Source: a virus (taxonomy: Duplodnaviria; Heunggongvirae; Uroviricota; Caudoviricetes). Taken from it: a DNA stretch of 64,000 bases. The stretch lies in the IMG/VR virus record IMGVR_UViG_3300036770_004943, positions 1-64,000 of that record; one strand, 5' to 3'. A model generated the notes under the pieces. The model had not been told where the DNA came from, searched no databases, and worked only from the letters and a program-made list of their open reading frames with translations. Made by a program: the position numbers and the translations under genes. Of the stretch, positions 1 to 64,000 are shown piece after piece (the stretch's first letter is position 1; the number at the start of each line of letters is the position of its first letter).

Positions 1-2324
1 ATAAGTCCAGGTAAAGTTGATATACTATCCATAAACATTTTCATGGGAGGGGTTACAGCATCAAGACCGAAAGATAATAACCAAAGTGAGGCTGATAAAA
101 CAGCCGATGCTGCAGCCAAACCTACTAGACCTAACCAAAACATCGGTGTCATTACTATTGGACCTAAAGCTTCTGCCGCAAAAGCAAAACCAACAATCGC
201 AGCTGCTGCAACCAATAAGACCGCCCAATCAACACCTTGCATATAACTCATACCGATACCAAGTGGTATCATGGCCAAACCTAAAACACCTATTGCAACA
301 GCTCCTTGTATTACATTGTTTGTAGGTATTTTAGAAACTACAAACATAGCTCCTGATAATAATACTAAACCACCAGCAGCTATAGCCAAACTTTCCCAAC
401 CATTTTGTAATTTATCAAATTCTTGTAAAGCTTTAGCAAATACAAATAAAGCAGCTGATAATATTAAAATTGCTGTAGCTCCTTTAATCATATCCATTGG
501 GTTAAGTCCTTTGGTCATACCACCAGGACCTCCTCCTTGATTTGGGGTTCCAGTAGTTGGTGGTACCGTAGATTGTTCAGGCATCGGTGAAGTACCACCT
601 TTCTTAAACCAATTTTTAGGGTTTAACTTACTCAAGAACCCCCCACTTTTACCTGTACCAGCATTAAAAGATGCAGCGGCTGCACTACCAAAAAGTCTAC
701 CTTGAATTATTGGCCATATTATTTTAGGACCAAAATATAAAGCCAACAAAGTACCTAAACCAACCCAAGGGTTTTGAGAAAACCAACCTATAAGACCTAC
801 GATAGACTCACCAAATTTTTTCATTACCGGAATTATAGAATCCCAAGGTATTTTTTCAAATATTTTAACTAAAGCTATCATAATTTGATTTTTGATAGCA
901 TCAAAATTATTTTGAACGGACATTGCTTGTTGAGCCAATTCTGCTTGACTTTTTTTCTGATTAACAAATAACGCTGCCTCACTTGCTGTTAAATCTTTTA
1001 ATAATTTTGGGTTACCTTCAATCGTGACAAAAGCCCCGTTTTCACCCATTTCTGCAGCACCAGTTAAGGCATCCATAGTATCTTTGTCTAAACCTTTACC
1101 ACTCAATAACCCTTCAAATTTTTCAACTTTAGCACCTTGTTTAGCCGTTTCAACTAATTTAGAATAGTCCATACCTAAAGCTTGAGCCGCCTCCCTTAAT
1201 CTATCCAACTCATAAGCGTTAACTTCAAACTCACCTGTTTTTTCATTAAAAGTAGCTGATGCGGTTGCAGCTTTTGTTAAACTTTTAGCCAACTCTTCAG
1301 GAGAGTTACGTGCTTTATACATTAAAGTAAAAGGGTCACCTAATGCTGCTAAATCCCCACCTAAAACTTGTAATTGAGCCGCAGCTTCAATCGCACCTTC
1401 AGGTCTAAAAACCTTATCCGCGACTGAGGCAACATCTTGCATATCTATTTTATATTTTTCAGAGAATTTGGCCATTTCTTTAAGACCTTTAACCCCTGCT
1501 TTAAAATTTAATTTATTTAATAACCCTAAATTTTGTTGAAACTTTTTAATAACCTGACCTGAGTTAAGACCCATATCGGATGCTTCTTGTGACATCTGTA
1601 AAATCATAGATGTGGCTTGTTGAGCACCCAAACCAAAAAGTTCCATCTCACCCGTCATACCAGCCAACTCCTCAACCTCCATTCCTGTGATTCTAGCTGT
1701 TTCTGCCATAGCTTTTGATGCCTGTTTTGTTAACATCACTTGTCTACCAGTTGCGTCAGCCATAGCTGATTGAGCTTTATATGCTGACTCAATATCAAAA
1801 CCCATTGCAGCAAACTCTTCTCTAGTAACAGAAAGATTGTCTGCCATTAACTTAAATTTAGTACCTTGAAAACCTAAAGTATTTGCAGTTTGATGAGCCA
1901 AATGGTCAATTGCTAAAAACTTTTGAAATATCTCAGACAATGAAGGGATGAATTCATTTTTCAAAGCCTTAGCTCCATCCAAAATAGAACCACCAATTGA
2001 TTTGAATAAACTTTTTGTCTTAGATAACTCTTTGTTTATACCTTGATATAAAGCGTATTGTTGTCTATTTTGTTCATTTATCTTTTGAAGTACTTTAATC
2101 TCATCAGTTAAAATACCTCCAGATTTCTTTAATAATTCATTTATTTTTGCCTCATTTCTTGCTGTTTCTTCAGCAAGTTCTTTCATTAACTTATAGTTTT
2201 TGGCAATAGTTTTTTGAACGTCCGCATAACTCTGTAAGTTTTTGGTGGACTCTTTAACCGCCTCTGCTATCTGTTCCCTGAGTTCGGCTTCCTTTTTTGT
2301 TCTTTCGTAATTATCGTCAGCCAT
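1..2324 (-). CDS. Tail tape measure protein, N-terminal ~775 aa only (continues past window start). The ORF track missed it because the stop lies outside the window.
   Basis: Minus-strand ATG at 2322-2324 overlaps the upstream gene stop (TAATG). I hand-translated 651-722 in this frame and found no stops (..KIIWPIIQGRLFGSAAASFNAGTG..). The product is mostly helical, with several hydrophobic segments and Gly/Pro-rich stretches. It sits after sheath, tube and chaperone-like genes. The three plus-strand ORFs at 43-540 overlap each other and are spurious. Confidence 0.5.
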   Translation of the reverse strand, partial: MADDNYERTKKEAELREQIAEAVKESTKNLQSYADVQKTIAKNYKLMKELAEETARNEAKINELLKKSGGILTDEIKVLQKINEQNRQQYALYQGINKELSKTKSLFKSIGGSILDGAKALKNEFIPSLSEIFQKFLAIDHLAHQTANTLGFQGTKFKLMADNLSVTREEFAAMGFDIESAYKAQSAMADATGRQVMLTKQASKAMAETARITGMEVEELAGMTGEMELFGLGAQQATSMILQMSQEASDMGLNSGQVIKKFQQNLGLLNKLNFKAGVKGLKEMAKFSEKYKIDMQDVASVADKVFRPEGAIEAAAQLQVLGGDLAALGDPFTLMYKARNSPEELAKSLTKAATASATFNEKTGEFEVNAYELDRLREAAQALGMDYSKLVETAKQGAKVEKFEGLLSGKGLDKDTMDALTGAAEMGENGAFVTIEGNPKLLKDLTASEAALFVNQKKSQAELAQQAMSVQNNFDAIKNQIMIALVKIFEKIPWDSIIPVMKKFGESIVGLIGWFSQNPWVGLGTLLALYFGPKIIWPIIQGRLFGSAAAASFNAGTGKSGGFLSKLNPKNWFKKGGTSPMPEQSTVPPTTGTPNQGGGPGGMTKGLNPMDMIKGATAILILSAALFVFAKALQEFDKLQNGWESLAIAAGGLVLLSGAMFVVSKIPTNNVIQGAVAIGVLGLAMIPLGIGMSYMQGVDWAVLLVAAAAIVGFAFAAEALGPIVMTPMFWLGLVGLAAASAVLSASLWLLSFGLDAVTPPMKMFMDSISTLPGL

Positions 2325-3994
2325 TATTTACTTAAAACTAATTTTTTAATAAAGGCCTTAGAACCTTTAAAATCTTTATTACCCATAGCCTTATCACCAA
2401 CTACAACTTCACCCTTCCATTGGCTAGGGTCTTTAGGACTTTTTATATTTTTACCAGCCAAAGTGAAAAACGAACCTGATTCATTATTAGTTTTACTAAA
2501 TATTAAAACTAAACCTTTTGGTTTTTGGGTCATTCTAACAAAAAAAGTACCTTTAGATAAACCCTCAACAATTTGTTTTTTTGTGGCTTTATTAAAAATA
2601 GTGTCATCTTCGTCAGACTCAAACCTTAAATCAGCCTTACATTTAATAAATTTTTTATCAGAAATTTTAATTTCTTTACTTTCTTTCTCCTCTGGGTCTA
2701 AATCTTGTAATATACCTATTTTTAAAATTTTTATCTTTTCTAAAGAATTTTTTTCTTCTTCAGTGATTAATTTTATGTTATCAGCAATACTGTTAATAAT
2801 AGATTCCACAGTATTCATATTAACTTTAGATGTTTTTTTAACTTTAATCTCCTTTTCTTTATTTTCAGGTTTACCATATCTACCTTTTGTCATTTCAGGT
2901 AAAGTAGTGAACTTTTTTAAAAATATAGAAAAAACCAAAATCATCTTTTTTAAAAGAATGTTTTTTTCTGTTTGTGATGTTACACCTTCACCTTTTAAGG
3001 CTATAATATAAAGTTCTTTATAGAAATTTTTAATTACTTTAAAAGTTTCTGATTGTTTACCGTTTTTAGATACTTTAGCGAATAAGGAAAATAAATCGGA
3101 CATAAAGTTTTGAAAATTAGCTTTAAATTTTTTTAATTTTCTTCCTTTGCCTTTTTTTTTAATTTCTAACAATCCGTATGCTTTTAAATCTTTTAAAGTT
3201 GCTAAAAGTGATTTTTGATTTATTTTTATAGATTTTGTGGTATTTACAATACTATCTAAGAACATTCTTTGAAAATCAGGATCATCTTTGTACTGTTTTA
3301 TAACAGTAAAAAATTTAGCATTTTCTTTAATATCATTTAATTTTGTATTAACTTCTTGTAAATCTTCACCGTTATAATAACTACCTTTTTCACCTAAGTT
3401 TTCTTTATTATCCTCCTCTTCTTTAGTTTTAGGTGTTAAATCACCTGAAATTTCTACATCAAAAAAAGCGTTTGTTTGTAAACCCATTAAAGCTAATTTA
3501 TCTTTATATTTACCCCATATGTTTTTTTTAGCTAAAAAAGGTCTTTTTAAAGATTCTGGTGTAAATTTTAATTTAACCTCACCGTTATTTAAATCTAAAA
3601 CCAAAGTTTTAAACTTTTCCGATAACTTTTTATTATAAATCGCTTTACCTGAAAATTTTTGACCGTCTTCTTTTACAAAAGAAAAATCAAACGGTTCGTT
3701 ATATTGTTGGATTAATTCGAGAGTAAAAATACCCTGTGATTTCATATAACCCATAAGATTATAGGAAGGTATACCTAGTTCACTAAAATTTTTTTCAATT
3801 TTGTCTCTAAGATATTCTGAACGTGCTTTAGCAGAACCAACATCATCACCACCCAAATTTTTAACTACTTCGGTAGGATCAGAAGAAGAACCGGCTAAAG
3901 TACTATAAGGGTTTATAGGGTTATATTTACCAGAAGTTAAATCTTCTTTTAATAAATTTTTAAATTTATTTTTATCTAATAAAATTACCGACAT
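2324..3994 (-). CDS. Hypothetical lysine-rich protein (556 aa). Position suggests a tail assembly or chaperone role.
   Basis: A long ORF in an AT-rich genome is unlikely by chance. The product is very K/E-rich. It lies directly upstream of the tape measure gene with overlapping start and stop. No recognisable motif. Confidence 0.6.
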   Translation of the reverse strand: MSVILLDKNKFKNLLKEDLTSGKYNPINPYSTLAGSSSDPTEVVKNLGGDDVGSAKARSEYLRDKIEKNFSELGIPSYNLMGYMKSQGIFTLELIQQYNEPFDFSFVKEDGQKFSGKAIYNKKLSEKFKTLVLDLNNGEVKLKFTPESLKRPFLAKKNIWGKYKDKLALMGLQTNAFFDVEISGDLTPKTKEEEDNKENLGEKGSYYNGEDLQEVNTKLNDIKENAKFFTVIKQYKDDPDFQRMFLDSIVNTTKSIKINQKSLLATLKDLKAYGLLEIKKKGKGRKLKKFKANFQNFMSDLFSLFAKVSKNGKQSETFKVIKNFYKELYIIALKGEGVTSQTEKNILLKKMILVFSIFLKKFTTLPEMTKGRYGKPENKEKEIKVKKTSKVNMNTVESIINSIADNIKLITEEEKNSLEKIKILKIGILQDLDPEEKESKEIKISDKKFIKCKADLRFESDEDDTIFNKATKKQIVEGLSKGTFFVRMTQKPKGLVLIFSKTNNESGSFFTLAGKNIKSPKDPSQWKGEVVVGDKAMGNKDFKGSKAFIKKLVLSK

Positions 3995-4020
3995 TAAAAA
4001 TGTTTATTTATAAATATCAA

Positions 4021-4052
4021 CCAAATAAAAAATGGGGCTATTAACCCCATTT
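4021..4052 (-). terminator. Rho-independent terminator-like hairpin on the minus strand (AAATGGGG-loop-CCCCATTT, then a T-run).
   Basis: The inverted repeat atgggg/ccccat at 4032-4051 is followed on the minus strand by TTTTTTATTT. It lies downstream of the 256-aa gene and a 42-aa small ORF. Confidence 0.4.
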
Positions 4053-4224
4053 AAATTATTTTCTTTTTGATTTAGCTTTATCGTATTCTTTTTTCTGTTC
4101 TTCTAATTCTTTTTGCCAAAAGTCAAGATAAATTCTTCTTTCCCACACAGGCATATTTTGAACAGATTCGTAAGAAAACCTCATATGTTTAACCATATAA
4201 TAAATCTCTTTTTTAAGACCTAAA

Positions 4225-4995
4225 TTATACTCTAACGTTAGGCCAAAAAAAGTTGAGTCCGAGGGTAAATGGAGCTTGAAATGTACCTGTCGGTCCCTCC
4301 ACCTCGGCCGACATATCTATACCTGGTTCAATTGAGTCAGAATATTCTCTGAATTTAAGTGAATCGTAAGCTGGCATCACATTAATAAATTGTTGAATAA
4401 AATTAATATCTCGATTACCATCAATTTCTTTAATTTGTGCTTGTAACCTATAAGTTAAAGTGTTTGAAATTTGGGATTTTGTTGCTTTTTCATATTTTTC
4501 GGAACGAGAAACAATATTTTTTTCGTCAGCAACAGTTAAAAGTTTAAATTTAATTTTTCTTTTACTTTTTGGTAATAAGAAAGAAAATTCACCTTTTTCG
4601 TCGGGCTCAACACCTTCAGGTAATTCTTTTGTTTTTAAAGCCGATAAATCAATTTCAGTTTCAAATTCAACACCACTAGATGGATCGGTTAACTTAACAG
4701 GATACATTTCACCATAACCTGTTGCACGTAACCAAATCATAATCGCGTTTCTATCACCAACCAATAGTTGGTCAAATGGAACTGGGGATTCTTTAACTTT
4801 TCTTTCTAATAATATATCAAGAACTTTTCCACTCTTAATCAAATTTGGTGATGTAAGAATGTTTTCGTCCATTGCGGTCATATACTCTACTTTTACACTA
4901 CCTTGTTGACCAGGATATAAAAGACCTTTTGAAGGCAAAGGAATTACATCGAATGGGGCTTGAAATTGAACTTCTTGTGTTTGTTGTTTTGACAT
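4225..4995 (-). CDS. Hypothetical virion/tail-associated protein (256 aa).
   Basis: Long ORF in the tail module between the tube and chaperone-like genes. No diagnostic motif recognised. Confidence 0.65.
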   Translation of the reverse strand: MSKQQTQEVQFQAPFDVIPLPSKGLLYPGQQGSVKVEYMTAMDENILTSPNLIKSGKVLDILLERKVKESPVPFDQLLVGDRNAIMIWLRATGYGEMYPVKLTDPSSGVEFETEIDLSALKTKELPEGVEPDEKGEFSFLLPKSKRKIKFKLLTVADEKNIVSRSEKYEKATKSQISNTLTYRLQAQIKEIDGNRDINFIQQFINVMPAYDSLKFREYSDSIEPGIDMSAEVEGPTGTFQAPFTLGLNFFWPNVRV

Positions 4996-5155
4996 TATAA
5001 AAACTTTTTTCTAAATTTGTTATTCTAATTAACCTTAAAACTTTTACTATAATAGTAAAGATTATATACATAAATAGATTTATTTTAATTTTTCATATGA
5101 ATTATTTTATTATCTAAGGAAAGATTATTATATTTGTGTATTAATTAATAACGAT

Positions 5156-6127
5156 ATGAAAATGACACAAAATAAATTAACTCGATTAACTGAGGTTCTT
5201 TCAGTACCGACCCACTCTCGTAATGAAAAACTTATGATTGAGTATTTACAAAAAGTTTTAACCGAAAAAGGTTATGACCATTATACTGACTCACACGGTA
5301 ACATTTATGTAACAAAAGGTAACAGTAAAAATTTTCCTTGTTTTGTTGCACATACTGATACCGTCCACCCAATTAATATGAACATGGTAGTTGTACAGAC
5401 AGAAAGTATTGAAGATGGGGTTATTCTTACCGGTATGGACAAAGTCACTAAAAAGGCTTCAGGTATCGGTGGTGACGATAAATGTGGTGTTTATTTAGCT
5501 CTTGAAATGTTGGACACATTACCAAATGTAAAAGCAGCGTTTTTTGTTTCAGAAGAAATTGGTTGTAAGGGTAGTATGTATGCGGACCCAAAATTCTTTG
5601 AGAATGTTGGTTATGTTATTCAATACGATTCTCCAGGTGGAAACTCAATGAGTTTGACATTAATGGGTCGTTACTTGTTTAATCAAAAATCGGAATTCGC
5701 AGATAAAGTATCGGGTTTAATTAAAGAACATGGTATTACTGATTGGGCATATCATCCGTATACTGATGTTTGGCAAATTATGGAAAAGTTTAACATTGCT
5801 TGTTTAAACTTGGCGGCTGGATATTATCGTTATCATACTGATAATGAATATGTTGTTGTCGATGACGTTCAAAACGGTTATGAACTAGGTTTAAAAATTG
5901 TGACAGAACTAGGTGAAAAGAAATACGAAAACCCAAAAGAAGATAGGTATAATAATTCTTATCTTAAAAAATATACAGGAAAAAGTCTTTTAAATGAAGA
6001 AGAAGAAAAAGATGATAATGATATTTTTAATAGTGGGGAATTTATTTATTCTGAACATAATAAAAAAGATTATGGATACGGTCCATATTATGAAAGCCGT
6101 AATTGGGACGAAGATTATGATTGGTAA
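5156..6127 (+). CDS. M42/M20-family metallo-aminopeptidase-like protein.
   Basis: Motifs FVAHTDTVHP (H-x-D metal ligand), GIGGDDKCGV (bridging Asp, compare A-DDR-G of M42) and FFVSEEIGCKGS (Glu-Glu, compare EEVGLRGA), in the order typical of M42/M20 peptidases. Encoded antisense to the tail genes. Confidence 0.55.
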   Translation: MKMTQNKLTRLTEVLSVPTHSRNEKLMIEYLQKVLTEKGYDHYTDSHGNIYVTKGNSKNFPCFVAHTDTVHPINMNMVVVQTESIEDGVILTGMDKVTKKASGIGGDDKCGVYLALEMLDTLPNVKAAFFVSEEIGCKGSMYADPKFFENVGYVIQYDSPGGNSMSLTLMGRYLFNQKSEFADKVSGLIKEHGITDWAYHPYTDVWQIMEKFNIACLNLAAGYYRYHTDNEYVVVDDVQNGYELGLKIVTELGEKKYENPKEDRYNNSYLKKYTGKSLLNEEEEKDDNDIFNSGEFIYSEHNKKDYGYGPYYESRNWDEDYDW

Positions 6128-6132
6128 AAAAT

Positions 6133-6160
6133 AAAGGGACTTAATAGTCCCTTTTTCGTT
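6133..6160. terminator. Bidirectional hairpin terminator between convergent genes.
   Basis: aagggact-TAAT-agtccctt followed by tttttcg, with a T-run on the opposite strand too. Located between 5156-6127 (+) and 6159-6638 (-). Confidence 0.45.
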
Positions 6161-6638
6161 ATTCGTCTTTTAATCTAACCGGGTATTCAACCCCACCTTT
6201 GTCAAAGTAAGAAATTTCAACCTGATCCAAAGTAGCTGGATAATCACCCCCAAAAATAAAGTCAGACACATCTTTTGGTGTACCGTAAATAGATTCTTCA
6301 TCATAAGAACCTAAACCTAAACCAACACTTTTAGCTATCCTAGAGACATCTTGCCAACGTTCATAACCATTTTTATTATAGGATTCAAATAAAGCAATAT
6401 AAAATTTACAAACATTTATAAATCTTTGAAATGATATATCATCGTCAGATTTAAAAGAGACTTCTTCTCTAAGATAAGAATCACCATATTCCCATGTGGT
6501 TTTCATGACAAACACATTAGCAATCTTTGGTCGATTCATGGGTGTTTGGGAAACCTCAAAGGGTAAATCATTTTGACTAAAATTTAATTCGTCAAACCAC
6601 TCAGATTCTTTTAATATTTTTTTTATTAATACTTTCAT
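6159..6638 (-). CDS. Hypothetical protein (159 aa), N-terminal paralog of the next gene.
   Basis: N-terminus MKVLIKKILKESEWFDELNF resembles MKNIIRKILKEEQDEFEWV of 6601-7077. Confidence 0.6.
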   Translation of the reverse strand: MKVLIKKILKESEWFDELNFSQNDLPFEVSQTPMNRPKIANVFVMKTTWEYGDSYLREEVSFKSDDDISFQRFINVCKFYIALFESYNKNGYERWQDVSRIAKSVGLGLGSYDEESIYGTPKDVSDFIFGGDYPATLDQVEISYFDKGGVEYPVRLKDE

Positions 6639-7077
6639 TTAACTGACTTTCTAATTTTTCGATTCTATCTTTTAATTCTTGGATTTCATCTGCAGCTTCT
6701 TCTCTACCTCTATTATACCCTTCTTCTTCCGCCTCTTCTTTTTCCCTATCTGCGTCTTCATAATAAACATAATCGTCACAACAACCTTCACAAGTACAAT
6801 CGTCACGACCAGAATCATAACCAGAATCACGACCATCATCGTAAACCCTTTCTACTTGGTCATACATTTCCTCACCGATTTCCATTAATTTATCAACATC
6901 TTTAATACCGGCATCAACCATCATATCATAAATGTTAAAAGCATCAAAATTATAGTCACTTTCTATTTTAGCAAAAGGTTTTTTGACAGTTTTTTCAGCC
7001 TCGGAAGTATCAAAACCACGAACCCATTCAAATTCGTCTTGTTCTTCTTTTAATATTTTACGGATAATATTTTTCAT
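6601..7077 (-). CDS. Hypothetical acidic protein (158 aa) with CxC..CC cluster and C-terminal coiled coil.
   Basis: ORF with D/E-rich centre (DDCTCEGCCDDYVYYEDADREKEEAEEEG). Shares the N-terminal MKxxIxKILKE motif with the downstream gene. Confidence 0.6.
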   Translation of the reverse strand: MKNIIRKILKEEQDEFEWVRGFDTSEAEKTVKKPFAKIESDYNFDAFNIYDMMVDAGIKDVDKLMEIGEEMYDQVERVYDDGRDSGYDSGRDDCTCEGCCDDYVYYEDADREKEEAEEEGYNRGREEAADEIQELKDRIEKLESQLNESINKKNIKRI

Positions 7078-7081
7078 TTTA

Positions 7082-7966
7082 TTATAAATATTCAGATAAT
7101 TTGGATTTTACCGAATCAATCGAATCATTTATATCTTTTTCCCAAAATCTTAGTAAGGGAATGTTGTTTTCTTTTGCGATAATATTTTTACGTTCATCAT
7201 TTTCTTTAACAAACTTTTGAATTTCATGGATTGCCTCAGGATGAACATCTGGATTGCAATGAAACCAATCACCATCAACCTCAATTAAAATATTATGTTT
7301 GGGGATATAGAAGTCGTATAGATAACCATTTAAAGGGTGTTGATTAATAAATTGGATATTAAGTTCGATTAATAAATCCTCAAACTTTTGCTCTAGTTTG
7401 GATTTATGACTTGACATTTTATTCTTAAAATAATCTAACCTATTAAATCTTTGTTGGATTTTATTTTCTTCTTTAGACCAATACTCTTTTGACTGTTTAG
7501 AACATTTCTCAACCAATTCATCATATTTTTCTAACCAATTTCTACTTTGAGTTTCTTTAATTTTTCTTTTATGTTCATCAGTTTTTTTATATTTTGAAAC
7601 TGACATACCATATTTTCTAACCCTATCATCAGTGTCAACAGTTAAACCTTTATTCCATATTTTTAATTCACCACTTTCATAAAGTTTTTTTTGGGTTTCA
7701 CCAGCTTTACGATGTGCTTCAGGGTTGTGGCCCCAATTATTATGTACACGAGAAGCGTGACCATGTATGTATTCTCTAAAACCTTCATAAATACCTAAAT
7801 ATTTTGGCCTTTCACCACAACCACAGGCACAAGTAGGTGTTATTCCATTTAAAAAATATTCGATATAAACATCTTCGGCTTTCATTTTATGTTTTAAACG
7901 ACAATGAGCCGATAACCCCTGTGGGTTTGTTAATTCTTGATTACAAATTTTACAAATGTGTTGCAT
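7082..7966 (-). CDS. Putative homing/site-specific endonuclease: N-terminal zinc-finger motifs plus C-terminal Vsr-like (DUF559-type) nuclease domain.
   Basis: N-terminus C-x2-C...H-x4-H (MQHICKICNQ..AHCRLKH) and a second cluster CACGCGE..HGH. C-terminus YLYDFYIPKHNILIEVDGDWFHCNP...IPLLRFWEKDI matches the IEVDG...LRF pattern of the Vsr/DUF559 endonuclease fold. It interrupts the tube-to-chaperone run of structural genes. Confidence 0.5.
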   Translation of the reverse strand: MQHICKICNQELTNPQGLSAHCRLKHKMKAEDVYIEYFLNGITPTCACGCGERPKYLGIYEGFREYIHGHASRVHNNWGHNPEAHRKAGETQKKLYESGELKIWNKGLTVDTDDRVRKYGMSVSKYKKTDEHKRKIKETQSRNWLEKYDELVEKCSKQSKEYWSKEENKIQQRFNRLDYFKNKMSSHKSKLEQKFEDLLIELNIQFINQHPLNGYLYDFYIPKHNILIEVDGDWFHCNPDVHPEAIHEIQKFVKENDERKNIIAKENNIPLLRFWEKDINDSIDSVKSKLSEYL

Positions 7967-8033
7967 AAAAAATCCCTTTTAGCAATAAATATACTAAAAG
8001 GGATAGTAAAGTCAACTTTGATAGACCGATACT

Positions 8034-8522
8034 TCAGAAAACATGAATTGCACGGTCAAATCTTAACGTGCCGGTAATCTCAGCGATATCAGAAGAACTG
8101 TAATCTAATGAACCAAAGTCAACATTTGTTAACATTGTACCTTGAAGAATCCATTTTTCGATTACAACACCTGTTGGGTCAAGTAATTCTAATTCAATAT
8201 CTTTCTTATAACCTGCCGCGTAACCTTGACGACCAGTTACAGATTCAGAATGAAGACGTACCCATTCCATTAAAGCTTGTGCCGCTGAAGGACCAATTGG
8301 GTCGCGGAAAGTAACATCAATAGTATCCCAAGTAAAACGACCAATTACCCAAGTCGAAGTATTTAAGAACTGAATTTCAGTTTCTTCTTGAGAAATTTTT
8401 GGTCTTGATGAAGATTTCACAAACCATTCTTGAATTCCTAATGGTGAAGGAAATCTAAGGATAAATCTGTTTTGTTTTTTCGGTTCGTAAGGAACCGGCA
8501 TCCTCATTAATAAATCTGCCAT
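8034..8522 (-). CDS. Tail tube protein (T4 gp19-like).
   Basis: 162 aa (T4 gp19 is 163 aa). Recognisable similarity to gp19: NRFILRFPS vs PNLFQVEIS, and C-terminus GYKKDIELELLD...W...N.....LD......I..TGTLRFD vs AEYKKSAIVRQY...LWPTNVGELQLDWDSNNEIQTFEVTLALD. Located in the same operon, 3.5 kb downstream of sheath. Confidence 0.7.
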   Translation of the reverse strand: MADLLMRMPVPYEPKKQNRFILRFPSPLGIQEWFVKSSSRPKISQEETEIQFLNTSTWVIGRFTWDTIDVTFRDPIGPSAAQALMEWVRLHSESVTGRQGYAAGYKKDIELELLDPTGVVIEKWILQGTMLTNVDFGSLDYSSSDIAEITGTLRFDRAIHVF

Positions 8523-8548
8523 AATATTTTATTTTTTTAAGTTGTTAT

Positions 8549-8569
8549 CTTTTTATTATAAATATCTGG
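8549..8569 (-). promoter_or_regulatory. Conserved late-promoter-like motif (ATATTTATAATAAAAA on the minus strand) about 30 nt upstream of the tube gene.
   Basis: Minus-strand sequence CCAGATATTTATAATAAAAAGATAACA nearly matches GACCAATATTTATAATAAAAATAACA upstream of sheath. A second copy lies at 8608-8624. Confidence 0.4.
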
Positions 8570-8649
8570 TATTTATAATTTTTTATTTAATATTTTTTGA
8601 CTATTAACTTTATTATAAATATCCTTGTATAAACAAAATTTAAGTTAAT

Positions 8650-9336
8650 ATGACAGAATTTGAAAAATTTGCTATTAAAGACCAAGGTATTGGGTCAAAC
8701 ACGTTGCACAGTTACCAAAACTTTATGTCACAAATACCAACAACCGTTCAAGGTAGTATGACACCTTATGTATTGGAAGAAAGAGAGATGCGAGCGACTC
8801 AGATTGATATTTTCTCACGTTTAATGATGGACCGCCTACTTTGGGTTGCAGGACCAGTTAACGATAGAATGTCAACAGTAGTACAAGCTCAATTACTTTT
8901 CTTGGATCAACAAGACTCTAAAAAAACAATTACAATGCACATTGATTCTCCTGGTGGTTCCGTAAAATCAGGTCTTAGTATGGTAGACGTAATGTCTTAC
9001 ATAAAGGCCCCAATTGCAACGGTTAATACAGGTATGGCCGCATCAATGGGTTCCGTATTGTTAGGAGCGGGGACAAAAGGGATGAGAAGTTCTCTAAGGT
9101 TCTCAAAAACTATGTTACACCAATCAAGTGGTGGAGCAATGGGTAATATTCAAGATGCACGTATTACCATGAAAGAGTGGGAAAAAACCAATGAAATTCT
9201 TTTTGAACTTCTTGGTGAGTATTGTGGTAAAACCGCAAAACAAGTGGCAAAAGATGCCGAACGTGATTTATGGTTATCGGCTGAAGAGGCTTTAAAATAC
9301 GGTATTATCGACGAAATAATTCAATCTAAAAAATAA
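8650..9336 (+). CDS. clpP: ClpP-family (S14) serine protease.
   Basis: HIDSPGGSV, GMAASMGSVLLGAG (Ser nucleophile context GxxASMG), MLHQSSGG (His), LSAEEALKYGIIDEI (Asp), all in ClpP order and spacing. Confidence 0.85.
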   Translation: MTEFEKFAIKDQGIGSNTLHSYQNFMSQIPTTVQGSMTPYVLEEREMRATQIDIFSRLMMDRLLWVAGPVNDRMSTVVQAQLLFLDQQDSKKTITMHIDSPGGSVKSGLSMVDVMSYIKAPIATVNTGMAASMGSVLLGAGTKGMRSSLRFSKTMLHQSSGGAMGNIQDARITMKEWEKTNEILFELLGEYCGKTAKQVAKDAERDLWLSAEEALKYGIIDEIIQSKK

Positions 9337-9340
9337 AAAC

Positions 9341-9607
9341 ATGTTCAGACTATTAATATTTTTTATAATTTTAGGTCTTATTATATTAACAGTATATGCC
9401 GGCTTTAAAATTATTAAATCATTCAAAATACCAAAACCGACCACCACCGAAGAAATAGAATTTTTAATTGAAAAAATTAAAATTAAAATTATGAGAGCGG
9501 AATTGGATCAAATGTCGGGTATTGAAGGTGCAGAAAAAGATTTACAATATTGGAAAGACCAATTGACTCAAACCCAAAAATTAAAAGAAAAAACAAACAA
9601 TTTATAA
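9341..9607 (+). CDS. Small membrane protein (88 aa; N-terminal transmembrane helix plus charged coiled-coil tail).
   Basis: MFRLLIFFIILGLIILTVYAGF hydrophobic segment followed by K/E-rich helix. Sits between the clpP-like and SPFH genes with a 4-14 nt spacing. Confidence 0.5.
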   Translation: MFRLLIFFIILGLIILTVYAGFKIIKSFKIPKPTTTEEIEFLIEKIKIKIMRAELDQMSGIEGAEKDLQYWKDQLTQTQKLKEKTNNL

Positions 9608-9621
9608 ACTAAAAAACAAAA

Positions 9622-10812
9622 ATGGAAACCAAATTACCAATTAAATGGATTACGACAGCAGTTCTTTCGATAATCGGAATTATAGTATTTTTATTTATTA
9701 ACCCTTTTTCATGGAATGACGCTGGACATCGAACCGTGGTAGAACAAATGAGTGGAAATCAATTTGTACAGTATCAACCAGGGATTTATTATTCAGGATT
9801 TTTTTGTAAAACCACAGAATGGCCAAATCAAATTTCTGTATCTTATCAAGATACTACAACTGATATGGAAATGAAAGATGGTACCATTGAAATTGGGAAG
9901 ATTAAAATTCGTTTTGGTGGGGATGCTACAACAGCGGATGTTAGTGGTATTGTACAATATATTTTACCGTCCGATGAAACTGAAATGATTACGATGCATA
10001 ACGCACATAGAACACCACAATCACTCGTGACTAAACGATTAGCGCCTTATACTAAAGAATGTTTACAATCATCCGCACAATTAATGTCTTCTGAAATGCA
10101 TTATTCAGGTGGTAGAGCAACAATGTCCCAAGATTTTGGCGAACAATTACGTGGTGGTGTGTATCTTTTAAAAACAAATGAACTTATGGTTTATGACTCT
10201 TTGGAAAAAGAAAATAAAAGACTGTATGAAACTAAAATTCAAACTGATAAAAACGGTAACCCTGTTCGTAAAATATCTTCTATTAAAGAGTATGGTATAA
10301 CTGTAGCTGACGCTAATATTACGGACGTGGATTATGAAACTCGTGTTGATAATATGTTAGGTAAAAAGATTGACGCGTCTACTAAGGCATCTATCGCAAA
10401 ACAAGAGTTGATTACGGCACAACAACAAGGTTTAACGGCTAAAGCTCAGGGTGAAAAAACCTTAATTGAAACTGAATATAAACAAAAGGTTGAACAAACT
10501 AAATTAGTTGTGGCAGCACAAACCCAAGTCCAAGTGGCTGAACTTGAAACCAAAGCGGCTCAATTACAAGCTCAAAAAACAAAAACTCAGGCGGATGCTG
10601 AATCTTATAAAAACGCTAAATTGGTGGCAGCTGGTTTAACACCACAAGAAAGAGCACAATTTGAAATGGATACTAAAATTGGTGTTGCTAAAGCATTGTC
10701 TGAAGTTACGTTACCATCAACATATATCAACGGTAATACATCAGGTGGTAATAACAACAGTATGTTAGAGTCTATTTTAGGTGTCAAACTACTTGAACAA
10801 AATAAAAAATAA
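9622..10812 (+). CDS. SPFH/band-7 (stomatin/prohibitin/HflK-like) membrane protein.
   Basis: N-terminal TM segment (ITTAVLSIIGIIVFLFI), a roughly 200-aa alpha/beta domain with SPFH-like pattern, then a long A/Q/K/T-rich coiled coil (LTAKAQGEKTLIETEYKQKVEQTKLVVAAQTQVQVAELETKAAQLQAQK) typical of HflK/flotillin C-termini. Confidence 0.55.
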   Translation: METKLPIKWITTAVLSIIGIIVFLFINPFSWNDAGHRTVVEQMSGNQFVQYQPGIYYSGFFCKTTEWPNQISVSYQDTTTDMEMKDGTIEIGKIKIRFGGDATTADVSGIVQYILPSDETEMITMHNAHRTPQSLVTKRLAPYTKECLQSSAQLMSSEMHYSGGRATMSQDFGEQLRGGVYLLKTNELMVYDSLEKENKRLYETKIQTDKNGNPVRKISSIKEYGITVADANITDVDYETRVDNMLGKKIDASTKASIAKQELITAQQQGLTAKAQGEKTLIETEYKQKVEQTKLVVAAQTQVQVAELETKAAQLQAQKTKTQADAESYKNAKLVAAGLTPQERAQFEMDTKIGVAKALSEVTLPSTYINGNTSGGNNNSMLESILGVKLLEQNKK

Positions 10813-10842
10813 TAAAACCTATATATAACAAAAAACCCTTAG

Positions 10843-10872
10843 AATTTCTAAGGGTTTTTTTATTTTATACTA
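10843..10872. terminator. Bidirectional rho-independent terminator between convergent genes.
   Basis: AACCCTTAGAA-TT-TCTAAGGGTT perfect hairpin flanked by A-run and T-run (aaaaaaccc...gggttttttttatttt). Confidence 0.6.
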
Positions 10873-10876
10873 TCTA

Positions 10877-11746
10877 TTAAGAAAGTTCGTAAGTTTTGTT
10901 TGTTTTAGGGTTTTTTAAACTAACAATATTACCTTTATCATCTTTAACTTCTTCAGTGTAACCTTTTTTCTTAAGTTGGTTCACTACCTGTAATCTAGCT
11001 TCGTCTTGTTTTCTTTTATTTTCATCAGATACCGCTGAACCAGTTAAGGCAACACCAGCGATTGCTGAAACAATAGAACCAACCCAAAGAGGATTTTGTA
11101 ATACTGAAGTTAAAACTGAATCTTCACGCATTGTTTTTACAATTGCCTCAGCAGACTCACCTACATAACCTAAACCTGCTAAAGCTGCCATTAATAAACC
11201 AACACCAATTCCAGCTTTATATTTTTTTACAAAACCACCTACACCTTCTTCCATACCTTCCATGTAATCTTTATCACCCATGTTGTCAGTCGCTGCTTGT
11301 TTAGCTGCATTAGTTGCTATTTTTTTAGCCTCTTCTTTAGAGTCAATACCTTTTTTTTCTAACGCTTGTTTAAAATCATTAAGATTAATTTTTTTTATAA
11401 CTTTTTGTAAAGACGCCATTATTTCTTGTTTGGATGGCTGTCCTTCCATTTCTTCCGCTTCTTTAACAACTTTAGCTTTGTTTGTATGCTTAACTTTCAT
11501 ATTAGACATATGTTTTTTAGCGTCAGATGCTTGAGAAAGCTTTTTCTTCATTGGAGTAACAGATGGCATTCCTTCTGATTGGTCTACCATATCTCCCGAC
11601 ATTTTATTTTTAACATGTTTCTTAGCTGCTGCAGCTTGTGAGGGAATCATATCTTTTACAGAAGCTTTTTTAGATTCAATTGAAGCCTCCATTACAAAAT
11701 TTTCAACTATTCTTTCAAGTTGGTCTTTGGTTACTTTATATCTCAT
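10877..11746 (-). CDS. Hypothetical protein (289 aa) with K-rich N-terminal half and C-terminal hydrophobic/Gly-rich segments.
   Basis: Long ORF in the sheath-to-tube interval with two predicted TM-like stretches (GIGVGLLMAALAGLGYVG; VGSIVSAIAGVALTGSAV). Confidence 0.6.
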   Translation of the reverse strand: MRYKVTKDQLERIVENFVMEASIESKKASVKDMIPSQAAAAKKHVKNKMSGDMVDQSEGMPSVTPMKKKLSQASDAKKHMSNMKVKHTNKAKVVKEAEEMEGQPSKQEIMASLQKVIKKINLNDFKQALEKKGIDSKEEAKKIATNAAKQAATDNMGDKDYMEGMEEGVGGFVKKYKAGIGVGLLMAALAGLGYVGESAEAIVKTMREDSVLTSVLQNPLWVGSIVSAIAGVALTGSAVSDENKRKQDEARLQVVNQLKKKGYTEEVKDDKGNIVSLKNPKTNKTYELS

Positions 11747-11758
11747 TTTATTTTATTA

Positions 11759-11965
11759 TTAGTATTTGTAATTAAAAGATGTTAATTTATTAAATCTTTC
11801 TAAATCTTTTTTAATATCCTCGTTAATAAGTTCTTTAGACTCAGTAATAACTTTAGTTTCTTTTTTAGACTCAGTTACAACTTTTTTTGGTTTATTAATA
11901 CCAGCCTTTTCTAAAGTACTTTCAATTAGTACATCAAGGTCTTTCTTTTTAACTATTTTTGACAT
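11759..11965 (-). CDS. Small hypothetical protein (68 aa), K/E-rich.
   Basis: ORF preceded by the conserved promoter-like motif. Follows the sheath terminator. Confidence 0.45.
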   Translation of the reverse strand: MSKIVKKKDLDVLIESTLEKAGINKPKKVVTESKKETKVITESKELINEDIKKDLERFNKLTSFNYKY

Positions 11966-11999
11966 AATTAGTTTTTATATATAAATATGTTTATTTTAG

Positions 12000-12031
12000 A
12001 AAAAGAACCTACTTTTACATAGGTTCTTTTT
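12000..12031 (-). terminator. Rho-independent terminator immediately after the sheath gene.
   Basis: aagaaccta-cttttaca-taggttctt is a 9-bp perfect stem. On the minus strand it is followed by TTTTTCTAAAAT. The sheath stop is at 12038-12040. Confidence 0.55.
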
Positions 12032-12037
12032 AATTTA

Positions 12038-14842
12038 TTAGATATTATCGAATGATGCACCAGTAGGTGTTACATTAAACTCGATTATGATAAATTCAAG
12101 TGAAGGTATTGGTTTTAAGAAAATCTTACCTCTCATCTCATTTCTATCAATTTCTTCAGGGTCATTAGATAATTGAACTCTAAAGTCAGCTAAACCTCTT
12201 TCTTTTCTAATGTTATCCAAAATAGGGTTAACTAAGTTTAAGAATTGATTTCTAACAATTTGATCGTTTTGTTCAAATAATAATCTTACACCAACCGCTG
12301 TAATTAATTTACGAGCTTGTAATAACAACCTTCTAATGTTAAGTCTATCAAGAACAGAATCTTTAACTTGTAAGTTTTTATTACCCCAAATTACAACACC
12401 TACGTCAGAGAAAGTTGCCATTGGGTTTACACGTCCTTCGTAAAGTGTGTCTCTATCTTCTTCAGTAAGTTTAAATCTGGCTTGAAGTGCGTTTGTTAAA
12501 CCTCTATTGTAACCAGCTACAGCGTACCAAGGAAATGCTACATTATCAGTTAAAGCGATGTTACGACAAACTTCTAATGTTGGTGGTAACCAAACATTAA
12601 CATTGTTTTCATCGTCTCTTTCTTGAATCCACGGCCAGTATGTGGCTGTATAGTTAGAATCTATATCGGCTGCATCTAATAAATCTATTAAAGATGAGGC
12701 GTCATTTATTGTTACTGAATTAAAACCAAAACCTATTGTATCATCAGTAGTATCGTACTCAACATTTTCAGGGGAAGTTACAATATAAACTGAATCAGCT
12801 CTTTGTTCCTCAATCATATCTATAGTTTCTTGTACTAAATAATTGTTACCTAAAGATAATGATGGGGACCAATCTATACCAGGTGTTGCAAACACATTAA
12901 TATTTACAGCCTCAGGGTTTGCGAAAGTTTTAATATTGTTCCAATAAGCGTATAAATCAGAAGTTCCGTCTTGTGGACCAAGTTGTTGGAATTGGCCGTT
13001 AGCTAAACCTGTGTTAAATCCTGACTTACCGATACGATATCTATCTGTGTTAGTTCTTGAAGTTCTATGACAATCCCATCCGTCAAAACCCCAATAAGGA
13101 ACAAACGTGAATTTTCTTGCCGTAGTACTTTCATATATTGTACCCTCAATCCCAAGAGAGTCTCTAAATTCGGCCTCACCAACTTCAAAATTACCTGCAA
13201 TGGTTGCTCCACTATCCATATGGAATCCTTTAGTTGTTGCCGACCAATATTTATTATCGTCTGTTTTACCTTTCCATTGGAACATGTCAGAATCAATACC
13301 TACTGTATCACTAATACCTAAATAAACTCTTCTAATCCTTTCATTCTCAGGATCGTAAGTTGTTTTGTAGTCAATAAAAGGTGGTAAATAACTTAACTGA
13401 GATGAAGACGAAAATGTTCTACCAACATAATCTCTAACACGATAGCCCTCAAAACCAGCTGGGAAAGCGTCTGACGGTGCGTTATCATTCATAACTACCA
13501 TGATAAATCTACTGTTTAAAGTAAATTCACCATCCGCTGTACCAATTCTTCTTGCTATAAAATTATTAGAATTAGGTTCCATAGTACATTTAGCGTACGT
13601 TTCAAGAATTGAAGGTCTTGCGTCAGTGTCATTAAACTGTCTAACTACGACATCAAATTCTTTTCCGTCTGGATCTATATTTTGAATAGAAATTTTAATT
13701 TCAGTATTTGCTGCAGTACCATCAGAGATTGATACGAATTTAAATAATTTAAATACTTGATTACCACGTAATTCAGATACAACCCAAGGAGTTTCAGGAG
13801 TTTGATATTGTTGTTTATAATTATCTATATTACTTATATAGATTAACTCATCTTTTAAACCTAAAATATAATTGTTATCAATTAAATCTTGTAACATATT
13901 AGGGTAGATTTCTTCTACATAAATTTTTGATGTTTTGTCTGTACAATCTTCACCTAAGACACCAGTTATATAATTTCTACTTGTTCTATCTAATGAAACA
14001 TCATAAACAGAACTAGCACTTAATCCTATAGAATATGCTGATAAAGAAAACTGTGCTAAAGGGTTTGTACTGTTTAAAGACAAACCACCTACTAAACCTT
14101 GATATGACTGATCTGTAGACCATAAAAAGTTATCACTAATATAAGTTCCTCTTGATCTTAATAAAGCCAAAGTTAAACCATCGTATTCTGTATAAGCTGT
14201 TGCTGTATAGGTTGTTACGGTACCAGAAATTGAACCCGAATCACCGGTTATAGTTAATAAACTTATTGTCGTAGAGGCACCAGTAAAGTTAGGATAAGTA
14301 TTACTATCAAAAGTTATACCTTCTGGATATACAGGTGTCACACCAGGTACATCTGTAGTGGTTAATGTAGCACCATTAGGGTATAAACCTAAGTTATAAA
14401 GATATTCTGCATTAGGATCAGTAAAATTATAATAAAAAGTACCACCAGTAAAATCCGCTGTAAATGTTGTGGTTGCACCAGTAACAATAGTGGAAGGATT
14501 GTAATTAGCTTTCGATACGATAGCCCATCCATCACCAGCATCATAACCAGTTAAACCCAATACCCTAGATACAAATAATTGGTTTGATTGTGTTAGGTAA
14601 TATTTAGCAATATATGGAAGTTCGTATTTTGGTTTATTATTACCAAATTTTTCAGGACTTAACCCACCAAAAATTGTTAAAAATTCATCGTAATTTGTAA
14701 TAAAAATCGGTTCAAAAGCCGGACCTTTTAAGGTTTCACCAGCTAAACCTAAAGTTGTCACACCAACTTGTTGTGACACAAAGGTTAAATCTTTTTCTGA
14801 AGTAAAGACACCTGGTGATACAAATATTTTTTGTGAAGCCAT
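12038..14842 (-). CDS. Tail sheath protein (934 aa).
   Basis: N-terminus MASQKIFVSPGVFTSEKD matches the sheath SPGV(Y/F)..E motif. The C-terminal domain has AGYNRG and DRLNIRRL (compare T4 gp18 AGYNRG, DRINVRRL) and DRNEMRGKIFLKP (compare DRNEFVATFYIQP). It is not a capsid protein despite its size. Confidence 0.8.
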   Translation of the reverse strand: MASQKIFVSPGVFTSEKDLTFVSQQVGVTTLGLAGETLKGPAFEPIFITNYDEFLTIFGGLSPEKFGNNKPKYELPYIAKYYLTQSNQLFVSRVLGLTGYDAGDGWAIVSKANYNPSTIVTGATTTFTADFTGGTFYYNFTDPNAEYLYNLGLYPNGATLTTTDVPGVTPVYPEGITFDSNTYPNFTGASTTISLLTITGDSGSISGTVTTYTATAYTEYDGLTLALLRSRGTYISDNFLWSTDQSYQGLVGGLSLNSTNPLAQFSLSAYSIGLSASSVYDVSLDRTSRNYITGVLGEDCTDKTSKIYVEEIYPNMLQDLIDNNYILGLKDELIYISNIDNYKQQYQTPETPWVVSELRGNQVFKLFKFVSISDGTAANTEIKISIQNIDPDGKEFDVVVRQFNDTDARPSILETYAKCTMEPNSNNFIARRIGTADGEFTLNSRFIMVVMNDNAPSDAFPAGFEGYRVRDYVGRTFSSSSQLSYLPPFIDYKTTYDPENERIRRVYLGISDTVGIDSDMFQWKGKTDDNKYWSATTKGFHMDSGATIAGNFEVGEAEFRDSLGIEGTIYESTTARKFTFVPYWGFDGWDCHRTSRTNTDRYRIGKSGFNTGLANGQFQQLGPQDGTSDLYAYWNNIKTFANPEAVNINVFATPGIDWSPSLSLGNNYLVQETIDMIEEQRADSVYIVTSPENVEYDTTDDTIGFGFNSVTINDASSLIDLLDAADIDSNYTATYWPWIQERDDENNVNVWLPPTLEVCRNIALTDNVAFPWYAVAGYNRGLTNALQARFKLTEEDRDTLYEGRVNPMATFSDVGVVIWGNKNLQVKDSVLDRLNIRRLLLQARKLITAVGVRLLFEQNDQIVRNQFLNLVNPILDNIRKERGLADFRVQLSNDPEEIDRNEMRGKIFLKPIPSLEFIIIEFNVTPTGASFDNI

Positions 14843-14867
14843 TTAATTATTTTTTTTGTTTATGTTA

Positions 14868-14886
14868 TTTTTATTATAAATATTGG
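14868..14886 (-). promoter_or_regulatory. Conserved late-promoter-like motif upstream of the sheath gene.
   Basis: Minus strand reads GACCAATATTTATAATAAAAATAACATAAAC..ATG. The same 16-mer core recurs upstream of the tube, fiber and other structural genes. Confidence 0.4.
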
Positions 14887-14934
14887 TCTGTTTTTCAAAA
14901 GTTTTTAAAAAGTAAATAATAAATCACTATTAAT

Positions 14935-14967
14935 ATGAATAGTGTCATACTTTTATATGAATAGTGT
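14935..14967. repeat. Direct repeat TATGAATAGTGT(C/A)ATA x2, 22-nt spacing, in a divergent regulatory region (operator-like).
   Basis: atgaatagtgt occurs at 14935-14945 and 14957-14967, just upstream of the small RHH ORF and opposite the sheath promoter. Confidence 0.4.
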
Positions 14968-14989
14968 AATATTTATGTAATACTATCAT

Positions 14990-15163
14990 ATGAAAAGAGA
15001 TAAAAACATAAAGATAACTTCAACAACACATGAGTTGTTAAAAAACTATTGTGAAGAAAACGGTCTTAAAATGTTTTCTTTTGTTGAAAAACTAATTAGA
15101 GAAAAGTGTAAAGAAAAACCAAATCCAACCAAACAGAAAAAGGATTTGTATGATGAAAATTAA
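14990..15163 (+). CDS. Small ribbon-helix-helix-like DNA-binding protein (57 aa), absent from the ORF track.
   Basis: MKRDKNIKITSTTHELLKNYCEENGLKMFSFVEKLIREKCKEK: a beta-strand (IKITSTTHELL) followed by two helices, the Arc/CopG/MetJ pattern. Only plus-strand gene in this region and divergent from sheath. Directly downstream of the direct repeats. Confidence 0.35.
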   Translation: MKRDKNIKITSTTHELLKNYCEENGLKMFSFVEKLIREKCKEKPNPTKQKKDLYDEN

Positions 15164-15826
15164 TTAGCTAAGTTTTAGTTTAAAACCATAAGCCTTAAAA
15201 TCAAAAGTAGATATAGAACTTATAGATAAATTTAAATTATCTCTGACTCTAAAAATTAATTTATCAGTTGTACCGGACTTTAATCTAATACCACCCACAT
15301 AGTCAGAATCATAACCGTAATTTTTAAAATTAAAAACACCAAAATAACCACCATCGTTACCAGAAAAAACATTATCAATACGAAAAGAATTAGTACCACT
15401 AGCACCATACGCAGGTTTAAAACCAACCATACGTAGTAAGTCAAAATTAGTAGATAAATTATCCGATATTATTATATCACCATTTAAACTATCTTGATAC
15501 AATAATTGACACCCATTTGTTAAAGGAGGGATGTTAGCGAATTCACCTAACTCAGGGTTAACCAATTCGGCAGCAATAAAAAAATTTAAAGACGTTATAT
15601 AAATATCAAAATCCTTTTCCGCTGATATATAAAAATCTTGTGGAGTTGTTGACCCATCCACTTTCATACTATTTGTAACCCCATCCCCGTTTAAAGTTAA
15701 GTAACTACTAAAAATAAATGTTTTATTGTCAGTTAACGGTGGGGAATCAGAGTCTATTTCAAACAGACTGTATTCGGAAACTTTAGATTTTTTATTTTCT
15801 GCAACAATTTTGGCTGATTTTGACAT
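15164..15826 (-). CDS. Paralog 6 of a six-gene tandem family (220 aa). Structural or receptor-binding role suspected.
   Basis: Shares the central and C-terminal pattern (TLNGDGVTNSMKVDG..DFYI..E.D.DIYIT..NF..AAE) with 15834-16481. Same orientation, 7-nt spacing. Confidence 0.6.
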   Translation of the reverse strand: MSKSAKIVAENKKSKVSEYSLFEIDSDSPPLTDNKTFIFSSYLTLNGDGVTNSMKVDGSTTPQDFYISAEKDFDIYITSLNFFIAAELVNPELGEFANIPPLTNGCQLLYQDSLNGDIIISDNLSTNFDLLRMVGFKPAYGASGTNSFRIDNVFSGNDGGYFGVFNFKNYGYDSDYVGGIRLKSGTTDKLIFRVRDNLNLSISSISTFDFKAYGFKLKLS

Positions 15827-15833
15827 AATAATT

Positions 15834-16481
15834 TTAGTTTATTTTTCTTCTAAAACCATACGCAATTGCGTTGAACTCGGTTGTTGCGGCACCACCTGTA
15901 TTATCGTTTATTTCTAAAACCAATCTATTATTAGTGCCGGCAGCCAGCCTCAACCCCCATTTAAAACCGAAATTTCTAAAATCAAAAACGGGTATAAAGG
16001 CTTCACTAGTACCAATAACATTTGTACCTAAAAAAGCAGCAGTACCAGTACCAAATGCTGGTTGCCCTTGACATAAACGAACAAATTCCCAATTAGAAGT
16101 TAAATTCGTACCAATATTAATTTCACCATTACTGTCTTCATAATAAAACCTACAACCATTTGTTAACGCAGGGGAAGTACCAAACTCAGAAAGTGTTGCT
16201 GATACCGCAGCAATTAAAAAAGAAACTGTGGTTATATATATATCATAATTTGGTTCAGCATTTATAAAAAATCTTTCTGGACTTGCTAATGAACCAGCAA
16301 CCCTCATACTAGTTGTTACCCCATCATTATTAAGGGTTAAGAATTCTCTATAAACCGTTATTTTAGTTTCTTCTCCAACTGGAGGATAAGGAGCTTCTTG
16401 TGTGTAAAGAAAACCTTCAGGGGATACTTTAGCTAAGTATCCATTACCCGTACCATCCTCAATATTTGTTTTTATTGACAT
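15834..16481 (-). CDS. Paralog 5 of the six-gene tandem family (215 aa).
   Basis: N-terminus MSIKTNIEDGTGNGYLAKVSPEGFLY carries the family motif I-x-DGTG-x4-KV. TLNNDGVTTSMRVAG parallels paralog 6. Confidence 0.65.
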   Translation of the reverse strand: MSIKTNIEDGTGNGYLAKVSPEGFLYTQEAPYPPVGEETKITVYREFLTLNNDGVTTSMRVAGSLASPERFFINAEPNYDIYITTVSFLIAAVSATLSEFGTSPALTNGCRFYYEDSNGEINIGTNLTSNWEFVRLCQGQPAFGTGTAAFLGTNVIGTSEAFIPVFDFRNFGFKWGLRLAAGTNNRLVLEINDNTGGAATTEFNAIAYGFRRKIN

Positions 16482-16482
16482 A

Positions 16483-17073
16483 TTATGTTTCTAAAGTTTC
16501 ATAAACATTTAATCCTACTGCAACTTGAACCGAGGTGTTTGATGTTGGTGTGACAAACGAAAAACCTACACTAGAACCTTTTGGTAATGTTGCAACTGAA
16601 CTAATAAATGTTATATTTTGTAATGGAACTACTGGACTTCCAAAGACATCTGACGTTGTTGTAAAACCAGCTCCGTTTTGACCCCTTTCAGTAGTAACTT
16701 CTAAAGTATTAGAACTACCAAAATTAAGATTCGGTGTAGTTACTGATACTGAAGTTCCATTAGTCATAGAACCAGGGTTTCTATAGAAAATAAACCTACC
16801 ATGTGTTTCGGTTGTTCCTGCACTATCTTTAACACTTAAATTAATCCTATCAATAACAATATCGTTATTACCATCATTTGTTAAAAAAAGAATTGCACTT
16901 GTTGCTGAAGACCCAGTTAGTGTAACATATCCTGAGTTAACTGTATACGCGTTACCTTCTCTAGCAGCTTCTGCGTATTCTTCTTTTTGTACTGTTTCCG
17001 TGTAAAGTCTATTTCTATAATCTACTTTAACACCAAAACCGCCACCAGTACCATCTGTTATTTCAAATCCCAT
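16483..17073 (-). CDS. Paralog 4 of the six-gene tandem family (196 aa).
   Basis: MGFEITDGTGGGFGVKVDYRNRLYTETV shows the family N-terminal motif. Genes are spaced 1-22 nt apart. Confidence 0.65.
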   Translation of the reverse strand: MGFEITDGTGGGFGVKVDYRNRLYTETVQKEEYAEAAREGNAYTVNSGYVTLTGSSATSAILFLTNDGNNDIVIDRINLSVKDSAGTTETHGRFIFYRNPGSMTNGTSVSVTTPNLNFGSSNTLEVTTERGQNGAGFTTTSDVFGSPVVPLQNITFISSVATLPKGSSVGFSFVTPTSNTSVQVAVGLNVYETLET

Positions 17074-17095
17074 TTTATTTTATTTTAATAATTTA

Positions 17096-17683
17096 TTATT
17101 CAAAGTAAACTTCCATTTCACAAGTTAAATTAAATGTAACACCATTAGGTGGTTCACACGTTACTGCTAATGAACTTCCCTTATCTAACGTGACCGCTCC
17201 ATTCCACATAAACATTAACATTTGTTGATTCCCAACACCCAAGTAATGTCTACCAAAAACATTTCCGTTTGTAACGGTTAAGAAAGTACCATTTCCTTGA
17301 TACGCTAATCCCTCATAATCATTTGAACTACCAAAATTAATGTTTTGAACGTCCGCAGCAATTGCTGAAGAAATTAATGTTCCTGTTGTAGGGTTTTTAT
17401 ACATATTGATTTTGGTAAATTGACTTGCGGTTCCTGACCATAACTTTATGTGATGAATCAACATTTTTTTATCCGAATTATTTTTAATGTATAAAACACC
17501 GTTTTCTTGTCCAGTAACACCAGTAAGAGAAAGAAAGTTGGTTGAAATAACAAAAGTATTACCTACTTCTATTGAATTATACACCGCTCTTTCTTCGGTA
17601 ATACTATCAACAAGTATTCTATTAAGTTCTGTTACTTTTGCTTTTCTACTAGTTCCTGTTCCGTCTTGTATTTGAAAACCCAT
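17096..17683 (-). CDS. Paralog 3 of the six-gene tandem family (195 aa).
   Basis: MGFQIQDGTGTSRKAKVTELNRILVDSI. Confidence 0.65.
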   Translation of the reverse strand: MGFQIQDGTGTSRKAKVTELNRILVDSITEERAVYNSIEVGNTFVISTNFLSLTGVTGQENGVLYIKNNSDKKMLIHHIKLWSGTASQFTKINMYKNPTTGTLISSAIAADVQNINFGSSNDYEGLAYQGNGTFLTVTNGNVFGRHYLGVGNQQMLMFMWNGAVTLDKGSSLAVTCEPPNGVTFNLTCEMEVYFE

Positions 17684-17702
17684 TTTTTATATTTTTAGTT
17701 TT

Positions 17703-18296
17703 TTATAAAATTATATCACTTAAATAAACTTGAAATCCTGTATAAATTTCGTTTGAGGTTAATCCGTATTGTTGATAAGTTACCACAACTGACGAACCTT
17801 TTTTCAATATAATTTGAACAGTTCCAAAATTTCGTTGAGCAGTACCTTGTGTTTGATATAACACTGGAGTGTTGTTATAACCTGAAACAGTAAATCCGTC
17901 ACCACCCTTTTTAACACCAACATTTAATTCATTTGAAGAACCTATCAATCTGTTTACAGGTGTTAAATCTGTACCAGAACTAATTATTGTCCCTGTTGTT
18001 GGATTTGAGTAAACCCTCATCAAACTTAATCTTGTTGCGGTTCCAGAACTATTATCCGTGCCAATAAACCAAGCGGATAATATTAAATCTTTTTCTTCGT
18101 TATTTTTTAAGTATAAAAGTGGTGTTTCTGATGAACCAGTTACGGTTATAAATTCTGTGTTAATATTGTAAGCTTCACCTTTTGATGTTGCATGGTCAAA
18201 TTCCGATTCAGTAATAGATTTAACATATAACCTATTTTCAGAATCAATTTTAACCTTATATTTTGTACCTGTTCCGTCTTGTATTGTAGTTGCCAT
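17703..18296 (-). CDS. Paralog 2 of the six-gene tandem family (197 aa).
   Basis: MATTIQDGTGTKYKVKIDSENRLYVKSI. Also contains NFGSSN, shared with paralogs 1, 3 and 4. Confidence 0.65.
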   Translation of the reverse strand: MATTIQDGTGTKYKVKIDSENRLYVKSITESEFDHATSKGEAYNINTEFITVTGSSETPLLYLKNNEEKDLILSAWFIGTDNSSGTATRLSLMRVYSNPTTGTIISSGTDLTPVNRLIGSSNELNVGVKKGGDGFTVSGYNNTPVLYQTQGTAQRNFGTVQIILKKGSSVVVTYQQYGLTSNEIYTGFQVYLSDIIL

Positions 18297-18301
18297 ATGT
18301 T

Positions 18302-18895
18302 TTAAATATTAGTTAATTTAGTTACAGTTAGACTAAAACTAACTGGCATTTGTACATTACCTGATGGTGGTGTTATTGCTAACAAAATACTAACACCTTT
18401 AGGGAATACTAAATTCGCCGAAACTTGGTTGTACACGTTAACTGGAAAAGCTAATTGAAATGTAGGGGTTAAACCTGTAAATCCACCAGCACCTGTGGGC
18501 GAACCATACTTAAACGTACCATCCAAACTATTGGAACTACCAAAATTGGTGTTTAGAGGATTAAAATCTACCCAAGTTCCAGTTAAAGAAGATTCGTTAA
18601 CATTTTGATAAACATTCACTAAATAATTTTGGAATGTTGCACCCGATGCCCATCTAGCTTGTGAAGAAAAAGATTTTGAAAATAAAGAAACATCCTCCTC
18701 AAATTTAAAGTATAAAACACCATTTGCAGTGTCACTAGTTTGGGTTAAGAAAGGAGTACCAATGACGTAAGTATCACCATTAATAGCTCCCTCAATTTGA
18801 CTGTCTTCAACAACACCCCTAACTTCAAGTCTATTGGTACTATCTACTTTGGTTGCAAAACCTTTTCCTGTTCCGTCTTCTATAATTGTTGCCAT
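18302..18895 (-). CDS. Paralog 1 of the six-gene tandem family (197 aa).
   Basis: MATIIEDGTGKGFATKVDSTNRLEVRGV, plus NFGSSNSLDG. Confidence 0.65.
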   Translation of the reverse strand: MATIIEDGTGKGFATKVDSTNRLEVRGVVEDSQIEGAINGDTYVIGTPFLTQTSDTANGVLYFKFEEDVSLFSKSFSSQARWASGATFQNYLVNVYQNVNESSLTGTWVDFNPLNTNFGSSNSLDGTFKYGSPTGAGGFTGLTPTFQLAFPVNVYNQVSANLVFPKGVSILLAITPPSGNVQMPVSFSLTVTKLTNI

Positions 18896-18903
18896 ATTTT
18901 ATA

Positions 18904-19128
18904 TTAATCTATTTCATCATTTTCAAAAATGTTATCATCAATTATGAAATCATTTTCATGTGCTTTATACATATTATTTATTCTTAATTGATGTATTATT
19001 TTTTGAGTTTGAGTTGACATATCTATTATTTGGTTATTTTGGGTTAACAAAACATTATTTATTTCTGTTAACTTTTCCGTTAAAGAATCCAAACTTAATA
19101 TTTGTTTATTTTGTAATAACATACCCAT
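18904..19128 (-). CDS. Small hypothetical protein (74 aa).
   Basis: ORF in operon context between fiber genes and the paralog array. Confidence 0.4.
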   Translation of the reverse strand: MGMLLQNKQILSLDSLTEKLTEINNVLLTQNNQIIDMSTQTQKIIHQLRINNMYKAHENDFIIDDNIFENDEID

Positions 19129-19149
19129 TTAGTAATAAATATTTGTTAT

Positions 19150-19488
19150 TTATCTTTTAGCTAATAATTTAATAGTTATTAACCCACGACTAGCGACTTT
19201 TAAATTTAATCTAATGTGTTTACCACTAAAAGTCCCTTTATCAATAATAAAATTACCTGAACCAACAGGTAAAGTATAATTTTGACTTAAATCGGCCCAA
19301 TTGGTGGAATCGTTACTTTGTTCTAAAACAAATTCATTATTGCCTTGTATATTTGTATAACAAACTTGTATAGATAGTGTTATGTATTTAGATACATCTG
19401 AACTAGTAAAAGCACTAACACCATTACTTAAATTGTAATTGTTACAAATTGTTTCCTCTAAAAATGTTTTATCAGGTAAAAACGCCAT
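19150..19488 (-). CDS. Hypothetical protein (112 aa), first gene after a promoter-like motif.
   Basis: ORF preceded on the minus strand by GAATATATTTATAGAATAAAAA-ATG (19489-19512). Confidence 0.5.
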   Translation of the reverse strand: MAFLPDKTFLEETICNNYNLSNGVSAFTSSDVSKYITLSIQVCYTNIQGNNEFVLEQSNDSTNWADLSQNYTLPVGSGNFIIDKGTFSGKHIRLNLKVASRGLITIKLLAKR

Positions 19489-19515
19489 TTTTTTATTCTA
19501 TAAATATATTCCTTA

Positions 19516-21042
19516 TTACATTTGTAACCATATTCCGTTACCTGTATTAAAAATTATTAACGCACCACCATTGGATTGTAGTACAACTGTGTTAGAATTT
19601 TCTGTGGAAATAATAGTGTCCAAACCAGAAGATACTATAGTTATGTTATTATTAAAAGAATTTAAACCAATATCTTTTATATCATATTTTAACCTACCGC
19701 TTAAAATTGAATCTGGTAAGTATATTGTTGTTGCAGATATTGACGAATCGACACCTAAAACATTATCTGTTGTTGTCGCTGAATAACTAGAACCTGAAAC
19801 ATAAGTATAATTATTACCAATTGTATTTATTTGTCTATACTCAACATTTCCTGTTAACTCATTCCTACCTAATATTTGTGTTAAACTATTATTTTCGGTA
19901 GGTGTTGACGATATACTATATGTGTCTGCGGTAATATTAGACTGAACTACCATATTACCCACTACATTTAAATCACCAAAATAAGATGTGTTACCAGATA
20001 TTGTATAATCACCTAACAAACTTTTTGTATTAACCCAAACAGGGGTTCCGTTATAAGAACCTCTCATTAATAAATCACCAGTAGTTGCCCCACTAATTCT
20101 AACGTCATGAATTTCATCCAACTCCCAACCGTTACTAATATTGACAAATATTGAACCTACGGTTGCATCAACTCTAACAACGTAACCAATTAAAACAGTA
20201 TGTTGTGGTGCGATAGGTTTTGTTGAAGTATAAGCTCCAGGTGTTGTTGGTGATAACCAAACAGGTGTACCACCGGTTAAACCTAAAGTGTTTAAATTAC
20301 TTATGACACCAAAAGTGGTGACATAACCTTCCGAACCAGAAGGTATTGCCAAATCAACCATACCCAAAGTTGTGACAGAATATCCGTCACTAACTGCGGA
20401 AGCTCTTTTAACTGAAGGTCTATTTCCTTGTGAACCTGAAACATAAACAATTTCACCTTTTTGTAGTGTAGTTGTTTCAGCGTTGTAAACCCTGACAATT
20501 TCTTCTTGACCTACTTGTAAATCAATAAAACCCGTCGTTGTATCACCAGCAGCAATATTTAAAGTACCAGTACCTGAGTCCCAACTAATACGACCCTCAG
20601 ATTGTGGTACAGTAGCATTTACATTAAAATCTATATAATCGGTATAAATGGTATTAGCAGTTAAACCATTTTGTATTATTGTACTACCAGTAACCAATAA
20701 ATTACCTTCATATGTTAAATCACCTTGAACATAGACATCACCAATAAAATTAGTATCACCAGTAACACTTAAAGTATATCCGTTAGGTAAAGATGAACCA
20801 CTAATTGTGACATCACCAAAAAAATTAAAATTACCATTAATTGTATCACCAGTACGATTGATTCTATCCCAACCAATTTGACGTACTTCAGTAGCACCAG
20901 TTAACCCTCCAGTATAAAGAGTATATAATTTGGCGTCAGCAGTGTTTAACGCCAACTCACCAAGAGTTAGTCCTGAAAGTAATGGTACTTTATCAACAAC
21001 ATTTGAACGTTTTAATAAAAACGTATTATTACGATTTGCCAT
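19516..21042 (-). CDS. Tail fiber protein (508 aa).
   Basis: N-terminus MANRNNTFLLKRSNVVDKVPLLSGLTLGELALNTADAKLYTLYTGG shares the MANR..T..LK.S..V...P...L..GE...NTAD..Y motif with 21163-23277. The remainder is G/T/S/N-rich and beta-strand-like. Confidence 0.65.
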   Translation of the reverse strand: MANRNNTFLLKRSNVVDKVPLLSGLTLGELALNTADAKLYTLYTGGLTGATEVRQIGWDRINRTGDTINGNFNFFGDVTISGSSLPNGYTLSVTGDTNFIGDVYVQGDLTYEGNLLVTGSTIIQNGLTANTIYTDYIDFNVNATVPQSEGRISWDSGTGTLNIAAGDTTTGFIDLQVGQEEIVRVYNAETTTLQKGEIVYVSGSQGNRPSVKRASAVSDGYSVTTLGMVDLAIPSGSEGYVTTFGVISNLNTLGLTGGTPVWLSPTTPGAYTSTKPIAPQHTVLIGYVVRVDATVGSIFVNISNGWELDEIHDVRISGATTGDLLMRGSYNGTPVWVNTKSLLGDYTISGNTSYFGDLNVVGNMVVQSNITADTYSISSTPTENNSLTQILGRNELTGNVEYRQINTIGNNYTYVSGSSYSATTTDNVLGVDSSISATTIYLPDSILSGRLKYDIKDIGLNSFNNNITIVSSGLDTIISTENSNTVVLQSNGGALIIFNTGNGIWLQM

Positions 21043-21105
21043 ATCTATGACTTACAAAAAATCCCTATGTAGGGTGAAATTATTAGGTTATATAACCTAT
21101 AAAAT

Positions 21106-21145
21106 AAATATCCCCAACCTTTTGATTGGGGATATTTTTATTTGT
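21106..21145. terminator. Hairpin terminator between two fiber genes (likely bidirectional).
   Basis: aatatccccaa-ccttttga-ttggggatatt flanked by T-runs on both strands. Confidence 0.5.
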
Positions 21146-21162
21146 AAAAATATTTGGTCTTT

Positions 21163-23277
21163 TTAATAAATACCGCCATCAAGGATATCGTCTTCCGCTA
21201 ACACCCTTTTACCATCAGGAGCTCCCGAATTTCCATTTGTGTTTCTAATTAAAATATCATTTAATTGGGTAAATAAACCTCTATTGGCGTTACCTGTTAA
21301 AGCAGTGTATTCGGTATTTGAATTTATGTTTGTATTACCAAACAACTGACCAATTTGTAAAGTTGAGTCGGTACCAGCTATTCCAGAACCATCTTGGATT
21401 ACAATACCTGAACCAATAGAAGTTGTTGTACTACTACCACTAGGATTGTAATTTAAAGTTATTGTTGGGTCTTCTATGTAAAGTTCATTAGTGGTAATTG
21501 TTGTACCAGTACCATAAACGGTAAAATTACCGTGAACAATTAAATCACCAATACCAGGGTTGGCGGTACTACCACCACTACCGATTATTAAACCTCCTTG
21601 ACCTATTATTGCTGTACTACCTGATGGGTTGTTAACTATTAGATTACCAATAGTTAATAAATCTGTAGATTCGTTATATTCAAAACCAGATTCGGTTTTA
21701 AGTTCACCACTTGGACCTACATAAACAACTTGACCAGATGTTAAATTTGTAACTGATAAACCTGAGAATGAATTGATATATTGAACTAAATCTGGTTCAC
21801 CCTGATTTCTTGAAATGGTTAAACTATTATTTGTTGGGTTATAAGTAAACCCAGTTACAAACGTATCGTTATTATCAATTATAGTTAATAAATTTGTACC
21901 ACCACTATAAATTATACCTGCATCAATAGTCGTTGCAGTGGTAGGACCTAATGAAGTGTTACCAGTAACAGTTAAATTACCATTAATAGTTAACCCACTC
22001 ATTGATGAGATAGTTACAAATAAATCAGGTTCACCTTCATTTTGTGAAAGTGTTATTGTATTATTTAAAGGATTGTAAGTAAAACCAGTTACATACGTAT
22101 CTGTACCATCAATACCAGTTACAGTAAATCCTGGTTTAGTATTATCATTATAAGAAAAAGAAATAGTACCGCTTGAGTAAGTACCGCCAGTTACAAATGT
22201 ATCTTTATAATTTAAGCTGTAAGTACCATTAGGTATGTCTTGATTATACTCTAAACTAATTGTAGCGTCAGGTGATGAATTACTAGAACCGGTAGAAGTA
22301 CCACCAGTCACATATGTATCGTTTACATCAATAGAACTTAAGTCTACAGGGTATGTTGTACCATCATTTTTGGTGAATGTAATATTTTTAGTAGTATTAT
22401 CATACGTACCACCAGTTGTAAAAGTATTTTCAGTTACAATACTGTAAGGACCACCTATAGGATTTCCGTGATATAAAAGTTGCGATGTTTGAGTGTCAGT
22501 ATTATTTGTCGCTTGTGTTAAACTACTACCCGTAACATAAACATCTGCTGTTTGTACAAAACCAGTTAAGTAACCATAATTAATTATCTCATTTGGGTTA
22601 CTTCCAGAAGGAGTTGTGTTATATAACCCAGTACCAGTTATTGTTAAATTATTAACTATTTCGGTACCAGTCACAAATAAATCGGTACTATTTAATGTAC
22701 TAATATTAGCCGTATTTGCTGTTAGATTACCACCTACATACACATTATTAACATTAATGTTTGTAGAAGTTACAGTTTGTAAAGACGATGTGCCGGTAAC
22801 AGTTAAATCACCATTAACATTTGTCGTACCATATAAAGATAAGTTATTAAAATTATCTATGGTTATTGGGGAAGCGGTGCTACCATCACTTAGACCTAAA
22901 GTTAAAGTATTAGCGACCCATGTACCACCAGTAACATAAGTGTTAGTACCATTAGTGATATCGGAGATATTGGCTAAAACAAAACCAGTAGTAGTACCAG
23001 AAAGAAATTTACCGGCTAAACCAGAGGTTTGACCCTGATATTGGGTGATTTGGTTTCTTAATCTTAAGTCATAAAGGTTAGAACCCACTTCAAAAAAGCT
23101 TGCTGTTGATCCTGTACCAGCAGGTGTCCATTCATTAGTGCTTTGAGTAACACCTGAAAAGTACATAATACCATCCGCAGTATTAATAATAGGTTCACCT
23201 TTTAATAAAGAGGTGGGTAACGGTCTATTTACAATATCCGAATTTTTTAATATGTGAGTTGTTTGCCTATTTGCCAT
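21163..23277 (-). CDS. Tail fiber protein (704 aa) with internal repeat modules.
   Basis: N-terminus MANRQTTHILKNSDIVNRPLPTSLLKGEPIINTADGIMYF. Internal repeats DTYVTGFTYNPLNNTITLSQNEGEPDLFVTISSMSGLTINGNLTVTGNTS and NDTFVTGFTYNPTNNSLTISRNQGEPDLVQYINSFSGLSV, a module that also occurs in 41025-44870. Confidence 0.7.
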   Translation of the reverse strand: MANRQTTHILKNSDIVNRPLPTSLLKGEPIINTADGIMYFSGVTQSTNEWTPAGTGSTASFFEVGSNLYDLRLRNQITQYQGQTSGLAGKFLSGTTTGFVLANISDITNGTNTYVTGGTWVANTLTLGLSDGSTASPITIDNFNNLSLYGTTNVNGDLTVTGTSSLQTVTSTNINVNNVYVGGNLTANTANISTLNSTDLFVTGTEIVNNLTITGTGLYNTTPSGSNPNEIINYGYLTGFVQTADVYVTGSSLTQATNNTDTQTSQLLYHGNPIGGPYSIVTENTFTTGGTYDNTTKNITFTKNDGTTYPVDLSSIDVNDTYVTGGTSTGSSNSSPDATISLEYNQDIPNGTYSLNYKDTFVTGGTYSSGTISFSYNDNTKPGFTVTGIDGTDTYVTGFTYNPLNNTITLSQNEGEPDLFVTISSMSGLTINGNLTVTGNTSLGPTTATTIDAGIIYSGGTNLLTIIDNNDTFVTGFTYNPTNNSLTISRNQGEPDLVQYINSFSGLSVTNLTSGQVVYVGPSGELKTESGFEYNESTDLLTIGNLIVNNPSGSTAIIGQGGLIIGSGGSTANPGIGDLIVHGNFTVYGTGTTITTNELYIEDPTITLNYNPSGSSTTTSIGSGIVIQDGSGIAGTDSTLQIGQLFGNTNINSNTEYTALTGNANRGLFTQLNDILIRNTNGNSGAPDGKRVLAEDDILDGGIY

Positions 23278-23296
23278 TTTTTATTTTATAAATATG
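23278..23296 (-). promoter_or_regulatory. Conserved late-promoter-like motif directly upstream of the 704-aa fiber gene.
   Basis: Minus strand reads CATATTTATAAAATAAAAA-ATG. Confidence 0.4.
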
Positions 23297-23303
23297 TAGT
23301 TAT

Positions 23304-23720
23304 TTAATATGTGCCACCTAATAAGTTATCATTTTGTAATAAAGAACTATTAGCTGTTAAAATTCTTAATTCACCTTGTGAGTCATAACCTAAACTAACT
23401 TCCGGTGTAACAACTCTTGTTGAAGCTGCCCATATGCTTGTCATACCACTAACTGTATTAACCTCCCTAAATCTTCTAATAGGTCTACCCAAAGATATTA
23501 AACCATCAGACGGTGGTACTATATCTGAAGCGATTGTAATTACATCGTCACAAGCTTCAATTGTGTTAACTATTGTAGAACCAGTACCACAATTATATAT
23601 GTCACCATTAACGGTTATAGTATCGGCTGTTAAATTTGATACAATACCATTGGTAGCCGGCTCAATTACATAAATTTTAGTAATGTCCCCATTACTACAA
23701 AAGTTGGACATATTCATCAT
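23304..23720 (-). CDS. Hypothetical structural protein (138 aa), possibly fiber or baseplate associated.
   Basis: ORF overlapping the upstream gene by 4 nt (ATGA). T/S/N/G-rich. Confidence 0.5.
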   Translation of the reverse strand: MMNMSNFCSNGDITKIYVIEPATNGIVSNLTADTITVNGDIYNCGTGSTIVNTIEACDDVITIASDIVPPSDGLISLGRPIRRFREVNTVSGMTSIWAASTRVVTPEVSLGYDSQGELRILTANSSLLQNDNLLGGTY

Positions 23721-24763
23721 AATGGTATTGTTCCTCTAAGTATTATTTCTGATATTTCTGAAGAATTATTTCTGACTATACTTATACCGATAACATCATC
23801 AACTGTTACGTAAAAAGGTAAAGTCACCGGTACACTGTTTACATAAATTGTGATATTAGAAATGTTACTAGTATCTATTGATGTGAAATTGGCTAAAGAA
23901 TCGGCCACAAAACTCACCGTTGTTGGGGAACCGACTAAAAATTGTATAATTAAATTTATAGTTTTATCGTTTTGACTTTCATCTTTAATAAATTTAGTTA
24001 CAACTTTCGGTCTTTTATCCTCAACCTCGTATGAGAGAATCGCTCTTTCCAAACCTGGTCTAATTTCAAATTTATCCTCATCTAATGTGTAAGCCATCAT
24101 TTTTAACTCATAAGTTTGAACATAGTATCTTTTACCCTCCAAATCATCAACAGTAGACTCATCACTAATACCTTCTAACATTATAGGGAAATAATGTCCC
24201 TTTATATTAACATATGATTGAGCCGAAGCGAATGTAGTTAAAACTTTTTGGTTTAAGACATTTAATTCATTCATTCTATACGTGAAAAATCTTATGGTAT
24301 AAGTTAAATCAACACCTACTGGTTGCGGTATTAAATAAACATTAGCGCCTTTTTTATTACCGTCCCATGTAGGTATCACTGAAACAGGTATTCTATAATC
24401 TTTTAATGGAATATTAAAATCTTGTGGGTTTGTACCTGGTTGTACATCTGGTTTTCTAACAACCGATATGAAAGGTATTTTTATATTTTTGTATTTATCA
24501 GAATTTTGCCAAGTTCTAGTAAATTCCGACCACCTCTGAGCCGTTAAAAATGACACAGGAACCAAATCACCTTCAATTACAACATTTAAGTCTTTTTTAA
24601 CCCAATCAACAAAACCGTTATCTAAATCAGCGAAATCAATACCTCTAGGTAAATTAGCAGGGTTTAAATCGTGATATTCAGGCCCTTCACCGGTTAGAGG
24701 ATTTATAACAGGTTTTGCTGTTAATAAATTTATATTTTTTTTTATTTTTTTAGGTAAAGCCAT
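23717..24763 (-). CDS. Hypothetical structural protein (348 aa), baseplate region candidate.
   Basis: Long ORF in the same operon as the fiber genes. No diagnostic motif. Confidence 0.6.
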   Translation of the reverse strand: MALPKKIKKNINLLTAKPVINPLTGEGPEYHDLNPANLPRGIDFADLDNGFVDWVKKDLNVVIEGDLVPVSFLTAQRWSEFTRTWQNSDKYKNIKIPFISVVRKPDVQPGTNPQDFNIPLKDYRIPVSVIPTWDGNKKGANVYLIPQPVGVDLTYTIRFFTYRMNELNVLNQKVLTTFASAQSYVNIKGHYFPIMLEGISDESTVDDLEGKRYYVQTYELKMMAYTLDEDKFEIRPGLERAILSYEVEDKRPKVVTKFIKDESQNDKTINLIIQFLVGSPTTVSFVADSLANFTSIDTSNISNITIYVNSVPVTLPFYVTVDDVIGISIVRNNSSEISEIILRGTIPL

Positions 24764-24770
24764 TTATACT

Positions 24771-25289
24771 TTAATAATTAGGTAAAAATTCATTGGCATC
24801 AGCAGTTACACAAGTTATTGTTCTATAATAACCTTTATAACCAATTCTTGTGTGTGCGTTATCTGAAAATATTCTACCGTCATTTGTTACAGTAAAATAT
24901 TTTATATTATCTTCTCTATCAGCATAACCAATGTAATCACCGTATGATATATCACAACCTAATTCTTCTAATTGATCCTGAAATACATGAAATGTTAGTT
25001 GACCGTAATCTAAAATCCTATTCATACCCCCAGAGTAAGATTTATTTTCTGCGGCATCTAGAGCCAATTTTACTCTTAATTCCTTGGGTGCTTTAAATCT
25101 AATTTCACCTGATTTAGCCTCACCATATACATCATCTACCTGAGTTTCTTTCCTATCAATTTGAAAAAGAACGACAACAAAATTTAAATCACCTTCTACG
25201 TATTCACGAGACATCTCTTTCTCAATACCAAAATCTACCTCGTCATAAAATTTACCAAGACGGTTTATTGGCCATTTCTTTTTACCCAT
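24771..25289 (-). CDS. Hypothetical structural protein (172 aa).
   Basis: ORF preceded by a promoter-like motif (25304-25323). First gene of the minus-strand structural operon in this block. Confidence 0.55.
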   Translation of the reverse strand: MGKKKWPINRLGKFYDEVDFGIEKEMSREYVEGDLNFVVVLFQIDRKETQVDDVYGEAKSGEIRFKAPKELRVKLALDAAENKSYSGGMNRILDYGQLTFHVFQDQLEELGCDISYGDYIGYADREDNIKYFTVTNDGRIFSDNAHTRIGYKGYYRTITCVTADANEFLPNY

Positions 25290-25368
25290 ATCGAATCTAT
25301 AATTTTATTAATAAATATTTACTAATTACCTATTTTATTTATTTTCCACAGTCAAAGTTTATATTTAT

Positions 25369-27192
25369 TTGACCATGGTAGATTTAACCAAATTAAAAAG
25401 TAGAACAAGTTTAGAAAAAATCCGTAATTACAAAGGATCAAATGATCACATCCTTAAAATGAAAAAAAAATTAGAGGATGAGGGCTTTTTTGTTTTAACA
25501 CCAAATCAAATACAGTACATAGAAGACAATTATAATATTGAACCGACAACAATAAATAAAATAGTAGAAATAACCTCTTTTCAGGGAGAACAGTTTAAAG
25601 AAAAATACAATTTAAAAAATATACCAGAAAAGGTTTTTGTCGAACAATTGTTATCTGAAAACGATAAATCCTACCATGTCAAAGGTAAGTTATATAAAAA
25701 TCAAAAAGAATCTGTGCTATTTCATATTGGTAAGACACAAATCCTAACAGACATGTTTTATGAACCTTATGAAGATTTAGAAGTAAATTTTGACTCGGTT
25801 AATAAGATTAATAAGAAAAAAAGAAGTTTGTTCCCGCACCAAGAAAACGCTGTTAAATTTTTATTAAAAAAAGATAAATCTATTTTATCAGATGATATGG
25901 GTCTTGGTAAAACTAAATCCGCTATTGCGGCAGCTTTATTGTCAGGTGCAGAAAAAATATTAGTTATTTGTCCCGCTAACGCAAAGATTAATTGGTTCCG
26001 TGAAATTACAGAATACATTGATGAAGAATATGTAACAATAGTAAAATCCGGTTTTTGGCAACCTAAGTTTTTCACCATTATTAATTACGATATTCTTAAT
26101 AGATTTCATGAAATAGAAGATAAACGAAAAAAAACCGAACCTAAAAGTTATATTAATGAAGAAAATTTTGATTTATTAATTGTCGATGAAGCACATATGA
26201 TTAAAAACAAAGGTTCTATTCGTGGTAAAGTTGTTTCACAAATTTCCGAAAATATTGAAAAAATTTGGTTGTTAACAGGTACACCTATTGCTAATAGACC
26301 AATGGATTATTATAACTTATTAAAGGTATGTAAAATTCCTGTAGCAGACAACTTTCAACACTTTGCTTATCGATATTGTGCAGCAAAATCTTTTAATAAG
26401 AAACTTAAATCAGGTAAGGTAAAAAGAATTTGGTTGACTGATGGGGCCTCTAATTTAGAAGAACTACACCAAAAAACTAAAAATTATATTCTTCGTCGAA
26501 AAAAAGAAGATCATTTAGATTTACCCCCAAAAATTATTTCACCATTTTATTTAGATTTAGAAAATCGTAAAGGTTATAAAGAGGCTTTTGATGATTATTT
26601 ATTTTGGTTAGAGGTTGAGGGTAAAAAACTAGGTGCAGGTAGACAAATGGTTGAAATGGGTGTTCTTAGGAAATTTCTTTCAAAAGAAAAAGTTTCAATG
26701 ACCGTGGATATGGTTCACAATTTTTTAGAACAATCTGATGATAAAAAAATTATCATTTTCACTGTTTTTACGGATTCATTAAAAGAACTTAAAAAAGAAT
26801 TTGGTGAACTAGCTGTTTGTCATAATGGTGAAATGTCTGATAAAGAAAAACAAAAATCTATCGACGAATTCCAAAATAACCCAAAAATCAGAGTTTTTAT
26901 CGGTAATATTATTTCGGCTGGTTCTGCTATTACATTAACCGCTTCTGATACTACGATATTTCATGATTTAGATTTTGTTCCGGCAAATCACCAACAAGCA
27001 GAGGATAGAAATTATCGTATAGGCCAAGATAAAACAGTTAATATCTATTACCCTATTTTTAACGATACTATCGAAGAAAAAATTTACGAAACGTTACAAA
27101 AGAAAAAAGAAATTATATCTACAGTTATGGGTGAAAAATTAGAATCCATAGATATAATGGAAGATTTATTAACTTCTTTATTAAAAAAATAA
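25369..27192 (+). CDS. SNF2/RAD54-family DNA helicase-translocase.
   Basis: Motif I DDMGLGKTKSAIAAAL, motif II LLIVDEAHMIKN, motif III LLTGTPIANRPMDYYNLL. C-terminal helicase domain carries IFHDLDFVPANHQQAEDRNYRIGQ (motif VI QAEDRxxRIGQ). Confidence 0.8.
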   Translation: MTMVDLTKLKSRTSLEKIRNYKGSNDHILKMKKKLEDEGFFVLTPNQIQYIEDNYNIEPTTINKIVEITSFQGEQFKEKYNLKNIPEKVFVEQLLSENDKSYHVKGKLYKNQKESVLFHIGKTQILTDMFYEPYEDLEVNFDSVNKINKKKRSLFPHQENAVKFLLKKDKSILSDDMGLGKTKSAIAAALLSGAEKILVICPANAKINWFREITEYIDEEYVTIVKSGFWQPKFFTIINYDILNRFHEIEDKRKKTEPKSYINEENFDLLIVDEAHMIKNKGSIRGKVVSQISENIEKIWLLTGTPIANRPMDYYNLLKVCKIPVADNFQHFAYRYCAAKSFNKKLKSGKVKRIWLTDGASNLEELHQKTKNYILRRKKEDHLDLPPKIISPFYLDLENRKGYKEAFDDYLFWLEVEGKKLGAGRQMVEMGVLRKFLSKEKVSMTVDMVHNFLEQSDDKKIIIFTVFTDSLKELKKEFGELAVCHNGEMSDKEKQKSIDEFQNNPKIRVFIGNIISAGSAITLTASDTTIFHDLDFVPANHQQAEDRNYRIGQDKTVNIYYPIFNDTIEEKIYETLQKKKEIISTVMGEKLESIDIMEDLLTSLLKK

Positions 27193-27242
27193 ATCTTAGT
27201 TACTATTATCTCTATTGTTGATATTTATGAAATAAAGCAACG

Positions 27243-28388
27243 ATGGCTCTAATAATAGAAGAAGCGGAAAAACAAAAATTATTTCGTCAAGTTAGACATA
27301 GATTAGGCGCTCCTTTAAGGAAGATAGAATTATCTGATGAACAAATGTGTACCTTATTAGAGATAGCTGTTGAAGATCATTCTTCATATATTAATGAATG
27401 GCTAATTGAGGCTCAATGGTCATCATTAGATGGTATTAATTTAGATACAACAGATTTGGCTAAAGCCTTAACAACTAAATCACAAGGATATGAAGATTCT
27501 TTTACTTATGCTTACTCAAAAATAGTTGGTTTACAAGCAAGAGGTCCTTGGGAATTAAAACAGGATTACGTCACATTAGAAAATGGTAGACAAGTGTATT
27601 CAATTCCGGCGGGACGTGAAATCAATGAAGTGCTATACTTTCAACCACCAACAGTGGATTATGCATTATATTCAAATTATGGTTTTGGTGATTATGGTTT
27701 TGGTGGAGGTATCTCTCAATTACCTTATGGTGCCGCAGGTGGTGGGTTTGGTTATGGCGGATTTTATTTAGCTCCGGCATATGATATTGTTTTAAGAAAT
27801 GCGGATTACAATTTAAAACAAAGACTTGTTAGTTCAGAATTAATTTATTGGTTAACAGCGGGACCTAGCGGTACTAGATTATTACACTTATCACCACCAC
27901 CAGGTAGTAGATTATCTTTTGGTAGGAGTGGGTTTGCTGGCGGTCAAACAATAAACGTGGGTGGTGCTAGAGTTTGGTATTGGTATTACGAAACCACTTC
28001 TGATGAAGACAGACAAAGATGTTTAAACGCAAACAAAGACATTGTGAAATTACCTTCTGACGTTCCAGTGGATGTTGTAAATTTTACTGAGTTAAATACA
28101 CCATCAAAACAATGGGTTAGAGATTGGTTTACGGCTTTATGTAAAGAAACCCTTGGTCGTGTTAGAGGTAAATTTGGTGGTTCACTTGGTGTTACCGATG
28201 CAGAAGTAACAATGGATTATGAATCACTATTAAGTGAATCAAGAGAGGATAGAACGACTTTATTAGAAAGGTTGAATCAAAGATTAGAAAGATTACGTCC
28301 TGATAATATGTTAACACGTAAAGCTACTGAAGCTGAACAGTTAAATAAAGCATTACAATACAGGCCTTTAGGAATAACAGTTATATAA
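27243..28388 (+). CDS. Hypothetical protein (381 aa) with a Gly/Tyr/Phe-rich central low-complexity segment.
   Basis: Long ORF. Segment YGFGDYGFGGGISQLPYGAAGGGFGYGGFY. Upstream of three plus-strand fiber genes, so possibly a structural adaptor. Confidence 0.55.
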   Translation: MALIIEEAEKQKLFRQVRHRLGAPLRKIELSDEQMCTLLEIAVEDHSSYINEWLIEAQWSSLDGINLDTTDLAKALTTKSQGYEDSFTYAYSKIVGLQARGPWELKQDYVTLENGRQVYSIPAGREINEVLYFQPPTVDYALYSNYGFGDYGFGGGISQLPYGAAGGGFGYGGFYLAPAYDIVLRNADYNLKQRLVSSELIYWLTAGPSGTRLLHLSPPPGSRLSFGRSGFAGGQTINVGGARVWYWYYETTSDEDRQRCLNANKDIVKLPSDVPVDVVNFTELNTPSKQWVRDWFTALCKETLGRVRGKFGGSLGVTDAEVTMDYESLLSESREDRTTLLERLNQRLERLRPDNMLTRKATEAEQLNKALQYRPLGITVI

Positions 28389-28389
28389 T

Positions 28390-31068
28390 ATGCCTTTTTA
28401 TACAAGACCCAATTTTGAAGATAGACAGATTGTACAGTACAGTGCTACTTCAATTACATTATCAGGTAATACAAATATAAATCAAACAGGACAAATTAAT
28501 ATATTTGGACCTATTTTGGATTTTACTGGTACCACAACAGCTAGTACTTTATATACTGTTGCGGGACTTTCAGGGTACCTTAATTATGGTAATATATCAG
28601 GTTTAAAAGTAGAACCACCTGTTTTATATATAAGTGGATCGACAGGTACTACAACTGTCGATATAACAGGTTATTATTTAGGTTCTTTAGATTCTGGTGG
28701 TACTGTGACTTGGATTACTCCCGTTAGTAGTACATTTACAGGTGGTACAGGTTCTTGTATTACTGATTTATATGTTACAAATATTCACGGGTGTTCACCC
28801 ATAACAATATGGGATCAAATACAATACAATGGAAGTAGTGCGATAACACAGTACAGTACTTCTTTTGGTTATTTAACAAAAGCGGAAGGTAATTTTTCAC
28901 ACTCAGAAGGTTATATATCAATGGCGATAGGAGATTCGTCACATGCTGAGGGTGATAGTACGATAGCTCAAGGTAGTTTTTCACACGCTGAAGGCCAAAG
29001 TGCACAAGCAATAGGACAAGGGTCACATGCGGAAGGTAGGCAAACAATCGCAACTGGTGATACGTCACATGCGGAAGGTTATTTAACAAAGGCTGATGGT
29101 GATTATTCACATTCAGAAGGTAGACAAACAAGTGCGATAGGTTATATTTCACATGCGGAAGGCGGTAATACTATAGCTAGTGGTAATGGTTCACATGCAG
29201 AAGGTAGTTTTACCTCAGCTTTTGGTGACATTTCACATTCAGAAGGTTATTTTACTGTTGCAATAGGTAATTCGTCACATGCTGAGGGTTTTGATACAAT
29301 ATCTGGTTGGAAAGGTTTTTCAGTAATTGATGTGACTAACGGAATTGTAACTTTAGATTCTTCTTATGGTGACGTAACAACCGAATTTCCTAATTTATTT
29401 TTAACAGATAATTGTGTACTAGGTAATATAGTTGTAACTTATAATGCGGTAGTTTATACTGGTACCAGTACCGAATTATATTTAACCGAGAATATAAGTG
29501 GTTTTTATCCTTATGTCGCTGATTTATATTTTTTAAATAGTACTTACGCTAATAATGTTTTAGGTGATTATTCCCACGCTGAAAATGAATCGAAAGCACT
29601 AGGTATTAGTTCCCATGCGGAAGGGACATCAACTTCTCTTGGTTATGTATCTCATGCTGAAGGATTTGGGAATTATGCTATGGGTACTGGATCTCATGCT
29701 GAAGGTAATAATACTAGAGCTATTGGGTCTGGTTCACACAGTCAAGGATATTTTACTGTAGCATCTGGTGACTATTCTTACGCTGGCGGTAATCAAACAC
29801 ATTCAATTGGTGACTACTCTTTTGCCATGGGTCAAGGTCTTATAAGTGATATAGATAACCAGTCAGTTTTTGGTAAATTTAATGTTACAGGTCTCACAAG
29901 TTTATTTGTAATAGGTAACGGTAGCTCAAGTTCTTCTAGAAGTAATTTATTATCTGTAACTGATTTAGGTATTGGTTATGGTGTGGTTAATGTTTCAGGT
30001 AAAACTATAACAACAAACTTACAAATAACATCAGGAGCTACAGCTGGTTATGTTTTAACCGCTTTGGATTCAGATGGTAATGTATCTTGGCAAATACCGG
30101 GTGGAAGTGGTGGTACAACAATAGTACAGTTTACTGGTAACACGTCCGCAAGTTGTATTACCGATTTATATGTACATAATTTATACGGTTGTTCACCTAT
30201 TTTATTACATGACACAATCTCAGGAAATTCAACCAATAATTATTTTGACATCTCATCTACTAATGATAACATAAAATTATATACAAAATATAGTGGATTA
30301 GACACTTTTTTATCAATGGGTAGTGACTATAATGGTGTTAAACTACAATCAGGGACCAACCAATATTTACAACTCGCTGGTGGTGGAGCCACATTTATAG
30401 CACCTAATCAAATATTTTTATCCACTAATAATAAATCATTAAATCAATTAGATTCTTACGGCTTAGAAATAGGTATTCAAGATATTTTAAGTACAGGAGG
30501 TTCAATTTTTAGTGTTAGATCTAACAGTAGTGCGGGTAGTTTAACCGGTGGTAATTTAACCGGTGGTACATTACAGTCTGAAATTATTTTAGGTAAACCC
30601 AACGCCTCCCAAGTAGGATTACCGTCAGGTGTTATGGGTACTGGTTTGGGTACCGGAACCAACATCTATGGGGTGGTTGGTTATGATTTTTACCCAGTTT
30701 TTATATCAACCCCAAGATCTAGAGCATACGACACGTCAACTTACAGCTCAATTAAAAATGTGTTATTTGGTGGTGGTAGTGATAATTCAGTATATAGTGG
30801 TACCACTAATTCATCTTTAATTGGTGGTAGTGGTAATACAATCACCAACAATTTAAAAAATGTTGTCGTATTAGGTGGTGAAGGTATAACCGCAACAACT
30901 TCCAATACGGTTTATGTTCCAGATTTAATAATTAAAAAATCAAACTCCGTACCAACAACAAGCGGTGATACTGTTGGGGATATTGGTTCTGTTACATGGG
31001 ATAATAATTATTTATATGTAAAAACAAATAACGGTTGGGGGAGAGTTAATTTAGATTATAGTTGGTAA
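28390..31068 (+). CDS. Tail fiber / receptor-binding protein (892 aa) with YadA-head-like (Hep_Hag-type) 14-aa tandem repeats.
   Basis: At least 10 consecutive repeats of the form SH(A/S)EGxxTxAxGxx (FSHSEGYISMAIGDSSHAEGDSTIAQGSFSHAEGQSAQAIGQGSHAEG...) and a second block of 5. Also the fiber motif GYVLTALDSDGNVSWQIP. G/T/S/N-rich beta composition. Confidence 0.65.
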   Translation: MPFYTRPNFEDRQIVQYSATSITLSGNTNINQTGQINIFGPILDFTGTTTASTLYTVAGLSGYLNYGNISGLKVEPPVLYISGSTGTTTVDITGYYLGSLDSGGTVTWITPVSSTFTGGTGSCITDLYVTNIHGCSPITIWDQIQYNGSSAITQYSTSFGYLTKAEGNFSHSEGYISMAIGDSSHAEGDSTIAQGSFSHAEGQSAQAIGQGSHAEGRQTIATGDTSHAEGYLTKADGDYSHSEGRQTSAIGYISHAEGGNTIASGNGSHAEGSFTSAFGDISHSEGYFTVAIGNSSHAEGFDTISGWKGFSVIDVTNGIVTLDSSYGDVTTEFPNLFLTDNCVLGNIVVTYNAVVYTGTSTELYLTENISGFYPYVADLYFLNSTYANNVLGDYSHAENESKALGISSHAEGTSTSLGYVSHAEGFGNYAMGTGSHAEGNNTRAIGSGSHSQGYFTVASGDYSYAGGNQTHSIGDYSFAMGQGLISDIDNQSVFGKFNVTGLTSLFVIGNGSSSSSRSNLLSVTDLGIGYGVVNVSGKTITTNLQITSGATAGYVLTALDSDGNVSWQIPGGSGGTTIVQFTGNTSASCITDLYVHNLYGCSPILLHDTISGNSTNNYFDISSTNDNIKLYTKYSGLDTFLSMGSDYNGVKLQSGTNQYLQLAGGGATFIAPNQIFLSTNNKSLNQLDSYGLEIGIQDILSTGGSIFSVRSNSSAGSLTGGNLTGGTLQSEIILGKPNASQVGLPSGVMGTGLGTGTNIYGVVGYDFYPVFISTPRSRAYDTSTYSSIKNVLFGGGSDNSVYSGTTNSSLIGGSGNTITNNLKNVVVLGGEGITATTSNTVYVPDLIIKKSNSVPTTSGDTVGDIGSVTWDNNYLYVKTNNGWGRVNLDYSW
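28870..29300 (+). repeat. In-frame 42-nt tandem repeat (about 10 copies) encoding SHAEG 14-aa units.
   Basis: tcacatgc(g/t)gaaggt recurs every 42 nt: 28897, 28938, 28981, 29023, 29065, 29107, 29149, 29191, 29233, 29275. Confidence 0.7.
29560..29800 (+). repeat. Second block of diverged 42-nt SHAEG-type repeats (about 5 copies).
   Basis: tcccacgctgaaaat / tcccatgcggaaggg / tctcatgctgaagga / tctcatgctgaaggt / tcacacagtcaagga, at 42-nt spacing. Confidence 0.55.
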
Positions 31069-31069
31069 A

Positions 31070-33151
31070 ATGGATATAAAAAACAATTACTATTTTAAAA
31101 GTTTTGAGGGTATAAACTTAGTTTATAACGAATATTGGGATTTTAACCTAATAGCCGATAAAAACGGTGATTTATTACCATATATCACAACTTGTAAAGA
31201 ATCGGATAGTTATGGTATTATTACCGACAAATTAGTAACATGGTTTGATATAAACAACGATGATACAACAATAGATGGTAGTTATTTAAGTTCATTAATC
31301 GAATGGACTGCTACTACAATAACACCTTCAACTGGGTTTACTTTAAACGATTGGGGTTTAACGGGTGTCGACAACGGTAGGGTGTATTGTCTGTCAGGTG
31401 AAAGTTTAGTTATAACTTCAGCTGATACTAAATTAATTTTATACCCAGTTACAGGTATTACCGTAAATTATAATTTTAATTCTGGATGTACGGTTACAAA
31501 TGGTTTATATACTTATAATTGGGCATTTCATGAAAATAATACGATAGGTGATTGTACTGTTGGTGATACTATTTGTTTAAATGGTGGTTTCTACCAAGGA
31601 TTTTTTAAATTAGATAGGGATAAACCCACACCTGTTAAAAGATTAACCGATGACAACTGTGGTACAACTGGTTACACATTAACTTATTTATCGGGTGTAA
31701 CAGAAAATTGGCAAATAATGCCAACCTCTTACGAAGATGGTTGGACGATGGAAACATGGATTAATTGGGACAATCAATTTTGTTTAACAGGATCCACGGG
31801 TTTAACATTAAATAATGTGTACCCTAATAACAGTAACTTCTTTTTTTATATCGGTACTAGATCTGAAAATAAATTTTGGAATAATTTTTCAGGTGAAACC
31901 GGTTTAACTACTACAACAGGTATACCGTTATCTTTAAACGAGACATTGTTATATGACGAGAAAATTGTTGAACCTAATAGTGGACAAAGTTGGTTTACTA
32001 AAAGTTCTAAAATAGGTTGTATATGCCCTTGTCACAATACGTGCCAAACAAATGACTATACTGATAAAAACATTATTACAGGAGGCCAAAATTGGTTTGA
32101 TTTAGGATCAAACACTGTTGGTTGTTGTAGTAATTGTTCTGGTGTTACTGAAACTACTGTGGTTACAGGTATGAGTTATTCTTATTGTGACCAATTATCT
32201 GAAAACGCTTTAGGGTTTAGAATAACTAATGACGGTAGGATTGGTTATAGAAAATTAACTGTAACTGGTGATTGTTATAACAATAAATTTAGGGTAACTG
32301 GAACTGTGATGGAAGAAGGTTACTCGGAACAATATGTTATACCGACTGGTAATACGTGGACTCATATAACTGTTACTTATACACCTGGGGGTTTTAAAAA
32401 TACTTTACCTTCTGGTGTTTTAAAGTTTTGGATTAACGGGTTAGTTAAATATAGAGTTGAAGACTTCATAGGGTTACAACTAAGAGCTCTTAATGAGTGG
32501 AGTGATAAACAAATCGGTGTCCCATTTAATATAAGCTGGGGTGGTGGGACACAAGGTCTAGCGGAAAGTCAAACATTTAACGGTCCTGATTATAATGATA
32601 GAAATTTATTAATAGAACAAAATTTTGCCGGTAATTTTGAGGGTGAATTATCACAATTAAGGTTTTATGAAAAACCACTTAATGTCTTAGAAATTAGAAA
32701 TAATTTTTTTGTAGATTGTAATAGATATTGTAGACCTGACACTTTCGGCGGAGCCCTAACAGTTCAACCAAATTATAGTATGTGTACAAAATGTGGTACG
32801 GTTGTTAAACCAAAATATAAACCTAGAGTTTATTACGGAAAATATATAAACCCAACTATCGATGTTATAGGTGTAAATTCTTTATTAACACAAATAATCA
32901 CAAGTGTTAATAATAACTATGGTATAACAATACCGGCAGGTGGCGGTTATGGTTATATATTAATACCTGTGGACCAAGCACAGCCTAGTGATTTTGTTAA
33001 CAGTACAACTTCTTGTAGTGGGTTTAACATACCTATGATTACACAATCAGTTATAACCGTAACAGACGTTGATGGTTATGATATAAATTACGTTGTTTAC
33101 AGAACTTTTAATTACATTAACGGTAACATTAATGTTTGGTTGTGTAGTTAA
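31070..33151 (+). CDS. Tail fiber / receptor-binding protein (693 aa) with Cys-rich segment and C-terminal LamG/concanavalin-like domain.
   Basis: Cys cluster CICPCHNTCQ...GCCSNCSG. C-terminal half has WTHITVTYTPGG...LKFWINGLVKYRV...GNFEGELSQLRFYEKPLNVLEIRNNF, matching the Laminin_G_3 jelly-roll pattern (W.H..., ..NG......, F.G.I..LR.Y...L...EI..). Confidence 0.55.
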   Translation: MDIKNNYYFKSFEGINLVYNEYWDFNLIADKNGDLLPYITTCKESDSYGIITDKLVTWFDINNDDTTIDGSYLSSLIEWTATTITPSTGFTLNDWGLTGVDNGRVYCLSGESLVITSADTKLILYPVTGITVNYNFNSGCTVTNGLYTYNWAFHENNTIGDCTVGDTICLNGGFYQGFFKLDRDKPTPVKRLTDDNCGTTGYTLTYLSGVTENWQIMPTSYEDGWTMETWINWDNQFCLTGSTGLTLNNVYPNNSNFFFYIGTRSENKFWNNFSGETGLTTTTGIPLSLNETLLYDEKIVEPNSGQSWFTKSSKIGCICPCHNTCQTNDYTDKNIITGGQNWFDLGSNTVGCCSNCSGVTETTVVTGMSYSYCDQLSENALGFRITNDGRIGYRKLTVTGDCYNNKFRVTGTVMEEGYSEQYVIPTGNTWTHITVTYTPGGFKNTLPSGVLKFWINGLVKYRVEDFIGLQLRALNEWSDKQIGVPFNISWGGGTQGLAESQTFNGPDYNDRNLLIEQNFAGNFEGELSQLRFYEKPLNVLEIRNNFFVDCNRYCRPDTFGGALTVQPNYSMCTKCGTVVKPKYKPRVYYGKYINPTIDVIGVNSLLTQIITSVNNNYGITIPAGGGYGYILIPVDQAQPSDFVNSTTSCSGFNIPMITQSVITVTDVDGYDINYVVYRTFNYINGNINVWLCS

Positions 33152-36100
33152 CTTAAAGTAGGGTCTTCCAATAAACCACTTGTACCATATATTGATTCTA
33201 TGACTGAAGGGTTATTTTTTGACAACCCATTTGATAGTTGATTTGGATAGAATTTAATACCAATATTGTTACCACCATTCCCTTTATTCGTTAAAACAGT
33301 TAATTGATTTTTTATTGGTGTAGTTGCTCTCGTAATATTAACAAATTTTGTGAATTTTTCTTTTTCGTCTAAAAAAGTTATAGTATAATTAGAAGTAGTT
33401 GTTGGTCTTATTTGTGTTATAGTGTCTGAAGAACCACAAAAAAATTCGTTCATAGTTATATTCATACCAGACCTAATAAAAACAGATTTCCAAACAATAT
33501 TATCCATATTCATTAAATTATATGTAGAAGTTGCGGCAATTTGTAATGATAATGTAGAATTTTTAGCAATAACTTTACCCCTATTATATATTAGTGACGA
33601 ACCAGAAGACCCGACAGCATTTTGTGATCCAAAATAAAAAATTGTGGGGAAAGTTATAGTGCCAGAAGTGTCTATAATTATTTTATTAGTTATTGCGGAT
33701 GTCGTGGTAATTGTCCCAGCTCCAACCATAATTATCTCGGCAGTTCCGAAATAATGTCCAGAGTGACCAACACCACCAGTGACAGTTAAATTTCTATTTA
33801 CATATATTTTTGAATTGTTTATCGCGATAGCCGCCCCAGTAGAAGCACCCTCCAAAAGTAAATTGTTTGTGTATATGTTTGAATTTGAAAAATTATTAAT
33901 AAAGTATGCACTAGTTGAAAATGCAAACCTCATAGTGTCACAAAAAATGTCATAACCACCATTAATATTTATAGTTGAAGCTATTTGGGGTATTGTTAAA
34001 ATACCGTAAGTATTTATAGGATTTTGTAAAGTAACATTAGAAGATCCTATATAAATACTACCCCAAGATATTTGTGGGATATTAAGTATTGGTGAACCAT
34101 TGACAAATAAACCATTACCATTAACATTAATATTATCATTTAAATTTAAAAATGTACCAGAACCATAATATATATTAGTACCAAAGGTTAATATACCACT
34201 AAGTTTATTGATAGTAATATTATTACTTAAATAAACTGAGGAAGAATGCGTCCAAGTTTGATCACCAGACCCATTTATTAATATATTGACACTTCCACTA
34301 CTGGTGTTACTAATTAATAAATTACCAGTAACGTTAATATTTTTTGTGTTACCACTTGACCCATTAACAACACCACCTAAAGTTAATAGATTACTACAAC
34401 TTAAATCACCAGTTAAAATTGTTGGATTAGAAGATGTCATTGTTATATCAGAAAAAGTATAACCAGTAATACTACCAGGAGTTGTCACATTCGATGTATT
34501 AGTAAAACTTATTTTAGATGTTGGAGTCGGTGTAAATGAACCTAAACCAGAAAACGCTGGTGCTCCAGTAGTAACCGACCATAAGTTACTCCAAGTCAAA
34601 TCGCTTAATAAATTTATTGTCCCACTAAAACTGGTATTTAAATCATACCAAGTTATTGGGTTAGTATTTAAATTACAACTAGAATTTATGTTTAAAGTAC
34701 TTAAATAGGTCGTAGTATCAACTACACCTGAAGTATATGTTAAAGTACCATTCCTATAGTAAACATTTGACCCTATAGTTAAAGTACTACCAGTAGATTT
34801 GTTTATGATTAAATCATTATATAAGTAAACTGATGAAGAATGTGACCAAGTTTGATTACCACTACCATTTAAATATATTGGTGTCGATAATCCACTTGTT
34901 GTTGTACCAATAGTTAAATTACCAGTAACATTTATATTATTTGTACCACTAAAAACTACTGCGGTCGATGTTGTGTAAAGATTTGTGATATTTAAATCAC
35001 TTTGTAATGTAGTGTTACCCACCACATATAGATCACCTAAATCCAAGGTATTTAAATCTAGTATAGATGAGATAGTATAAAAAGGTACTGTTGTTAGTAT
35101 ATTTCCAGTACCAGTATTTTTTAATTTACCAGAATAGTAAAAAATTTTCTGATTAGAGGTAAAGTTTATTGAAGTAGAACCACTATTGTTAAAAGTTATT
35201 GGAAAATAATATGTAAATGAGTTTCCACCGCCATGAGACCAAGAACTACCTTCCATAATAATTTCAGTAGTACCATAAGCCGAACCATTAACACTCCAAG
35301 CAATAGAACTTGGTTGAGAACTATTAAAACTATTTTTGACAGTAATAGTACCATTATTTATTGTAGGATAATAAAGCCCACCACTATAAACACCCCATTT
35401 AGCTACATAAACATTTAAATTATTTACTATTAAATTATTTGGTAAATTAAATGTAGTTTGTACATTACCAGGATTTGAGGCTGAATCTAATAATTTACCA
35501 ACATAAAGTTGGTTTGATACTGAGACCGTATTCCCTGTAGTTAAGAAATTTATGGTAGTGTTTGTTGCTGTATTATTATAATTCACATAAAGATTTGTTA
35601 ATTCAAAATCTGAATTAATTAGTGTAATATTAGTCAAACCATAAAGATTAACAGAATTCCATTTAATCGTTGGGGTATTAAAAGTTGTACTTGCATTAAT
35701 CCACAGAGTAGAACCAGTGGTAATAACAGATGTGGTTGCACCAGTATTATAAATGAACATACCAGTACTGTAGTAAACATTTCCATTCACAATAAAATCA
35801 CCGTTTGATTTGTTTATTGTTAAGTTATTAGTTAAAAAAGCGGAAGCAGACCAAGTTTGAGTACCAGATCCTTTTATTAGTAAACCTACACTTCCACTTG
35901 TAGACCCATTAACAGTTAAATTACCATCAACATATAATGTTTTTGTCCCAAAAGTACTATTTAAGATAGATGCTGTGATTAAATTACCATTAACATTTAA
36001 ATCACTATCGGTAGTTATTGTACCATTACCTATTAAAGAAACATTATTAAAATTTAATGTACCAAAATTTACTAATTTAGAAGAAGATCCGACATTTAAA

Positions 36101-37527
36101 GTTGATCCAGTGGTAATGATAGTACCACCACTATAAGTTAAAGTATTTGTTTGATAGTAAACACTGCCGTTTAAAGTTAAATTACCAGAAGATTTATTTA
36201 TAGTTAAATTATTGCTTAGATATGATGTAGAAGACCAAGTTTGATCCCCAACACCATTTAAAACTATATTAGCAGTACCACTTGTTGTACTATTTAACGT
36301 TAAATTACCACCAACATTAATATTATACAACCCATTAATTGTTATCGGATTTGTTTGAGTTAATAAATTTCCACTTACATTAAAATCACTATTTAAGGTT
36401 ACTGTAGATGTACCATTCATAGTAACGTTATTCCAAGTCATACCAGAAGTATCTAAAGTAATGTTTAGGGTTGTGAATAATGTTGAACCTGTTGTCACCA
36501 CATTTCCGTTTAAATGAATAATTGAATTTGATTCTTTACAAACTGTGCCCGAAACATTTAAAGTACCACCAGACTTATCTATAATTAGAGTGTTACGTAA
36601 AGCTGAAGTAGTACCCAGACCGTACCATATTTGATTTTCACCTCCTTTAAAAAACACAGTAGAAGTACCATAAATGTCTGCATTTGTAATATTGTTTACG
36701 TTAACTAGTAGATCACCATATAAGTTAATATCAGAACCATTCACATTAATACCAGAATAATTTGTAAAAGTACCACCAACATTTAGAGGACTATCTAATG
36801 TTATTGTACCCCCAACATATACAGTATTCCATGTCATACCACTAGTATCTAAAATAGTACCTGAGTAGTTAAAACAATATAAAGTAGATCCAGTAACAAC
36901 AACATCACCTTTAACGTATTTTAAGGTAGCTCCACCATGACTAACTGTGCCCGAAATGTATAAAGTACCAGTTGTATCTATTGTTAAATTTTTTCTAACA
37001 TATTTTGAAGTGCTGGTATTAGTCCAAGTACCATTTCCGTTAAAAACAAGAGTACTATCCCCAAGAATGATGGTATCAACATTGATTGAAGAAACGTACA
37101 TTGTGTTTGAATTTATGGTTGCTGATCCTGTTGTTTGGAATGTTACTAAATCAGTAAAAGTCCAATTATCAGCTAAAGTAAAAGTGATAAAATTAACACC
37201 ACCAAAGGTAAATTTTCTACTCCAAACAACACCATTACTGGTTAAAGTACTTGTATTAGTAACTATAATACCATTTGTACCTGACTGTATATAATTACCT
37301 AAACCTAAGTTAATATTGTTTGATACTGTTAACGTGTTATCAAAAGTGACTGTACCACTATAACTACCAAAATTTATTGATTTAGCTACAGCACCAGAAG
37401 TTATTACTAGATTACCTGAATCTCCACTAAAAATAACATCGTCCGCAGTAGTAGGTACGACACCCTCAACCCAAGTTGAAGTTGAATTGTAATTACCTCC
37501 AGTTGATGATACGGTTCTTATTGCCAT
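33148..37527 (-). CDS. Giant repeat-containing tail fiber/spike protein (1459 aa), beta-helix-like.
   Basis: At least 5 copies of a roughly 150-aa unit (GNLTxNxTTSGxxNIxLNGSGDQTWSxxSxLxNNLTINKSxGxLTxNGxVYYxxxTLTYxGGxxxTTGSTL). Composition N/T/S/G-rich. Confidence 0.65.
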   Translation of the reverse strand: MAIRTVSSTGGNYNSTSTWVEGVVPTTADDVIFSGDSGNLVITSGAVAKSINFGSYSGTVTFDNTLTVSNNINLGLGNYIQSGTNGIIVTNTSTLTSNGVVWSRKFTFGGVNFITFTLADNWTFTDLVTFQTTGSATINSNTMYVSSINVDTIILGDSTLVFNGNGTWTNTSTSKYVRKNLTIDTTGTLYISGTVSHGGATLKYVKGDVVVTGSTLYCFNYSGTILDTSGMTWNTVYVGGTITLDSPLNVGGTFTNYSGINVNGSDINLYGDLLVNVNNITNADIYGTSTVFFKGGENQIWYGLGTTSALRNTLIIDKSGGTLNVSGTVCKESNSIIHLNGNVVTTGSTLFTTLNITLDTSGMTWNNVTMNGTSTVTLNSDFNVSGNLLTQTNPITINGLYNINVGGNLTLNSTTSGTANIVLNGVGDQTWSSTSYLSNNLTINKSSGNLTLNGSVYYQTNTLTYSGGTIITTGSTLNVGSSSKLVNFGTLNFNNVSLIGNGTITTDSDLNVNGNLITASILNSTFGTKTLYVDGNLTVNGSTSGSVGLLIKGSGTQTWSASAFLTNNLTINKSNGDFIVNGNVYYSTGMFIYNTGATTSVITTGSTLWINASTTFNTPTIKWNSVNLYGLTNITLINSDFELTNLYVNYNNTATNTTINFLTTGNTVSVSNQLYVGKLLDSASNPGNVQTTFNLPNNLIVNNLNVYVAKWGVYSGGLYYPTINNGTITVKNSFNSSQPSSIAWSVNGSAYGTTEIIMEGSSWSHGGGNSFTYYFPITFNNSGSTSINFTSNQKIFYYSGKLKNTGTGNILTTVPFYTISSILDLNTLDLGDLYVVGNTTLQSDLNITNLYTTSTAVVFSGTNNINVTGNLTIGTTTSGLSTPIYLNGSGNQTWSHSSSVYLYNDLIINKSTGSTLTIGSNVYYRNGTLTYTSGVVDTTTYLSTLNINSSCNLNTNPITWYDLNTSFSGTINLLSDLTWSNLWSVTTGAPAFSGLGSFTPTPTSKISFTNTSNVTTPGSITGYTFSDITMTSSNPTILTGDLSCSNLLTLGGVVNGSSGNTKNINVTGNLLISNTSSGSVNILINGSGDQTWTHSSSVYLSNNITINKLSGILTFGTNIYYGSGTFLNLNDNINVNGNGLFVNGSPILNIPQISWGSIYIGSSNVTLQNPINTYGILTIPQIASTININGGYDIFCDTMRFAFSTSAYFINNFSNSNIYTNNLLLEGASTGAAIAINNSKIYVNRNLTVTGGVGHSGHYFGTAEIIMVGAGTITTTSAITNKIIIDTSGTITFPTIFYFGSQNAVGSSGSSLIYNRGKVIAKNSTLSLQIAATSTYNLMNMDNIVWKSVFIRSGMNITMNEFFCGSSDTITQIRPTTTSNYTITFLDEKEKFTKFVNITRATTPIKNQLTVLTNKGNGGNNIGIKFYPNQLSNGLSKNNPSVIESIYGTSGLLEDPTLS

Positions 37528-37531
37528 TTAA

Positions 37532-37771
37532 TTATAAATCTTGTATCTGATTTATTGGAAGTTCGTTAATTACATTTTGTAACGATTCGATATAGTTAAT
37601 TTTAATCTGCTCAGTAGACGCTCTATTCAATATGTTATTAATAACTTCTTGTGAAGATTTAGGCATAAAATGAGGGATGTCTACCACAATTATTTTACCA
37701 TCAAAATCATACTCAACTTCTGTGAATAAAGTTTCATCTATGGTTTTTGTGTTTAAAATCTTATATGTCAT
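37532..37771 (-). CDS. Small hypothetical protein (79 aa).
   Basis: ORF 4 nt downstream of the giant fiber gene start region. Fiber assembly or chaperone candidate by position only. Confidence 0.4.
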   Translation of the reverse strand: MTYKILNTKTIDETLFTEVEYDFDGKIIVVDIPHFMPKSSQEVINNILNRASTEQIKINYIESLQNVINELPINQIQDL

Positions 37772-37793
37772 ATTTTTTATATTTCAAATTAAT

Positions 37794-38243
37794 TTAATAA
37801 TCCCCACCATAAACTGTTACATCATAATAACCACCACTATTTTGATTATTACTCATAGAAACCCATAAACATTGTCCTGGTGATAAAAATAAGGGTGTGG
37901 TGAATGATATTGTTGATGTACTACCTATTGCTGAAGCTGATGAAGTTACCGCGGGTAATACAATCTCTTTTATCAGTCTTGGGTTAGATCCTATAGTATC
38001 ACTACATAAAAAAACTCTACCAACAGAAACGACAGACACCCTATCACTGAGTGTTTGTCCGCTAGAAGAATGGGTAAAATCTATAGATTCTACTCTACTA
38101 CCATTGGTCCCCGCGGAGAATAATAATTGAGCTCCTGTAGTATTGGACAAATCTCTTGTCGTATTTGCGGTAGTTAATCTAACCCCAGTAACAATACCCT
38201 TGTTTGCGGTTGTTATGAAAATCGGTTTTGTATTTGCTGGCAT
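37794..38243 (-). CDS. Hypothetical protein (149 aa), S/T-rich.
   Basis: ORF in fiber gene cluster. Confidence 0.5.
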   Translation of the reverse strand: MPANTKPIFITTANKGIVTGVRLTTANTTRDLSNTTGAQLLFSAGTNGSRVESIDFTHSSSGQTLSDRVSVVSVGRVFLCSDTIGSNPRLIKEIVLPAVTSSASAIGSTSTISFTTPLFLSPGQCLWVSMSNNQNSGGYYDVTVYGGDY

Positions 38244-38265
38244 TTTTTAAATTTTTTAAAATTTG

Positions 38266-38562
38266 TTATATAAAATTATAGTAATTGAATAAGAATGAAG
38301 GTGATGAATCTAATTCTTCCCCACTTGAATATATTGTTGTTGCTGAAATTACTGTAGTATAAACAGTAGAAGCTGATATTGTTGGTACGGATATGGTTAA
38401 CCCATAATAAGTATTTGCACTAATACTGTCAGTATCTATCACATTACTGTTAACAGTAGTGACATTTATATTGTTTCCATTAAATGTTGTTGCTGATAAA
38501 TTACCGATTACTATAGAATCGTTGTTGGATATAAATCCATTTTTTATATTGAATTCGTTCAT
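38266..38562 (-). CDS. Small hypothetical protein (98 aa), N/T/S-rich.
   Basis: ORF preceded by a motif-like sequence (ACATATTTATATTAAATAAC on the minus strand). Confidence 0.4.
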   Translation of the reverse strand: MNEFNIKNGFISNNDSIVIGNLSATTFNGNNINVTTVNSNVIDTDSISANTYYGLTISVPTISASTVYTTVISATTIYSSGEELDSSPSFLFNYYNFI

Positions 38563-38623
38563 AATTATTACTTTCCCTATCCAGTAATGTTATTTAATAT
38601 AAATATGTTGTAATTATAAAATG

Positions 38624-39322
38624 TTATAATCCATACCTACCTTTATGTGTATTATAATTTTGTAATACTTCCGATGGTGATAATGATTTATTACTATAAA
38701 TTCTAACTATAGGAATTCTACCAAAAAATTGTGTATCCCCAGCAGTCCTATTACCAATTTTCGCTGTTATACCTAAATCACTCCAAAGAAAATTAGTTCT
38801 TGTTTGTGATGTATTTTCTACACCATTAATATATATTTTTACATTATTATTATTTTTCACCACAACTATATGGTACCAAGTATTTAATAATATCAATGAA
38901 GTGCTACTTACCACTGGATTCATGTTAGGACCTCCATCTCCACCAATAAAAAAATTACCCCCATTCGCTACCGCCATAACGGTTGAATTTATATTAAATA
39001 TTGTATCTATACCTAATATGTTTGACCTAAAACTAGTCCCTAAACCAGTTCTATAAATCCAAGTTTCTATAGACCAATTACTAAAATTATTTAAATTTAA
39101 TAAAATATTTTTATCTGTCTGAGCGTATTCCCCATTAAAAACTAAACTACCCATATTATTATTACTAAAGGTAGGTTGACTACTTAAAGTCCAATCTTTT
39201 AAATTAGAACTTAAATCAGACCAAATAAGACCAGAACCAGGGTATGATTTAATGTTAGCGGTGTCTAAACACAAAACTAAACCATCGGTTACAATATTCC
39301 CACCACCTTGTGTTGTACTCAT
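38624..39322 (-). CDS. LamG/concanavalin-like domain protein (232 aa), paralog A.
   Basis: VTDGLVLCLDTANIKSYPGSGLIWSDLS..., WYHIVVVKNNNNVKIYINGVE, RIPIVRIYSNKSLSPSEVLQNYN. Laminin_G_3-type pattern. Confidence 0.6.
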   Translation of the reverse strand: MSTTQGGGNIVTDGLVLCLDTANIKSYPGSGLIWSDLSSNLKDWTLSSQPTFSNNNMGSLVFNGEYAQTDKNILLNLNNFSNWSIETWIYRTGLGTSFRSNILGIDTIFNINSTVMAVANGGNFFIGGDGGPNMNPVVSSTSLILLNTWYHIVVVKNNNNVKIYINGVENTSQTRTNFLWSDLGITAKIGNRTAGDTQFFGRIPIVRIYSNKSLSPSEVLQNYNTHKGRYGL

Positions 39323-39588
39323 AATGTCATTGGATCTGGGTTAGTCCATTCTGGAGTTGATAATATTGTTAATATTTCTTCGTATGAAAATGGACCTTCT
39401 TTAGTTGTTAAACTATCTACCGATGAAGGAACTCCTTCAGTATTCCATTTAACAAATGTTTTTGTTTCATCAACCGATTTTCTTACCGTGTCAATTGAAG
39501 TTTCACATACTTGAGTGAAATCGATATTTGATAGTTCACTAACATCAAATATCATAAATTTTCTGTTTTCGTATAATTGTTTTTCCAT
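39319..39588 (-). CDS. Small hypothetical protein (89 aa).
   Basis: ORF between LamG paralogs, 4-nt overlap with downstream gene. Confidence 0.4.
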   Translation of the reverse strand: MEKQLYENRKFMIFDVSELSNIDFTQVCETSIDTVRKSVDETKTFVKWNTEGVPSSVDSLTTKEGPFSYEEILTILSTPEWTNPDPMTL

Positions 39589-39592
39589 ATTT

Positions 39593-40294
39593 TTATAAAT
39601 TAAATCTTCCTTTTAGTGCATTGTAGTTTTGAAGAACTTCTGACGATGTAAGTAATCTATTATAAAACTTAGTGGTCGATACTCTGCCGTTAAAATTAAA
39701 ACTCCCCACTCCGTAAGCGCAAATTTTAGAAGTTGAATTACCGCCAAAAGTGCCTGAAGCGGTGTCAGTATATATTAAATTACCATTAAGATAGAGTGAT
39801 GAAACAGAACCATTTCTGGTTATGGTTATCTCAAAAAACTGATTTATTGGGTACCAACTACTCCCTAACTCAGTACCGATAGATAATATTTTACTACCAC
39901 CATAAACATTTATAGCCGCATTCGTGGTAAGTTGTCCACCAGTACCCGGACCTAGGGCTAACGCTCCGGTATTATTACCACCTAAGTCTTGAACATATTT
40001 ATAAGTTCTATCTAATTTATATAACCAATACGAAATGCTAAAAGCGTTTGACCCAAAATTAAAAGATGGTATTGAAACATAATCATTAGTCCCATCAAAA
40101 ACAATAGCACCTCCATTATCACCATTCCATATGGTTTGAGAACCAAAATTAGTTAAAGTACCATTATTCCCATTACCACTTAAATCTCCCCATAAAGTTC
40201 CTGTTCTTGGATAAGAATCTTTTTTACCGGCATCTAAATGTAATACTAGACCATTTCTTACTATACCTCCGTAATATGATATTCTTCCTGACAT
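39593..40294 (-). CDS. LamG/concanavalin-like domain protein (233 aa), paralog B.
   Basis: RNGLVLHLDAGKKDSYPRTGTLWGDLSGNGNNGTLTNF is the classic Laminin_G_3 N-terminal motif. C-terminus LTSSEVLQNYNALKGRFNL. Confidence 0.65.
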   Translation of the reverse strand: MSGRISYYGGIVRNGLVLHLDAGKKDSYPRTGTLWGDLSGNGNNGTLTNFGSQTIWNGDNGGAIVFDGTNDYVSIPSFNFGSNAFSISYWLYKLDRTYKYVQDLGGNNTGALALGPGTGGQLTTNAAINVYGGSKILSIGTELGSSWYPINQFFEITITRNGSVSSLYLNGNLIYTDTASGTFGGNSTSKICAYGVGSFNFNGRVSTTKFYNRLLTSSEVLQNYNALKGRFNL

Positions 40295-40299
40295 AATTT

Positions 40300-41028
40300 T
40301 TAATTTAAATTGTATCTTGATTTTAATGCGTTGTAGTTTTGAATTATTTCTGTTGCGGATAATGTACGATTATACATAATTTGAGGACCTAACCACACTT
40401 TTTGACCCACAGATGCTCCGTCACCACCCATAAATTTTAATGTATTTGTGTTATTGTTTACGTCTCTACTATATGGGTCAGTTAAAGTTTGTAATAGGTT
40501 TCCGTTAAGATATAATTTATATTCATAAATTGATTTAGTTACGCAAACAAAAGACCATTTATTACTAACGACCGAGCTATAATCTATGGTAGGTATTACA
40601 TCTGTATTTGGGGGTGTGGGGGCCGAACCTGTTAATCTAAAATACAATCCATTATAAACACCACCTCTAAAAGAAAGTACTACACCTGAATTACCATTAG
40701 TTGTGCCCTTACCTAAAATATCCGCCCTTGTTAAAATGGTTGTAATTGTTAGATTACAATAAACGAAACCACAATAAGACCATGTGGGTGGAATTTGAAA
40801 GTCGGAGAAAGTGGTACCAACTTGTACGTAACTATCAACACCATCACTTTTAATAATTCCATTGTTAATTGTATCAAATGTTGGACTATTAATTAAATTA
40901 ACATTATAATTATTTCTACTTAAATCAGTCCATATTGTACCAGAACCAAGATATGATTTGGTATTAGCCGCGTCTAAATACAACACAAGACCATCAGTTA
41001 CTATGCGTGGACTAAAATTATAACTCAT
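40300..41028 (-). CDS. LamG/concanavalin-like domain protein (242 aa), paralog C.
   Basis: IVTDGLVLYLDAANTKSYLGSGTIWTDLSRNNYNVNL. C-terminus LSATEIIQNYNALKSRYNLN. Confidence 0.6.
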   Translation of the reverse strand: MSYNFSPRIVTDGLVLYLDAANTKSYLGSGTIWTDLSRNNYNVNLINSPTFDTINNGIIKSDGVDSYVQVGTTFSDFQIPPTWSYCGFVYCNLTITTILTRADILGKGTTNGNSGVVLSFRGGVYNGLYFRLTGSAPTPPNTDVIPTIDYSSVVSNKWSFVCVTKSIYEYKLYLNGNLLQTLTDPYSRDVNNNTNTLKFMGGDGASVGQKVWLGPQIMYNRTLSATEIIQNYNALKSRYNLN

Positions 41029-44000
41029 ATCGACCTAACAATTGTTTTTAAAGTCCACCCCGTTGTTGTTGCGGAACTACTTAATATTGCATTACCACTT
41101 GACACAGACATAAGGAATGTAACGCCAGCCGTATTACCAATATCGTTTGTACTAACATCTGTGTATTGTACTGTGGTACCACTCCATATTGACATAATAT
41201 TTCCTGCTCTAGCACCTGTTGAACTAATTACTGTATAATCAAAAAACGCTCCCGTATAAGCACTTGTGGGTATTGAATATACCGTATTTGTACCTGCGGT
41301 TAATGAAGTCCTAATTGTTGTATTAAGTGAGGGTGCTAAATAACTTCCTTGTAATATTGTATTGTTTGAAAAAACTTCTAAAATCGGTAACCCAGATATA
41401 TCATTAACTGAAAATAACGATCCAACTAAAGAGTCAGTAACACTAAACAATTCACCAGATGAACCCTGTACAGTAAATAATGGTGAAGTGGTACTATTAC
41501 CAGATCCAATTATTGTTAATATATTTTGTCCTGTTCCAGAAAATAACGCAGAAGTGCCAGTAATACCTCTAACAGAAGTACTACCTGTCACTGTTAAATT
41601 CCCATTGATAGTTAAACCTGTCATAGTAGAAATATTAACAGTTAATGGTGATTTACCTTCATTTCTAGTTAATGTTAAATTATTATTTGTGTAGGTGAAA
41701 CCTGTGACGTATGTATCACTTGAAGTAAATCCAGTAATAATAACAGAACCATTTTGTCGATTTAAAATTAAAGTACCACTACTACCACTAGTACTAAAGG
41801 TACCTCCAGTTACATAAAAATTATCCGTAACTATACCACTTAAATATTGTCCATTACCGTAATAAGTTGTTGCACTAAGGGAACCAATAATTTCTACATT
41901 ACCACTTATAGTACCACCACTTTTGTCAAACTTAGAATCTAATGAAGACTGTAAGTTATTAATTTCTGAAATAGGATGTGTGTGCCCACTGTTTAATAAT
42001 GATAAACTATCATTTTCTAAAATTATCTTTTTTGTAGAGCCAGATAAACCCGCAACCCAGTACCCATCAAGTTCTTCCCATAATAAAGAAGCTGTGGTAC
42101 CAGAACCTCTCAAAACTTCAACACCAGAATTACCAAAAAATGGTTGTGTATTACCACTATAATTTGAATTTAAAGTAATTATATTATCAGCTACGGTTAA
42201 AGTTTCTGTGTTAATTGTTGTTGCAGTACCAAGAATGTTAACATTTCCAGTTATAGTAACATCCCCATCAACAAAAGAGTCACCAAGAACATGTAATCTA
42301 AATATAGGTGTAGAAATCCCAACACCAACATTACCATCGTCTCTAACAACAAAGTTATTAGTCCCACCACTATTTTGAATTACTAAAGAATATGAACTTG
42401 AAGTATCTGTGTCACCCCTTAAACCTAATCTTGCTGGTATTGTAACACCACCAATATTTTCATTAAAAATTGAAACTCTTTGATTTAAAGAATTAAAATT
42501 AATCCAATCACCATTTGTCGTTCTTCTTCTGAAATTAAAAGTGTCTGGAAGTCTCCATAATAAAAGATTACTACCGGCGGTAACTAATTCGGCCACCGAA
42601 GAACCATTAACTGCGTGTGTTAAATAAGAATAAGTTCCAGAATTTATATTTAAATACGTATTAACACCGTCAGAACTAGTTGTCATGTCAACACCATAAT
42701 TAGATCCGTCTCTAACATACAACCCAACTGGTGCCCAATTTGGTGATGTACTGTAGTTTTTGATGTGGACAATTGTTGTACCTGTTAAATCTTTAGGTAA
42801 AACCTCTAATTGATAGTTTGGATTTGAAGAATTAATACCGACATTACCATCATTTCTAACAACAAAATTATCTGTACCGCCACTATTTTGAACTTTTAAG
42901 CCATAGTTTGATGATGAAGAGTCTAAACCTTTTACTTCCAATTTTGATGTCGGAGTACTTGTGCCGACACCAAGATTAACACCACCATTTTCACCAATTA
43001 AAACATCACCAACACTATTGTTTTGGATATGTAAAGGTGAACAAGAATTAACATTACTAACAAATAAGTCTGTAAAACAATTTCCAGAAGTACCTAAAAA
43101 ACCACCATTAAAAGTTGTTGCTGAAATTGTGTTAGATTTAACATTATTAAGGTTAATATTGTTATCTAAATCTAAAACAACTGAAGTACCTATAACCCTA
43201 GAACCTATGTTTGTACCACCAGAAATAGTTAAAGTTGCATTAGGACTTGGTGCTGTTATTATAGTTGATGTATCACCCCTAACATTAATCCAAGAATTTG
43301 TAGGTGGTGCATCCACAATACCCTCAACCAACTCTATTTTATCTAAAAATAAATTAGATTGATTAGTGGAACTATTAACTATTTGTATTTGTAATGAATT
43401 TACTATTGTATTTGTTAATGCAAATTTCCATAAAGGAATTGAAATTAACTGCCATGTTGATGTGTTTGTACTTGAATATTGTATGTATCCGGCGGTGTTA
43501 GCCGCGTTCATTATAACCAAATTACCTATTTGTGCCCCACCAACATTTCTAAAAGTAAATCTTAACTGATTAGTTGTGTTGTTAGGTATCCTATTTTTAA
43601 TAGCAAATTGTAATGTAGAATACTGTGAAGTATCAAATTGAGTAGAAGAAGATAAATTTATAATAGATGTACTACTTGTAACACCACTAAGTTCAATTGA
43701 TTTTGTACCACTATAAAATTGGTTGGTAGAATTACCTTTTATTCTTGTTGGGTTATTTGTAGAAAATAACCACTCAGAAGGGGGTCCATCATTTTCGTTA
43801 TAAATTAATTCTGTGGTAATATTAGGTGTTGAAGCATTTGCAGGTACAGATACGAAAGTAACTTCTACTTGTGTTGATTCGTCTATATCTGGTTTTTCTG
43901 GGTTAGGTGAAGGCGTACCTTCTACAAAACCTGTATTACCGCTTATATCAGCTACTATAACATCAATCCTACCATATGTAGTGTCACCACTATTTAATGT

Positions 44001-44870
44001 AACAAATGTTTGTCCTGTGATTTCATAAATTACACTATTAATTATATAATTTAGGGGTGTAATACTAAAAGTTAATCCACTAACATATGAGGCTCCACCG
44101 TTTAAAAGTTTATTACCTGTAACAACTAAATTCCATAGAGTTAAATCTTGTTCAGAAATCCAACTAGCATTACCGTTTGAGTCTGATGATAAAAGATATC
44201 CACTAGTGTTACCAGTACTAGGTAGTTGAAAGAAATTAGTGGTTAGAGTAGTAGAAGTTACAGAATTAGTTATCAATGAATTAGTTTCTACCGTTGTAGC
44301 TGATAAAGTATCACTAACAGTTAACCCACTAAAAGAATTTATGTATTGGGTTATCGAAGTATTATCATTTTTATAAAAATCTAATTTATTTGATTGGCCG
44401 TCCCATGTCACCCCCGTTATAATTAATCCCCACAAATTTAAATTCTGTTCAGGTACCCAAGAAGCGTTACCGTTAGGGTCTGAAATTAAGAAGTAACCAT
44501 TTGTATCACCAGAAGTTTTTAAAGTAAAAAAGTCTGTTTCTACTGTTGTGGCTGATAATCCACCTGTAAAAATTGTATAACCCGTAACAGTACCACCAGT
44601 AAAATTACCACCACCTAAAGAAAAAAGTTCCCAATCGGAATTATCATAATTCCATGGTTCAGTTTTTAATTTATAATAACTTGTGCCACCACTAATACCG
44701 ACAATCATTCCGGCACGTCTTCTATCATTCGGAATGTTATCTAAATCACTCAATAAATCAAGATTCCTAAGGCCATCAATACCGTATATAGGATCAATAA
44801 CCGCATATGTATCACCAGTACTACTTGGAGTTATAAAACCGTAAACTGTTACACCACCAATAATTGACAT
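41025..44870 (-). CDS. Large tail fiber protein (1281 aa).
   Basis: N-terminus VIDPIYGIDGLRNLDLLSDLDNIPNDRRRAGMIVGISGG..YYKL is a fiber-attachment-type motif. The GN(T)SGY(F)L(I)SSDxNGNASW(V/I)xEQxL motif occurs twice. Contains the DTYVTGFTYTNNNLTLTRNEGKSPLTVNISTMTGLTINGNLTVTG module shared with 21163-23277. Confidence 0.7.
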   Translation of the reverse strand: MSIIGGVTVYGFITPSSTGDTYAVIDPIYGIDGLRNLDLLSDLDNIPNDRRRAGMIVGISGGTSYYKLKTEPWNYDNSDWELFSLGGGNFTGGTVTGYTIFTGGLSATTVETDFFTLKTSGDTNGYFLISDPNGNASWVPEQNLNLWGLIITGVTWDGQSNKLDFYKNDNTSITQYINSFSGLTVSDTLSATTVETNSLITNSVTSTTLTTNFFQLPSTGNTSGYLLSSDSNGNASWISEQDLTLWNLVVTGNKLLNGGASYVSGLTFSITPLNYIINSVIYEITGQTFVTLNSGDTTYGRIDVIVADISGNTGFVEGTPSPNPEKPDIDESTQVEVTFVSVPANASTPNITTELIYNENDGPPSEWLFSTNNPTRIKGNSTNQFYSGTKSIELSGVTSSTSIINLSSSTQFDTSQYSTLQFAIKNRIPNNTTNQLRFTFRNVGGAQIGNLVIMNAANTAGYIQYSSTNTSTWQLISIPLWKFALTNTIVNSLQIQIVNSSTNQSNLFLDKIELVEGIVDAPPTNSWINVRGDTSTIITAPSPNATLTISGGTNIGSRVIGTSVVLDLDNNINLNNVKSNTISATTFNGGFLGTSGNCFTDLFVSNVNSCSPLHIQNNSVGDVLIGENGGVNLGVGTSTPTSKLEVKGLDSSSSNYGLKVQNSGGTDNFVVRNDGNVGINSSNPNYQLEVLPKDLTGTTIVHIKNYSTSPNWAPVGLYVRDGSNYGVDMTTSSDGVNTYLNINSGTYSYLTHAVNGSSVAELVTAGSNLLLWRLPDTFNFRRRTTNGDWINFNSLNQRVSIFNENIGGVTIPARLGLRGDTDTSSSYSLVIQNSGGTNNFVVRDDGNVGVGISTPIFRLHVLGDSFVDGDVTITGNVNILGTATTINTETLTVADNIITLNSNYSGNTQPFFGNSGVEVLRGSGTTASLLWEELDGYWVAGLSGSTKKIILENDSLSLLNSGHTHPISEINNLQSSLDSKFDKSGGTISGNVEIIGSLSATTYYGNGQYLSGIVTDNFYVTGGTFSTSGSSGTLILNRQNGSVIITGFTSSDTYVTGFTYTNNNLTLTRNEGKSPLTVNISTMTGLTINGNLTVTGSTSVRGITGTSALFSGTGQNILTIIGSGNSTTSPLFTVQGSSGELFSVTDSLVGSLFSVNDISGLPILEVFSNNTILQGSYLAPSLNTTIRTSLTAGTNTVYSIPTSAYTGAFFDYTVISSTGARAGNIMSIWSGTTVQYTDVSTNDIGNTAGVTFLMSVSSGNAILSSSATTTGWTLKTIVRSI

Positions 44871-44892
44871 TTATTTTTATTTTATAAATATC
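44871..44892 (-). promoter_or_regulatory. Conserved late-promoter-like motif upstream of the 1281-aa fiber gene.
   Basis: Minus strand reads GATATTTATAAAATAAAAATAA-ATG. Confidence 0.4.
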
Positions 44893-44945
44893 AAATAAAG
44901 TGGATATAAATAATTTTTTATTTAGTAATAATAATATTTATTAGT

Positions 44946-45335
44946 ATGGCACAAAACTTTTTTATAAGAAAAAATTCAAATTTACCTTTATTAAAACTAA
45001 AAGTGATTAATGATGGTAGAAATTTTTACCGCACAATTTTTAATCGTTTAGAAAATGCCACCATAACATTTTCAATGGTTAACGATAAAGGGCAGTATAA
45101 AATTTTTAATAAACAAGGTTTATTGTTGCCAGTTGATAAAGAAATCTGTCAAGAAGATGGTGAGTATTATTTAGGTTATAGATTTACAGAAAAAGACACA
45201 AATACACCTGGTAGTTATAAGGCTGAATTTAGAATTAACTTTTTAGATGATAACACCTCCTTAGTAGTACCAATTAGAGAGGATTTGTATGTAAATGTTT
45301 TAGATAGCTTCACAAAATCCAGTATCATATGTTAA
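44946..45335 (+). CDS. Hypothetical protein (129 aa).
   Basis: ORF at the strand switch before the replication block. Confidence 0.45.
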   Translation: MAQNFFIRKNSNLPLLKLKVINDGRNFYRTIFNRLENATITFSMVNDKGQYKIFNKQGLLLPVDKEICQEDGEYYLGYRFTEKDTNTPGSYKAEFRINFLDDNTSLVVPIREDLYVNVLDSFTKSSIIC

Positions 45336-45670
45336 ATATAAAATCAATAATTAAAGAAGAGATTATTACAAAAGAAAGTTTTAAAACTTTTGCTGAAAAA
45401 AGATTGGCTGGTGCAGAAAAAATCACTAAAAATGCCAAAGAAAAAGGTGGTCCAGCTATGTTAACTTATCACCACTTTGTTGTAAAATTACCTTATTACA
45501 AAAAAGCAAGCCAAGGTAACTTTGATGTTACTGAAGGTAAAAAAGAATTTAAAGAACTTTTAGATAAGTTATGTAAAATATCTAAAGACGTAGATATGGG
45601 CCAAGTAGAATTTCAAAGGTTGGTTGGTCAAATAGAAGTTTTAGGAGAGTTAATTATTAAAAATAATTAA
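45329..45670 (+). CDS. Hypothetical protein (113 aa).
   Basis: ORF overlapping the upstream gene by 7 nt. Confidence 0.45.
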   Translation: MLNIKSIIKEEIITKESFKTFAEKRLAGAEKITKNAKEKGGPAMLTYHHFVVKLPYYKKASQGNFDVTEGKKEFKELLDKLCKISKDVDMGQVEFQRLVGQIEVLGELIIKNN

Positions 45671-45732
45671 TCTTCACAATCTCATTTTATTTTCATATTT
45701 TTTATTAGTTACTAAACAATAACGAGTGGGTT

Positions 45733-48645
45733 TTGCTGTCCCCGTCCCAAACAGATATAGATATGAGTAAAAAAGAAATTCAACAGGCAACACCTGAAGA
45801 TATAAAGGTGTTTTTAGAAGGTCGCGATTCAGAAAAATATATTGTGGCTGTAGAACTAGACCAAACTGGTGATTGGTCAGTAGATGAATCTAACAGAGTT
45901 TATACATTTATTGATGACCCGATTAAGGGTAAAATGATTAAAACCCAAAAATTTACACCATTTTTATGGACAAAATCACTTAAAGGTAGTGGTTTCTATG
46001 GTGATGATGTAGAACGTATGCGTTCTGAAGCCAAAAAACACGGTATTTTTACAGAAAAATTAAGAACTGACGATAATGAACGTCTTGAAGATGGTTTTAA
46101 ATTTTTGGTTAAATCTTCGGGTACTTACCGTGACTTAGTTAACTTTTTTAAAAAAGGTGGTTTAGATCCTTGGAAAAGAAAAGACATGATTCAAATGGTA
46201 CAACCAATTGAACAGTTTATGATTCAAACTGGTAAACGTTTGTTTAAAGGTTTCGATGATTATACTGAAGTGCATAAATTGGTATTTGATATTGAAACCA
46301 CTTCGTTAGATCCTGAAGATGGCCATATTTTCTTAATAGGAATTAAAGATAACCGTGGATTTCGTAAAATTATTGATTCTTATGATGAAAACGGTAATTG
46401 GTCTGAGGAAACTGAACGTAGAATGATTAAAGAATTCTTTAATATACTTCATGAACGTAACGCTTCTATCATTACAGGTTACAATTCTGAGAACTTTGAC
46501 TGGCGTTATATTTTGGGTCGAATGAAAATTTTAGGTATTAGTAATGAGTCTGTTACAATCAGTAAAAGAGGTGATAAAACAACTACCGTAAATACTAGAA
46601 ATATTATAAAAACGAGACACCCAGAAATCCCAATGTTACGTAAAACAGCTTCACTTAAATTAGGTGCGGAATTAGAAAATTATGAACAAACGGTTATGTG
46701 GGGTATTAATATTTTAGATACTTTACACAGAGTTAGACAAGCACAAGCTTTAAATTCTAATTTAAAAGAGGCAGGTTTAAAATATATCGCGAAAGAGGCG
46801 AAAGTAGAAAGACCAACTCGTGTTTATGTAGACGGTGGACAGTTGGGTAAAATTTGGGTTGAAAATAAAAACTATAACTATAATCCAACAAGTGGTCAGT
46901 GGTATGATATCGATGGTGTAAAACCTGAACCTAAAATGACTGAGGATAAAAAAGGTAACATGGTTGTTGTTGAGGGTTATGAAGATAAATGGGAGGTTGT
47001 TGATGGTCGATTTTTAATTACAGAATACTTAACGGATGACTTGTTAGAAACTGAACAAGTAGATGACATTTATACGCAAGCGGGTTTCTTAACCGCAGCT
47101 TTAGTACCAACAACATTTGGTCGTTCGATTACAATGGGTACAGCAACAATGTGGAAATTATTAATGATGTCTTGGTCATATGAAAATAATTTAGCCTTAC
47201 CAGACATACTACCAAAACGTGATTTTGTGGGCGGTTTATCTAGGTTATTACACTTAGGTTATAGTAAAAAAGTTGCCAAATTTGACTACGCGTCACTTTA
47301 CCCATCAATTCAGTTAACTCACGAAGTATTCCCTGATTGCGATATTACAGGTGCATTACGAGCAATGTTAAAATATTTGTCTGACACTCGTAATAAGTAT
47401 AAAGCTTTGATGAATGAAGAGGCAGCAAAAGGTAATATGAAACTATCATCCATGTACGATAAGAAGCAATTACCAATTAAGATTTTAAATAACTCTGCTT
47501 TTGGTTCTATTTCAGCTCCATATATCTTTCCTTGGGGTGATATCGATATTGGTGAACAAATTACTTGTACAGGTCGACAATATCTTCGTTTAATGATTAA
47601 ATTTTTTATGGATAGGGGTTACACTCCACTGGTACTAGATACTGACGGTGTTAACTTTTCTTGTCCTGAAGATGCTGACACAAGAACTTATGTTGGTAAA
47701 GGTTTACATCGTTTTGTAAAGAAAGATGTTGTTTATACAGGTATTGATGCAGATGTTGCTGAATACAACGAAAGATATATGTTTGGGGCTATGGGTCTTG
47801 ATATTGATGATATTATGGATGCAACGATTAACCTTTCAAGAAAGAATTATGCTATCTTAAAACCAGGTGGTAAAGTAAAATTAACAGGTAACACCATCAA
47901 AGGTAAAACAATCCCAAAATACATTGAAAAGTTTTTAGCTAAAGCAATTAGAATGTTATTAGACGGTAAAGGAAAAGAATTTGTTGATTATTATTATGAA
48001 TATTTAGAAAAAATTTACAACAAACAAGTACCTTTAGTTGAGATAGCTAATAAATCTAAAGTTAAAAAAACCATTCAATCTTATATTAAAAGAGGTACTG
48101 ATAAAAATGGTCGAGATCTACCTAGACAAGCACATATGGAGTTAGTTATTCGTGATAATGTTCATGTTAGTTTGGGTGATACTTTGTACTATGTTAACAA
48201 CGGTACTCGTAAATCCCATGGGGATATTTCATTTAGTAAAACTAAAAAAACACCTGAAGGTGAATTAAAATTTAATTGTTATTTAATCACGGAAGACCAA
48301 ATTAAAAAGAATCCTGATTTAACAGGTGATTATAATGTGCCAAAATATATTGACGCTTTTAATAAGAAAGTAGAACCACTTTTAGTTGTATTCCCACTTC
48401 ATGTTAGAGAATCTTTAATTATTGACAACCCAGAACTAAAACAATTTTTTACTTCTAAAGAGTTAGAACTTATTGGTGGCGTGGCAACAAATCCCGAAGA
48501 CCAAGATACTTTAGAAGAATTAATGACTATGAGTGATGGTGAAATTGAGTTTTGGAGACAAAAAGGTTTATCTTCTGAATACATGATTAAAGACCGTTTT
48601 GTTGAAATGGAAGAATCTGTTGGTTTAAAAAGGCAAATAGGTTAA
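45733..48645 (+). CDS. Family B DNA polymerase (the true start may be the internal Met at about 45763).
   Basis: Exo I FDIETTS, Exo II YNSENFDWRYI, motif A DYASLYPSI, motif B KILNNSAFGS, motif C VLDTDGV. Confidence 0.85.
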   Translation: MLSPSQTDIDMSKKEIQQATPEDIKVFLEGRDSEKYIVAVELDQTGDWSVDESNRVYTFIDDPIKGKMIKTQKFTPFLWTKSLKGSGFYGDDVERMRSEAKKHGIFTEKLRTDDNERLEDGFKFLVKSSGTYRDLVNFFKKGGLDPWKRKDMIQMVQPIEQFMIQTGKRLFKGFDDYTEVHKLVFDIETTSLDPEDGHIFLIGIKDNRGFRKIIDSYDENGNWSEETERRMIKEFFNILHERNASIITGYNSENFDWRYILGRMKILGISNESVTISKRGDKTTTVNTRNIIKTRHPEIPMLRKTASLKLGAELENYEQTVMWGINILDTLHRVRQAQALNSNLKEAGLKYIAKEAKVERPTRVYVDGGQLGKIWVENKNYNYNPTSGQWYDIDGVKPEPKMTEDKKGNMVVVEGYEDKWEVVDGRFLITEYLTDDLLETEQVDDIYTQAGFLTAALVPTTFGRSITMGTATMWKLLMMSWSYENNLALPDILPKRDFVGGLSRLLHLGYSKKVAKFDYASLYPSIQLTHEVFPDCDITGALRAMLKYLSDTRNKYKALMNEEAAKGNMKLSSMYDKKQLPIKILNNSAFGSISAPYIFPWGDIDIGEQITCTGRQYLRLMIKFFMDRGYTPLVLDTDGVNFSCPEDADTRTYVGKGLHRFVKKDVVYTGIDADVAEYNERYMFGAMGLDIDDIMDATINLSRKNYAILKPGGKVKLTGNTIKGKTIPKYIEKFLAKAIRMLLDGKGKEFVDYYYEYLEKIYNKQVPLVEIANKSKVKKTIQSYIKRGTDKNGRDLPRQAHMELVIRDNVHVSLGDTLYYVNNGTRKSHGDISFSKTKKTPEGELKFNCYLITEDQIKKNPDLTGDYNVPKYIDAFNKKVEPLLVVFPLHVRESLIIDNPELKQFFTSKELELIGGVATNPEDQDTLEELMTMSDGEIEFWRQKGLSSEYMIKDRFVEMEESVGLKRQIG

Positions 48646-48660
48646 ACAAATCGTTTTTAT

Positions 48661-49305
48661 TTGATATTTATAAAGAAAAATGATATGTACACTATACCAA
48701 AAAATATTTTAAACGAATTAGTTAATAGTGACGGTACTAGAATTGGGGGTAACAACGTTAAGTTATCTAGAGATAACTCAAAATCTTCTTCTGACAGTAC
48801 TATGGATCCAATGTATAATCCCGAAGACGGAGACCAAGTAAGAAATTCTGTGGTACAAAGTACACGTCAACAAGGTTATCGCGGGTATTATTCATTAGTA
48901 CCAATGCCATCTGTTAAAACACCTAACGCGACAATCAATACATATACCGATAATATAGATTATATGGATGACAAAAAAGGTGTAAAAAAGACAATTAAAA
49001 AAATCTCAAAAAAGAAAATGGAAGAAATGGTAGAAGATATCGTTTCTAAAAAAATTTCTAAAGATGTTATTGATGATGTAAAAACTTATAATGTTATTAA
49101 TAAAAACGGTATTCCTGATATCGAAATAATTTCTGACGAAAACCCACTATTGGTTAGAAAAGTTAAAAACTTAATTGACATAGTTAAAAAAAACCAAGCA
49201 AACGGTGAACAAAAAGGTGTTATTTTAAACTTTTTAGTTAATAATATTGACACAATTGATATACCTGTTGAATATAAAAAAGAGATATTGAAAAAATTAC
49301 AGTAA
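48661..49305 (+). CDS. Hypothetical protein (214 aa).
   Basis: ORF, K-rich, no motif recognised. Confidence 0.5.
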   Translation: MIFIKKNDMYTIPKNILNELVNSDGTRIGGNNVKLSRDNSKSSSDSTMDPMYNPEDGDQVRNSVVQSTRQQGYRGYYSLVPMPSVKTPNATINTYTDNIDYMDDKKGVKKTIKKISKKKMEEMVEDIVSKKISKDVIDDVKTYNVINKNGIPDIEIISDENPLLVRKVKNLIDIVKKNQANGEQKGVILNFLVNNIDTIDIPVEYKKEILKKLQ

Positions 49306-49309
49306 TTTA

Positions 49310-49858
49310 ATGGCTAATAGTTTATTACAAGGTAAAAGTTGGGACATCCCTGAAGAATTACATAGTCATTTGAGACGTACTATGAATGCTTATAAAGGTG
49401 ATAAAAATGTTGAGGGTTATAAAAGACTTGAGGGTTTTATAAATAAACCTAAAATTAGTTATGAACAATTAAAAAGGGTTAAAAATTTTTTTGATAACCA
49501 CAAAACATCTGGTGTTGATTATATGAATGATAAAAAACAGGATACTGAATTTATTCTTAATGGTGGTCGTAAAATGAGGGAATGGGTAAATAATACCTTA
49601 GATACAGCTCGTGGTAAAATACAAAGTAAAAAAGATGTTCAAAAAAACGCGGGTACTGCTATTGATAATACTCATATAAAAACACATGAAAAAAAAGGTA
49701 TATCAACAAGTTCAGTTAAACCACACTCAACATCTGATTTAAAAAAAGAAGATTATAGTGATATTTATAATAAAGAGGTTAAATTAATGGAATCTCTAAT
49801 AAACATTTTTGATAAAAACAAAGAATTATGCCAGCACAAACAATCTCTCCAATTCTAA
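49310..49858 (+). CDS. Hypothetical protein (182 aa).
   Basis: ORF in plus-strand operon. Confidence 0.5.
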   Translation: MANSLLQGKSWDIPEELHSHLRRTMNAYKGDKNVEGYKRLEGFINKPKISYEQLKRVKNFFDNHKTSGVDYMNDKKQDTEFILNGGRKMREWVNNTLDTARGKIQSKKDVQKNAGTAIDNTHIKTHEKKGISTSSVKPHSTSDLKKEDYSDIYNKEVKLMESLINIFDKNKELCQHKQSLQF

Positions 49859-50175
49859 CAGATCCAGGTAGTGTCCAAGATTTTGGACCAGGTGGGGTAT
49901 TAAACCAATTACCGGGTTTAAAAGCAACTGCTGATGTTGAAAGATTAAAATTAACAGTACTTAATGATTATAAAAATACCGATTCTGATAAATACGGAGC
50001 AAGTCATCCTAGAGCAACAAGTGATGGTGATGATTTTGGTAGAGGTGAAAATAGTAATCAAGTAGGTACAAGAGTGGATCAACTAGAAAAAAATAGATTA
50101 CTTTATTCGTCTGGTAACAAATATAAACCAGGTATGGGTTACGATAATTTTAACTTCCCTGAACAGTATTGGTAA
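49828..50175 (+). CDS. Hypothetical protein (115 aa).
   Basis: ORF overlapping the upstream gene, different frame. Confidence 0.4.
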   Translation: MPAQTISPILTDPGSVQDFGPGGVLNQLPGLKATADVERLKLTVLNDYKNTDSDKYGASHPRATSDGDDFGRGENSNQVGTRVDQLEKNRLLYSSGNKYKPGMGYDNFNFPEQYW

Positions 50176-50176
50176 C

Positions 50177-50563
50177 ATGAGACTTTACTCTATCCTAAAT
50201 GAACTTATTTTAGAGTTTGCCAGTAGGACAGAGGTTGAAAGGGCAATCGTAAACCATGATAGGGTTAGAATCTATTATGAAGGTGATGAAACTGAAACCC
50301 CTGGTGAAAGATTTATAGAACCATACGTTTTAGGTCTTTCAAAAGCCGGCAATCCAATACTTCGTGCATATCAATACGCTGGAGTAACGGATACGGAACA
50401 ACCTGGATGGAAAACTTTTTTATTAGATAAAATAAGGGATTGGGATGAAGTTAATGAAATGCCTTTTAGAAGTCCTATATCGGATAGAGTAAGTGGAATA
50501 CCTAAATATAATCCTAATGGTGATAAAAGTATGATAACAATTTATAAACAAGCAAAGTTTTAA
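50177..50563 (+). CDS. Hypothetical protein (128 aa).
   Basis: ORF tightly packed (2-nt gap, then ATGA overlap with next). Confidence 0.5.
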   Translation: MRLYSILNELILEFASRTEVERAIVNHDRVRIYYEGDETETPGERFIEPYVLGLSKAGNPILRAYQYAGVTDTEQPGWKTFLLDKIRDWDEVNEMPFRSPISDRVSGIPKYNPNGDKSMITIYKQAKF

Positions 50564-51186
50564 TGAATCCACAATTATTAGAAATATTAAAAAAAGCTAA
50601 AGCTATTGATAAAGCAGCTGAAAAATACGATAGTAGTGCGACAAAAAAATCGACTACTACTGGTTTAATGGATATGGTAGGTACATCATCTGGTATGATG
50701 GAAGAAAGTTATTCAACACCAGTGAACATTAAAAAAGAAGTGGGTACTGACAATTATAATCAAGCCGTAAAAAATTCTAAATTACCACCAGCTATACAAA
50801 AAGCCATGTTAGAAAACCCAATACCACAACCAAGTGATACTGGGTTTGATGTTGACGAGGATACAATAAGAGCTCTAAGAGAAGGTGAAGGTCCGTCATA
50901 TCAAGAAGATGATGAGATAGATATGTATAAAAAACCTGTTAGAAGAGCCGAAACCCAAAGAAAAAGACCTATTAATGAAAATGTTTCACAAGAAGTTGTA
51001 AATATTGATGAAAAGTATTTAAGAAAATTGATAGCTTCAGAATTAACCAAAGCTTTACCAAAAATTATTGAAAATTATTTTGACAGTAGATTGGTTAAAG
51101 AAAACGTACAATTTAAGGCAGGTAACACCATCTTTTCTGGTACCGTAATGCCAATGCCAAAAGTTAAAGGAAAGAATAACATTTAA
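50563..51186 (+). CDS. Hypothetical protein (207 aa).
   Basis: ORF followed by a hairpin terminator. Confidence 0.5.
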   Translation: MNPQLLEILKKAKAIDKAAEKYDSSATKKSTTTGLMDMVGTSSGMMEESYSTPVNIKKEVGTDNYNQAVKNSKLPPAIQKAMLENPIPQPSDTGFDVDEDTIRALREGEGPSYQEDDEIDMYKKPVRRAETQRKRPINENVSQEVVNIDEKYLRKLIASELTKALPKIIENYFDSRLVKENVQFKAGNTIFSGTVMPMPKVKGKNNI

Positions 51187-51279
51187 CGTTAAAAAAACAA
51201 ACTATGGAAAAAGGATGTGGATGTAAAGGTAATAAAGGTACTCCTAAAGGAAAATAACCTAACCTTTTAAAATGATTAA

Positions 51280-51313
51280 AAAGACTCGTGTTATCACGGG
51301 TCTTTTTTATTTT
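51280..51313 (+). terminator. Rho-independent terminator (one G-U pair in the stem).
   Basis: aagactcgtg-ttat-cacgggtctt followed by ttttttatttt. Confidence 0.45.
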
Positions 51314-51371
51314 ATTACAGTTGAGTTTATGTAAATAAAGGTTTATATTGGTTTATTAATTTATATAAAAT

Positions 51372-52694
51372 ATGAACCAAATCAAAGTATTAGTTATACC
51401 TTCAGATAGAAGCGGAGTATCCAAATTTAGGTCTGTCGACCCTCATTTAAAATTACAAGAATTATTCCCTAAAGAGTTCTTTATAGACATTGTAACAGCC
51501 GGTACTGACAGTATTGATTGGAATGATGATTTTTATTTAAAAAAATTCGACATAATTCATTTTCATAGAACTATTAGTGATGTTATAAATGGACAATTAC
51601 AACCAGTTTACGGTGATAATGCTAAAAAAATATTTGATAAAATAAAATCAATGGGTATTACATTAATAATGGACATTGATGATTATTGGATGCCTACTGT
51701 AGATCATCCAGCTTATCATTTATTAAAAAACTCTAAGCTTGATGAACAAATTAAGGGTAACTTTAAGATGGTTGATTATGTAACTACAACCACTAAAATA
51801 TTTGCCGATGAAATTAGTAAATTTAATAAAAACGTAGTGGTATTCCCAAATGCTATTGACCCTAGTGAACCACAGTTCCAAAAAAAAGAAATAAAAAGTG
51901 ATAAAAAATTACGTATTGGTTGGTTAGGTGGTTCTTCACATTTACATGATTTAGATTTGATGAGACAGGGTTTAAATAGCTGGATGACATCACCCGAAGG
52001 TAAAGATAGTCAATTAGTGGTTTGTGGATTTGATTTAAGGGGTTCTATAACCGAAACCAATCAACAAACAGGTGAACAAAAAACAAGAAAAATTTTACCA
52101 CATGAAAGTGTTTGGTGTAGGTATGAAGAAATGTTTACCAACAATTACAGTATTTTATCACCTGAATACAAAAAACATTTATTAAAATACTCCCAAGACG
52201 AAGATAGTTCTTATAATGATTTAAATGAACCTTATCGTAGAGTTTGGACTAAACCTATCACAACTTACGCTTCAAACTATAATAATTTTGAAGTTTCTTT
52301 GGCCCCATTAAAAGAACATATTTTTAACAAAGCCAAATCCCAATTAAAAGTTATTGAAGCTGGTTTTCACAAGAAGGCTTTAATCGCTCAAAATTTTGGT
52401 CCTTATACTATAGATTTAGTGGGTGCTATACAATATGGTGGTGGTTTTAATGAAAACGGTAATGCTATTCTTGTTGACTCTAATAAAAATCATAAAGATT
52501 GGTTGAAAGCGATTAAATTTTTACATAAGAACCCAGAGTGTGTTGAAATTTTAGGTAACAATTTATATAATACGGTTATGAAAAGATACCACATTGACGT
52601 TGTAACAAATAGTAGAGCAGAGTTTTACAAATCAATTATGAGTGGTAAAGAAAAAGAAGTTAAACAAGTAATTAAAGAGGTAAATGCAATTTAA
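51372..52694 (+). CDS. Hypothetical protein (440 aa). Possible GT-B-fold glycosyltransferase-like enzyme (weak).
   Basis: N-terminus KVLVIPSDRSGVSKF and central LRIGWLGGSSHLHDLD recall GT-B (GT4-like) layouts. No firm catalytic motif. Confidence 0.3.
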   Translation: MNQIKVLVIPSDRSGVSKFRSVDPHLKLQELFPKEFFIDIVTAGTDSIDWNDDFYLKKFDIIHFHRTISDVINGQLQPVYGDNAKKIFDKIKSMGITLIMDIDDYWMPTVDHPAYHLLKNSKLDEQIKGNFKMVDYVTTTTKIFADEISKFNKNVVVFPNAIDPSEPQFQKKEIKSDKKLRIGWLGGSSHLHDLDLMRQGLNSWMTSPEGKDSQLVVCGFDLRGSITETNQQTGEQKTRKILPHESVWCRYEEMFTNNYSILSPEYKKHLLKYSQDEDSSYNDLNEPYRRVWTKPITTYASNYNNFEVSLAPLKEHIFNKAKSQLKVIEAGFHKKALIAQNFGPYTIDLVGAIQYGGGFNENGNAILVDSNKNHKDWLKAIKFLHKNPECVEILGNNLYNTVMKRYHIDVVTNSRAEFYKSIMSGKEKEVKQVIKEVNAI

Positions 52695-53406
52695 TATTGA
52701 AAAATTATTATTCTTTGATGTTGAGACAGTAAGTCAATACAAAGATTTAGATGAACTACCAAAAGAAAAATTAAAACAATGGTTATCTTATTACGACAAT
52801 TTTAAAGAAAGAGTCACAGATAAATCAAAATTACATTCTGTAGCTTCAAATTCTGTAGAATCCGATTTAAACAAAAAAGAGGTCTATAGACAAACAGCGG
52901 CATTCTTTCCCGAATTTGGGAAAGTTGCTTGTGTGTCTTTGGGTTTTGTAATGAAAGGTGGGAAAACAAAATTTGAATCTTTTTACGGTACAGATGAAGT
53001 AGATATACTTAAAAAAGTTAGAGACGTTTTTAATAAAATTGATTCCATGGAATTTAGTTTATGTGGTCAGAATATTAAAAATTTTGACATACCTTTCTTA
53101 GCCAAAAGATATGTAATTAACGGTCTAAAACCACCAACAATTTTTCCTAAACACGATACCAAACCTTGGGAAATGAAAGTTTTAGACACTAAAGAAGTTT
53201 GGTCTTTTGGTGGTAAATACGGTTTAAGTTCTTTAGATTTAATCTGCATGTCTTTAGAAGTGGACTCACCCAAAAACGGTGATGTTAAAGGTGATAACGT
53301 CAATAAAAATTTTTGGATTGACAATCACGAAGAAATTAAGGAATATTGTGAAAGGGATGTTAAAGCCCTTATAGATATAATAACAAAATTTAATTCATTA
53401 AAATAA
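52684..53406 (+). CDS. DnaQ-like (DEDDy) 3'-5' exonuclease.
   Basis: Exo I LLFFDVETVS, Exo II GQNIKNFDIPFL, Exo III YCERDVKAL. Stand-alone, next to polB and dut. Confidence 0.65.
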   Translation: MQFNIEKLLFFDVETVSQYKDLDELPKEKLKQWLSYYDNFKERVTDKSKLHSVASNSVESDLNKKEVYRQTAAFFPEFGKVACVSLGFVMKGGKTKFESFYGTDEVDILKKVRDVFNKIDSMEFSLCGQNIKNFDIPFLAKRYVINGLKPPTIFPKHDTKPWEMKVLDTKEVWSFGGKYGLSSLDLICMSLEVDSPKNGDVKGDNVNKNFWIDNHEEIKEYCERDVKALIDIITKFNSLK

Positions 53407-54027
53407 ATGGGAGATATAAACGAATACATCAAAGAATTACAACAACTAAAAAGTTTGGGTATTTTAGATGAGGATCAAAATAATCAAATAGATAACTTAT
53501 TAAAAATTATTGGTTCGGTAGAAAAAGAGGTAACACCTAGTATTAGTGTAGAAAATTCTGATTTTGGTAAATTGGAGGTTAAGTTTGTTAACACTTCAGA
53601 TAACCCAGATCCAACTTGGGCAAAAGAAGGTGACTCAGGTTTTGATTTAAGAGCATGTTTACTAAAAGGAGAAAAAGAAGTTGTTCTAAAACCTTTTGAA
53701 AGAATGTTAATCCCAACAGGACTTTATTTTGAATTGCCTATGGGATATGAGTTACAAATTAGACCAAGAAGTGGTCACTCATTTAAAACGGGTCTTATGG
53801 CAATTTTAGGCACTGTAGATACGGGTTATAGGGGTGAGGTTAAAGTTATCATGATTAATTTATCTAACGAAGAACAAAAAATTGAACAGGGTGAGAGAGT
53901 AGCACAAGGTGTTGTAACATCTAGAGTTAGTACCGAATTTGGTAAATTAAGAAAATTAGAGTCAGTAAAAGAATTAACTGAAACTGAAAGAGGTTCTGGT
54001 GGTTTTGGTTCAACGGGTAAAAACTAA
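53407..54027 (+). CDS. dut: dUTP pyrophosphatase (trimeric dUTPase).
   Basis: Motif EGDSGFDLRA, IRPRSGHSFK (RSG), GTVDTGYRGEVKVIMIN (GxxDxDYRGE) and C-terminal RGSGGFGSTG. Confidence 0.85.
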   Translation: MGDINEYIKELQQLKSLGILDEDQNNQIDNLLKIIGSVEKEVTPSISVENSDFGKLEVKFVNTSDNPDPTWAKEGDSGFDLRACLLKGEKEVVLKPFERMLIPTGLYFELPMGYELQIRPRSGHSFKTGLMAILGTVDTGYRGEVKVIMINLSNEEQKIEQGERVAQGVVTSRVSTEFGKLRKLESVKELTETERGSGGFGSTGKN

Positions 54028-54030
54028 ATT

Positions 54031-54522
54031 ATGTCAGTAGTTGCAGTAAAAGTAGAAAAAAACAAAATTACAATAGGGGCGGATAGTATTTTAGTTAACG
54101 GATATACCCAAGAAAAAGATAAAATGGCCAAATTATTCCAAAATGAATGGGCTGTTGTGGGTGATGTTGGTGAGGCTCAAGAAGGTGCCCTATTTCAAAT
54201 TTATTCTAAAACTAGAAAACCTAGAGAAGCTTCAGTAGAAGCTTTAACAGAATTTCTTTTTGAGTTTTATTCGTGGAAAAGAGAAAAAACTGAAAGTACT
54301 GAATTAGTTAACGACTATATTATAGTTTTTGACGGTAAAGCTTTTTTAGTAGAAAAATTCTATGTAAAAGAAATTAAAGATTATATGGCAATTGGTGCTG
54401 GAATGGATTTCGCTTTGGCGGCCCTTTATTTGGGATCAACAGTAGAAGACGCTATCAAAACGTCTTGTCACTTATCAATTCTTTGTGAAGAACCAGTAAA
54501 TTTAATTACGGTATCGAAATAA
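54031..54522 (+). CDS. HslV/proteasome-beta-like Ntn-hydrolase (putative peptidase), with Ser2 as candidate N-terminal nucleophile.
   Basis: MSVVAVKVEKNKITIGADS...VVGDVGEAQEGALF aligns by eye with HslV TTIVSVRRNGHVVIAGDG...IAGFAGGTADAFTLF. DYMAIGAGMDFALAAL matches HslV LIAIGSGGPYAQAAA. Confidence 0.45.
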   Translation: MSVVAVKVEKNKITIGADSILVNGYTQEKDKMAKLFQNEWAVVGDVGEAQEGALFQIYSKTRKPREASVEALTEFLFEFYSWKREKTESTELVNDYIIVFDGKAFLVEKFYVKEIKDYMAIGAGMDFALAALYLGSTVEDAIKTSCHLSILCEEPVNLITVSK

Positions 54523-54545
54523 TAAAAAATAATGATTATATTTGT

Positions 54546-54764
54546 ATGGTAGATTTTAAGTTTAACTTTATAAAAAATAAAAAAATGGAAAATTTGTATG
54601 ATTATTTCTTGCATTACAACATTTACACAGAAGAATGGAATGCTATTTTAAGAACTGAGTATAACCAATATTTAAACAGTGGTTGTAAAGCTGAAATTAT
54701 TAGTGACAAAACTATTGATGGTTTAATCACTAAAATAACATCTTTAGAAACTGTTAATGTGTAA
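54546..54764 (+). CDS. Small hypothetical protein (72 aa).
   Basis: ORF immediately upstream of the glycosyltransferase island. Confidence 0.4.
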   Translation: MVDFKFNFIKNKKMENLYDYFLHYNIYTEEWNAILRTEYNQYLNSGCKAEIISDKTIDGLITKITSLETVNV

Positions 54765-56362
54765 TGATTAGTATCGTCTACTCAACTAGAACACCAAACA
54801 AACAGTTTCAAGATTATATTAAAAAAACTATTGGTGTTAAGGAATATGAAATCTATGAGATTGTTAATAACGGTGTTAAATCATTAACAGAGTGTTATAA
54901 TGAAGGTTTAAATAAAACTAAAAACAATATTGTAGTATTTTGTCATGATGATATTCTTTTGAAAGAAGGTTGGGGTAAAAAGATATTAAGACATTTTAAA
55001 GAAACCGAATACGGTATTTTAGGTATGGCAGGTACAACCGATATGTCTGAAATTGGACGTTGGTGGCAGGATTCGACTAAAATGGTTGGTATTGTTTCTC
55101 ACTCGCATGAAGGTAAAACCTGGGAGAACAGGTATTCAGCTAATTTTGAGGATGAAATTATTGAGACCGTTATGTTAGACGGTCTCTTTTTTGTTGCTCA
55201 TAAAGAAAGAATTAAAACTAAATTTGACGAAGATTTTAAAGGGTTTCATTTTTATGATGTTGATTTTACCTTTAACAATCATTTAAATGGTGTTAAAGTA
55301 GGTGTTATGTTTGATATTAAAATAACTCATAAATCTATAGGTATGACCAACGACGAATGGGAAAAAAATCGTTTACAATTTGTTGAAAAATATAAGGACA
55401 AACTTCCTTATAAAATTAAACCTGAATTAAGGTATGAAAATAAATTTAAAACTTTAAAAGAATACCCTAAGTTGTCCATTATAATCCCAACCAAAGGTAA
55501 CATAGATTTAGTTAAACAATGTGTTGACTCACTTTATAAACAAGGTGGTTATATTGGTATGGCAATGAGAACTATTATTGCTGACACTGGTTCAACACCT
55601 GAAGAATTAACTGAGTTAAAAAATTACATAAATGGGTTAAAGTTTAGGTCAGACCAACATTATCACGTTAAGGTAGTTGAATACGACTTTTATAACTTTG
55701 CTGTTATTAACAACGATGTGGTAGAAAACCATATTGAAAAAGACACAGAAGTTTTATTGTTCTGTAATAACGATATTAAAGTCGTTAACAACGCCATCAA
55801 CTTAATGATGGATGTTTACATTAAAAACAAAAAAACTGTCGGTACTATTGGTTGTCGACTTCATTACGGTGATAATACCGTACAGCATTCAGGTATCGTG
55901 ATGTTCCTACAACAAAATCGCCAAGTAGGTATTACCCATTATGGTTTACGTTCTTATTACACATATCATAATCAACTTAAAAGGGATGTTTTTGGTAATA
56001 CAGGGGCATTCATGATGATATCTAAAAATCTATTTAATGAAATTGGTGGGTTTAACACTGAGTATCGTGAATGTTTTGAGGATGTGCAATTAAATGTAGA
56101 ATGTATTAACAAAAATAAAGACAATATTTTTGTAGGTGAAGCAGTTTGTTATCATTATGAAAGTCAAACTAGAAACAAAAGTGAAGATAAATTAAAACGT
56201 GAATCTGAAGACTACACAAAAAAGCTAATCCCATTTATACTTACTAACAAGAAAACTTATAACTACTTTACTAACATTAAAGCAAAGGATTTTGAAGAAA
56301 TGTTAAAACAAGCTAGACAGCAACAACTAAGTAAACAAAATGAAATTAGGAGTTTCATATAA
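54764..56362 (+). CDS. Two-domain family-2-like glycosyltransferase (532 aa).
   Basis: The C-terminal domain LSIIIPTKGNIDLVKQCVDSLYKQ ... FCNNDIKV is a GT2 signature with DxD. The N-terminal domain IVYSTRTP...VVFCHDD is also GT-A-like. Confidence 0.65.
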   Translation: MISIVYSTRTPNKQFQDYIKKTIGVKEYEIYEIVNNGVKSLTECYNEGLNKTKNNIVVFCHDDILLKEGWGKKILRHFKETEYGILGMAGTTDMSEIGRWWQDSTKMVGIVSHSHEGKTWENRYSANFEDEIIETVMLDGLFFVAHKERIKTKFDEDFKGFHFYDVDFTFNNHLNGVKVGVMFDIKITHKSIGMTNDEWEKNRLQFVEKYKDKLPYKIKPELRYENKFKTLKEYPKLSIIIPTKGNIDLVKQCVDSLYKQGGYIGMAMRTIIADTGSTPEELTELKNYINGLKFRSDQHYHVKVVEYDFYNFAVINNDVVENHIEKDTEVLLFCNNDIKVVNNAINLMMDVYIKNKKTVGTIGCRLHYGDNTVQHSGIVMFLQQNRQVGITHYGLRSYYTYHNQLKRDVFGNTGAFMMISKNLFNEIGGFNTEYRECFEDVQLNVECINKNKDNIFVGEAVCYHYESQTRNKSEDKLKRESEDYTKKLIPFILTNKKTYNYFTNIKAKDFEEMLKQARQQQLSKQNEIRSFI

Positions 56363-57113
56363 TCTATTTGATGGGGAAGAACTTTTAGAAGGTTCAATAA
56401 AACAGATAAGACAACACGTTGATTACATAAGTGTTGTTTACCAAACAGTATCTAACTTTGGTAATTCATGTAATCCGGAATTAGTACCCCTATTAGAAAG
56501 ATTAAAATCAGAAGGATTAATAGATGAGTTATTTGAATACTCACCTAAAATTAATAAAGGTGGGCATTTTAATGAAATTCAAAAAAGAAACATTGGGTTG
56601 GCACTGTCACAAGGAGCTGGGTGTACTCACCATATGTCAATGGATTCTGATGAGTATTATATTACTTCAGAATTTGAAAATTTTAAAAGAATTGTAGAAG
56701 AAGGTGATTATGACTCCTCTTATTGTCAGATGCAAACTTATTACAAATCTTGGGAGTATTCTTTGGATCCACCTGAAACTTATTACGTTTCTTTAATTTT
56801 TAAAATTAAAAACGATTCTAATTTTGTTTTAATGGCACCATCCCCAGTTTTGGTTGATCCTACTAGAAGGATGTCACCTAGTGATAAAGGGGTTATTTTA
56901 AAAAGAGAAGAAATACAAATGCACCACGGTTCGTATATTAGAAATGATATAAGAACTAAATTAACTAATAGTTCTGCTTCAGTTAATTTTACAAAAGATA
57001 TTGATAGGATTGTATCCCATTATAATAATTGGTCCTACCCAAATCAAGTTTTGTGGGGTGGGTTACCAAGTACTTTACATAAAGTTAAAAAAACACAAAA
57101 TTTATTTGCATGA
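56340..57113 (+). CDS. Hypothetical GT-A-like glycosyltransferase (257 aa), weak.
   Basis: ORF within the island. DSDEYY could be a DxD motif. Otherwise unassigned. Confidence 0.35.
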   Translation: MKLGVSYNLFDGEELLEGSIKQIRQHVDYISVVYQTVSNFGNSCNPELVPLLERLKSEGLIDELFEYSPKINKGGHFNEIQKRNIGLALSQGAGCTHHMSMDSDEYYITSEFENFKRIVEEGDYDSSYCQMQTYYKSWEYSLDPPETYYVSLIFKIKNDSNFVLMAPSPVLVDPTRRMSPSDKGVILKREEIQMHHGSYIRNDIRTKLTNSSASVNFTKDIDRIVSHYNNWSYPNQVLWGGLPSTLHKVKKTQNLFA

Positions 57114-57763
57114 AATTAAACGAATATTTTGATAAAATCTATTGTATAAATCTTGATAAAAGAACTGATAGATGGGAAGAGTGTCAAAAAATTTTCTCTA
57201 AACATGGTTTAGAGGTTGAACGTTTTTCAGCCATAGATGGTAGTAAAGAAAACTATAATTTAGGTTACCCATATGATAACGAATTAGCTGGTGCTATTAG
57301 TCATACTAAAGTGATTGAAAAGGCTAAAAATTTAAAATTTAAAAATGTTTTAATTTTAGAGGATGACGTTGATTTTATACCTTTGTTAGAAGAAACTTTT
57401 TCTAAAGTAATCGAAGAATTACCTAAAAATTATGATGGTATTTTATTTGGTGGTAATCATGTGGGTGGTTTTAGACAATCTACTGAAAATATTGTAAAAA
57501 TTAACAGGTCATATGCATTACATGCTTACGGTTTAAATTCAGAGTCTTTTGAGTTTACGATTAATTATATGAATAATAAAATTAAGAATACAATCAATAA
57601 GGGTAAAGAAAGTATTAAAACATCTGTTGCGGCAGATTTTTTTATGGCAGATTTACACTCTATGGGTAATTGGTATTGTTTTAGACCTCATTTAGCTTGG
57701 CAAAGAAGTGGTTTTTCTGATATTCAAAATGCTATAATGGATTACGATTTTTTAAAAAAATAA
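57110..57763 (+). CDS. Family 25 glycosyltransferase (LPS beta-1,4-galactosyltransferase family, Lic2A/LgtB-like).
   Basis: IYCINLDKRTDRWEECQKIFSKHGLEVERFSAIDG and VLILEDDVDF match the GT25 N-terminal pattern (IYVINL.R...R...I...L.......F.AVDG; ILEDDV). Confidence 0.65.
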   Translation: MKLNEYFDKIYCINLDKRTDRWEECQKIFSKHGLEVERFSAIDGSKENYNLGYPYDNELAGAISHTKVIEKAKNLKFKNVLILEDDVDFIPLLEETFSKVIEELPKNYDGILFGGNHVGGFRQSTENIVKINRSYALHAYGLNSESFEFTINYMNNKIKNTINKGKESIKTSVAADFFMADLHSMGNWYCFRPHLAWQRSGFSDIQNAIMDYDFLKK

Positions 57764-57764
57764 A

Positions 57765-58562
57765 ATGGTTACAAGTTATTTACAAGGGGGGCTAGGAAAC
57801 CAAATATTTCAAATTGTTGCTGCATATAATTTAGCTAAAAAAAACGGTGACGTAGCTGAATTTGATTTTAATGAGTGTCACACCCCTTTACAGGGACATC
57901 AATCAAAAAAATATAAGGATACCATCTTTAAAGAATTTAACCATAGTGATAGTATTTTAATTAAAAACACCTTCACTCAAAAAGGACATGGGTTTGAATT
58001 AATACCATATAAAGAATCATTACAATTACAAGGGTTTTTTCAGTCAGAAAAGTTTTTTGAAGAAAACAAAAAAAATATTATAGAAAAACTTTTAACAGGT
58101 ATTAAATCCGAAAAAGAAAAATGGGATAAAGTTTTAGGTTGGATTGGTGGTTTAAGTAGTAATAAAAAACTTGTTTCTGTACATATTAGAAGGGGTGATT
58201 ACTTAAAATTCCCCCATATTCACACACCTTGTGGTTTAGATTATTATAAAAAAGCTTTATCTATTATGGGTGAAAAAATAGGTGATTTTATACCTGTTTT
58301 TATTTCAGATGATAAAGATTGGTGTAAAGAGGTTTTTAAAGATTTAGATTGTTTAATTTCACCCTTTAACGACGAAATTGAAGACTTGATTTTGATGTTT
58401 AACTGTAAACACAATATTATAGCTAATAGTAGTTTTAGTTGGTGGGGGGCTTACTTAAATCAAAACCCCGATAAAATTGTTATAGGACCTAAAAAATGGT
58501 TTGGCCCAGCAGGTCCACAAGACCAAGAAGATACAATACCTAATAATTGGATTAAATTTTAA
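57765..58562 (+). CDS. Family 11 alpha-1,2-fucosyltransferase.
   Basis: GGLGNQIFQ (compare FutC GGLGNQMFQ), HIRRGDY (compare HIRRGDY), IANSSFSWWGAYLNQNPDKIVIGPKKW (compare [27 protein letters not shown]). Confidence 0.85.
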   Translation: MVTSYLQGGLGNQIFQIVAAYNLAKKNGDVAEFDFNECHTPLQGHQSKKYKDTIFKEFNHSDSILIKNTFTQKGHGFELIPYKESLQLQGFFQSEKFFEENKKNIIEKLLTGIKSEKEKWDKVLGWIGGLSSNKKLVSVHIRRGDYLKFPHIHTPCGLDYYKKALSIMGEKIGDFIPVFISDDKDWCKEVFKDLDCLISPFNDEIEDLILMFNCKHNIIANSSFSWWGAYLNQNPDKIVIGPKKWFGPAGPQDQEDTIPNNWIKF

Positions 58563-58569
58563 ATTAAAA

Positions 58570-59136
58570 ATGAAAATGAAAATAAATAAAAAAGAGGTTT
58601 ACTCACAAAAAATGGATTTTTTTGATTACGATATCAAAGCATACCCATATTTGAAAATGGATAGAGAACACTATAAATTGTTAACTTATTTAACCAAATC
58701 AATTGACGGTATAACTATTATAGATGCCGGTACCAGTCAAGGACATTCTTGTTTAGCACTAGCACAAAATGAGAAAAATAAAGTTATAACTTATGATATT
58801 TTTGATAAACATTTTTCTTTTTTTGAATCTCATAAAAATATAGAGTTCAAAAAAATGGACATAAATAATGAATCACCGATAATAATTAAATCAGCTAAAA
58901 TTATACTATTGGATATTGATCCACATGACGGAATCCAAGAAATTAAATTTACAAATTACCTAAAAGAGATAGGATATAAAGGTTATGTCATATGTGATGA
59001 TATTAATTTAAACCAGCCTATGCGTAATTGGTGGAATTCTATCGATATTGAAAAATATGATGTAACAGACATAGGTCACGGTACTGGTACCGGTATTATA
59101 AATTATAATGATGAAAAAATTTTAATAAGTGAATAA
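58570..59136 (+). CDS. Putative SAM-dependent methyltransferase (the ORF track extends the start to 58501, overlapping the fucosyltransferase gene).
   Basis: ITIIDAGTSQGHSCLALAQ resembles methyltransferase motif I (hhDhGcGxG). Later ILLDIDPHDG. A CmcI/sugar O-methyltransferase-like context. Confidence 0.45.
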   Translation: MKMKINKKEVYSQKMDFFDYDIKAYPYLKMDREHYKLLTYLTKSIDGITIIDAGTSQGHSCLALAQNEKNKVITYDIFDKHFSFFESHKNIEFKKMDINNESPIIIKSAKIILLDIDPHDGIQEIKFTNYLKEIGYKGYVICDDINLNQPMRNWWNSIDIEKYDVTDIGHGTGTGIINYNDEKILISE

Positions 59137-59962
59137 AGTTGTTTTTAATCTGATTGATGACAGTTTTAGTCATCACATGTCAGAATCACAAACAGATTCA
59201 ACAGTAGCTGGAAGAAATCCAGAATATGTTAAATGGGATAGGAGTTTATCTAACAAAAATAGACCAACTTTTTATACCAATGAAAAAATTTTAAACGCAA
59301 AAGGTGGAGATAATAGTTACGGTATTATATATGAATCTAGATCTATTATACCTAATACATACACAGAAGTTGAAAAAATAATACCTAAATTAAAGGTTAT
59401 GTTTACACATAATTCTGAATTCTTAAATAAATACCCAAATTGTAAGTGGATACCTGGCGGTGGTATATGGGTGGGGGGTAATTATGGAAAGGGTGAAAAT
59501 AAGATTCATAAAAAAACTAAAATATGTTCCATAGTTTCATCAAACAAAAGAATGTGTGAGTTACATAATTTTAGATTAAATGTGGTTAAAAATGTTATAA
59601 ATAACCCAAAAATCGAAACCTTTGGGTTTACCACTGGTTGGCGACCAATTTATGAAAGTTTACATGATTTTATGTTTTCTATTGTTATAGAAAATTTTAA
59701 AGACGATATGTATTTTACCGAAAAAATATTAAATTGTTTTGCCACGGGGACTATACCGATTTATTTAGGTGCTAAAAATATCAGTGAAAGATTTAATGTG
59801 GATGGTATAATAACTTTTGAATCTATAGAAGAATTAAACCATATTTTACCGTCATTAGATCAAGAATTTTATTTAAGTAAAATGTACGCAATAAAAGATA
59901 ATTTTCAAAGGGTAAAAAATTATAATTGTATAGAAGATTACATTGTTAAAAATTATTTCTAA
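59129..59962 (+). CDS. Family 10 alpha-1,3(/4)-fucosyltransferase (GTG start per ORF track; alternative ATG at 59177).
   Basis: FMFSIVIENFKDDMYFTEKILNCFATGTIPIYLGAKNISERFNVDGIITF is a near-complete match to the GT10 motif FKFNLCFENSQGYGYVTEKIIDAYFSHTIPIYWGSPSVAKDFNPKSFVNV of Helicobacter FucT. Confidence 0.8.
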   Translation: MNKVVFNLIDDSFSHHMSESQTDSTVAGRNPEYVKWDRSLSNKNRPTFYTNEKILNAKGGDNSYGIIYESRSIIPNTYTEVEKIIPKLKVMFTHNSEFLNKYPNCKWIPGGGIWVGGNYGKGENKIHKKTKICSIVSSNKRMCELHNFRLNVVKNVINNPKIETFGFTTGWRPIYESLHDFMFSIVIENFKDDMYFTEKILNCFATGTIPIYLGAKNISERFNVDGIITFESIEELNHILPSLDQEFYLSKMYAIKDNFQRVKNYNCIEDYIVKNYF

Positions 59963-60632
59963 AATGGGTAGAGTAGTTTATATAACATATGCAACAGGAG
60001 AAAAATATTTAAAAAAGGCTGAAAATATTTTACCAGACGTATCAAAATATTTTGATGAGGTTTTATTATATAAAAAAGAAGATATTATAGAAAATTTTTA
60101 CGTTAAAAATAAAAAAATACTTGAATGTGAACGAGGTGCTGGTTATTGGTTATGGAAACCTTATTTTATTTTAAAAACATTAAAAAACCTAGAAGAAAAT
60201 GATATTGTTTTTTACCTAGATTTAGGTGATAGATTATTTAATGATATTAAAAATTTTATAATCAATAAAACCTCAGTAAATGAAGGTTTTTTCCTCGTAG
60301 AAGGTTCACATAACCACTCTATATGGACTAAAAAAGATTGTTTTCATCTAATGGGTTGTGATAGTAATGAATACACAAAAGCGAGACAATTAGAAGCTGG
60401 TTGTTGTGCGTTTACTAAAAATGATAAAAGTATTAAATTTGTTGAAGAATGGTTAAAATTTTGTGAAAATTATGATATAATTTCAAACGAATCTAAATTA
60501 CCTAATGTAAACGGTTTTAGGGAACATAGGTTTGATCAAAGTATTTTAACTAATTTAAAGATAAAACACAATATAAAAACTGTCTCTATCAATGAGGTCT
60601 GCGGTTATGTTAATTTTAATGAATTTTTTTAA
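59943..60632 (+). CDS. Hypothetical protein (229 aa) in glycan island. Glycosyltransferase-like role suspected from position only.
   Basis: ORF overlapping neighbours at both ends. No motif recognised. Confidence 0.4.
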   Translation: MLKIISKMGRVVYITYATGEKYLKKAENILPDVSKYFDEVLLYKKEDIIENFYVKNKKILECERGAGYWLWKPYFILKTLKNLEENDIVFYLDLGDRLFNDIKNFIINKTSVNEGFFLVEGSHNHSIWTKKDCFHLMGCDSNEYTKARQLEAGCCAFTKNDKSIKFVEEWLKFCENYDIISNESKLPNVNGFREHRFDQSILTNLKIKHNIKTVSINEVCGYVNFNEFF

Positions 60633-61300
60633 TGATAGTAGGTAATGGTTTAATTGCTAAAAATTTACACCCTATTGATAAAAAAGATATTTTATTTTTT
60701 GCATCAGGGGTGTCTAATTCTATGTGTAACGATAGAGATGAGTATGATAGAGAATTTGATTTACTAAAAAAACACATAAATTCTAATAAAAAATTAGTGT
60801 ATTTTAGCTCTATAGACGAATATATCGTTAATGAACAATATTTAAATCATAAAAAAAAAATCGAAGAATTTATAAAAAATAATGTCGATAATTTTATAAT
60901 AATAAAAATACCCCAACTTATAGGGAAAAACGGTAATCCTAATAATTTTATAAATCACATTTATAACAACATTAAAAATAATACTGAGTTCGATGTTTTT
61001 TTAACAAAAAGAAGTTTATTAGACGTAGAAGATTTAATAAAAATTTTAAATTTTTTAATTAAAAAAAAATTTAATGGGGTTTTTGACATAAACTACGTAG
61101 AACTCATGTATGTTAATGATTTTATTAAAATAATAGAAGACATTGTTAATAAAAAAGTGAAAATTAAAAATACTATAAAAATAGAACAAGATATTAAAAA
61201 AAATAGTGTTTTCGTTGAAACAGTGTTAACAAAAATAATAAAAGAAAAGAAATCTTATAATTTAAAAATAATAAAAAAATATTTTAATGAAAAAAATTAG
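60632..61300 (+). CDS. Short-chain NAD(P)-binding epimerase/reductase-like protein (222 aa), weak.
   Basis: N-terminal MIVGNGLIAKNL (Rossmann GxGxxA) and DILFFASGVSNS...KLVYFSSIDEYI resemble RmlD/epimerase layout. Confidence 0.35.
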   Translation: MIVGNGLIAKNLHPIDKKDILFFASGVSNSMCNDRDEYDREFDLLKKHINSNKKLVYFSSIDEYIVNEQYLNHKKKIEEFIKNNVDNFIIIKIPQLIGKNGNPNNFINHIYNNIKNNTEFDVFLTKRSLLDVEDLIKILNFLIKKKFNGVFDINYVELMYVNDFIKIIEDIVNKKVKIKNTIKIEQDIKKNSVFVETVLTKIIKEKKSYNLKIIKKYFNEKN

Positions 61301-62060
61301 TTGTTTACTAACAATACATAATAAAGATTTTTTAATAGGTAGGGTAGTCAATTCCCTAATAAATAACCTGTCTGAAAATACAAATCAATTAATAGTTGTA
61401 TTTGACGGTTGTACTGATAATAGTGAGTCGATAGTTAAAGAAACGTTAAAACCATTAAAAAATAAAAAAATAGATTATGTATACACCGATAATGTTTTTG
61501 AAACTAAAGCTAATAATGCCGGGTTAAAACTTGTCGATAACGATTTTGTTGTTATGTTACAAGATGATATGGTTATAAATGAAAAAAATTTTGAGTTAAG
61601 GATGTTGGAACCTTTTTTAAAATTTAATGATGTTTTTGCCGTAACTTCTTTTGTGGCACATAATAATATATACAATGAAACAACAAAAGAAATTAATTAT
61701 ATAGACATGGCTTTTAAAAAAAACTCTAATAGAAACATATTCTACGCTAGAGAATACGGTAATAGGGGTCCTTTAATGTATGATTATAGAGATGTTGTTA
61801 AATTAAACTTTTTAGATGAATATTTTTCACCACAAAATTATGATGATATGGATATATCCATGAGAGCTTTTAAGGAGTTAAATAAAATTTCAGGACTGTA
61901 TTGGGTTGACTATATCTCCGATTTAAGTTGGGGTACCTCTAGGAGAAACCCGAATCCAATTTTAAATAACATACATATAATAAATGCGGCGAAAATATTG
62001 GAAAAACATAAAGATTTATTGTATAGTAATAATAAATTTATAGAAAATAGAATAATGTAA
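61287..62060 (+). CDS. Family 2 glycosyltransferase.
   Basis: ISCLLTIHNKDFLIGRVVNSLINN...LIVVFDGCTDNS (GT2 N-terminal signature) and MLQDDMV. Confidence 0.6.
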   Translation: MKKISCLLTIHNKDFLIGRVVNSLINNLSENTNQLIVVFDGCTDNSESIVKETLKPLKNKKIDYVYTDNVFETKANNAGLKLVDNDFVVMLQDDMVINEKNFELRMLEPFLKFNDVFAVTSFVAHNNIYNETTKEINYIDMAFKKNSNRNIFYAREYGNRGPLMYDYRDVVKLNFLDEYFSPQNYDDMDISMRAFKELNKISGLYWVDYISDLSWGTSRRNPNPILNNIHIINAAKILEKHKDLLYSNNKFIENRIM

Positions 62061-62061
62061 T

Positions 62062-62649
62062 ATGAAAATTAAACCGTCAGATAGTTCAGAATGGTATAGA
62101 GTAAACGGTGATAATACCTATAGAGTTAATTATGATTTAAATGAAAATTCAATAGTTGTTGATTTAGGTGCCAGACACGGACATTGGTCCGATATTATAA
62201 GAAAAAAATACAACCCCAAAATATACTGTTTTGAAGTTGTTGAAAAATTCTGCGAAGAATTAAAACTTAAAAATTATGAAACTTTTTGTTTAGCGGTTTC
62301 TGATAAATACGATAAAATATCTTTAGGTATATTAGATTCTGAGGCATCTATTTTTTATAAAGACTCATCTTTTAATGTAGATTCCATACCTGCAACTAGT
62401 ATATTTAAATTAATAAATCAGGAAAATATTGATTTAATTAAAATCAATGTTGAAGGGGCCGAATACCCTATATTAAAAAATTTAATAAATAACGGTGATA
62501 TTACTAAAATAAAAAATTTGCAAATACAATTTCATTTATTTGATGGTGTTGAAAATAGTGAATACGATGGTATAATTAAAGAATTAAGTAAAACACATAA
62601 ACTGTCCTGGAGGTTTCCATTTGTTTGGGAAAACTGGGAAGTAATATAA
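62062..62649 (+). CDS. FkbM-family methyltransferase.
   Basis: IVVDLGARHGHWSDII...KIYCFEVVEKFCEELKLKN...FCLAVSDKYDKISLG follows the Methyltransf_21 pattern (hDhGAnhG..., ..hyafEP, ..alsd..g...l). Confidence 0.55.
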   Translation: MKIKPSDSSEWYRVNGDNTYRVNYDLNENSIVVDLGARHGHWSDIIRKKYNPKIYCFEVVEKFCEELKLKNYETFCLAVSDKYDKISLGILDSEASIFYKDSSFNVDSIPATSIFKLINQENIDLIKINVEGAEYPILKNLINNGDITKIKNLQIQFHLFDGVENSEYDGIIKELSKTHKLSWRFPFVWENWEVI

Positions 62650-62665
62650 TAAATAATAATAAAAA

Positions 62666-63304
62666 ATGGTAGAATCATACTCACAATGCGGACAAGATTT
62701 GTTCGTTTTTAACATACTAAAAAATAAGAAAGGAACTTTTTTAGATTTAGGTTGTAATTTACCTAAAAAAATAAATAATACTTATTTACTTGAATTAAAT
62801 GGTTGGTACGGTATTTCATTAGATATTATAGATTATAGTGAAAATTGGAAAGAAAGAAGTACTAAATTTATTAATATTGATTGTTTTAGTATAGATTACA
62901 AATCTTTTTTACCTAATTATTATGAGGATAAAGTTATAGACTACTTATCTTTAGATATGGAAAAAGTTGGTGAAAGGTATAAACTTTTAGCTAAATTATT
63001 AGAAACAGATTACGACTTTAAAGTAATAACTATAGAACATGATTCACATTTAGGTAATGACTTTATAGTTAATGAAAGAACACCACAAAGAGAACTATTA
63101 ACTAATAAAGGTTACATTTTATTATGTTCAAATGTTTCACAAAAGCAACACCCTAATTTATTCTATGAAGATTGGTGGGTTAACCCGAATTTTTTTAATG
63201 AAGAAGAGTTAAAACCCTTGTATTCAAATGAGGAAAGTTGTGATAGAATATTAAAAAAATTAAATGTAGAATATACTATTAACGAAATTTCACAAAAATG
63301 GTAA
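62666..63304 (+). CDS. FkbM-like methyltransferase-like protein (212 aa), weak.
   Basis: TFLDLGCNLPKKIN...GISLDII resembles an FkbM-type motif I. Last gene of the island. Confidence 0.35.
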   Translation: MVESYSQCGQDLFVFNILKNKKGTFLDLGCNLPKKINNTYLLELNGWYGISLDIIDYSENWKERSTKFINIDCFSIDYKSFLPNYYEDKVIDYLSLDMEKVGERYKLLAKLLETDYDFKVITIEHDSHLGNDFIVNERTPQRELLTNKGYILLCSNVSQKQHPNLFYEDWWVNPNFFNEEELKPLYSNEESCDRILKKLNVEYTINEISQKW

Positions 63305-63308
63305 AAAT

Positions 63309-64000
63309 ATGACAAAAAAAAGAAACAGAAAGTTAACACAAGAAGATGTTGACACAATAAATGAATTTAACATTAGTAAACAAAATGACGATAACTTATT
63401 TAGTCATATAAAAATAAACATACAACCTAAAACTGAAAACCAAAAAAAGCTAGTGTATGCTATTACAAATAATGAAATTACTATAGCTTCAGGTTTACCA
63501 GGTACTGGAAAAACTTTTTTAGCTTGTGCTGAAGCTTTAAAATTAGTTAAAGACACTAAAAACCCCTATCAAAAAATAATTTTAGTTAAATCTGTGACTA
63601 CTTTAAAGGATGAAGAAATTGGTTTTTTAAAAGGTACAATGGAAGAAAAAATGGAACCGTTTATGGATTCTTTTTTGGATAATTTTCATAAAATTATTGG
63701 TGAGTCTAATACCACAAAATTAAGAAACATGGGACTTATTCAAATCAAACCAATAGCTTATGTTCGTGGTAGAAGTATCGATAAGTCGGTAATTATTATA
63801 GATGAGGCACAAAATGTGACTTTAGATAACATGAGAACTTTAATGACACGTATTGGTGATAACTCTAAAATTATCATCCTTGGTGATGTTAAACAAAAAG
63901 ATATTCGCAATAAAAAAGAAAGTTCCCTTGAAGTTGTGATAGAAAGATTTAAAAATAAACCTGGTTTTGGTACAGTTGAACTTAGAAATGAAGAGGATAT
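63309..64000 (+). CDS. phoH: PhoH-family ATPase (partial, runs off window end).
   Basis: Walker A ASGLPGTGKTFLA, then IIIIDEAQNVTLDNMRTLMTRIGDNSKIIILGD (DEAQN Walker B region) typical of PhoH. Confidence 0.8.
   Translation, partial: MTKKRNRKLTQEDVDTINEFNISKQNDDNLFSHIKINIQPKTENQKKLVYAITNNEITIASGLPGTGKTFLACAEALKLVKDTKNPYQKIILVKSVTTLKDEEIGFLKGTMEEKMEPFMDSFLDNFHKIIGESNTTKLRNMGLIQIKPIAYVRGRSIDKSVIIIDEAQNVTLDNMRTLMTRIGDNSKIIILGDVKQKDIRNKKESSLEVVIERFKNKPGFGTVELRNEED

Follow-up and report, generated by a model that had tools for sequence, protein, structure and literature searches.

A Bacteroidota-Type ClpP Gene and a Probably Separable SPFH Membrane-Protein Pair in a Slot Flanked by the Tail Tube and Tail Sheath Genes of a Large Uncultured Phage

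HflK/C and prohibitin form SPFH cages around their partners, which are membrane AAA proteases of the FtsH type. In phages, many proteins with the ClpP fold act as head maturation proteases. Both ClpP and SPFH genes have been annotated in phages before: cellular Clp genes were previously reported in jumbo phages (PMC6102473), and SPFH ORFs have long been known in T4-like and Vi01-like phages (PMC1524935, PMC3220722). A further described arrangement is the NfeD-SPFH operon, exemplified by PH1510-PH1511 in Pyrococcus and QmcA-YbbJ in E. coli; in the archaeal long NfeD proteins, a ClpP-class protease is paired with stomatin (PMC13086221).

We analyzed a 64,000-nucleotide stretch of a tailed-phage record in IMG/VR, hereafter the window, which encodes a tape-measure-like protein at its start. 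The slot between its minus-strand tail tube and tail sheath genes holds three plus-strand genes, which encode ClpP (8650–9336, 228 aa), a bitopic membrane protein (9341–9607, 88 aa), and an SPFH/Band-7 protein (9622–10812, 396 aa). The positions and strand of these ORFs, and the gaps of 4 nt between the ClpP and 88-aa genes and 14 nt between the 88-aa and SPFH genes, had been given by an earlier, sequence-only reading and were reproduced exactly by the ORF list and the sequence, as was the antisense orientation relative to the flanking tail genes. On the left, the slot is bordered by a gp19-like tail tube gene (8034–8522, minus strand), which matched phrog_4542 at 2.4e-31 and scored 21.9 bits against Phage_T4_gp19, under the 28.2 cutoff. 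On the right lie three minus-strand genes, namely those of a 289-aa protein (10877–11746) that is conserved in synteny in relatives and carries hydrophobic stretches in its C-terminal half, a 68-aa protein (11759–11965, an ORF), and the tail sheath (12038–14842), the last identified by Pfam and PHROGs matches, including phrog_23.

The tube and ClpP genes diverge from an intergenic region (8523–8649) that was studied by sequence inspection, an alignment of eight loci, a promoter scan, and motif statistics. It is highly conserved across these eight relatives, and the TTGAC and TATAAATATC blocks are invariant in the alignment. In the direction of ClpP, TTGACT (8597–8602) is followed by a 17-nt spacer and TATCCTTG (8620–8627), such that the ClpP unit is preceded by a conserved, host-type TTGAC...TAnnTTG arrangement. 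The oriented late-gene motif ATATTTAT precedes the tube gene, the sheath gene, and 13 other genes, and the ClpP unit lacks it. Could ClpP nevertheless be read from a T4-type late promoter? This candidate was rejected because both copies of the motif in the region (8556–8565 and 8613–8622) face the tube gene; the copies seen upstream of ClpP, which resemble TATAAATA, are the reverse of ATATTTAT.

At the other end of the unit, a terminator scan of both strands, together with the sequence and the folding energy, placed a bidirectional intrinsic-terminator-like hairpin at 10830–10860. The 14-bp stem has an A-run on one side and a T-run on the other, and the free energy is −16.3 kcal/mol (z = −4.6 compared with shuffles). 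As the stem stands between these two runs, it can be read as a terminator on both strands, closing the plus-strand unit as well as the converging minus-strand gene at 10877–11746. The hairpin proposed earlier at 10843–10872 is therefore real, but its position was off by ~12 nt. Because the gaps are only 4 and 14 nt and an internal terminator is absent, the sequence indicates that the ClpP, 88-aa, and SPFH genes are almost certainly co-transcribed in this phage.

Could the trio be a functional unit of the NfeD-stomatin kind, in which ClpP is recruited to the membrane, with the cytoplasmic tail of the 88-aa protein as a possible recruiter, and processes the SPFH protein or clients that the SPFH microdomain retains? 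The tight spacing and the common terminator are in keeping with this idea, as is the archaeal pairing of a ClpP-class protease with stomatin. The answer depends on the nature of the three proteins and on the company that they keep in related phages.

The first protein matched the Pfam CLP_protease family (PF00574; MEROPS S14) with 199.7 bits (cutoff 20.2) over profile positions 5–181 of 182. Its Ser, His, and Asp residues align with S97, H122, and D171 of E. coli ClpP (reference sequence checked against 1tyf), and this catalytic triad, invariant in 93 ClpP sequences of the phage clade, bears out the canonical ClpP described from the sequence. The best NCBIfam model, NF011091, gave 225 bits over positions 1–227, with the equivalog cutoff of 361 not reached, and TIGR00493 gave 192.5 bits compared with a cutoff of 308.6. 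Because both scores are under the equivalog cutoffs, the window ClpP is classed by NCBI's rule as a divergent subfamily and not as an ortholog. The ClpP chains in the PDB, that is, solved bacterial ClpPs, matched at E ~1e-49, the identity to true Bacteroidota ClpPs was 42–53%, and the N-terminal extension of the Bacteroidota-type ClpP is present. The clade was found on hundreds of viral contigs. A DNA-level search of isolated phages returned a single weak match, limited to clpP in a metagenomic phage of 634 kb, and no cultured close relative.

In E. coli ClpP, the conserved aromatic residues Y60, Y62, and F82 have roles in the unfoldase docking pocket (PMC9765437; 10.1101/2023.03.01.530711), and the corresponding residues of the window ClpP are T, H, and Y. 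The T at position 60 falls inside the range of the Bacteroidota ClpPs. The His at position 62 is both invariant in and specific to the phage clade, the residue being Tyr in 69/69 Bacteroidota ClpPs. Furthermore, in the phage clade, Ser-Ser replaces Pro124-Leu125 beside the catalytic His.

Could this ClpP be the prohead (capsid maturation) protease of the phage, moved into the tail module? That role is common among phage ClpP-fold proteins, and the best-matching PHROGs families are labelled "head maturation protease" (phrog_94 at 2.3e-40). On the other hand, the ClpP-related head-maturation models NF045542 and NF045540 gave only 78.8 bits (cutoff 120) and 81.9 bits (cutoff 475), respectively, compared with 225 bits for the cellular model, which was matched over its full length, including the Bacteroidota-type extension. 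The identity to Bacteroidota ClpPs and the strong matches to solved bacterial ClpPs argue in the same direction. The protein also stands alone at 228 aa and carries neither a scaffold nor a capsid fusion. From ~10 kb upstream of the window through to its far end, no portal or capsid gene was recognized. The 10-kb extensions from genes near both window ends, together with the 10-kb surroundings of a related SPFH locus with a T4-type portal, contained tail, baseplate, glycosyltransferase, and PhoH genes and no prohead protease, the head module of the window phage lying beyond the sequence covered. Elsewhere in this ClpP clade, the phage gene lies among replication-type genes and not among head genes, and large aquatic phages with a similar T4-like core and predicted Bacteroidota hosts count a gp21-type prohead protease among their core genes, along with a ClpA-like ATPase (PMC12619734). 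A capsid maturation role is thus highly improbable, as the sequence-only reading had argued, and by its sequence the window ClpP is a cellular, Bacteroidota-type ClpP and not a prohead protease.

The second protein contains a single N-terminal hydrophobic segment, a transmembrane helix, followed by a charged, helix-prone tail of ~60 residues, in agreement with its earlier description as a single-pass membrane protein. It had zero family matches in Pfam, PHROGs, NCBIfam, and PADLOC. Its tail is predicted to be cytoplasmic, which would suit the recruitment of ClpP to the membrane.

The third protein, the product of the only SPFH gene at the locus, matched Band_7 (PF01145) with 28.4 bits compared with a gathering score of 23.6 (residues 34–269) and phrog_11908 at 1.7e-44, and many of its homologs bear a precomputed PF01145 match. 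It consists of an anchor (~9–27), an SPFH domain (~28–240), a long helix (240–336), and a Gly/Asn-rich C-terminus; the hydrophobic segment begins at about residue 9 across 53 homologs, and residues 240–336 form one long helix in the AlphaFold2 model. When the domain-only AlphaFold2 model (pLDDT 81, pTM 0.72) was compared with the PDB using Foldseek, the top 49 matches were all SPFH-family proteins (HflK/C, prohibitin, stomatin, flotillin, and QmcA) or vault, 24 of them at E ≤ 1e-3. The best match was HflK/C (7vhq, E 3e-7), prohibitins 9o9z and 8rrh were also among the best, and the structural similarity to QmcA was lower than that to HflK/C (E 8e-3). The full-length model (pLDDT 64.5) matched the same fold families with weaker E-values, and a sequence-profile search of the PDB with the SPFH alignment found nothing even at E ≤ 1. 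The SPFH assignment, proposed earlier along with the transmembrane helix and the long coil, is thus confirmed by Pfam and by the modeled fold, whose nearest known structures are HflK/C and prohibitin.

In the 53 homologs, the flanks of the hydrophobic segment are positive on the N-terminal side and negative on the C-terminal side. By the positive-inside rule only, the SPFH protein is predicted to be N-in and C-out, with its domain facing the periplasm and hence away from a cytoplasmic ClpP. Other features also speak against an NfeD-stomatin-like unit. ClpP has no hydrophobic membrane segment, the NfeD OB-fold domain is absent from both ClpP and the 88-aa protein in Pfam and NCBIfam searches, and NfeD1b_N scored 14.6 bits against ClpP, far under its cutoff of 40. 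Furthermore, the closest folds of the SPFH protein partner FtsH-type proteases, not ClpP.

Among the matches listed, ClpP is fixed in the tube–sheath slot in 32 syntenic loci, in which the tube is 83–99% identical and the sheath, where present, is 62–81% identical. The same-strand cargo that follows ClpP varies among these 32 loci: it can be the small-protein and SPFH pair (three lineages among the loci listed), a multi-pass membrane protein of 95–100 aa, a pair of small membrane proteins with two passes each, or a lipoprotein, in some cases accompanied by a small membrane protein. Seven of the syntenic loci (L009, L014, and L017–L021) have no same-strand gene downstream of ClpP, the closest ClpP relatives listed (95–97% identity) carry an unrelated 100-aa membrane protein after it, and most of the syntenic ClpP loci listed are without SPFH. 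Pfam searches of the alternative cargo genes gave a lipobox and weak, sub-threshold matches only. Nearly all of the cargo after ClpP in the relatives consists of envelope proteins.

The SPFH pair, too, mostly lies apart from ClpP. In 36/37 of the SPFH homolog loci in IMG/VR, no ClpP lies within 5 kb, and the pair occupies many genomic positions in related phages. Homologs of the 88-aa protein are encoded upstream of the SPFH gene in L001, L002, L083, L086, and L089 (alignment A1); in three of these loci (L001, L083, and L089), a small partner of 72–93 aa precedes SPFH and there is no ClpP. A homologous small partner is also present in most SPFH loci at ≥52% SPFH identity. The gene of this small protein therefore usually precedes that of SPFH, whether ClpP is nearby or not. 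The identical gene order, ClpP followed by the small protein and SPFH, would favor a common unit, but among the loci listed it occurs in three lineages only (the window, L002/L013, and L086/L094), which are scattered in the SPFH tree. The trio as a linked set is thus not conserved, and the NfeD-stomatin operon logic put forward in the sequence-only reading did not hold up; we consider such a unit unlikely.

The account that we favor, and regard as probable though by a cautious measure, is that the trio forms one transcription unit here but consists of two separable modules, which share an accessory slot of variable content flanked by the tube and sheath genes. The first module would be the cellular-type ClpP, probably an ancient acquisition from a Bacteroidota-like host; its gene is strongly conserved today in a large group of big aquatic phages. 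It would form the usual barrel in the cytoplasm and work with a host or phage-encoded Clp unfoldase, degrading host or phage proteins during infection and not processing the capsid. The second module would be the small bitopic protein and the SPFH protein, as a mobile two-gene unit. The SPFH protein may build a ring or cage at the inner membrane, probably at its periplasmic face, and this structure would enclose a patch of membrane or a membrane protein of the host, for instance FtsH. The possible purpose is to stabilize or remodel the envelope while a long infection proceeds, or to keep other phages out. That ClpP and the pair are adjacent is most likely due to a hotspot after ClpP in which genes for envelope proteins gather.

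Could the pair instead be a "moron" for superinfection exclusion or anti-defence at the envelope, unrelated to proteolysis and placed after ClpP by chance? The slot after ClpP takes interchangeable small membrane proteins and lipoproteins, as is typical of exclusion-type accessory genes, the pair changes its genomic position, and the SPFH ORF of a Vi01-like phage adjoins an annotated superinfection exclusion gene (PMC3220722). On the other hand, the PADLOC defence-system profiles gave zero matches for the four proteins tested. Moreover, the SPFH protein is strongly conserved, the best 120 clusters being 59–91% identical to the window protein on contigs of up to 318 kb, and exclusion genes usually evolve faster than this. 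We therefore regard this alternative as rather unlikely; it overlaps with the favored account of two separable modules and differs solely in the purpose assigned to the second one.

Three observations could be turned against the favored account. Adjacency in three lineages, one of which has a very divergent SPFH protein (L002, 34% identity), exceeds what a single accident would produce and could reflect ancestral linkage or selection for co-expression; co-transcription of the three genes is almost certain in this phage; and the envelope-protein theme of the genes after ClpP could point to a function rather than to a neutral hotspot. A bolder proposal, which strikes us as quite improbable, is that the tail of the small protein and the SPFH ring recruit ClpP and its unfoldase to the fenced membrane patch, creating a phage-built platform for proteolysis. 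If so, the platform would parallel FtsH-HflK/C or NfeD-stomatin while relying on a soluble ClpP, and the clade-specific change of Tyr62 to His would mark a non-canonical docking partner.

Since ClpP and the SPFH pair are separable, they should be studied as two units: ClpP together with a Clp unfoldase in the cytoplasm, and the HflK/C-like module at the membrane. Pursuit of an NfeD-type protease–substrate pair is unlikely to pay off. The locus brings together two widespread, well-conserved gene sets of large aquatic phages, the ClpP clade and SPFH with its small partner, and the phages that carry them probably infect Bacteroidota. Should the SPFH module indeed enclose a membrane protease of the host or stabilize the envelope, it would represent a new phage route to the control of the host membrane.

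How does the locus compare with the known systems? Like bacterial and huge-phage ClpPs, the window ClpP has the full-length fold, the Ser-His-Asp triad, and the Bacteroidota-style N-terminal extension, and like the ClpP genes of huge phages (Lak phages, 630-kb metagenomic phages, 350-kb E. coli jumbo phages, and Agrobacterium phage Atu_ph07), its gene stands alone and away from the head genes (PMC6102473). It differs in scoring below the equivalog cutoff (225 vs. 361 bits), in His62, and in the Ser-Ser replacement, and in this subgroup its gene has the tail tube on one side and the sheath on the other, both encoded on the opposite strand.

The SPFH protein shares the N-terminal anchor, SPFH domain, and long helix of HflK/C and prohibitin, and its predicted topology equals the N-in, C-out topology of HflK/C. 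This likeness is structural, the sequence similarity being too low for a PDB sequence match; HflK/C consists of two paralogous SPFH subunits, whereas the window locus has one SPFH gene and an 88-aa bitopic partner. As in NfeD-SPFH operons, an SPFH gene is found with a small membrane protein and, in the window, with a ClpP-class serine protease. However, those operons have the NfeD OB-fold and a membrane-bound NfeD N-domain, whereas the window has no OB-fold and a soluble, canonical ClpP, and its linkage of protease and SPFH is not conserved. Finally, the SPFH/Band-7 ORFs annotated in crAss001, in pVp-1 (an example of the T5-like Vibrio phages with such an ORF), in Sinorhizobium phage phiN3, in Aeromonas phages 44RR and Aeh1, in RB43, and in Vi01-like phages belong to the same domain family and are similar in size to the window protein. 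They are distant homologs (23–29% identity by tblastn), and the window SPFH protein represents a separate, well-conserved subfamily in large uncultured phages, usually accompanied by its own small partner gene.

On the plus strand of the window, ClpP (8650-9336; 228 aa), a small membrane protein (9341-9607; 88 aa) and an SPFH protein (9622-10812; 396 aa) follow one another with gaps of 4 and 14 nt. The genes on either side are on the minus strand: the tail tube gene to the left (8034-8522) and, to the right, a block encoding a 289-aa and a 68-aa protein (10877-11965) and the tail sheath (12038-14842). The sequence-only reading had described this layout, strand and spacing correctly. It had also ended the unit in a bidirectional terminator, and such a hairpin is present, although at 10830-10860, about 12 nt from where it had been placed; its 14-bp stem lies between an A-run and a T-run, folds with -16.3 kcal/mol (z = -4.6) and was called as a terminator on either strand. 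In relatives, the 289-aa and 68-aa proteins vary greatly in their middles but not at their N-termini (MRYKVTKDQLERIVENFVME, MSKIVKKKDLDVLIESTL), and KKILKE is an N-terminal motif common to two further neighbours (6159-7077, minus strand); no family was found for any of these four proteins.

Could the three genes form an NfeD-stomatin-like operon, with the protease coupled to an SPFH scaffold at the membrane, as had been proposed from their order? Comparative genomics is the deciding evidence. An IMG/VR search with ClpP returned at least 597 matches, and 80 with 70-97% identity were kept. In 32 of the loci fetched for comparison (L-numbers), ClpP lies between tube and sheath on the opposite strand, as in the window, and the borders of this slot are conserved (tube, 83-99% identity; sheath, where present, 62-81%). 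The genes 3' of ClpP on its own strand differ between lineages. The closest relatives among the matches listed (ClpP 95-97%) encode a multi-pass membrane protein of 95-100 aa there. In one lineage, two small membrane proteins follow, each two-pass; in several, a lipoprotein is present, either by itself or together with a small membrane protein; and at seven loci (L009, L014, L017-L021) there is nothing. Among the matches listed, the small partner and SPFH follow ClpP only in the window, in L002/L013 and in L086/L087/L094. ClpP is a fixed resident of the slot, and its downstream cargo turns over. The tube-ClpP neighbourhood is a hotspot. A 720-870-aa gene of no known function lies between tube and ClpP in L003-L007, L015, L016 and L031-L036, and an HNH/DUF559 homing-endonuclease-like gene (7082-7966, minus strand) adjoins the tube gene in the window.

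Seen from the SPFH side, the picture is reversed. The family is large: a cutoff of E <= 1e-5 gave 1302 proteins, and in the 120 best clusters, identity is 59-91%, on contigs of up to 318 kb. SPFH homologs were located at 37 IMG/VR loci, and 36 of these had no ClpP within 5 kb. Three contexts read in detail had no ClpP and different neighbours each time, namely T4-type portal and gp13 genes, a sulfotransferase, and a 240-aa ORF with small ORFs; in all three, the gene directly upstream of SPFH encodes a protein of 78-90 aa that an alignment showed to be homologous, anchored at its N-terminus and with a helix-prone tail. Where SPFH identity is 52% or higher, most loci also have such a partner. 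In a neighbour-joining SPFH tree, the three lineages with ClpP adjacent are interspersed with lineages in which it is not. Since the pair occurs without ClpP nearby and the cargo of ClpP varies, the conserved unit is the pair, and the expected linkage of all three genes was not borne out at these loci. The NfeD-stomatin model failed on every defining feature that could be tested, and we consider it improbable. The best-supported reading is of two modules on one transcript in the window phage. New here are the fixation of ClpP in the tube-sheath slot of this phage group, the mobility of the small partner and SPFH as a pair, and the adjacency of the two in only three lineages among the matches listed. 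Reports on phage genomes have included SPFH ORFs since 2006 (PMC1524935, PMC3220722), and our search found many annotated examples.

ClpP itself matches Pfam CLP_protease over its full length (199.7 bits) and solved bacterial ClpPs with E of about 1e-49. Its best NCBIfam model, NF011091, covers positions 1-227, and therefore includes the N-terminal extension (225 bits against an equivalog cutoff of 361), whereas the ClpP-related head-maturation model reached 79 bits against a cutoff of 120, in agreement with the earlier view that this is not a capsid-maturation protease. When bacterial genomes were scanned, true ClpPs of Bacteroidota (Bacteroidales, Psychroflexus, Olivibacter) were 42-53% identical over the whole length; an upper tier of 58-72% came from contigs in MAGs with oddly mixed taxon labels. 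Phage-like gene content was seen in the two MAG contigs examined (L132, L137) and at three IMG/VR loci whose ClpP belongs to this clade (L028, L046, L047). The contigs with phage-clade ClpP that are binned into MAGs or single-cell genomes (L132-L140, L209) bear labels as diverse as Saprospirales, Flavobacteriaceae, Prochlorococcus, Methanobacterium, Gammaproteobacteria and Magasanikbacteria, and probably derive from phages, having been assigned to host genomes by a binning error.

We aligned 93 phage-clade and 69 Bacteroidota ClpPs to E. coli ClpP (reference checked against 1tyf). The Ser-His-Asp triad, which had been called intact, is invariant in all 93 phage-clade proteins; in the Bacteroidota proteins, Ser and His do not vary, and 66 of 69 have the Asp. 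The position of E. coli Tyr62, a residue of the pocket where ADEP and unfoldases dock (PMC9765437; 10.1101/2023.03.01.530711), is His in 93/93 phage-clade and Tyr in 69/69 Bacteroidota proteins, and Pro124-Leu125 is replaced by Ser-Ser in all 93, with Pro kept in 69/69 Bacteroidota. These changes may reflect an altered unfoldase docking site or an altered substrate pocket. No hydrophobic segment was found along ClpP, which, judged from its sequence, is best regarded as a soluble, catalytically competent peptidase.

The SPFH assignment was also upheld. Pfam Band_7 matched the 396-aa protein with 28.4 bits (gathering score, 23.6), its PHROGs family (phrog_11908) is function-unassigned, and PDB sequences gave no match in a profile search. 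A full-length AlphaFold2 model of mediocre confidence (pLDDT 64.5) has an N-terminal helix, a mixed alpha/beta domain and a single helix over residues 240-336; its ten best Foldseek matches were all SPFH cage proteins, with weak E-values. A domain-only model (residues 26-245; pLDDT 81, pTM 0.72) gave 24 PDB matches at E <= 1e-3, the best being HflK/C (7vhq, E 3e-7), and its top 49 matches were all HflK/C, prohibitin, stomatin, flotillin, QmcA or vault proteins, so that a fold check able to refute the SPFH reading was passed. In 53 homologs, the anchor is flanked by positive charges before and negative charges after, and the small partner has the opposite bias; by this heuristic, the SPFH domain is predicted to lie outside the cytoplasm, as that of HflK/C does. 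A distant lineage (32% identity, 197-kb contig) has, as its small upstream partner, a membrane protein with a PspC domain (L125:4633-4818; L126:1977-2162; Pfam 64 bits), which hints at a tie between phage SPFH genes and membrane stress.

How might the unit be expressed? The window has 24 copies of the octamer ATATTTAT; 15 are gene-oriented and at most 60 nt upstream of a gene start, including those of tube, sheath and other structural genes. The longer form is enriched fourfold over shuffles. As ATATTTAT(A/G), the motif stands oriented upstream of gene starts across 3994-44946 (e.g., 8556-8565, 14874-14883, 23286-23295, 44882-44891) and is likely the late-promoter element of this phage. ClpP is preceded by no copy in its own orientation; both copies in the 127-nt divergent region face the tube gene. 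The ClpP-facing side has an invariant TTGAC, 17 nt and TATC(n)TTG, an arrangement kept in eight relatives. It resembles the Bacteroidota -33/-7 promoter type (TTTG, TAnnTTTG) and is a lead to a possible ClpP promoter. Regulation of the ClpP unit probably differs from that of the tail genes around it. The distal tube-facing motif lies in the spacer of the ClpP-facing TTGACT...TATCCTTG (8597-8627; also kept in eight relatives), so that tube-directed late transcription could interfere with the putative ClpP promoter. A 323-aa peptidase (5156-6127, plus strand; phrog_4191, weak PepT-like matches) is a second opposite-strand gene within the tail module, with a TATATTTG box fitting TAnnTTTG upstream. 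The start codons of the ClpP unit have A-rich leaders and no Shine-Dalgarno sequence, which Bacteroidetes usually lack (PMC9723584).

The window starts within a tape-measure-like ORF and encodes baseplate, fibre-like, helicase, DNA polymerase and glycosyltransferase genes, as well as tandem arrays of six ORFs of about 195-220 aa (15164-18895, downstream of sheath) and three of about 235 aa (38624-41028; matching phrog_24074 and virion structural proteins). No portal, capsid or prohead protease was recognisable within its 64 kb, and 10-kb extensions from genes near both ends yielded large structural proteins, PhoH and further glycosyltransferases but nothing else, with no separate prohead protease.

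These findings are useful as a guide for experiments. The pair would most likely form a ring on the inner membrane like that of HflK/C; it may act on a host membrane protease (FtsH, for example), stabilise the envelope in general or exclude other phages. ClpP would most likely act together with a Clp unfoldase in the cytoplasm. That large phages carry cellular Clp genes is already known (discussed for jumbo phages in PMC6102473), and similar cellular-type ClpP genes occur in Lak phages, 630-kb metagenomic phages and 350-kb E. coli jumbo phages. The core genes reported for a group of large aquatic phages with Bacteroidota as predicted hosts include those for a ClpA-like ATPase and a gp21-type prohead protease (PMC12619734); the window shares several T4-like core genes with these phages, to which the window phage may belong.

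Follow-up and report, generated by a model that had tools for sequence, protein, structure and literature searches.

What is a protein with the repeats of bacterial trimeric autotransporter heads doing in a phage genome, and does its repeat array expand and contract as a host-range switch? We addressed these questions for a window of 64,000 nucleotides (positions 1 to 64,000 of IMG/VR virus record IMGVR_UViG_3300036770_004943), in which one open reading frame encodes such a protein (P0001 below), found with exactly this sequence on five contigs. Taken as a whole the data are best explained by a modular fibre of an uncultivated large myovirus having a YadA-like cassette that is exchanged by recombination, a reading to which we give a probability of about 0.75. 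The features of the gene are as follows.

28390-31068, +, fibre open reading frame, 892 aa, stop codon included in the coordinates
28390-28815, +, conserved N-terminal domain, aa 1-142, presumed virion-attachment part
28726-28809, +, junction motif copy 1, aa 113-140, FTGGTGSCITDLYVTNIHGCSPI, putative left border of the cassette
28855-28896, +, degenerate leading repeat unit, aa 156-169 (ending GYLTKAEGNF), in 42-nt register with block 1, core match at 28876
28897-29316, +, SHAEG repeat block 1, aa 170-309, ten consecutive 14-aa (42-nt) units, predicted beta-roll
29317-29571, +, inter-block insert of about 85 aa, aa 310-394, pLDDT 27-38
29572-29859, +, SHAEG repeat block 2, aa 395-490, five strict and two degenerate units
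29860-30129, +, array cap and linker, aa 491-580, containing GYVLTALDSDGNVSW at 30046-30090
30130-30219, +, junction motif copy 2, aa 581-610, FTGNTSASCITDLYVHNLYGCSPI, putative right border of the cassette
30220-31065, +, conserved C-terminal region, aa 611-892, with three short beta-helix rungs and a terminal beta-hairpin in the model

A sequence-only reading of this stretch had counted about 10 consecutive and 5 further SH(A/S)EG copies, and a motif scan gave the same numbers: ten consecutive units spaced by exactly 42 nt in block 1, and five strict units in block 2 (SHAEN, three SHAEG and SHSQG) accompanied by the degenerate units SYAGG and SFAMG, with successive spacings of 13, 13, 14, 14, 14 and 14 residues. 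The GYVLTxxDSDGNVSW fibre motif reported in the same place is indeed present, as GYVLTALDSDGNVSW at aa 553-567, and a degenerate copy, GYYLGSLDSGGTVTW, lies at aa 94-108. Across the 17 units the serine and the alanine or serine of position 3 are conserved at 100%, followed by glycine at position 5 (94%), glycine at position 12 (76%), threonine at position 8 (71%) and alanine at position 10 (71%); six of the 14 unit positions (6, 7, 9, 11, 13 and 14) are highly variable.

The assignment of these repeats to the YadA-head (Hep_Hag) type held up in each of the searches made. Pfam PF05658 (YadA_head) matched at E 7.3e-16 and 58.5 bits, against a gathering cut-off of 25 bits, with its best stretch (aa 177-197) inside block 1, and a phmmer search of PDB sequences returned the heads of BpaC (7o23, E 1.9e-6) and YadA (1p9h, E 4.9e-5). 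The AlphaFold2 monomer model is YadA-like: it has pLDDT values of 86-98 in block 1 and 76-89 in block 2, 5-residue strands in the blocks that alternate with 3-residue ones over each 14-residue period, and a strand at aa 157-161 in the degenerate leading unit. When Foldseek compared the model with the PDB, the top 13 matches were all YadA-like heads of trimeric autotransporters, at probability 1.0 and E values down to 3e-9. The 14-residue (7+7) unit and its S-x-A-x-G-x-x-[ST]-x-A-x-G-x-x skeleton are those of the heads of YadA (1p9h), BpaC (7o23), BoaA (3s6l), CbpF (9gh4/9gh5), AtaA (3wp8), EibD (2xqh) and UspA1 (3ntn), and the predicted roll has two strands per turn, as in such heads. The repeat blocks are thus predicted to form a YadA-like left-handed beta-roll, the handedness being taken from the Foldseek fold match, and the fibre is presumably homotrimeric.

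The units differ from those of YadA at positions 2 and 4, where YadA has valine or isoleucine (SVAIG). The fibre units have histidine (88%) and glutamate (82%) there instead. In 3,062 units from 119 homologues both residues reached 99%, a figure that reflects the SHAEG-like pattern by which these units were chosen. These positions mark the fibre repeats as a distinct 'SHAEG' subtype of the YadA_head repeat.

Outside the arrays the model is of low confidence for the insert, for the N-terminal domain and for most of the last 300 residues, and pLDDT is at least 70 for about 30% of the protein only (266 of 892 residues). The confident parts of the C-terminal region are aa 789-844 and 865-890 (pLDDT about 80), which hold the beta-helix rungs (aa 789-844) and the terminal beta-hairpin (aa 868-887, YLYVKTNNGWGRVN); the region gave neither a significant fold match nor a family match. 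No Pfam or PHROG family matched the N-terminal domain above threshold. A family search with the insert likewise gave no match; 15 other proteins also have a homologous insert that separates their SHAEG blocks. DSSP assigned no helix anywhere in the 892-residue model, and no coiled coil is predicted.

As the YadA_head, PDB and Foldseek matches are all to autotransporter heads, and as JGI names some homologues 'autotransporter adhesin', the gene might be read as that of a bacterial trimeric autotransporter adhesin, and the window as bacterial. We give this reading virtually no chance. With the YadA anchor PF03895 the complete protein gave no match at E values up to 0.1 and its C-terminal pieces gave none at E up to 10, an anchor or stalk domain was found nowhere in the protein at E up to 10, and the best 120 of more than 7,200 homologues also had none. 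The N-terminus, MPFYTRPNFEDRQ, is polar, without a signal-peptide-like hydrophobic stretch. Compared with autotransporter adhesins the fibre lacks signal peptide, neck, helical coiled-coil stalk and membrane anchor, and its gene lies in a phage structural operon: a tail sheath gene (12038-14842) and tandem baseplate-wedge-like paralogues (38624-41028) lie within 20 kb of it, DNA polymerase genes are also nearby, and it is flanked directly by two further genes.

27243-28388, +, gp13-like neck or head-tail adaptor gene, 381 aa, Pfam PF26809 (Phage_T4_gp13)
31070-33151, +, next gene of this tight operon, downstream of the fibre, 693 aa, perhaps encoding a partner fibre or adhesin

The gp13-like gene stops 1 nt before the fibre start. 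Its product matched PHROG 211 ('head-tail adaptor Ad2', E 1e-9) and, in BLASTP, both ends of T4 gp13 (E 7e-7 and 3e-4). Relatives of the fibre were found on IMG/VR viral contigs and in none of 185,579 representative bacterial and archaeal genomes. An apt name for the gene would be phage fibre protein with a YadA-like beta-roll cassette, rather than the autotransporter adhesin label that some pipelines attach to its homologues.

That phage fibres also use this module had been proposed from the sequence, and the homologues bear this out. Many of the more than 7,200 carry Peptidase_G2, Peptidase_S74 or Mtd_N domains, and collagen is also found in combination. Matches in BFVD were to phage and giant-virus 'YadA-like head' proteins, among them 'YadA-like head domain-containing protein [uncultured Caudovirales phage]'. 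The same fold is annotated inside viral fibres of uncultured Caudovirales as 'YadA-like head domain-containing' or 'LbR_YadA-like' (A0A6J5N938, A0A6J5LUW0), and the same repeat fold in YadA-like head proteins of Pithovirus and Klosneuvirus; none of the Foldseek PDB matches was a solved structure of a viral YadA-like protein. In isolate phages the matching region is annotated as tail spike or tail fibre. A pelagiphage tail fibre with a YadA domain has been described, and the YadA region under-recruits metagenomic reads (Mizuno et al. 2014, PMC3909814). YadA-like heads are hence already annotated in many uncultured phages, and the window fibre adds one more such protein. The repeats of annotated viral YadA-like fibres are often joined to Peptidase_S74 or Peptidase_G2 chaperone domains. 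The window fibre differs from the known viral examples in two respects: its array is internal, between conserved ends, and not at a C-terminal tip, and its gene is tied to the gp13-like neck gene.

This tie is kept in relatives. Twenty related phage loci have the order SNF2 helicase, gp13-like gene, fibre and downstream gene, with identities of 53-93% for the helicase, 70-95.5% for the gp13-like protein and 48-70% for the downstream protein. In the fibres only the first 25-140 residues are conserved and the remainder is mosaic, which makes the locus a clean case of a hypervariable fibre gene between well-conserved helicase, gp13-like neck and downstream genes. The segment common to the whole orthologue set is the first 25-35 residues or so (MPFxTRPNFEDRQxVQYSGxSITLSG). 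The complete N-terminal domain is 60-77% identical to the N-termini of P0006, P0053, P0056, P0062, P0098, P0050 and P0085 and was found in 18 IMG/VR loci; the C-terminal region is 57-67% identical to those of P0006, P0017, P0121, P0123 and P0124. The cap and linker (aa 491-580) is 65-67% identical in P0006 and P0017 and also occurs in many non-orthologous SHAEG proteins. Fibre replacements in the relatives include Peptidase_S74-like or other C-termini. The phage has a G+C content of 31%, and contigs of its lineage measure 130-320 kb. A search of the phage collection for an isolate relative gave no match, either for the DNA or for the gp13 protein.

The conserved N-terminal domain would attach the fibre to the particle. 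Since the gene directly follows a T4 gp13-like neck gene, attachment may be at the neck or collar; the baseplate is also possible. A stronger version of the neck proposal, which we consider possible, if doubtful, is that the protein is not a baseplate tail fibre but a functional analogue of the T4 fibritin whiskers or the phi29 appendages, that its N-terminus binds the gp13-type neck, and that it serves early reversible adhesion or environmental sensing. The gene lies immediately 3' of the gp13-like gene in all 20 related loci, and T4 wac, the fibritin gene, also adjoins gene 13. T4-type fibritins have conserved termini and a variable middle, as does the fibre, and both end in a C-terminal beta-hairpin; by eye, YLYVKTNNGWGRVN loosely resembles the fibritin foldon AYVRKDGEWVLL. 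Peptidase_G2, of the phi29-appendage type, is found in many homologues. Against this, the foldon resemblance was not picked up by any tool, similarity to T4 wac is absent (best BLASTP E 2.9), and T4 wac precedes gene 13 whereas the fibre gene follows its gp13-like neighbour. The prediction of no helix or coiled coil shows that the protein is no fibritin. That two genes adjoin is also a weak guide to position in the particle, and the isolate annotations of similar modules are of tail spikes or tail fibres.

The sequence-only reading had further held that the DNA repeats remain recognisable every 42 nt, so that the array would be prone to expansion and contraction and might switch length or host range. 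The periodicity is real, though weak. The 15-mer TCACATGCGGAAGGT occurs 14 times in the gene with up to three mismatches, compared with a mean of 0.68 matches in dinucleotide shuffles of the whole window, none of which (0 of 100) reached 15. Autocorrelation of the block 1 DNA is 0.60 at lag 42 and about 0.25 at neighbouring lags, and a DNA repeat search aligned nine copies in the 42-nt register at 61-74% identity. The switch proposal fared worse. Tandem Repeats Finder, the program put forward to check it, reported no 42-nt array in the fibre gene, even at a minimum score of 30, and a second run gave the same outcome. Mean DNA identity between units is 61%, made up of 85% in the 15-nt core and 48% in the remaining 27 nt. 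No exact direct repeat is longer than 20 nt, and the two copies of that one are 336 nt apart. Identity between synonymous codons of different units is 0.60 compared with 0.48 expected from codon usage, the excess being mainly owing to one serine codon, that of SHAEG, which is always TCA in block 1 and TCC or TCT in block 2. The collection held no variant of P0001 at 90% identity or above, the five contigs with the identical protein being a small sample, and a metagenome scan found no near-identical fibre variant. The slippage proposal is therefore without support: units are only about 61% identical, no array is reported, most of the signal at synonymous sites has been randomised and the protein is identical on five contigs. 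The DNA units are old and diverged.

A contingency locus, at which slipped-strand mispairing or unequal recombination expands and contracts the 42-nt array, so that a phage population could change fibre length or host range quickly and reversibly, is on these grounds very unlikely in the window gene. Besides the periodicity itself, it would draw on exact 15-nt cores at 42-nt spacing (29023 and 29065) and on the variation of array length among relatives: strict units number 0, 1, 4-5, 7 or 10 in syntenic fibres, 14 in the window fibre and 27 in P0041 of a sister lineage, so copy number (0 to 27 strict units) is not invariant. In P0041 multi-unit stretches are internally near-duplicated and Tandem Repeats Finder does detect the array (42 nt x 19.9), and L014, otherwise 97% identical to P0041, has nine strict units. 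However, units of the window gene range from 48 to 76% in pairwise DNA identity, with neighbours no more alike than distant units (0.60 and 0.62), and P0041 and L014 are 97.9% identical over 1885 nt and then 71% from a point inside the array. The difference in array length thus coincides with a drop in identity and hence marks a replaced segment, not a clean unit indel. In these comparisons the differences among relatives are whole-cassette replacements with breakpoints at conserved junctions, not gains or losses unit by unit.

The cassette stands out against two 'minimal' fibres. P0121 and P0123 (430 aa) correspond to window aa 1 to about 142 joined to aa 535 or so to 892, and have a single junction motif where the window fibre has two. 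These minimal fibres show the window fibre to be such a backbone plus a cassette of about 410 aa between two junction copies. The junction consensus is FTGxTxxxCITDLYVxNxxGCSPI, part of a wider module (GYxLxxxDSxGxxxW ... FTGxTxxxCITDLYVxNxxGCSPI) present at both cassette ends, and orthologues too have the motif where modules meet. At the DNA level, 86% identity between the window and L021, its closest relative, stops at 28490; there is then a single junction island, and homology is found again from 31070. The island, 73 nt at 28735-28806 in junction copy 1, is 93% identical to L021 and 89.7% identical to L018, and the DNA around it is otherwise unalignable with L021. Junction copy 2 lies 1398 nt downstream of copy 1, with 79% DNA identity over 48 nt. 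From these breakpoint positions the junction motif is a putative recombination site. Homologous recombination at junction motifs and inside arrays would swap, insert and delete cassettes over evolutionary time, and diversity would arise by cassette exchange between phages rather than by replication slippage in the window array.

There is a precedent of sorts in the T-even phages, in which Tetart, Desplats and Krisch reportedly described in 1998 conserved 'His box' motifs in gp37 and gp38 and motif-mediated module exchange. As there, short conserved motifs border segments that are unrelated to one another, and recombination breakpoints fall at these motifs. The motif and the protein family are different, the segment exchanged is a mid-fibre cassette, and recombination is in our case deduced from the alignments. 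Identifiable cassette borders should be useful for the design of chimeric fibres and for prediction of host-range determinants in uncultivated large myoviruses.

Under the modular-fibre reading the cassette (aa 143 to 552, approximately) would consist of beta-roll arrays of 11 and 7 turns, the insert of about 85 aa and the cap. Most likely the roll is a stiff part of the shaft, or an adhesin segment, that is exposed on its sides. YadA-type rolls rise about 0.5 nm per turn, and at that value the arrays would lengthen the fibre by an estimated 9 nm or so and would offer the variable unit positions (6, 7, 9, 11, 13 and 14) for host-surface contact. We infer that the protein is a virion component engaged in adhesion or receptor binding; for receptor binding, context and mosaicism make the role plausible.

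In receptor-binding proteins the usual pattern is the reverse of that seen within the sub-lineage, where the middle varies and the C-terminus is conserved. The array may for this reason be a spacer, and specificity may lie in another place such as the downstream protein, whose last 110 aa or so vary. That the array is a structural spacer only, with specificity in another domain or in the lectin-like 693-aa protein, is in our view rather unlikely. Fibres having the same termini and no SHAEG unit at all (P0006, P0017, P0121 and P0123) indicate that the array is dispensable for fibre assembly. In the downstream protein the body is conserved (48-70% identity to orthologues over aa 1-583), and it has an unmatched C-terminus of about 110 aa and a weak, concanavalin-A-like lectin signal (Laminin_G_3, below cut-off). 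However, judging from PDB entry names the same fold is a ligand-binding surface in bacterial adhesins (the YadA collagen-binding domain and the CbpF-CEACAM1 complex), the variability of six of the 14 unit positions is that expected of an exposed interaction surface, and the cassette is exactly the part swapped between close relatives.

Two extensions of the modular-fibre reading can be put forward together, as a pair that we think improbable. The duplicated junction would be a dedicated 'plug' by which phages of this lineage and of others insert, delete and exchange mid-fibre cassettes, its DNA being kept similar across unrelated fibre segments as a general recombination grammar for fibre shafts, and SHAEG would be a virus-specific, structurally unsolved subtype of the beta-roll. 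Its ladder of histidine and glutamate residues would run along the axis of the trimer or along one face and might bind ions or respond to pH; the tip of T4 gp37 has His-lined metal sites.

A motif scan bore out the repeats that the sequence-only reading had seen in the fibre gene, returning its ten plus five strict SHAEG units in two blocks:

28390-31068, + strand: fibre ORF, 892 aa
28897-29316, + strand (aa 170-309): block 1, ten SH(A/S)EG units at exact 42-nt spacing
aa 395-490: block 2, five strict units (SHAEN, SHAEG three times, SHSQG) and two degenerate units (SYAGG, SFAMG)

One degenerate unit stands directly before block 1, and the units of block 2 are spaced by 13-14 residues. Autocorrelation of the block 1 DNA was 0.60 at lag 42 versus about 0.25 at adjacent lags. 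A repeat search gave nine in-register copies of 61-74% identity, and the 15-mer quoted in that first reading had 14 matches (three or fewer mismatches) in the fibre gene versus a mean of 0.68 in whole-window shuffles. The unit profile S-H-A-E-G-x-x-T-x-A-x-G-x-x is the YadA skeleton with histidine and glutamate replacing valine and isoleucine. Histidine occupies 88% and glutamate 82% of their unit positions in the window protein, and each occupies 99% in 3,062 units of 119 homologues, a figure that partly reflects selection of those units by a SHAEG-like pattern.

Assignment of the units to the YadA-head type was correct, as several independent lines of evidence agree. Pfam YadA_head (PF05658) scored 58.5 bits versus a cut-off of 25 (E 7e-16), and the sole phmmer matches among PDB sequences were the BpaC head (7o23) and the YadA collagen-binding head (1p9h), in which S[IV]A[IV]G was paired with SHAEG. 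An AlphaFold2 monomer model of the whole fibre from a 30-sequence alignment was poor overall (mean pLDDT 54.8), with confidence concentrated in the repeat blocks (86-98 for aa 150-300 and 76-89 for aa 400-470), where 5- and 3-residue strands alternate per 14 residues without helix. When this model was searched against the PDB with Foldseek, the top 13 structures were heads of BpaC, BoaA, CbpF, YadA, AtaA, EibD and UspA1 (probability mostly 1.0), the fold that had been proposed; no phage structure was found in this search. Both predictions, the second being an AlphaFold2 model of aa 600-892 from a focused alignment (mean pLDDT 55.6), had low confidence in the N-terminal domain, the inter-block insert and most of aa 565-806. 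Within the C-terminal region, confidence was limited to aa 789-844, which form three beta-helix rungs, and to a hairpin at the very end (aa 868-887). When the aa 600-892 model was compared with the PDB by Foldseek, no match fell below E 0.02 and those obtained were generic left-handed beta-helix enzymes. Pfam and PHROG scans of the N-terminal domain, insert, linker and C-terminus at permissive thresholds assigned no family; what they returned was noise under the cut-off, for example CshA_repeat (20 bits versus a cut-off of 27).

A protein search with the fibre retrieved over 7,200 sequences (E <= 1e-5). The best of these carry 9-46 units, often joined to Peptidase_G2, Peptidase_S74, Mtd_N, collagen or DUF2793, and a YadA anchor was listed in none of the top 120 homologues. 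BFVD matches from uncultured Caudovirales, Pithovirus and Klosneuvirus are named 'Trimeric autotransporter adhesin YadA-like head domain-containing protein' or 'LbR_YadA-like', and a pelagiphage tail fibre with a YadA domain was reported in 2014 (PMC3909814). Upon tblastn of the fibre against 50,697 phage records, matches were confined to the repeat region of unrelated phages; in isolate phages the matching stretch is annotated as a tail spike or a tail fibre. Hence, YadA-like repeats in viral fibres are an already known kind and the window protein is a further example. Of note are its repeat cassette with clean borders and the SHAEG form of the repeat, which is typical of viruses; a literature search found no paper naming SHAEG together with phage.

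The window is phage, given its sheath, baseplate-wedge-like, DNA polymerase, helicase and gp13-like neck genes:

12038-14842: tail sheath
25369-27192: SNF2 helicase, 607 aa, upstream of the fibre gene
27243-28388, + strand: T4 gp13-like neck protein, immediately before the fibre gene
38624-41028, - strand: three baseplate-wedge-like paralogues of 232, 233 and 242 aa, 30-35% identity
45733-48645: DNA polymerase

The neck gene was identified by PHROG 211 ('head-tail adaptor Ad2') and a precomputed PF26809 assignment, and T4 gp13 matched both ends of its product by BLASTP (E 7e-7 and 3e-4). Its residues ~145-175 form a Gly/Tyr/Phe-rich low-complexity stretch (YGFGDYGFGGGISQLPYGAAGGGFGYGGFY) outside the recognisable T4 gp13 similarity, both BLASTP segments being at the protein ends. 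A gap of 1 nt separates the neck-gene stop from the fibre start, and a gap of equal size lies between the fibre stop and the next gene. A scan for promoters and terminators (24.5-34 kb) gave counts equal to shuffled expectation. A bacterial autotransporter was rejected, there being no anchor, stalk or neck domain at permissive thresholds, no predicted helix and a polar N-terminus. Fibritin was also rejected (BLASTP against T4 wac not significant, no coiled coil), and BLASTP of the fibre against T4 gp12 was not significant. All three paralogues at 38624-41028 match PHROG 24074 / 8510 (virion structural protein), their baseplate-wedge matches being weak. They are flanked by two very large ORFs, one of 1459 aa without assigned family and one of 1281 aa with only weak matches (PHROG 23630, E 8e-7, and a sub-threshold 'phage tail repeat'). 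Adjoining the tail sheath gene, 15164-18895 (- strand) holds six tandem paralogous genes of 195-220 aa (26-40% pairwise identity); the three tested had no Pfam or PHROG match.

Nine matches of the first search have the N-terminal ~140 residues of the fibre at 40-77% identity, and some also have its C-terminus. A viral-contig scan with an alignment of the N-terminal domain gave 18 related loci and exact protein look-up gave two more, 20 in all. No isolate relative was found in 50,697 phage records by megablast of 20 kb of window DNA or tblastn of the gp13-like protein, and a genome scan found relatives in none of 185,579 representative bacterial and archaeal genomes. The gp13-like gene directly precedes the fibre gene in 20 of the 20 loci checked (70-95.5% identity). 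Within the sequence recovered per locus, the SNF2 helicase was seen in 17 (53-93%) and the downstream gene in 13 (48-70% over the first ~525-583 aa). The helicase orthologue of L006, a 194-kb relative, is a 955-residue protein (3951-6818) with Hom_end_hint and LAGLIDADG_3 intein/homing-endonuclease signals that are absent from the 607-aa window copy. The invariant adjacency of fibre and gp13-like genes, and the fact that T4 wac likewise adjoins gene 13, would be consistent with a fibre located at the neck, a placement we consider less likely than not. The probable reading of the protein is a presumably trimeric virion fibre, which would be attached to the particle by its N-terminal domain. Trimer formation, location in the virion and binding are inferred, unlike the anatomy, fold class, gene context, synteny, mosaicism and breakpoint positions, which the analysis shows.

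Across the related loci only the first 25-140 fibre residues are kept and the remainder is replaced. Copy number, whose invariance would have told against the sequence-only reading, varies: nine complete genes have zero strict SHAEG units, three have 1, three have 4-5, and single genes have 7 and 10, compared with 14 for the window gene and 27 for the gene of P0041, a homologue from locus L025. The closest relative with a complete fibre gene, locus L021, has a 95% identical gp13 and an 807-aa fibre without any SHAEG unit. Window and L021 DNA are 86% identical from 25000 to 28490 and unalignable beyond, with homology returning at 31070; the lone alignable island in the fibre is 73 nt (28735-28806, 93% identity) encoding FTGGTGSCITDLYVTNIHGCSPI.

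The downstream protein (31070-33151, + strand, 693 aa) shows weak similarity to concanavalin-A-like lectins (Laminin_G_3, 23 bits versus a cut-off of 27.6). Comparison of its sequences suggests a variable C-terminal segment of ~110 aa, and it could be a second host-recognition protein. With these unconserved last ~110 residues, the downstream protein is one candidate seat of specificity should the repeat array be a spacer, a reading of the array that we likewise consider less likely than not. In the presumed trimeric virion fibre, the beta-roll cassette would be a rigid shaft or adhesin segment, and the six variable positions per turn would be candidate contacts with the host surface.

Searching with aa 600-892 recovered 430-aa fibres, P0121 and P0123, in which a single junction module stands between the N-terminal domain and the C-terminal region. 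P0121 is 66% identical to the window protein over aa 1-158 and 60% over aa 535-892. Because these short fibres match both ends of the window protein, the latter is a backbone of their type with ~410 residues inserted (aa ~143-552), in the order lead-in, block 1, ~85-aa insert, block 2 and cap. The insert is bracketed by copies (aa 94-140 and 553-610) of a module running from GYxLxxxDSxGxxxW to FTGxTxxxCITDLYVxNxxGCSPI; the GYVLTALDSDGNVSW motif is aa 553-567 and its degenerate copy aa 94-108. The junction motif FTGxTxxxCITDLYVxNxxGCSPI lies at:

28726-28809, + strand: first copy
30130-30219, + strand: second copy
6619-6691 of L021: counterpart

First and second copies share 79% DNA identity across 48 nt. 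Amid otherwise unalignable fibre sequence the motif DNA is 93% identical to L021 over 73 nt and 89.7% identical to that of related locus L018. It was found repeatedly at module borders of many fibres and looks like a recombination linker. The lead-in CSPITxWD ... GSxAxGxxSxxFG stands before SHAEG arrays in both orthologues and unrelated fibres, suggesting that junction and array move as one unit.

The array had also been proposed to be a slippage-prone length or host-range switch, which was not borne out. Tandem Repeats Finder on the fibre gene (minimum score 30, plus a separate run) detected no 42-nt array, a meaningful negative since, with unchanged settings, the P0041 gene gives one of 42 nt x 19.9. 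Its only two matches were a 15-nt unit x 2.3 in the C-terminal region (30535-30568, + strand, GGTAATTTAACCGGT, 94% matches, encoding GSLTGGNLTGGTL) and a weak 9-nt repeat (28673-28695). Pairwise unit DNA identity is 48-76%, neighbours being no closer than distant units, and the longest exact repeat is 20 nt. Synonymous codons for identical amino acids match in 60% of unit pairs versus 48% expected from local codon usage. This excess comes mainly from the first serine, TCA throughout block 1 and TCC or TCT in block 2, a difference that makes independent histories of the blocks probable. Five contigs carry an identical fibre protein, near-identical copy-number variants were not found (the 90% cluster is one sequence) and a metagenome scan for close fibre variants gave distant relatives only. 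A slippage switch is thus not supported for the window gene.

Array length does change over evolution, as two sister-lineage fibre genes show. Along 1885 nt the P0041 gene matches that of locus L014 at 97.9% identity, which falls to 71% from a breakpoint within the SHAEG array onwards. P0041 has 27 strict units, including recently duplicated multi-unit stretches, versus 9 in L014. This drop within the array indicates, from the alignment, recombination replacing the distal part rather than unit-wise slippage. Cassette exchange at conserved junction motifs is better supported than slippage as the source of variation, and phage recombination at these motifs and within arrays would diversify the fibre. 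An antisense ORF (28775-29152, - strand, 125 aa) wholly within repeat block 1 is most likely a by-product of the repeats, not a gene.

Follow-up and report, generated by a model that had tools for sequence, protein, structure and literature searches.

A phage-encoded glycan-assembly gene array with a conserved left part and an exchangeable right part, from an uncultured jumbo-phage lineage

Glycan gene cassettes similar to the one described here have already been published for large marine cyanophages. Clusters designated "LPS / cell-wall synthesis and modification" are carried by the cyanomyoviruses P-SSM2, S-SM2, S-SSM7, S-T4, ACG-2014f, S-SCSM1 and S-SCSM2R, and the last two combine GT10, GT11, GT25 and GT2 glycosyltransferase (GT) genes with GDP-fucose genes (PMC9602691, PMC12801897). 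The same enzyme families occur in bacterial O-antigen, LOS outer-core and capsule loci (FutA/B/C of Helicobacter; the GT11 enzymes of E. coli O86/O127/O128), and viral glycosylation of the virion itself is known for chlorovirus capsid N-glycans (A064R, A111/114R, A075L), Megavirinae fibrils and the capsid and tail-tube O-glycans of mycobacteriophages. The array analysed here, located in a 64,000-nucleotide stretch of phage DNA (the window), resembles the cyanomyovirus clusters in its lytic contractile-tailed carrier, in the contiguity of GT2, GT10, GT11 and GT25 genes with methyltransferase and nucleotide-sugar enzyme genes, and in that its GT11 (about 35% identity) and GT10 (30-38%) are direct sequence homologues of theirs. 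It differs in belonging to another phage lineage (its PolB reaches no more than about 24% identity to that of any deposited phage, and no deposited phage matches it at the DNA level), in that several GTs are core to the lineage and the variable part occupies one fixed, sharp-edged site, and in lacking donor-synthesis genes in the present allele, whereas S-SCSM1 encodes gmd/fcl. With bacterial loci it shares, besides the enzyme families, a GC content below that of the flanks, hypervariable content between conserved flanks and, in relatives' alleles, rare-sugar pathways; unlike them it is carried by a virus, and none of 12 loci contains Wzx/Wzy, Wzm/Wzt, an initiating transferase or a ligase. 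With the virion-glycosylating viruses it has in common soluble virus-encoded GT-A/GT-B enzymes and methyltransferases, nucleotide-sugar pathways in relatives, a predicted cytoplasmic action and a conserved core with a clade-specific outer part (PMC7826918, PMC10117803), although the similarity is at fold level only (about 10% identity), the genes lie outside the structural module and no virion protein of this lineage is known to be glycosylated. An initial annotation of this DNA had called such a cassette in a phage highly unusual, which is wrong, given the published cyanomyoviruses and given that tblastn against deposited phages found GT11 homologues in 103 records and GT10 homologues in 22, chiefly cyanomyoviruses and megaphages. 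What is new is the exchange of the cassette's right half among relatives, which is comparable to the exchange of O-antigen genes in bacteria.

The source phage, which is uncultured and contractile-tailed, is a member of a jumbo-phage lineage that is probably "moraphage"-like. Moraphages are aquatic phages with predicted Bacteroidota hosts and four core GT orthogroups (Perez-Hernandez et al. 2025, PMC12619734), and they are probably the same lineage as the present one, with which they share PolB, PhoH, dUTPase, ClpP, T4-like tail genes and several core GTs. That paper notes variable genomic islands without analysing them, and the present island, its boundaries and its content are not described there. 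The relatives that we found are likewise uncultured, with contigs of up to 318-380 kb, and at least five GT genes belong to the core set of the lineage, whose members span 30-87% protein identity. Three observations make a Bacteroidota host plausible: the moraphage host prediction, the best-named bacterial matches of the GT11 protein (Flavobacterium and Chitinophagaceae, at most 40% identity) and the homologues of the u257 protein, which a homologue search found only in Prevotella Lak phages; the u257 family is shared with the Lak megaphages (30.5% identity, E about 1e-24).

Positions 54764-63304 constitute a phage-encoded glycan-assembly module of 11 plus-strand genes (the initial annotation counted twelve, but placed every ORF correctly) in a gap-free array with intergenic distances of -23 to +16 nt. 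Between 51372 and 63310 all intergenic gaps are at most 23 nt, and since a terminator-like hairpin lies in the only sizeable gap upstream, the co-directional block from p440 to phoH likely begins there. That the array is phage-borne is borne out by its position on one contig with PolB, exonuclease and dUTPase genes on one side and phoH on the other, tail sheath, tube and baseplate genes being found elsewhere in the window. It encodes seven glycosyltransferase proteins with eight GT domains (GT2, GT-A, GT25, GT11, GT10 and retaining GT-A), three methyltransferases, of which one is a firm call and two are weak, and a short nucleotide-sugar SDR; all of these proteins are predicted to be soluble. 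The product of the array is probably a methylated, fucose-type sugar chain. The features are as follows, Pfam matches being judged against each family's curated cut-off.

51278..51307, plus strand: terminator-like hairpin, 13-bp stem and T run
51372..52694, plus strand: p440, putative GT-B (GT4/GT1-type) glycosyltransferase, lineage-conserved, outside 54764-63304
54764..56362, plus strand: two-domain GT-A glycosyltransferase (Glyco_tranf_2_5 + Glycos_transf_2), conserved backbone gene
56340..57113, plus strand: u257, predicted GT-A fold glycosyltransferase, conserved backbone gene, invariant D102-x-D104-E105
57110..57763, plus strand: GT25-family glycosyltransferase, PF01755 8.3e-14 (52 bits, cut-off 24)
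57765..58562, plus strand: GT11 (alpha-1,2-fucosyltransferase family), PF01531 1.2e-25, all three family motifs
57768..63304, plus strand: exchangeable (hypervariable) segment, no nucleotide homology to relatives
58570..59136, plus strand: putative class I SAM-dependent methyltransferase, Methyltransf_31/25/24/23 E 0.0045-0.02, below cut-off
59129..59962, plus strand: GT10 (alpha-1,3/4-fucosyltransferase family), PF00852 7.8e-9 (36 bits, cut-off 24)
59964..60632, plus strand: u229, predicted retaining-type GT-A fold glycosyltransferase (GT6/GT8/GT34-like), model pLDDT 96
60632..61300, plus strand: short SDR, 222 aa, nucleotide-sugar epimerase/reductase-like, GxGxxA and YxxxK
61287..62060, plus strand: GT2-family glycosyltransferase, PF00535 1.8e-13
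62062..62649, plus strand: FkbM-family methyltransferase, PF05050 3.4e-10, above cut-off
62666..63304, plus strand: FkbM-like protein, PF05050 0.0076, below cut-off
63310..64000, plus strand: phoH, conserved right-hand anchor of the island, truncated by the window end

The left part of the array, consisting of the two-domain GT2, u257 and GT25 genes, is conserved across the jumbo-phage lineage, as are the GT-B gene upstream and two further GT genes past phoH. From PolB through the GT-B and dUTPase genes to GT25, gene order is syntenic in relatives at 72-85% DNA identity. The two-domain GT2 (PF13712 at 2.3e-31, PF00535 at 5.5e-14) is 69-81% identical in close relatives, with DNA homology unbroken across the gene. 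The u257 protein, which the initial annotation had described as GT-A-like, has no Pfam or NCBIfam match, yet is a GT-A fold according to a high-confidence AF2 model (pLDDT 94.2) that matches TarS, SunS, TarP and SpsA in Foldseek (3e-7 to 7e-6), TarP being the top PDB match. The GT25 protein contains an EDDVD (DXD-type) motif, and its gene closes the conserved left flank in the majority of relatives. As part of the conserved glycosylation gene set, p440 is kept at 30-87% identity in 33 IMG/VR loci; Glyco_transf_4 matches in 8 of 17 relatives, Glycos_transf_1 matches down to 1e-7 and a profile match to the GT group 1 protein of PDB 5i45 at 0.0012 point consistently, if weakly, to a GT-B enzyme.

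The right 5.5 kb, from GT11 to the FkbM-like gene, represent a single allele of a hypervariable island, which is swapped wholesale between fixed flanks. Homology in blastn ends at 57755-57767 for three relatives and at 58573 for the closest one, and restarts at 63305-63424, i.e. at phoH; the segment in between has a GC content of 0.256, the minimum of the window (mean 0.312, sd 0.016, over all 6.2-kb windows). Its gene content is different in every relative, 51 of the 71 protein clusters in nine compared islands being unique (mean Jaccard 0.14). The initial annotation had taken the whole span for one island: glycan genes do extend throughout it, but only the right half is exchangeable, which had been missed. 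Relatives' alleles encode full rare-sugar pathways, with 17 SDR epimerase/dehydratases and 8 DegT proteins as well as RfbH-like, Fcl-like, RmlC/D, acetyltransferase and NTP-transferase proteins. The present allele, with nine genes after u257 (GT25 to the second FkbM gene) compared to up to 19 in relatives, is the shortest and lacks a donor pathway and the SDR and DegT genes found in most alleles; profile searches of the window ORFs found no gmd or fcl anywhere in it, as had been noted before. In 12 loci, from the two-domain GT2 to phoH and duplicate loci included, none of 193 proteins has two or more hydrophobic segments, implying that no allele encodes a flippase, polymerase, ABC permease, initiating phosphoglycosyl transferase or ligase. 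The earlier description of a complete cassette, which sequence alone could not establish, is thus not supported.

The GT2, GT25, GT11 and GT10 assignments of the initial annotation are upheld by Pfam matches above cut-off, and the fucosyltransferase motifs are intact. The GT11 match (91 bits, cut-off 24) covers model positions 33-295 of 298, and in 21 homologues down to 23% identity the GGLGNQ, HxRRGDY and NSSFSWW motifs are (near-)invariant, G8, G11, N12, Q16, R142, N221, S222 and W227 being invariant and H140, R143 and D145 nearly so. There are 7764 GT11 homologues at E<=1e-10, of which the nearest (88%) lie on phage-sized contigs. In GT10 the Pfam match corresponds to the conserved C-terminal, donor-binding domain, and the N-terminal domain is short and without a Pfam match; PDB matches are plant FucTA (6e-7), H. 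pylori FucT (1e-5) and FUT9 (0.0075), and R149, E188-N189, E198-K199 and P210, invariant in nine homologues, correspond in alignments to the EN...TEK...IPIY stretch of alpha-1,3-fucosyltransferases with solved structures. The proposal that these enzymes build Lewis X/Y- or H-type LacNAc is nevertheless not supported: linkage and acceptor do not follow from GT25, GT11 and GT10 membership, Lewis-type linkages are not demonstrable from sequence, the GT11 family includes alpha-1,3 enzymes too (PMC4202792), and no LacNAc-forming GlcNAc-transferase was identified.

As acceptor we tentatively favour the phage's own virion proteins, with each phage strain thereby gaining a glycan coat specific to it, over host lipid-linked glycans. 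In the cytoplasm of the infected cell, the conserved transferases would build an inner glycan that the island enzymes would then extend with strain-specific sugars, namely 6-deoxyhexose/fucose via GT11 and GT10, more hexoses, and O-methyl caps via FkbM-type enzymes; donors for the present allele would be host nucleotide sugars, modified at most by the short SDR. Pointing this way are the intact motifs, GT-A folds, gap-free packing, sharp DNA boundaries and conserved-plus-variable architecture, the status of several GTs as lineage core rather than sporadic accessory genes, and the absence of proteins with several hydrophobic segments, which fits a product staying on a cytoplasmic acceptor. The chlorovirus capsid likewise bears N-glycans with a conserved and a variable part, assembled in the cytoplasm by virus-encoded galactosyl-, xylosyl- and fucosyl-transferases and methyltransferases (PMC7826918, PMC5408694), and relatives' rare-sugar alleles resemble the clade-specific gene clusters behind the decoration of Megavirinae fibrils (PMC10117803). 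In chloroviruses, mimiviruses and mycobacteriophages, gene sets of this kind serve to glycosylate the virion. Against this, the array lies within the PolB-exonuclease-dUTPase-PhoH block, away from the structural genes, and is without the ATATTTATA element that precedes nine of these; the classical role of GT25, GT11 and GT10 enzymes is in LOS/O-antigen synthesis on lipid-linked acceptors; a selective force for virion-glycan diversity in fresh water is not apparent; and donor and linkage specificities are only predicted, two of the three methyltransferase calls being weak. The Ser/Thr/Asn-rich fibres singled out in the initial annotation do have an S+T content of 26-28%, but such a composition is common to fibres in general and does not indicate glycosylation. 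The missing transmembrane proteins would equally fit soluble phage GTs that modify host undecaprenyl-linked intermediates at the inner membrane face, a possibility to which we give somewhat less credence. The glycans altered in this way and then exported via the host flippase and ligase could be those of the O-antigen, LOS outer core or capsule or, in a Bacteroidota host, the general protein O-glycan. This would block superinfection or keep progeny off debris, and the island would vary because each phage must match the glycan of its own host strain. Such remodelling is what the homologous cyanomyovirus clusters are usually, if putatively, taken to bring about (PMC9602691, PMC12801897), and characterised bacterial GT25, GT11 and GT10 enzymes build LOS/LPS epitopes (PMC4202792). 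The Bacteroidota O-glycan consists of a conserved methyl-rhamnose (methyl-deoxyhexose) core and a variable fucosylated outer part made by soluble GTs of lfg-type loci (PMC8698959); this is a host system needing a lipid carrier, a flippase and a periplasmic oligosaccharyltransferase, and a link to the phage array is speculative. The location among early/middle-type replication genes, the lack of the upstream element of the structural genes, the O-antigen-like variability and low GC of the island and the plausible Bacteroidota host also favour remodelling. On the other hand, so many lineage-core GT genes would be odd for host-strain-specific accessories, and none of the 12 loci has its own flippase or polymerase, which bacterial loci for new repeat units almost always have. 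To our knowledge, there is no experimental case of a lytic phage rebuilding LPS with eight or more cytosolic GTs, and the seroconversion modules that we know of are small, membrane-bound and from temperate phages.

It could also be that the acceptor is a different one, the product being an oligosaccharide, either free or secreted, or a small molecule or lipid that carries the sugars, or that parts of this minimal allele are decaying hitch-hikers left after recombination. The short allele and missing donor pathway, three ORFs with weak family matches and the very low GC (0.19-0.26) would agree with this; we regard it as unlikely. None of the 11 ORFs is disrupted, their packing is tight, and each recurs with 100% identity in two independent SRA assemblies; the GT11 and GT10 catalytic motifs are conserved, and the short SDR comes from a large family of equal length in which G-x-G and Y-x-x-x-K are kept. 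Least probable is DNA hypermodification, in which p440, the two-domain GT2, u257 and possibly island enzymes would glycosylate hydroxymethylated bases for restriction evasion. The GT genes do adjoin those for PolB, exonuclease and dUTPase, genes for DNA-glycosylating GTs frequently lie close to those for DNA polymerases and epimerases, and TarP, the top PDB match of u257, is also that of GT-A enzymes with which phages glycosylate DNA (bioRxiv 10.1101/2023.12.21.572611). However, such pathways are usually clustered (bioRxiv 10.1101/2023.12.21.572611), and 49 other ORFs of the window include neither a thymidylate-synthase-like hydroxymethylase nor a TET/JBP dioxygenase or C5-methyltransferase; the moraphage core VOG list (PMC12619734) has none of these either. 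Sets of GT11, GT10, GT25, FkbM, DegT and RfbH are characteristic of polysaccharide chemistry and have no known precedent on DNA.

Among the remaining island genes, the GT2 at 61287-62060 has no homologue among 65 PhoH-anchored relatives. The three methyltransferases proposed earlier fared differently: the FkbM enzyme at 62062-62649 is firm, whereas the proteins at 58570-59136 (PDB match to the N-methyltransferase OvoM at 0.0088) and 62666-63304 (BLASTP against a strong FkbM relative not significant, no match in a PDB search) are weakly methyltransferase-like, falling below the Pfam cut-offs. The SDR-like gene, with the lowest GC of the array genes (0.193), has a weak family match alone (E 0.0011). 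Its family of 1488 representative homologues, almost all of about 220 aa, supports the call: G4, G6 and K74 are invariant and Y70 nearly so, 25 of 42 members have an epimerase Pfam match, and the family profile matches dTDP-glucose 4,6-dehydratase (6.9e-10), RmlD (7.4e-8) and Cap5F (7.8e-8). The u229 product, from an ORF left unnamed in the initial annotation, is a retaining-type GT-A fold as judged from its high-confidence model; the ORF spans 59943-60632, with the true start probably at 59964. Gene callers place the start of the 58570-59136 ORF at 58576.

The ORF listing of the window contains an unbroken run of plus-strand genes from 54764 to 63304, with intergenic distances of -23 to +16 nt, and bears out the glycan-gene array proposed in the initial annotation, with 11 genes rather than the 12 originally counted. 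The array is co-directional and starts after a strong terminator-like hairpin (51278-51307). Counting Pfam calls above the curated thresholds, matches were obtained for six of the 11 genes, and the GT11, GT10, GT25, GT2 and FkbM assignments that had been made from sequence alone all came out above threshold:

54764-56362, plus strand: two-domain glycosyltransferase, GT2x2 (PF13712, 2.3e-31; PF00535, 5.5e-14)
57110-57763, plus strand: GT25 glycosyltransferase (PF01755, 8.3e-14)
57765-58562, plus strand: GT11 glycosyltransferase (PF01531, 1.2e-25, nearly the whole model)
59129-59962, plus strand: GT10 glycosyltransferase, C-terminal domain (PF00852, 7.8e-9)
61287-62060, plus strand: GT2 glycosyltransferase (Pfam, 1.8e-13)
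62062-62649, plus strand: FkbM-family methyltransferase (Pfam, 3.4e-10)

Including the ORFs without firm profile matches, the array encodes seven glycosyltransferase (GT) proteins, which carry eight GT domains between them, three methyltransferases, of which one is firm and two are tentative, and a short nucleotide-sugar SDR. An NCBIfam search of 10 of the proteins yielded no extra annotation, and no tRNA genes were found. A sigma-70 promoter scan was at chance level (116 sites vs 115 expected), and the Bacteroidota-type promoter TTTG-N18-21-TAnnTTTG was not enriched (3 vs 4 expected), providing no clue to the host. The possibility that the array is a pseudogenised remnant was rejected, since every ORF is intact and identical in two SRA assemblies.

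Both genes of fucosyltransferase families carry the expected hallmarks. The GT11 protein scores 90.8 bits against a Pfam cut-off of 23.9 and covers model positions 33-295 of 298, that is, the full domain. GT11, the alpha-1,2-fucosyltransferase family, is characterized by an N-terminal GGLGNQ-type motif, an HxRRxD motif whose first Arg is a critical or essential residue, and a C-terminal NSSFSWW-type motif, and the family also includes the alpha-1,3 enzyme HhFT2 (PMC4202792). The corresponding stretches here are GGLGNQIFQ (residues 8-16), HIRRGDY (140-146) and IANSSFSWWGAYL (219-231). Across 21 aligned homologues, the most distant at 23% identity, G8, G11, N12, Q16, R142, N221, S222 and W227 are invariant and H140, R143 and D145 near-invariant, confirming that the motifs first noticed by eye are present and conserved. 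A single-sequence phmmer search of the PDB with GT11 gave no match. The GT10 protein, of the alpha-1,3/4-fucosyltransferase family (35.9 bits, cut-off 23.9), aligns across the IENF...YFTEK...IPIY region of plant FucTA and H. pylori FucT, and also with the solved human alpha-1,3-fucosyltransferase. Its C-terminal donor-binding domain contains the Arg, EN and TEK...IPIY elements; R149, E188, N189, E198, K199 and P210 do not vary across nine phage homologues that are 28-40% identical, and the EN...YxTEK...IPIY motifs recognized initially are likewise conserved in this set. In GT10 enzymes the N-terminal acceptor domain carries the catalytic Glu, E95 in H. pylori FucT. Residues 1-126 of the present protein have no Pfam match, and the Glu-Ser pair of a YESRS stretch is found in 8/9 homologues. 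For the GT25 protein, both profile (52.4 bits, cut-off 24, PF01755 model positions 2-139 of 199) and motif (LEDDVDF, of the DXD type) agree with the family.

The u257 gene (56340-57113) has no Pfam or NCBIfam match, and a PDB profile search was also empty; its structural model (pLDDT 94) has a GT-A fold matching TarS, SunS, TarP and SpsA, and it carries an invariant D-x-D-E. The u229 gene, listed as 59943-60632, probably starts at 59964 and had been left unnamed in the initial annotation. From its model (pLDDT 96) it is predicted to be a retaining-type GT-A enzyme, the 10-14% identity being too low for a family or substrate call. A GT6-like fold adjoining GT11 is suggestive of ABH-type chemistry, although far from evidence for it. 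PDB sequence searches with u229 and with the ORFs at 58570-59136 (MT188) and 62666-63304 (FkbM2) returned noise only. The latter two appear weakly methyltransferase-like in sequence, and the FkbM2 call stays weak because a BLASTP comparison with a strong FkbM relative was not significant. The ORF at 60632-61300 is, on its own, weakly SDR-like (E 0.0011). It belongs to a family of ~220-aa proteins with 1488 cluster representatives at E<1e-3, most single members of which fall under the Pfam thresholds. The family has an invariant G-x-G and K74 and a near-invariant Y70 of Y-x-x-x-K, and its profile matches dTDP-glucose 4,6-dehydratase, RmlD and Cap5F at 7e-10 to 8e-8. This family has a truncated Rossmann N-terminus and is apparently undescribed.

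The array encodes soluble GTs and sugar-modifying enzymes that are partly conserved and partly exchangeable. When two anchor sets were merged for nine relatives and all ORFs were clustered, a common backbone emerged in the order PolB, four small genes, WYL, p440, exonuclease, dUTPase, p163, GT2x2 and u257, then a variable segment, then phoH, c18, c21, c22, c23 and further genes; the backbone includes additional GTs, namely p440 (51372-52694, probably GT-B), c22 (GT1-like) and c23 (GT2). On the left, the DNA is homologous at 72-85% from 44.9 kb up to 57755-57767, where GT25 ends; with the closest relative this homology extends to 58573, where GT11 ends. It restarts at 63305-63424, at the start of phoH. 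The intervening 5.5 kb have no nucleotide homologue by blastn in four relatives, and their GC content of 0.256 is the window minimum (mean 0.312, sd 0.016). Genes following u257 number nine in the window (GT25 to FkbM2) and up to 19 in relatives. Nine complete islands comprise 71 protein clusters, 51 of them occurring once, with a mean Jaccard index of 0.14; recurring families are GT10 (7/9), GT11 (6/9) and GT25 (6/9). Among 138 non-identical proteins of the islands, a Pfam/NCBIfam census gave 17 SDR epimerase/dehydratases and eight DegT aminotransferases, as well as RfbH-like, GDP-fucose-synthase-like, RmlC/RmlD and UDP-GlcNAc 2-epimerase proteins, acetyltransferases, nucleotidyltransferases, GT17 and FkbM enzymes. 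Other alleles of the island, e.g. those at L008 18475-21200, L051 8751-10014 and L042 6950-8098, encode such enzymes, with RfbH-like 3-dehydrases (best 2.5e-140), and also dTDP-glucose dehydratase-like proteins and TPP enzymes. The gene content of the relatives suggests that their phages may make dideoxy- and amino-sugars. The window's allele is unusual in being devoid of donor-synthesis genes apart from the short SDR, and none of its right-hand genes exceeds 36% identity in 65 PhoH-anchored relatives.

As in O-antigen loci, a hypervariable low-GC gene set is flanked by conserved genes. O-antigen or capsule export and initiation functions were not found at 12 loci: genes for a flippase, polymerase, permease, initiating transferase or ligase are absent from every allele, and the 193 proteins read from GT2x2 through phoH each have at most one hydrophobic segment. 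Wzx/Wzy, ABC transporter and initiating phosphoglycosyl transferase families are absent from the 25 commonest Pfam families of the variable-segment census. As to the flanks, the conserved genes c21 and c25-c29 beyond phoH have no Pfam match, and the conserved gene directly past phoH (L004 8980-9648) shows a weak, below-cut-off likeness to 5'-deoxynucleotidases (NT5C, 2.3e-4). A WYL-domain protein (1.4e-6) at 50177-50563 is conserved upstream of the module, and two small conserved genes, p163 (54031-54522) and p72 (54546-54764), lie between dUTPase and the first GT. Between the window and close relatives, p163 proteins share 74-91% identity (61% for L037). They match no family, although the sequence (…AIGAGMDFALAALYLG…) may resemble Ntn-hydrolase/proteasome-beta-like proteins.

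The initial annotation had viewed the array as a Lewis- or H-antigen-type pathway and as highly unusual in a phage. That interpretation is supported in part. Its enzyme families, its motifs and the lack of gmd/fcl in the window (Pfam search of the cassette and census of the other ORFs) stand; the claim of rarity does not, and the Lewis/H-antigen reading is not supported. A pathway like that of Helicobacter would call for a beta-1,4-GalT and a beta-1,3-GlcNAcT to build LacNAc, a supply of GDP-fucose, and a lipid-linked acceptor with export and ligation. Besides gmd/fcl, an identified GlcNAc-transferase is missing, and no allele has a membrane component. "Lewis-antigen-like" remains a guess. As to rarity, 103 phage records contain a GT11 homologue and 22 a GT10 homologue, and comparable cyanophage clusters have been published: S-SCSM2R has GT10, GT11, GT25, GT2 and GT1 genes (PMC12801897 Table 1), and S-SCSM1 has gmd, fcl and three fucosyltransferases (PMC9602691, PMC12801897). 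A region of ACG-2014f likewise combines epimerases, an aminotransferase, GTs and a methyltransferase. With contiguous, cyanophage-homologous GT2, GT10, GT11, GT25, methyltransferase and sugar-modifying genes, the window's locus corresponds to the cyanomyovirus-type "LPS/CWSM" cluster and thus belongs to an already-known type of phage glycan cluster. The carrier lineage is a different one, of barely described jumbo phages. What is new is the exact anatomy, in which core GTs are combined with a replaceable cassette that has defined boundaries, a low GC content and no membrane components, along with the putative annotation of two orphan ORFs as GT-A enzymes, based on models, and of one as a short SDR.

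The window also encodes a tail sheath, a gp19-type tube, a T4-type baseplate protein, ClpP, an SNF2 helicase, PolB, a 3'-5' exonuclease, dUTPase and PhoH; integrase families are absent from the Pfam census of its other ORFs. A mis-called bacterial contig was rejected on the basis of synteny with IMG/VR viral genomes and of the tail and baseplate genes. The same phage is present, identical, in two SRA assemblies. No close phage has been deposited: PolB is 24% identical to that of Salinibacter phages, and none of 50,697 phage records matched the cassette by megablast. Relatives in IMG/VR were found at 33 loci through p440 (440 aa) and at 65 through PhoH, on contigs of up to 318 and 380 kb, respectively. 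By gene content, relatives' contig size and multiple conserved GTs, the lineage fits the "moraphages" of 2025, sharing with them jumbo size, PolB, PhoH, dUTPase, T4-like tail genes and several core GTs. Moraphages have four core GT orthogroups, and their variable islands were left unexamined (PMC12619734). Among deposited phages, u257 homologues occur only in Prevotella Lak megaphages of roughly 540 kb (15 records, ~30.5%, E about 1e-24), and the 15 kb to each side of the Lak-C1 homologue (L183 15001-15768) lack further cassette genes. This distribution agrees with the placement in the moraphage study (PMC12619734) and would suit a Bacteroidota host, and u257 may be a marker that links huge phages of Bacteroidota. 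The best bacterial GT11 match, at 40% identity, points to no recent donor or host.

Whether the large GT clusters of big aquatic phages target virions, the host surface or DNA has been a question since such clusters first appeared in cyanophage genomes. Judging from family biochemistry, an oligosaccharide would be assembled stepwise in the cytoplasm, GT11 and GT10 would attach 6-deoxyhexose (fucose-type) residues and FkbM-type enzymes would O-methylate the glycan, with the host presumably supplying the donors for the window's allele. As the acceptor, we tentatively favor virion proteins over host lipid-linked glycans, because several GTs are lineage-core, because export functions are consistently missing, and because, to our knowledge, every experimentally resolved viral cluster combining multiple GTs, methyltransferases and rare-sugar enzymes decorates the virion, with the same conserved-inner/variable-outer pattern as seen here. 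Such clusters are those of chloroviruses and Megavirinae (PMC7826918, PMC10117803, PMC5408694) and, as cited in PMC12619734, of mycobacteriophages. The main rival, only slightly less likely, is that the array remodels host lipid-linked glycans. This would be the classic LOS/LPS role of these enzyme families, the island behaves O-antigen-like, and the array is placed among replication rather than structural genes and is not preceded by the ATATTTATA element found ahead of nine structural genes. A Bacteroidota host is possible. In the general O-glycan of that phylum, the core is methyl-rhamnose and the outer part is fucosylated and variable (PMC8698959), and such a glycan would make an attractive target. 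The homologous cyanophage clusters are also conventionally presumed to remodel the host (PMC9602691, PMC12801897).

Glycosylation of DNA seems very improbable. In its favor are the replication genes next to the array and the TarP-like matches of u257, which known DNA-modifying GT-A enzymes share (bioRxiv 10.1101/2023.12.21.572611), but the enzyme families suit polysaccharide chemistry, and neither an enzyme that forms 5-hydroxymethylpyrimidines (a ThyS-like hydroxymethylase or 5mYOX/TET) nor a C5-methyltransferase was found in the cassette and the 49 other ORFs of the window, which is part of a roughly 300-kb genome. Carrying the virion-protein reading further, one could imagine a "serotype locus", in which the jumbo lineage retains its core glycosylation machinery but swaps entire cassettes of transferases and rare-sugar pathways at a single fixed site between GT25 and phoH, and each strain's virions are clad in a different, partly methylated and fucosylated glycan. 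We consider this rather unlikely; if true, it would be the phage counterpart of the glycan clusters known from chloroviruses and mimiviruses, and no such case would have preceded it outside actinobacteriophages. In any case, the locus sharpens the target question: the GT25, GT11 and GT10 trio turns up again in jumbo phages of an unrelated lineage, some of the machinery is lineage-core while the remainder behaves like an O-antigen locus with exact recombination boundaries, and export functions are encoded by none of the alleles. The enzyme content is ordinary, and the value of the locus lies in being a clean, testable example of an O-antigen-like exchangeable phage locus, whose anatomy yields clear predictions for the first cultured member. 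The predicted GT10, GT11 and GT6-like enzymes, soluble and compact (about 220-280 aa), form a set amenable to expression and assay.

Read along the coding strand, the window has 15 copies of the 9-mer ATATTTATA vs 6.0 +/- 2.4 expected, a number reached in 0/100 shuffles. Nine of them precede the start of a minus-strand structural gene by 13-43 nt, the tail sheath gene being one of these:

4009, 7083, 8557, 11980, 14875, 19499, 23287, 38598 and 44883, minus strand: ATATTTATA copies

There are no copies from 49770 to 64000. As a candidate late/structural promoter element, it would leave the glycan array outside its control. On the same strand, six tandem paralogous ORFs of 195-220 aa (15164-18895; 26-40% mutual identity) directly precede the tail sheath gene in transcription order. 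Three further tandem paralogues of 232-242 aa (38624-41028, minus strand; 30-35% identity) are flanked by giant ORFs at 33148-37527 and 41025-44870 (1459 and 1281 aa), which are S/T/N-rich (36-41% S+T+N). Within the window, ConA-like lectin domains (Laminin_G_3) occur in four ORFs and YadA-head repeats in one.
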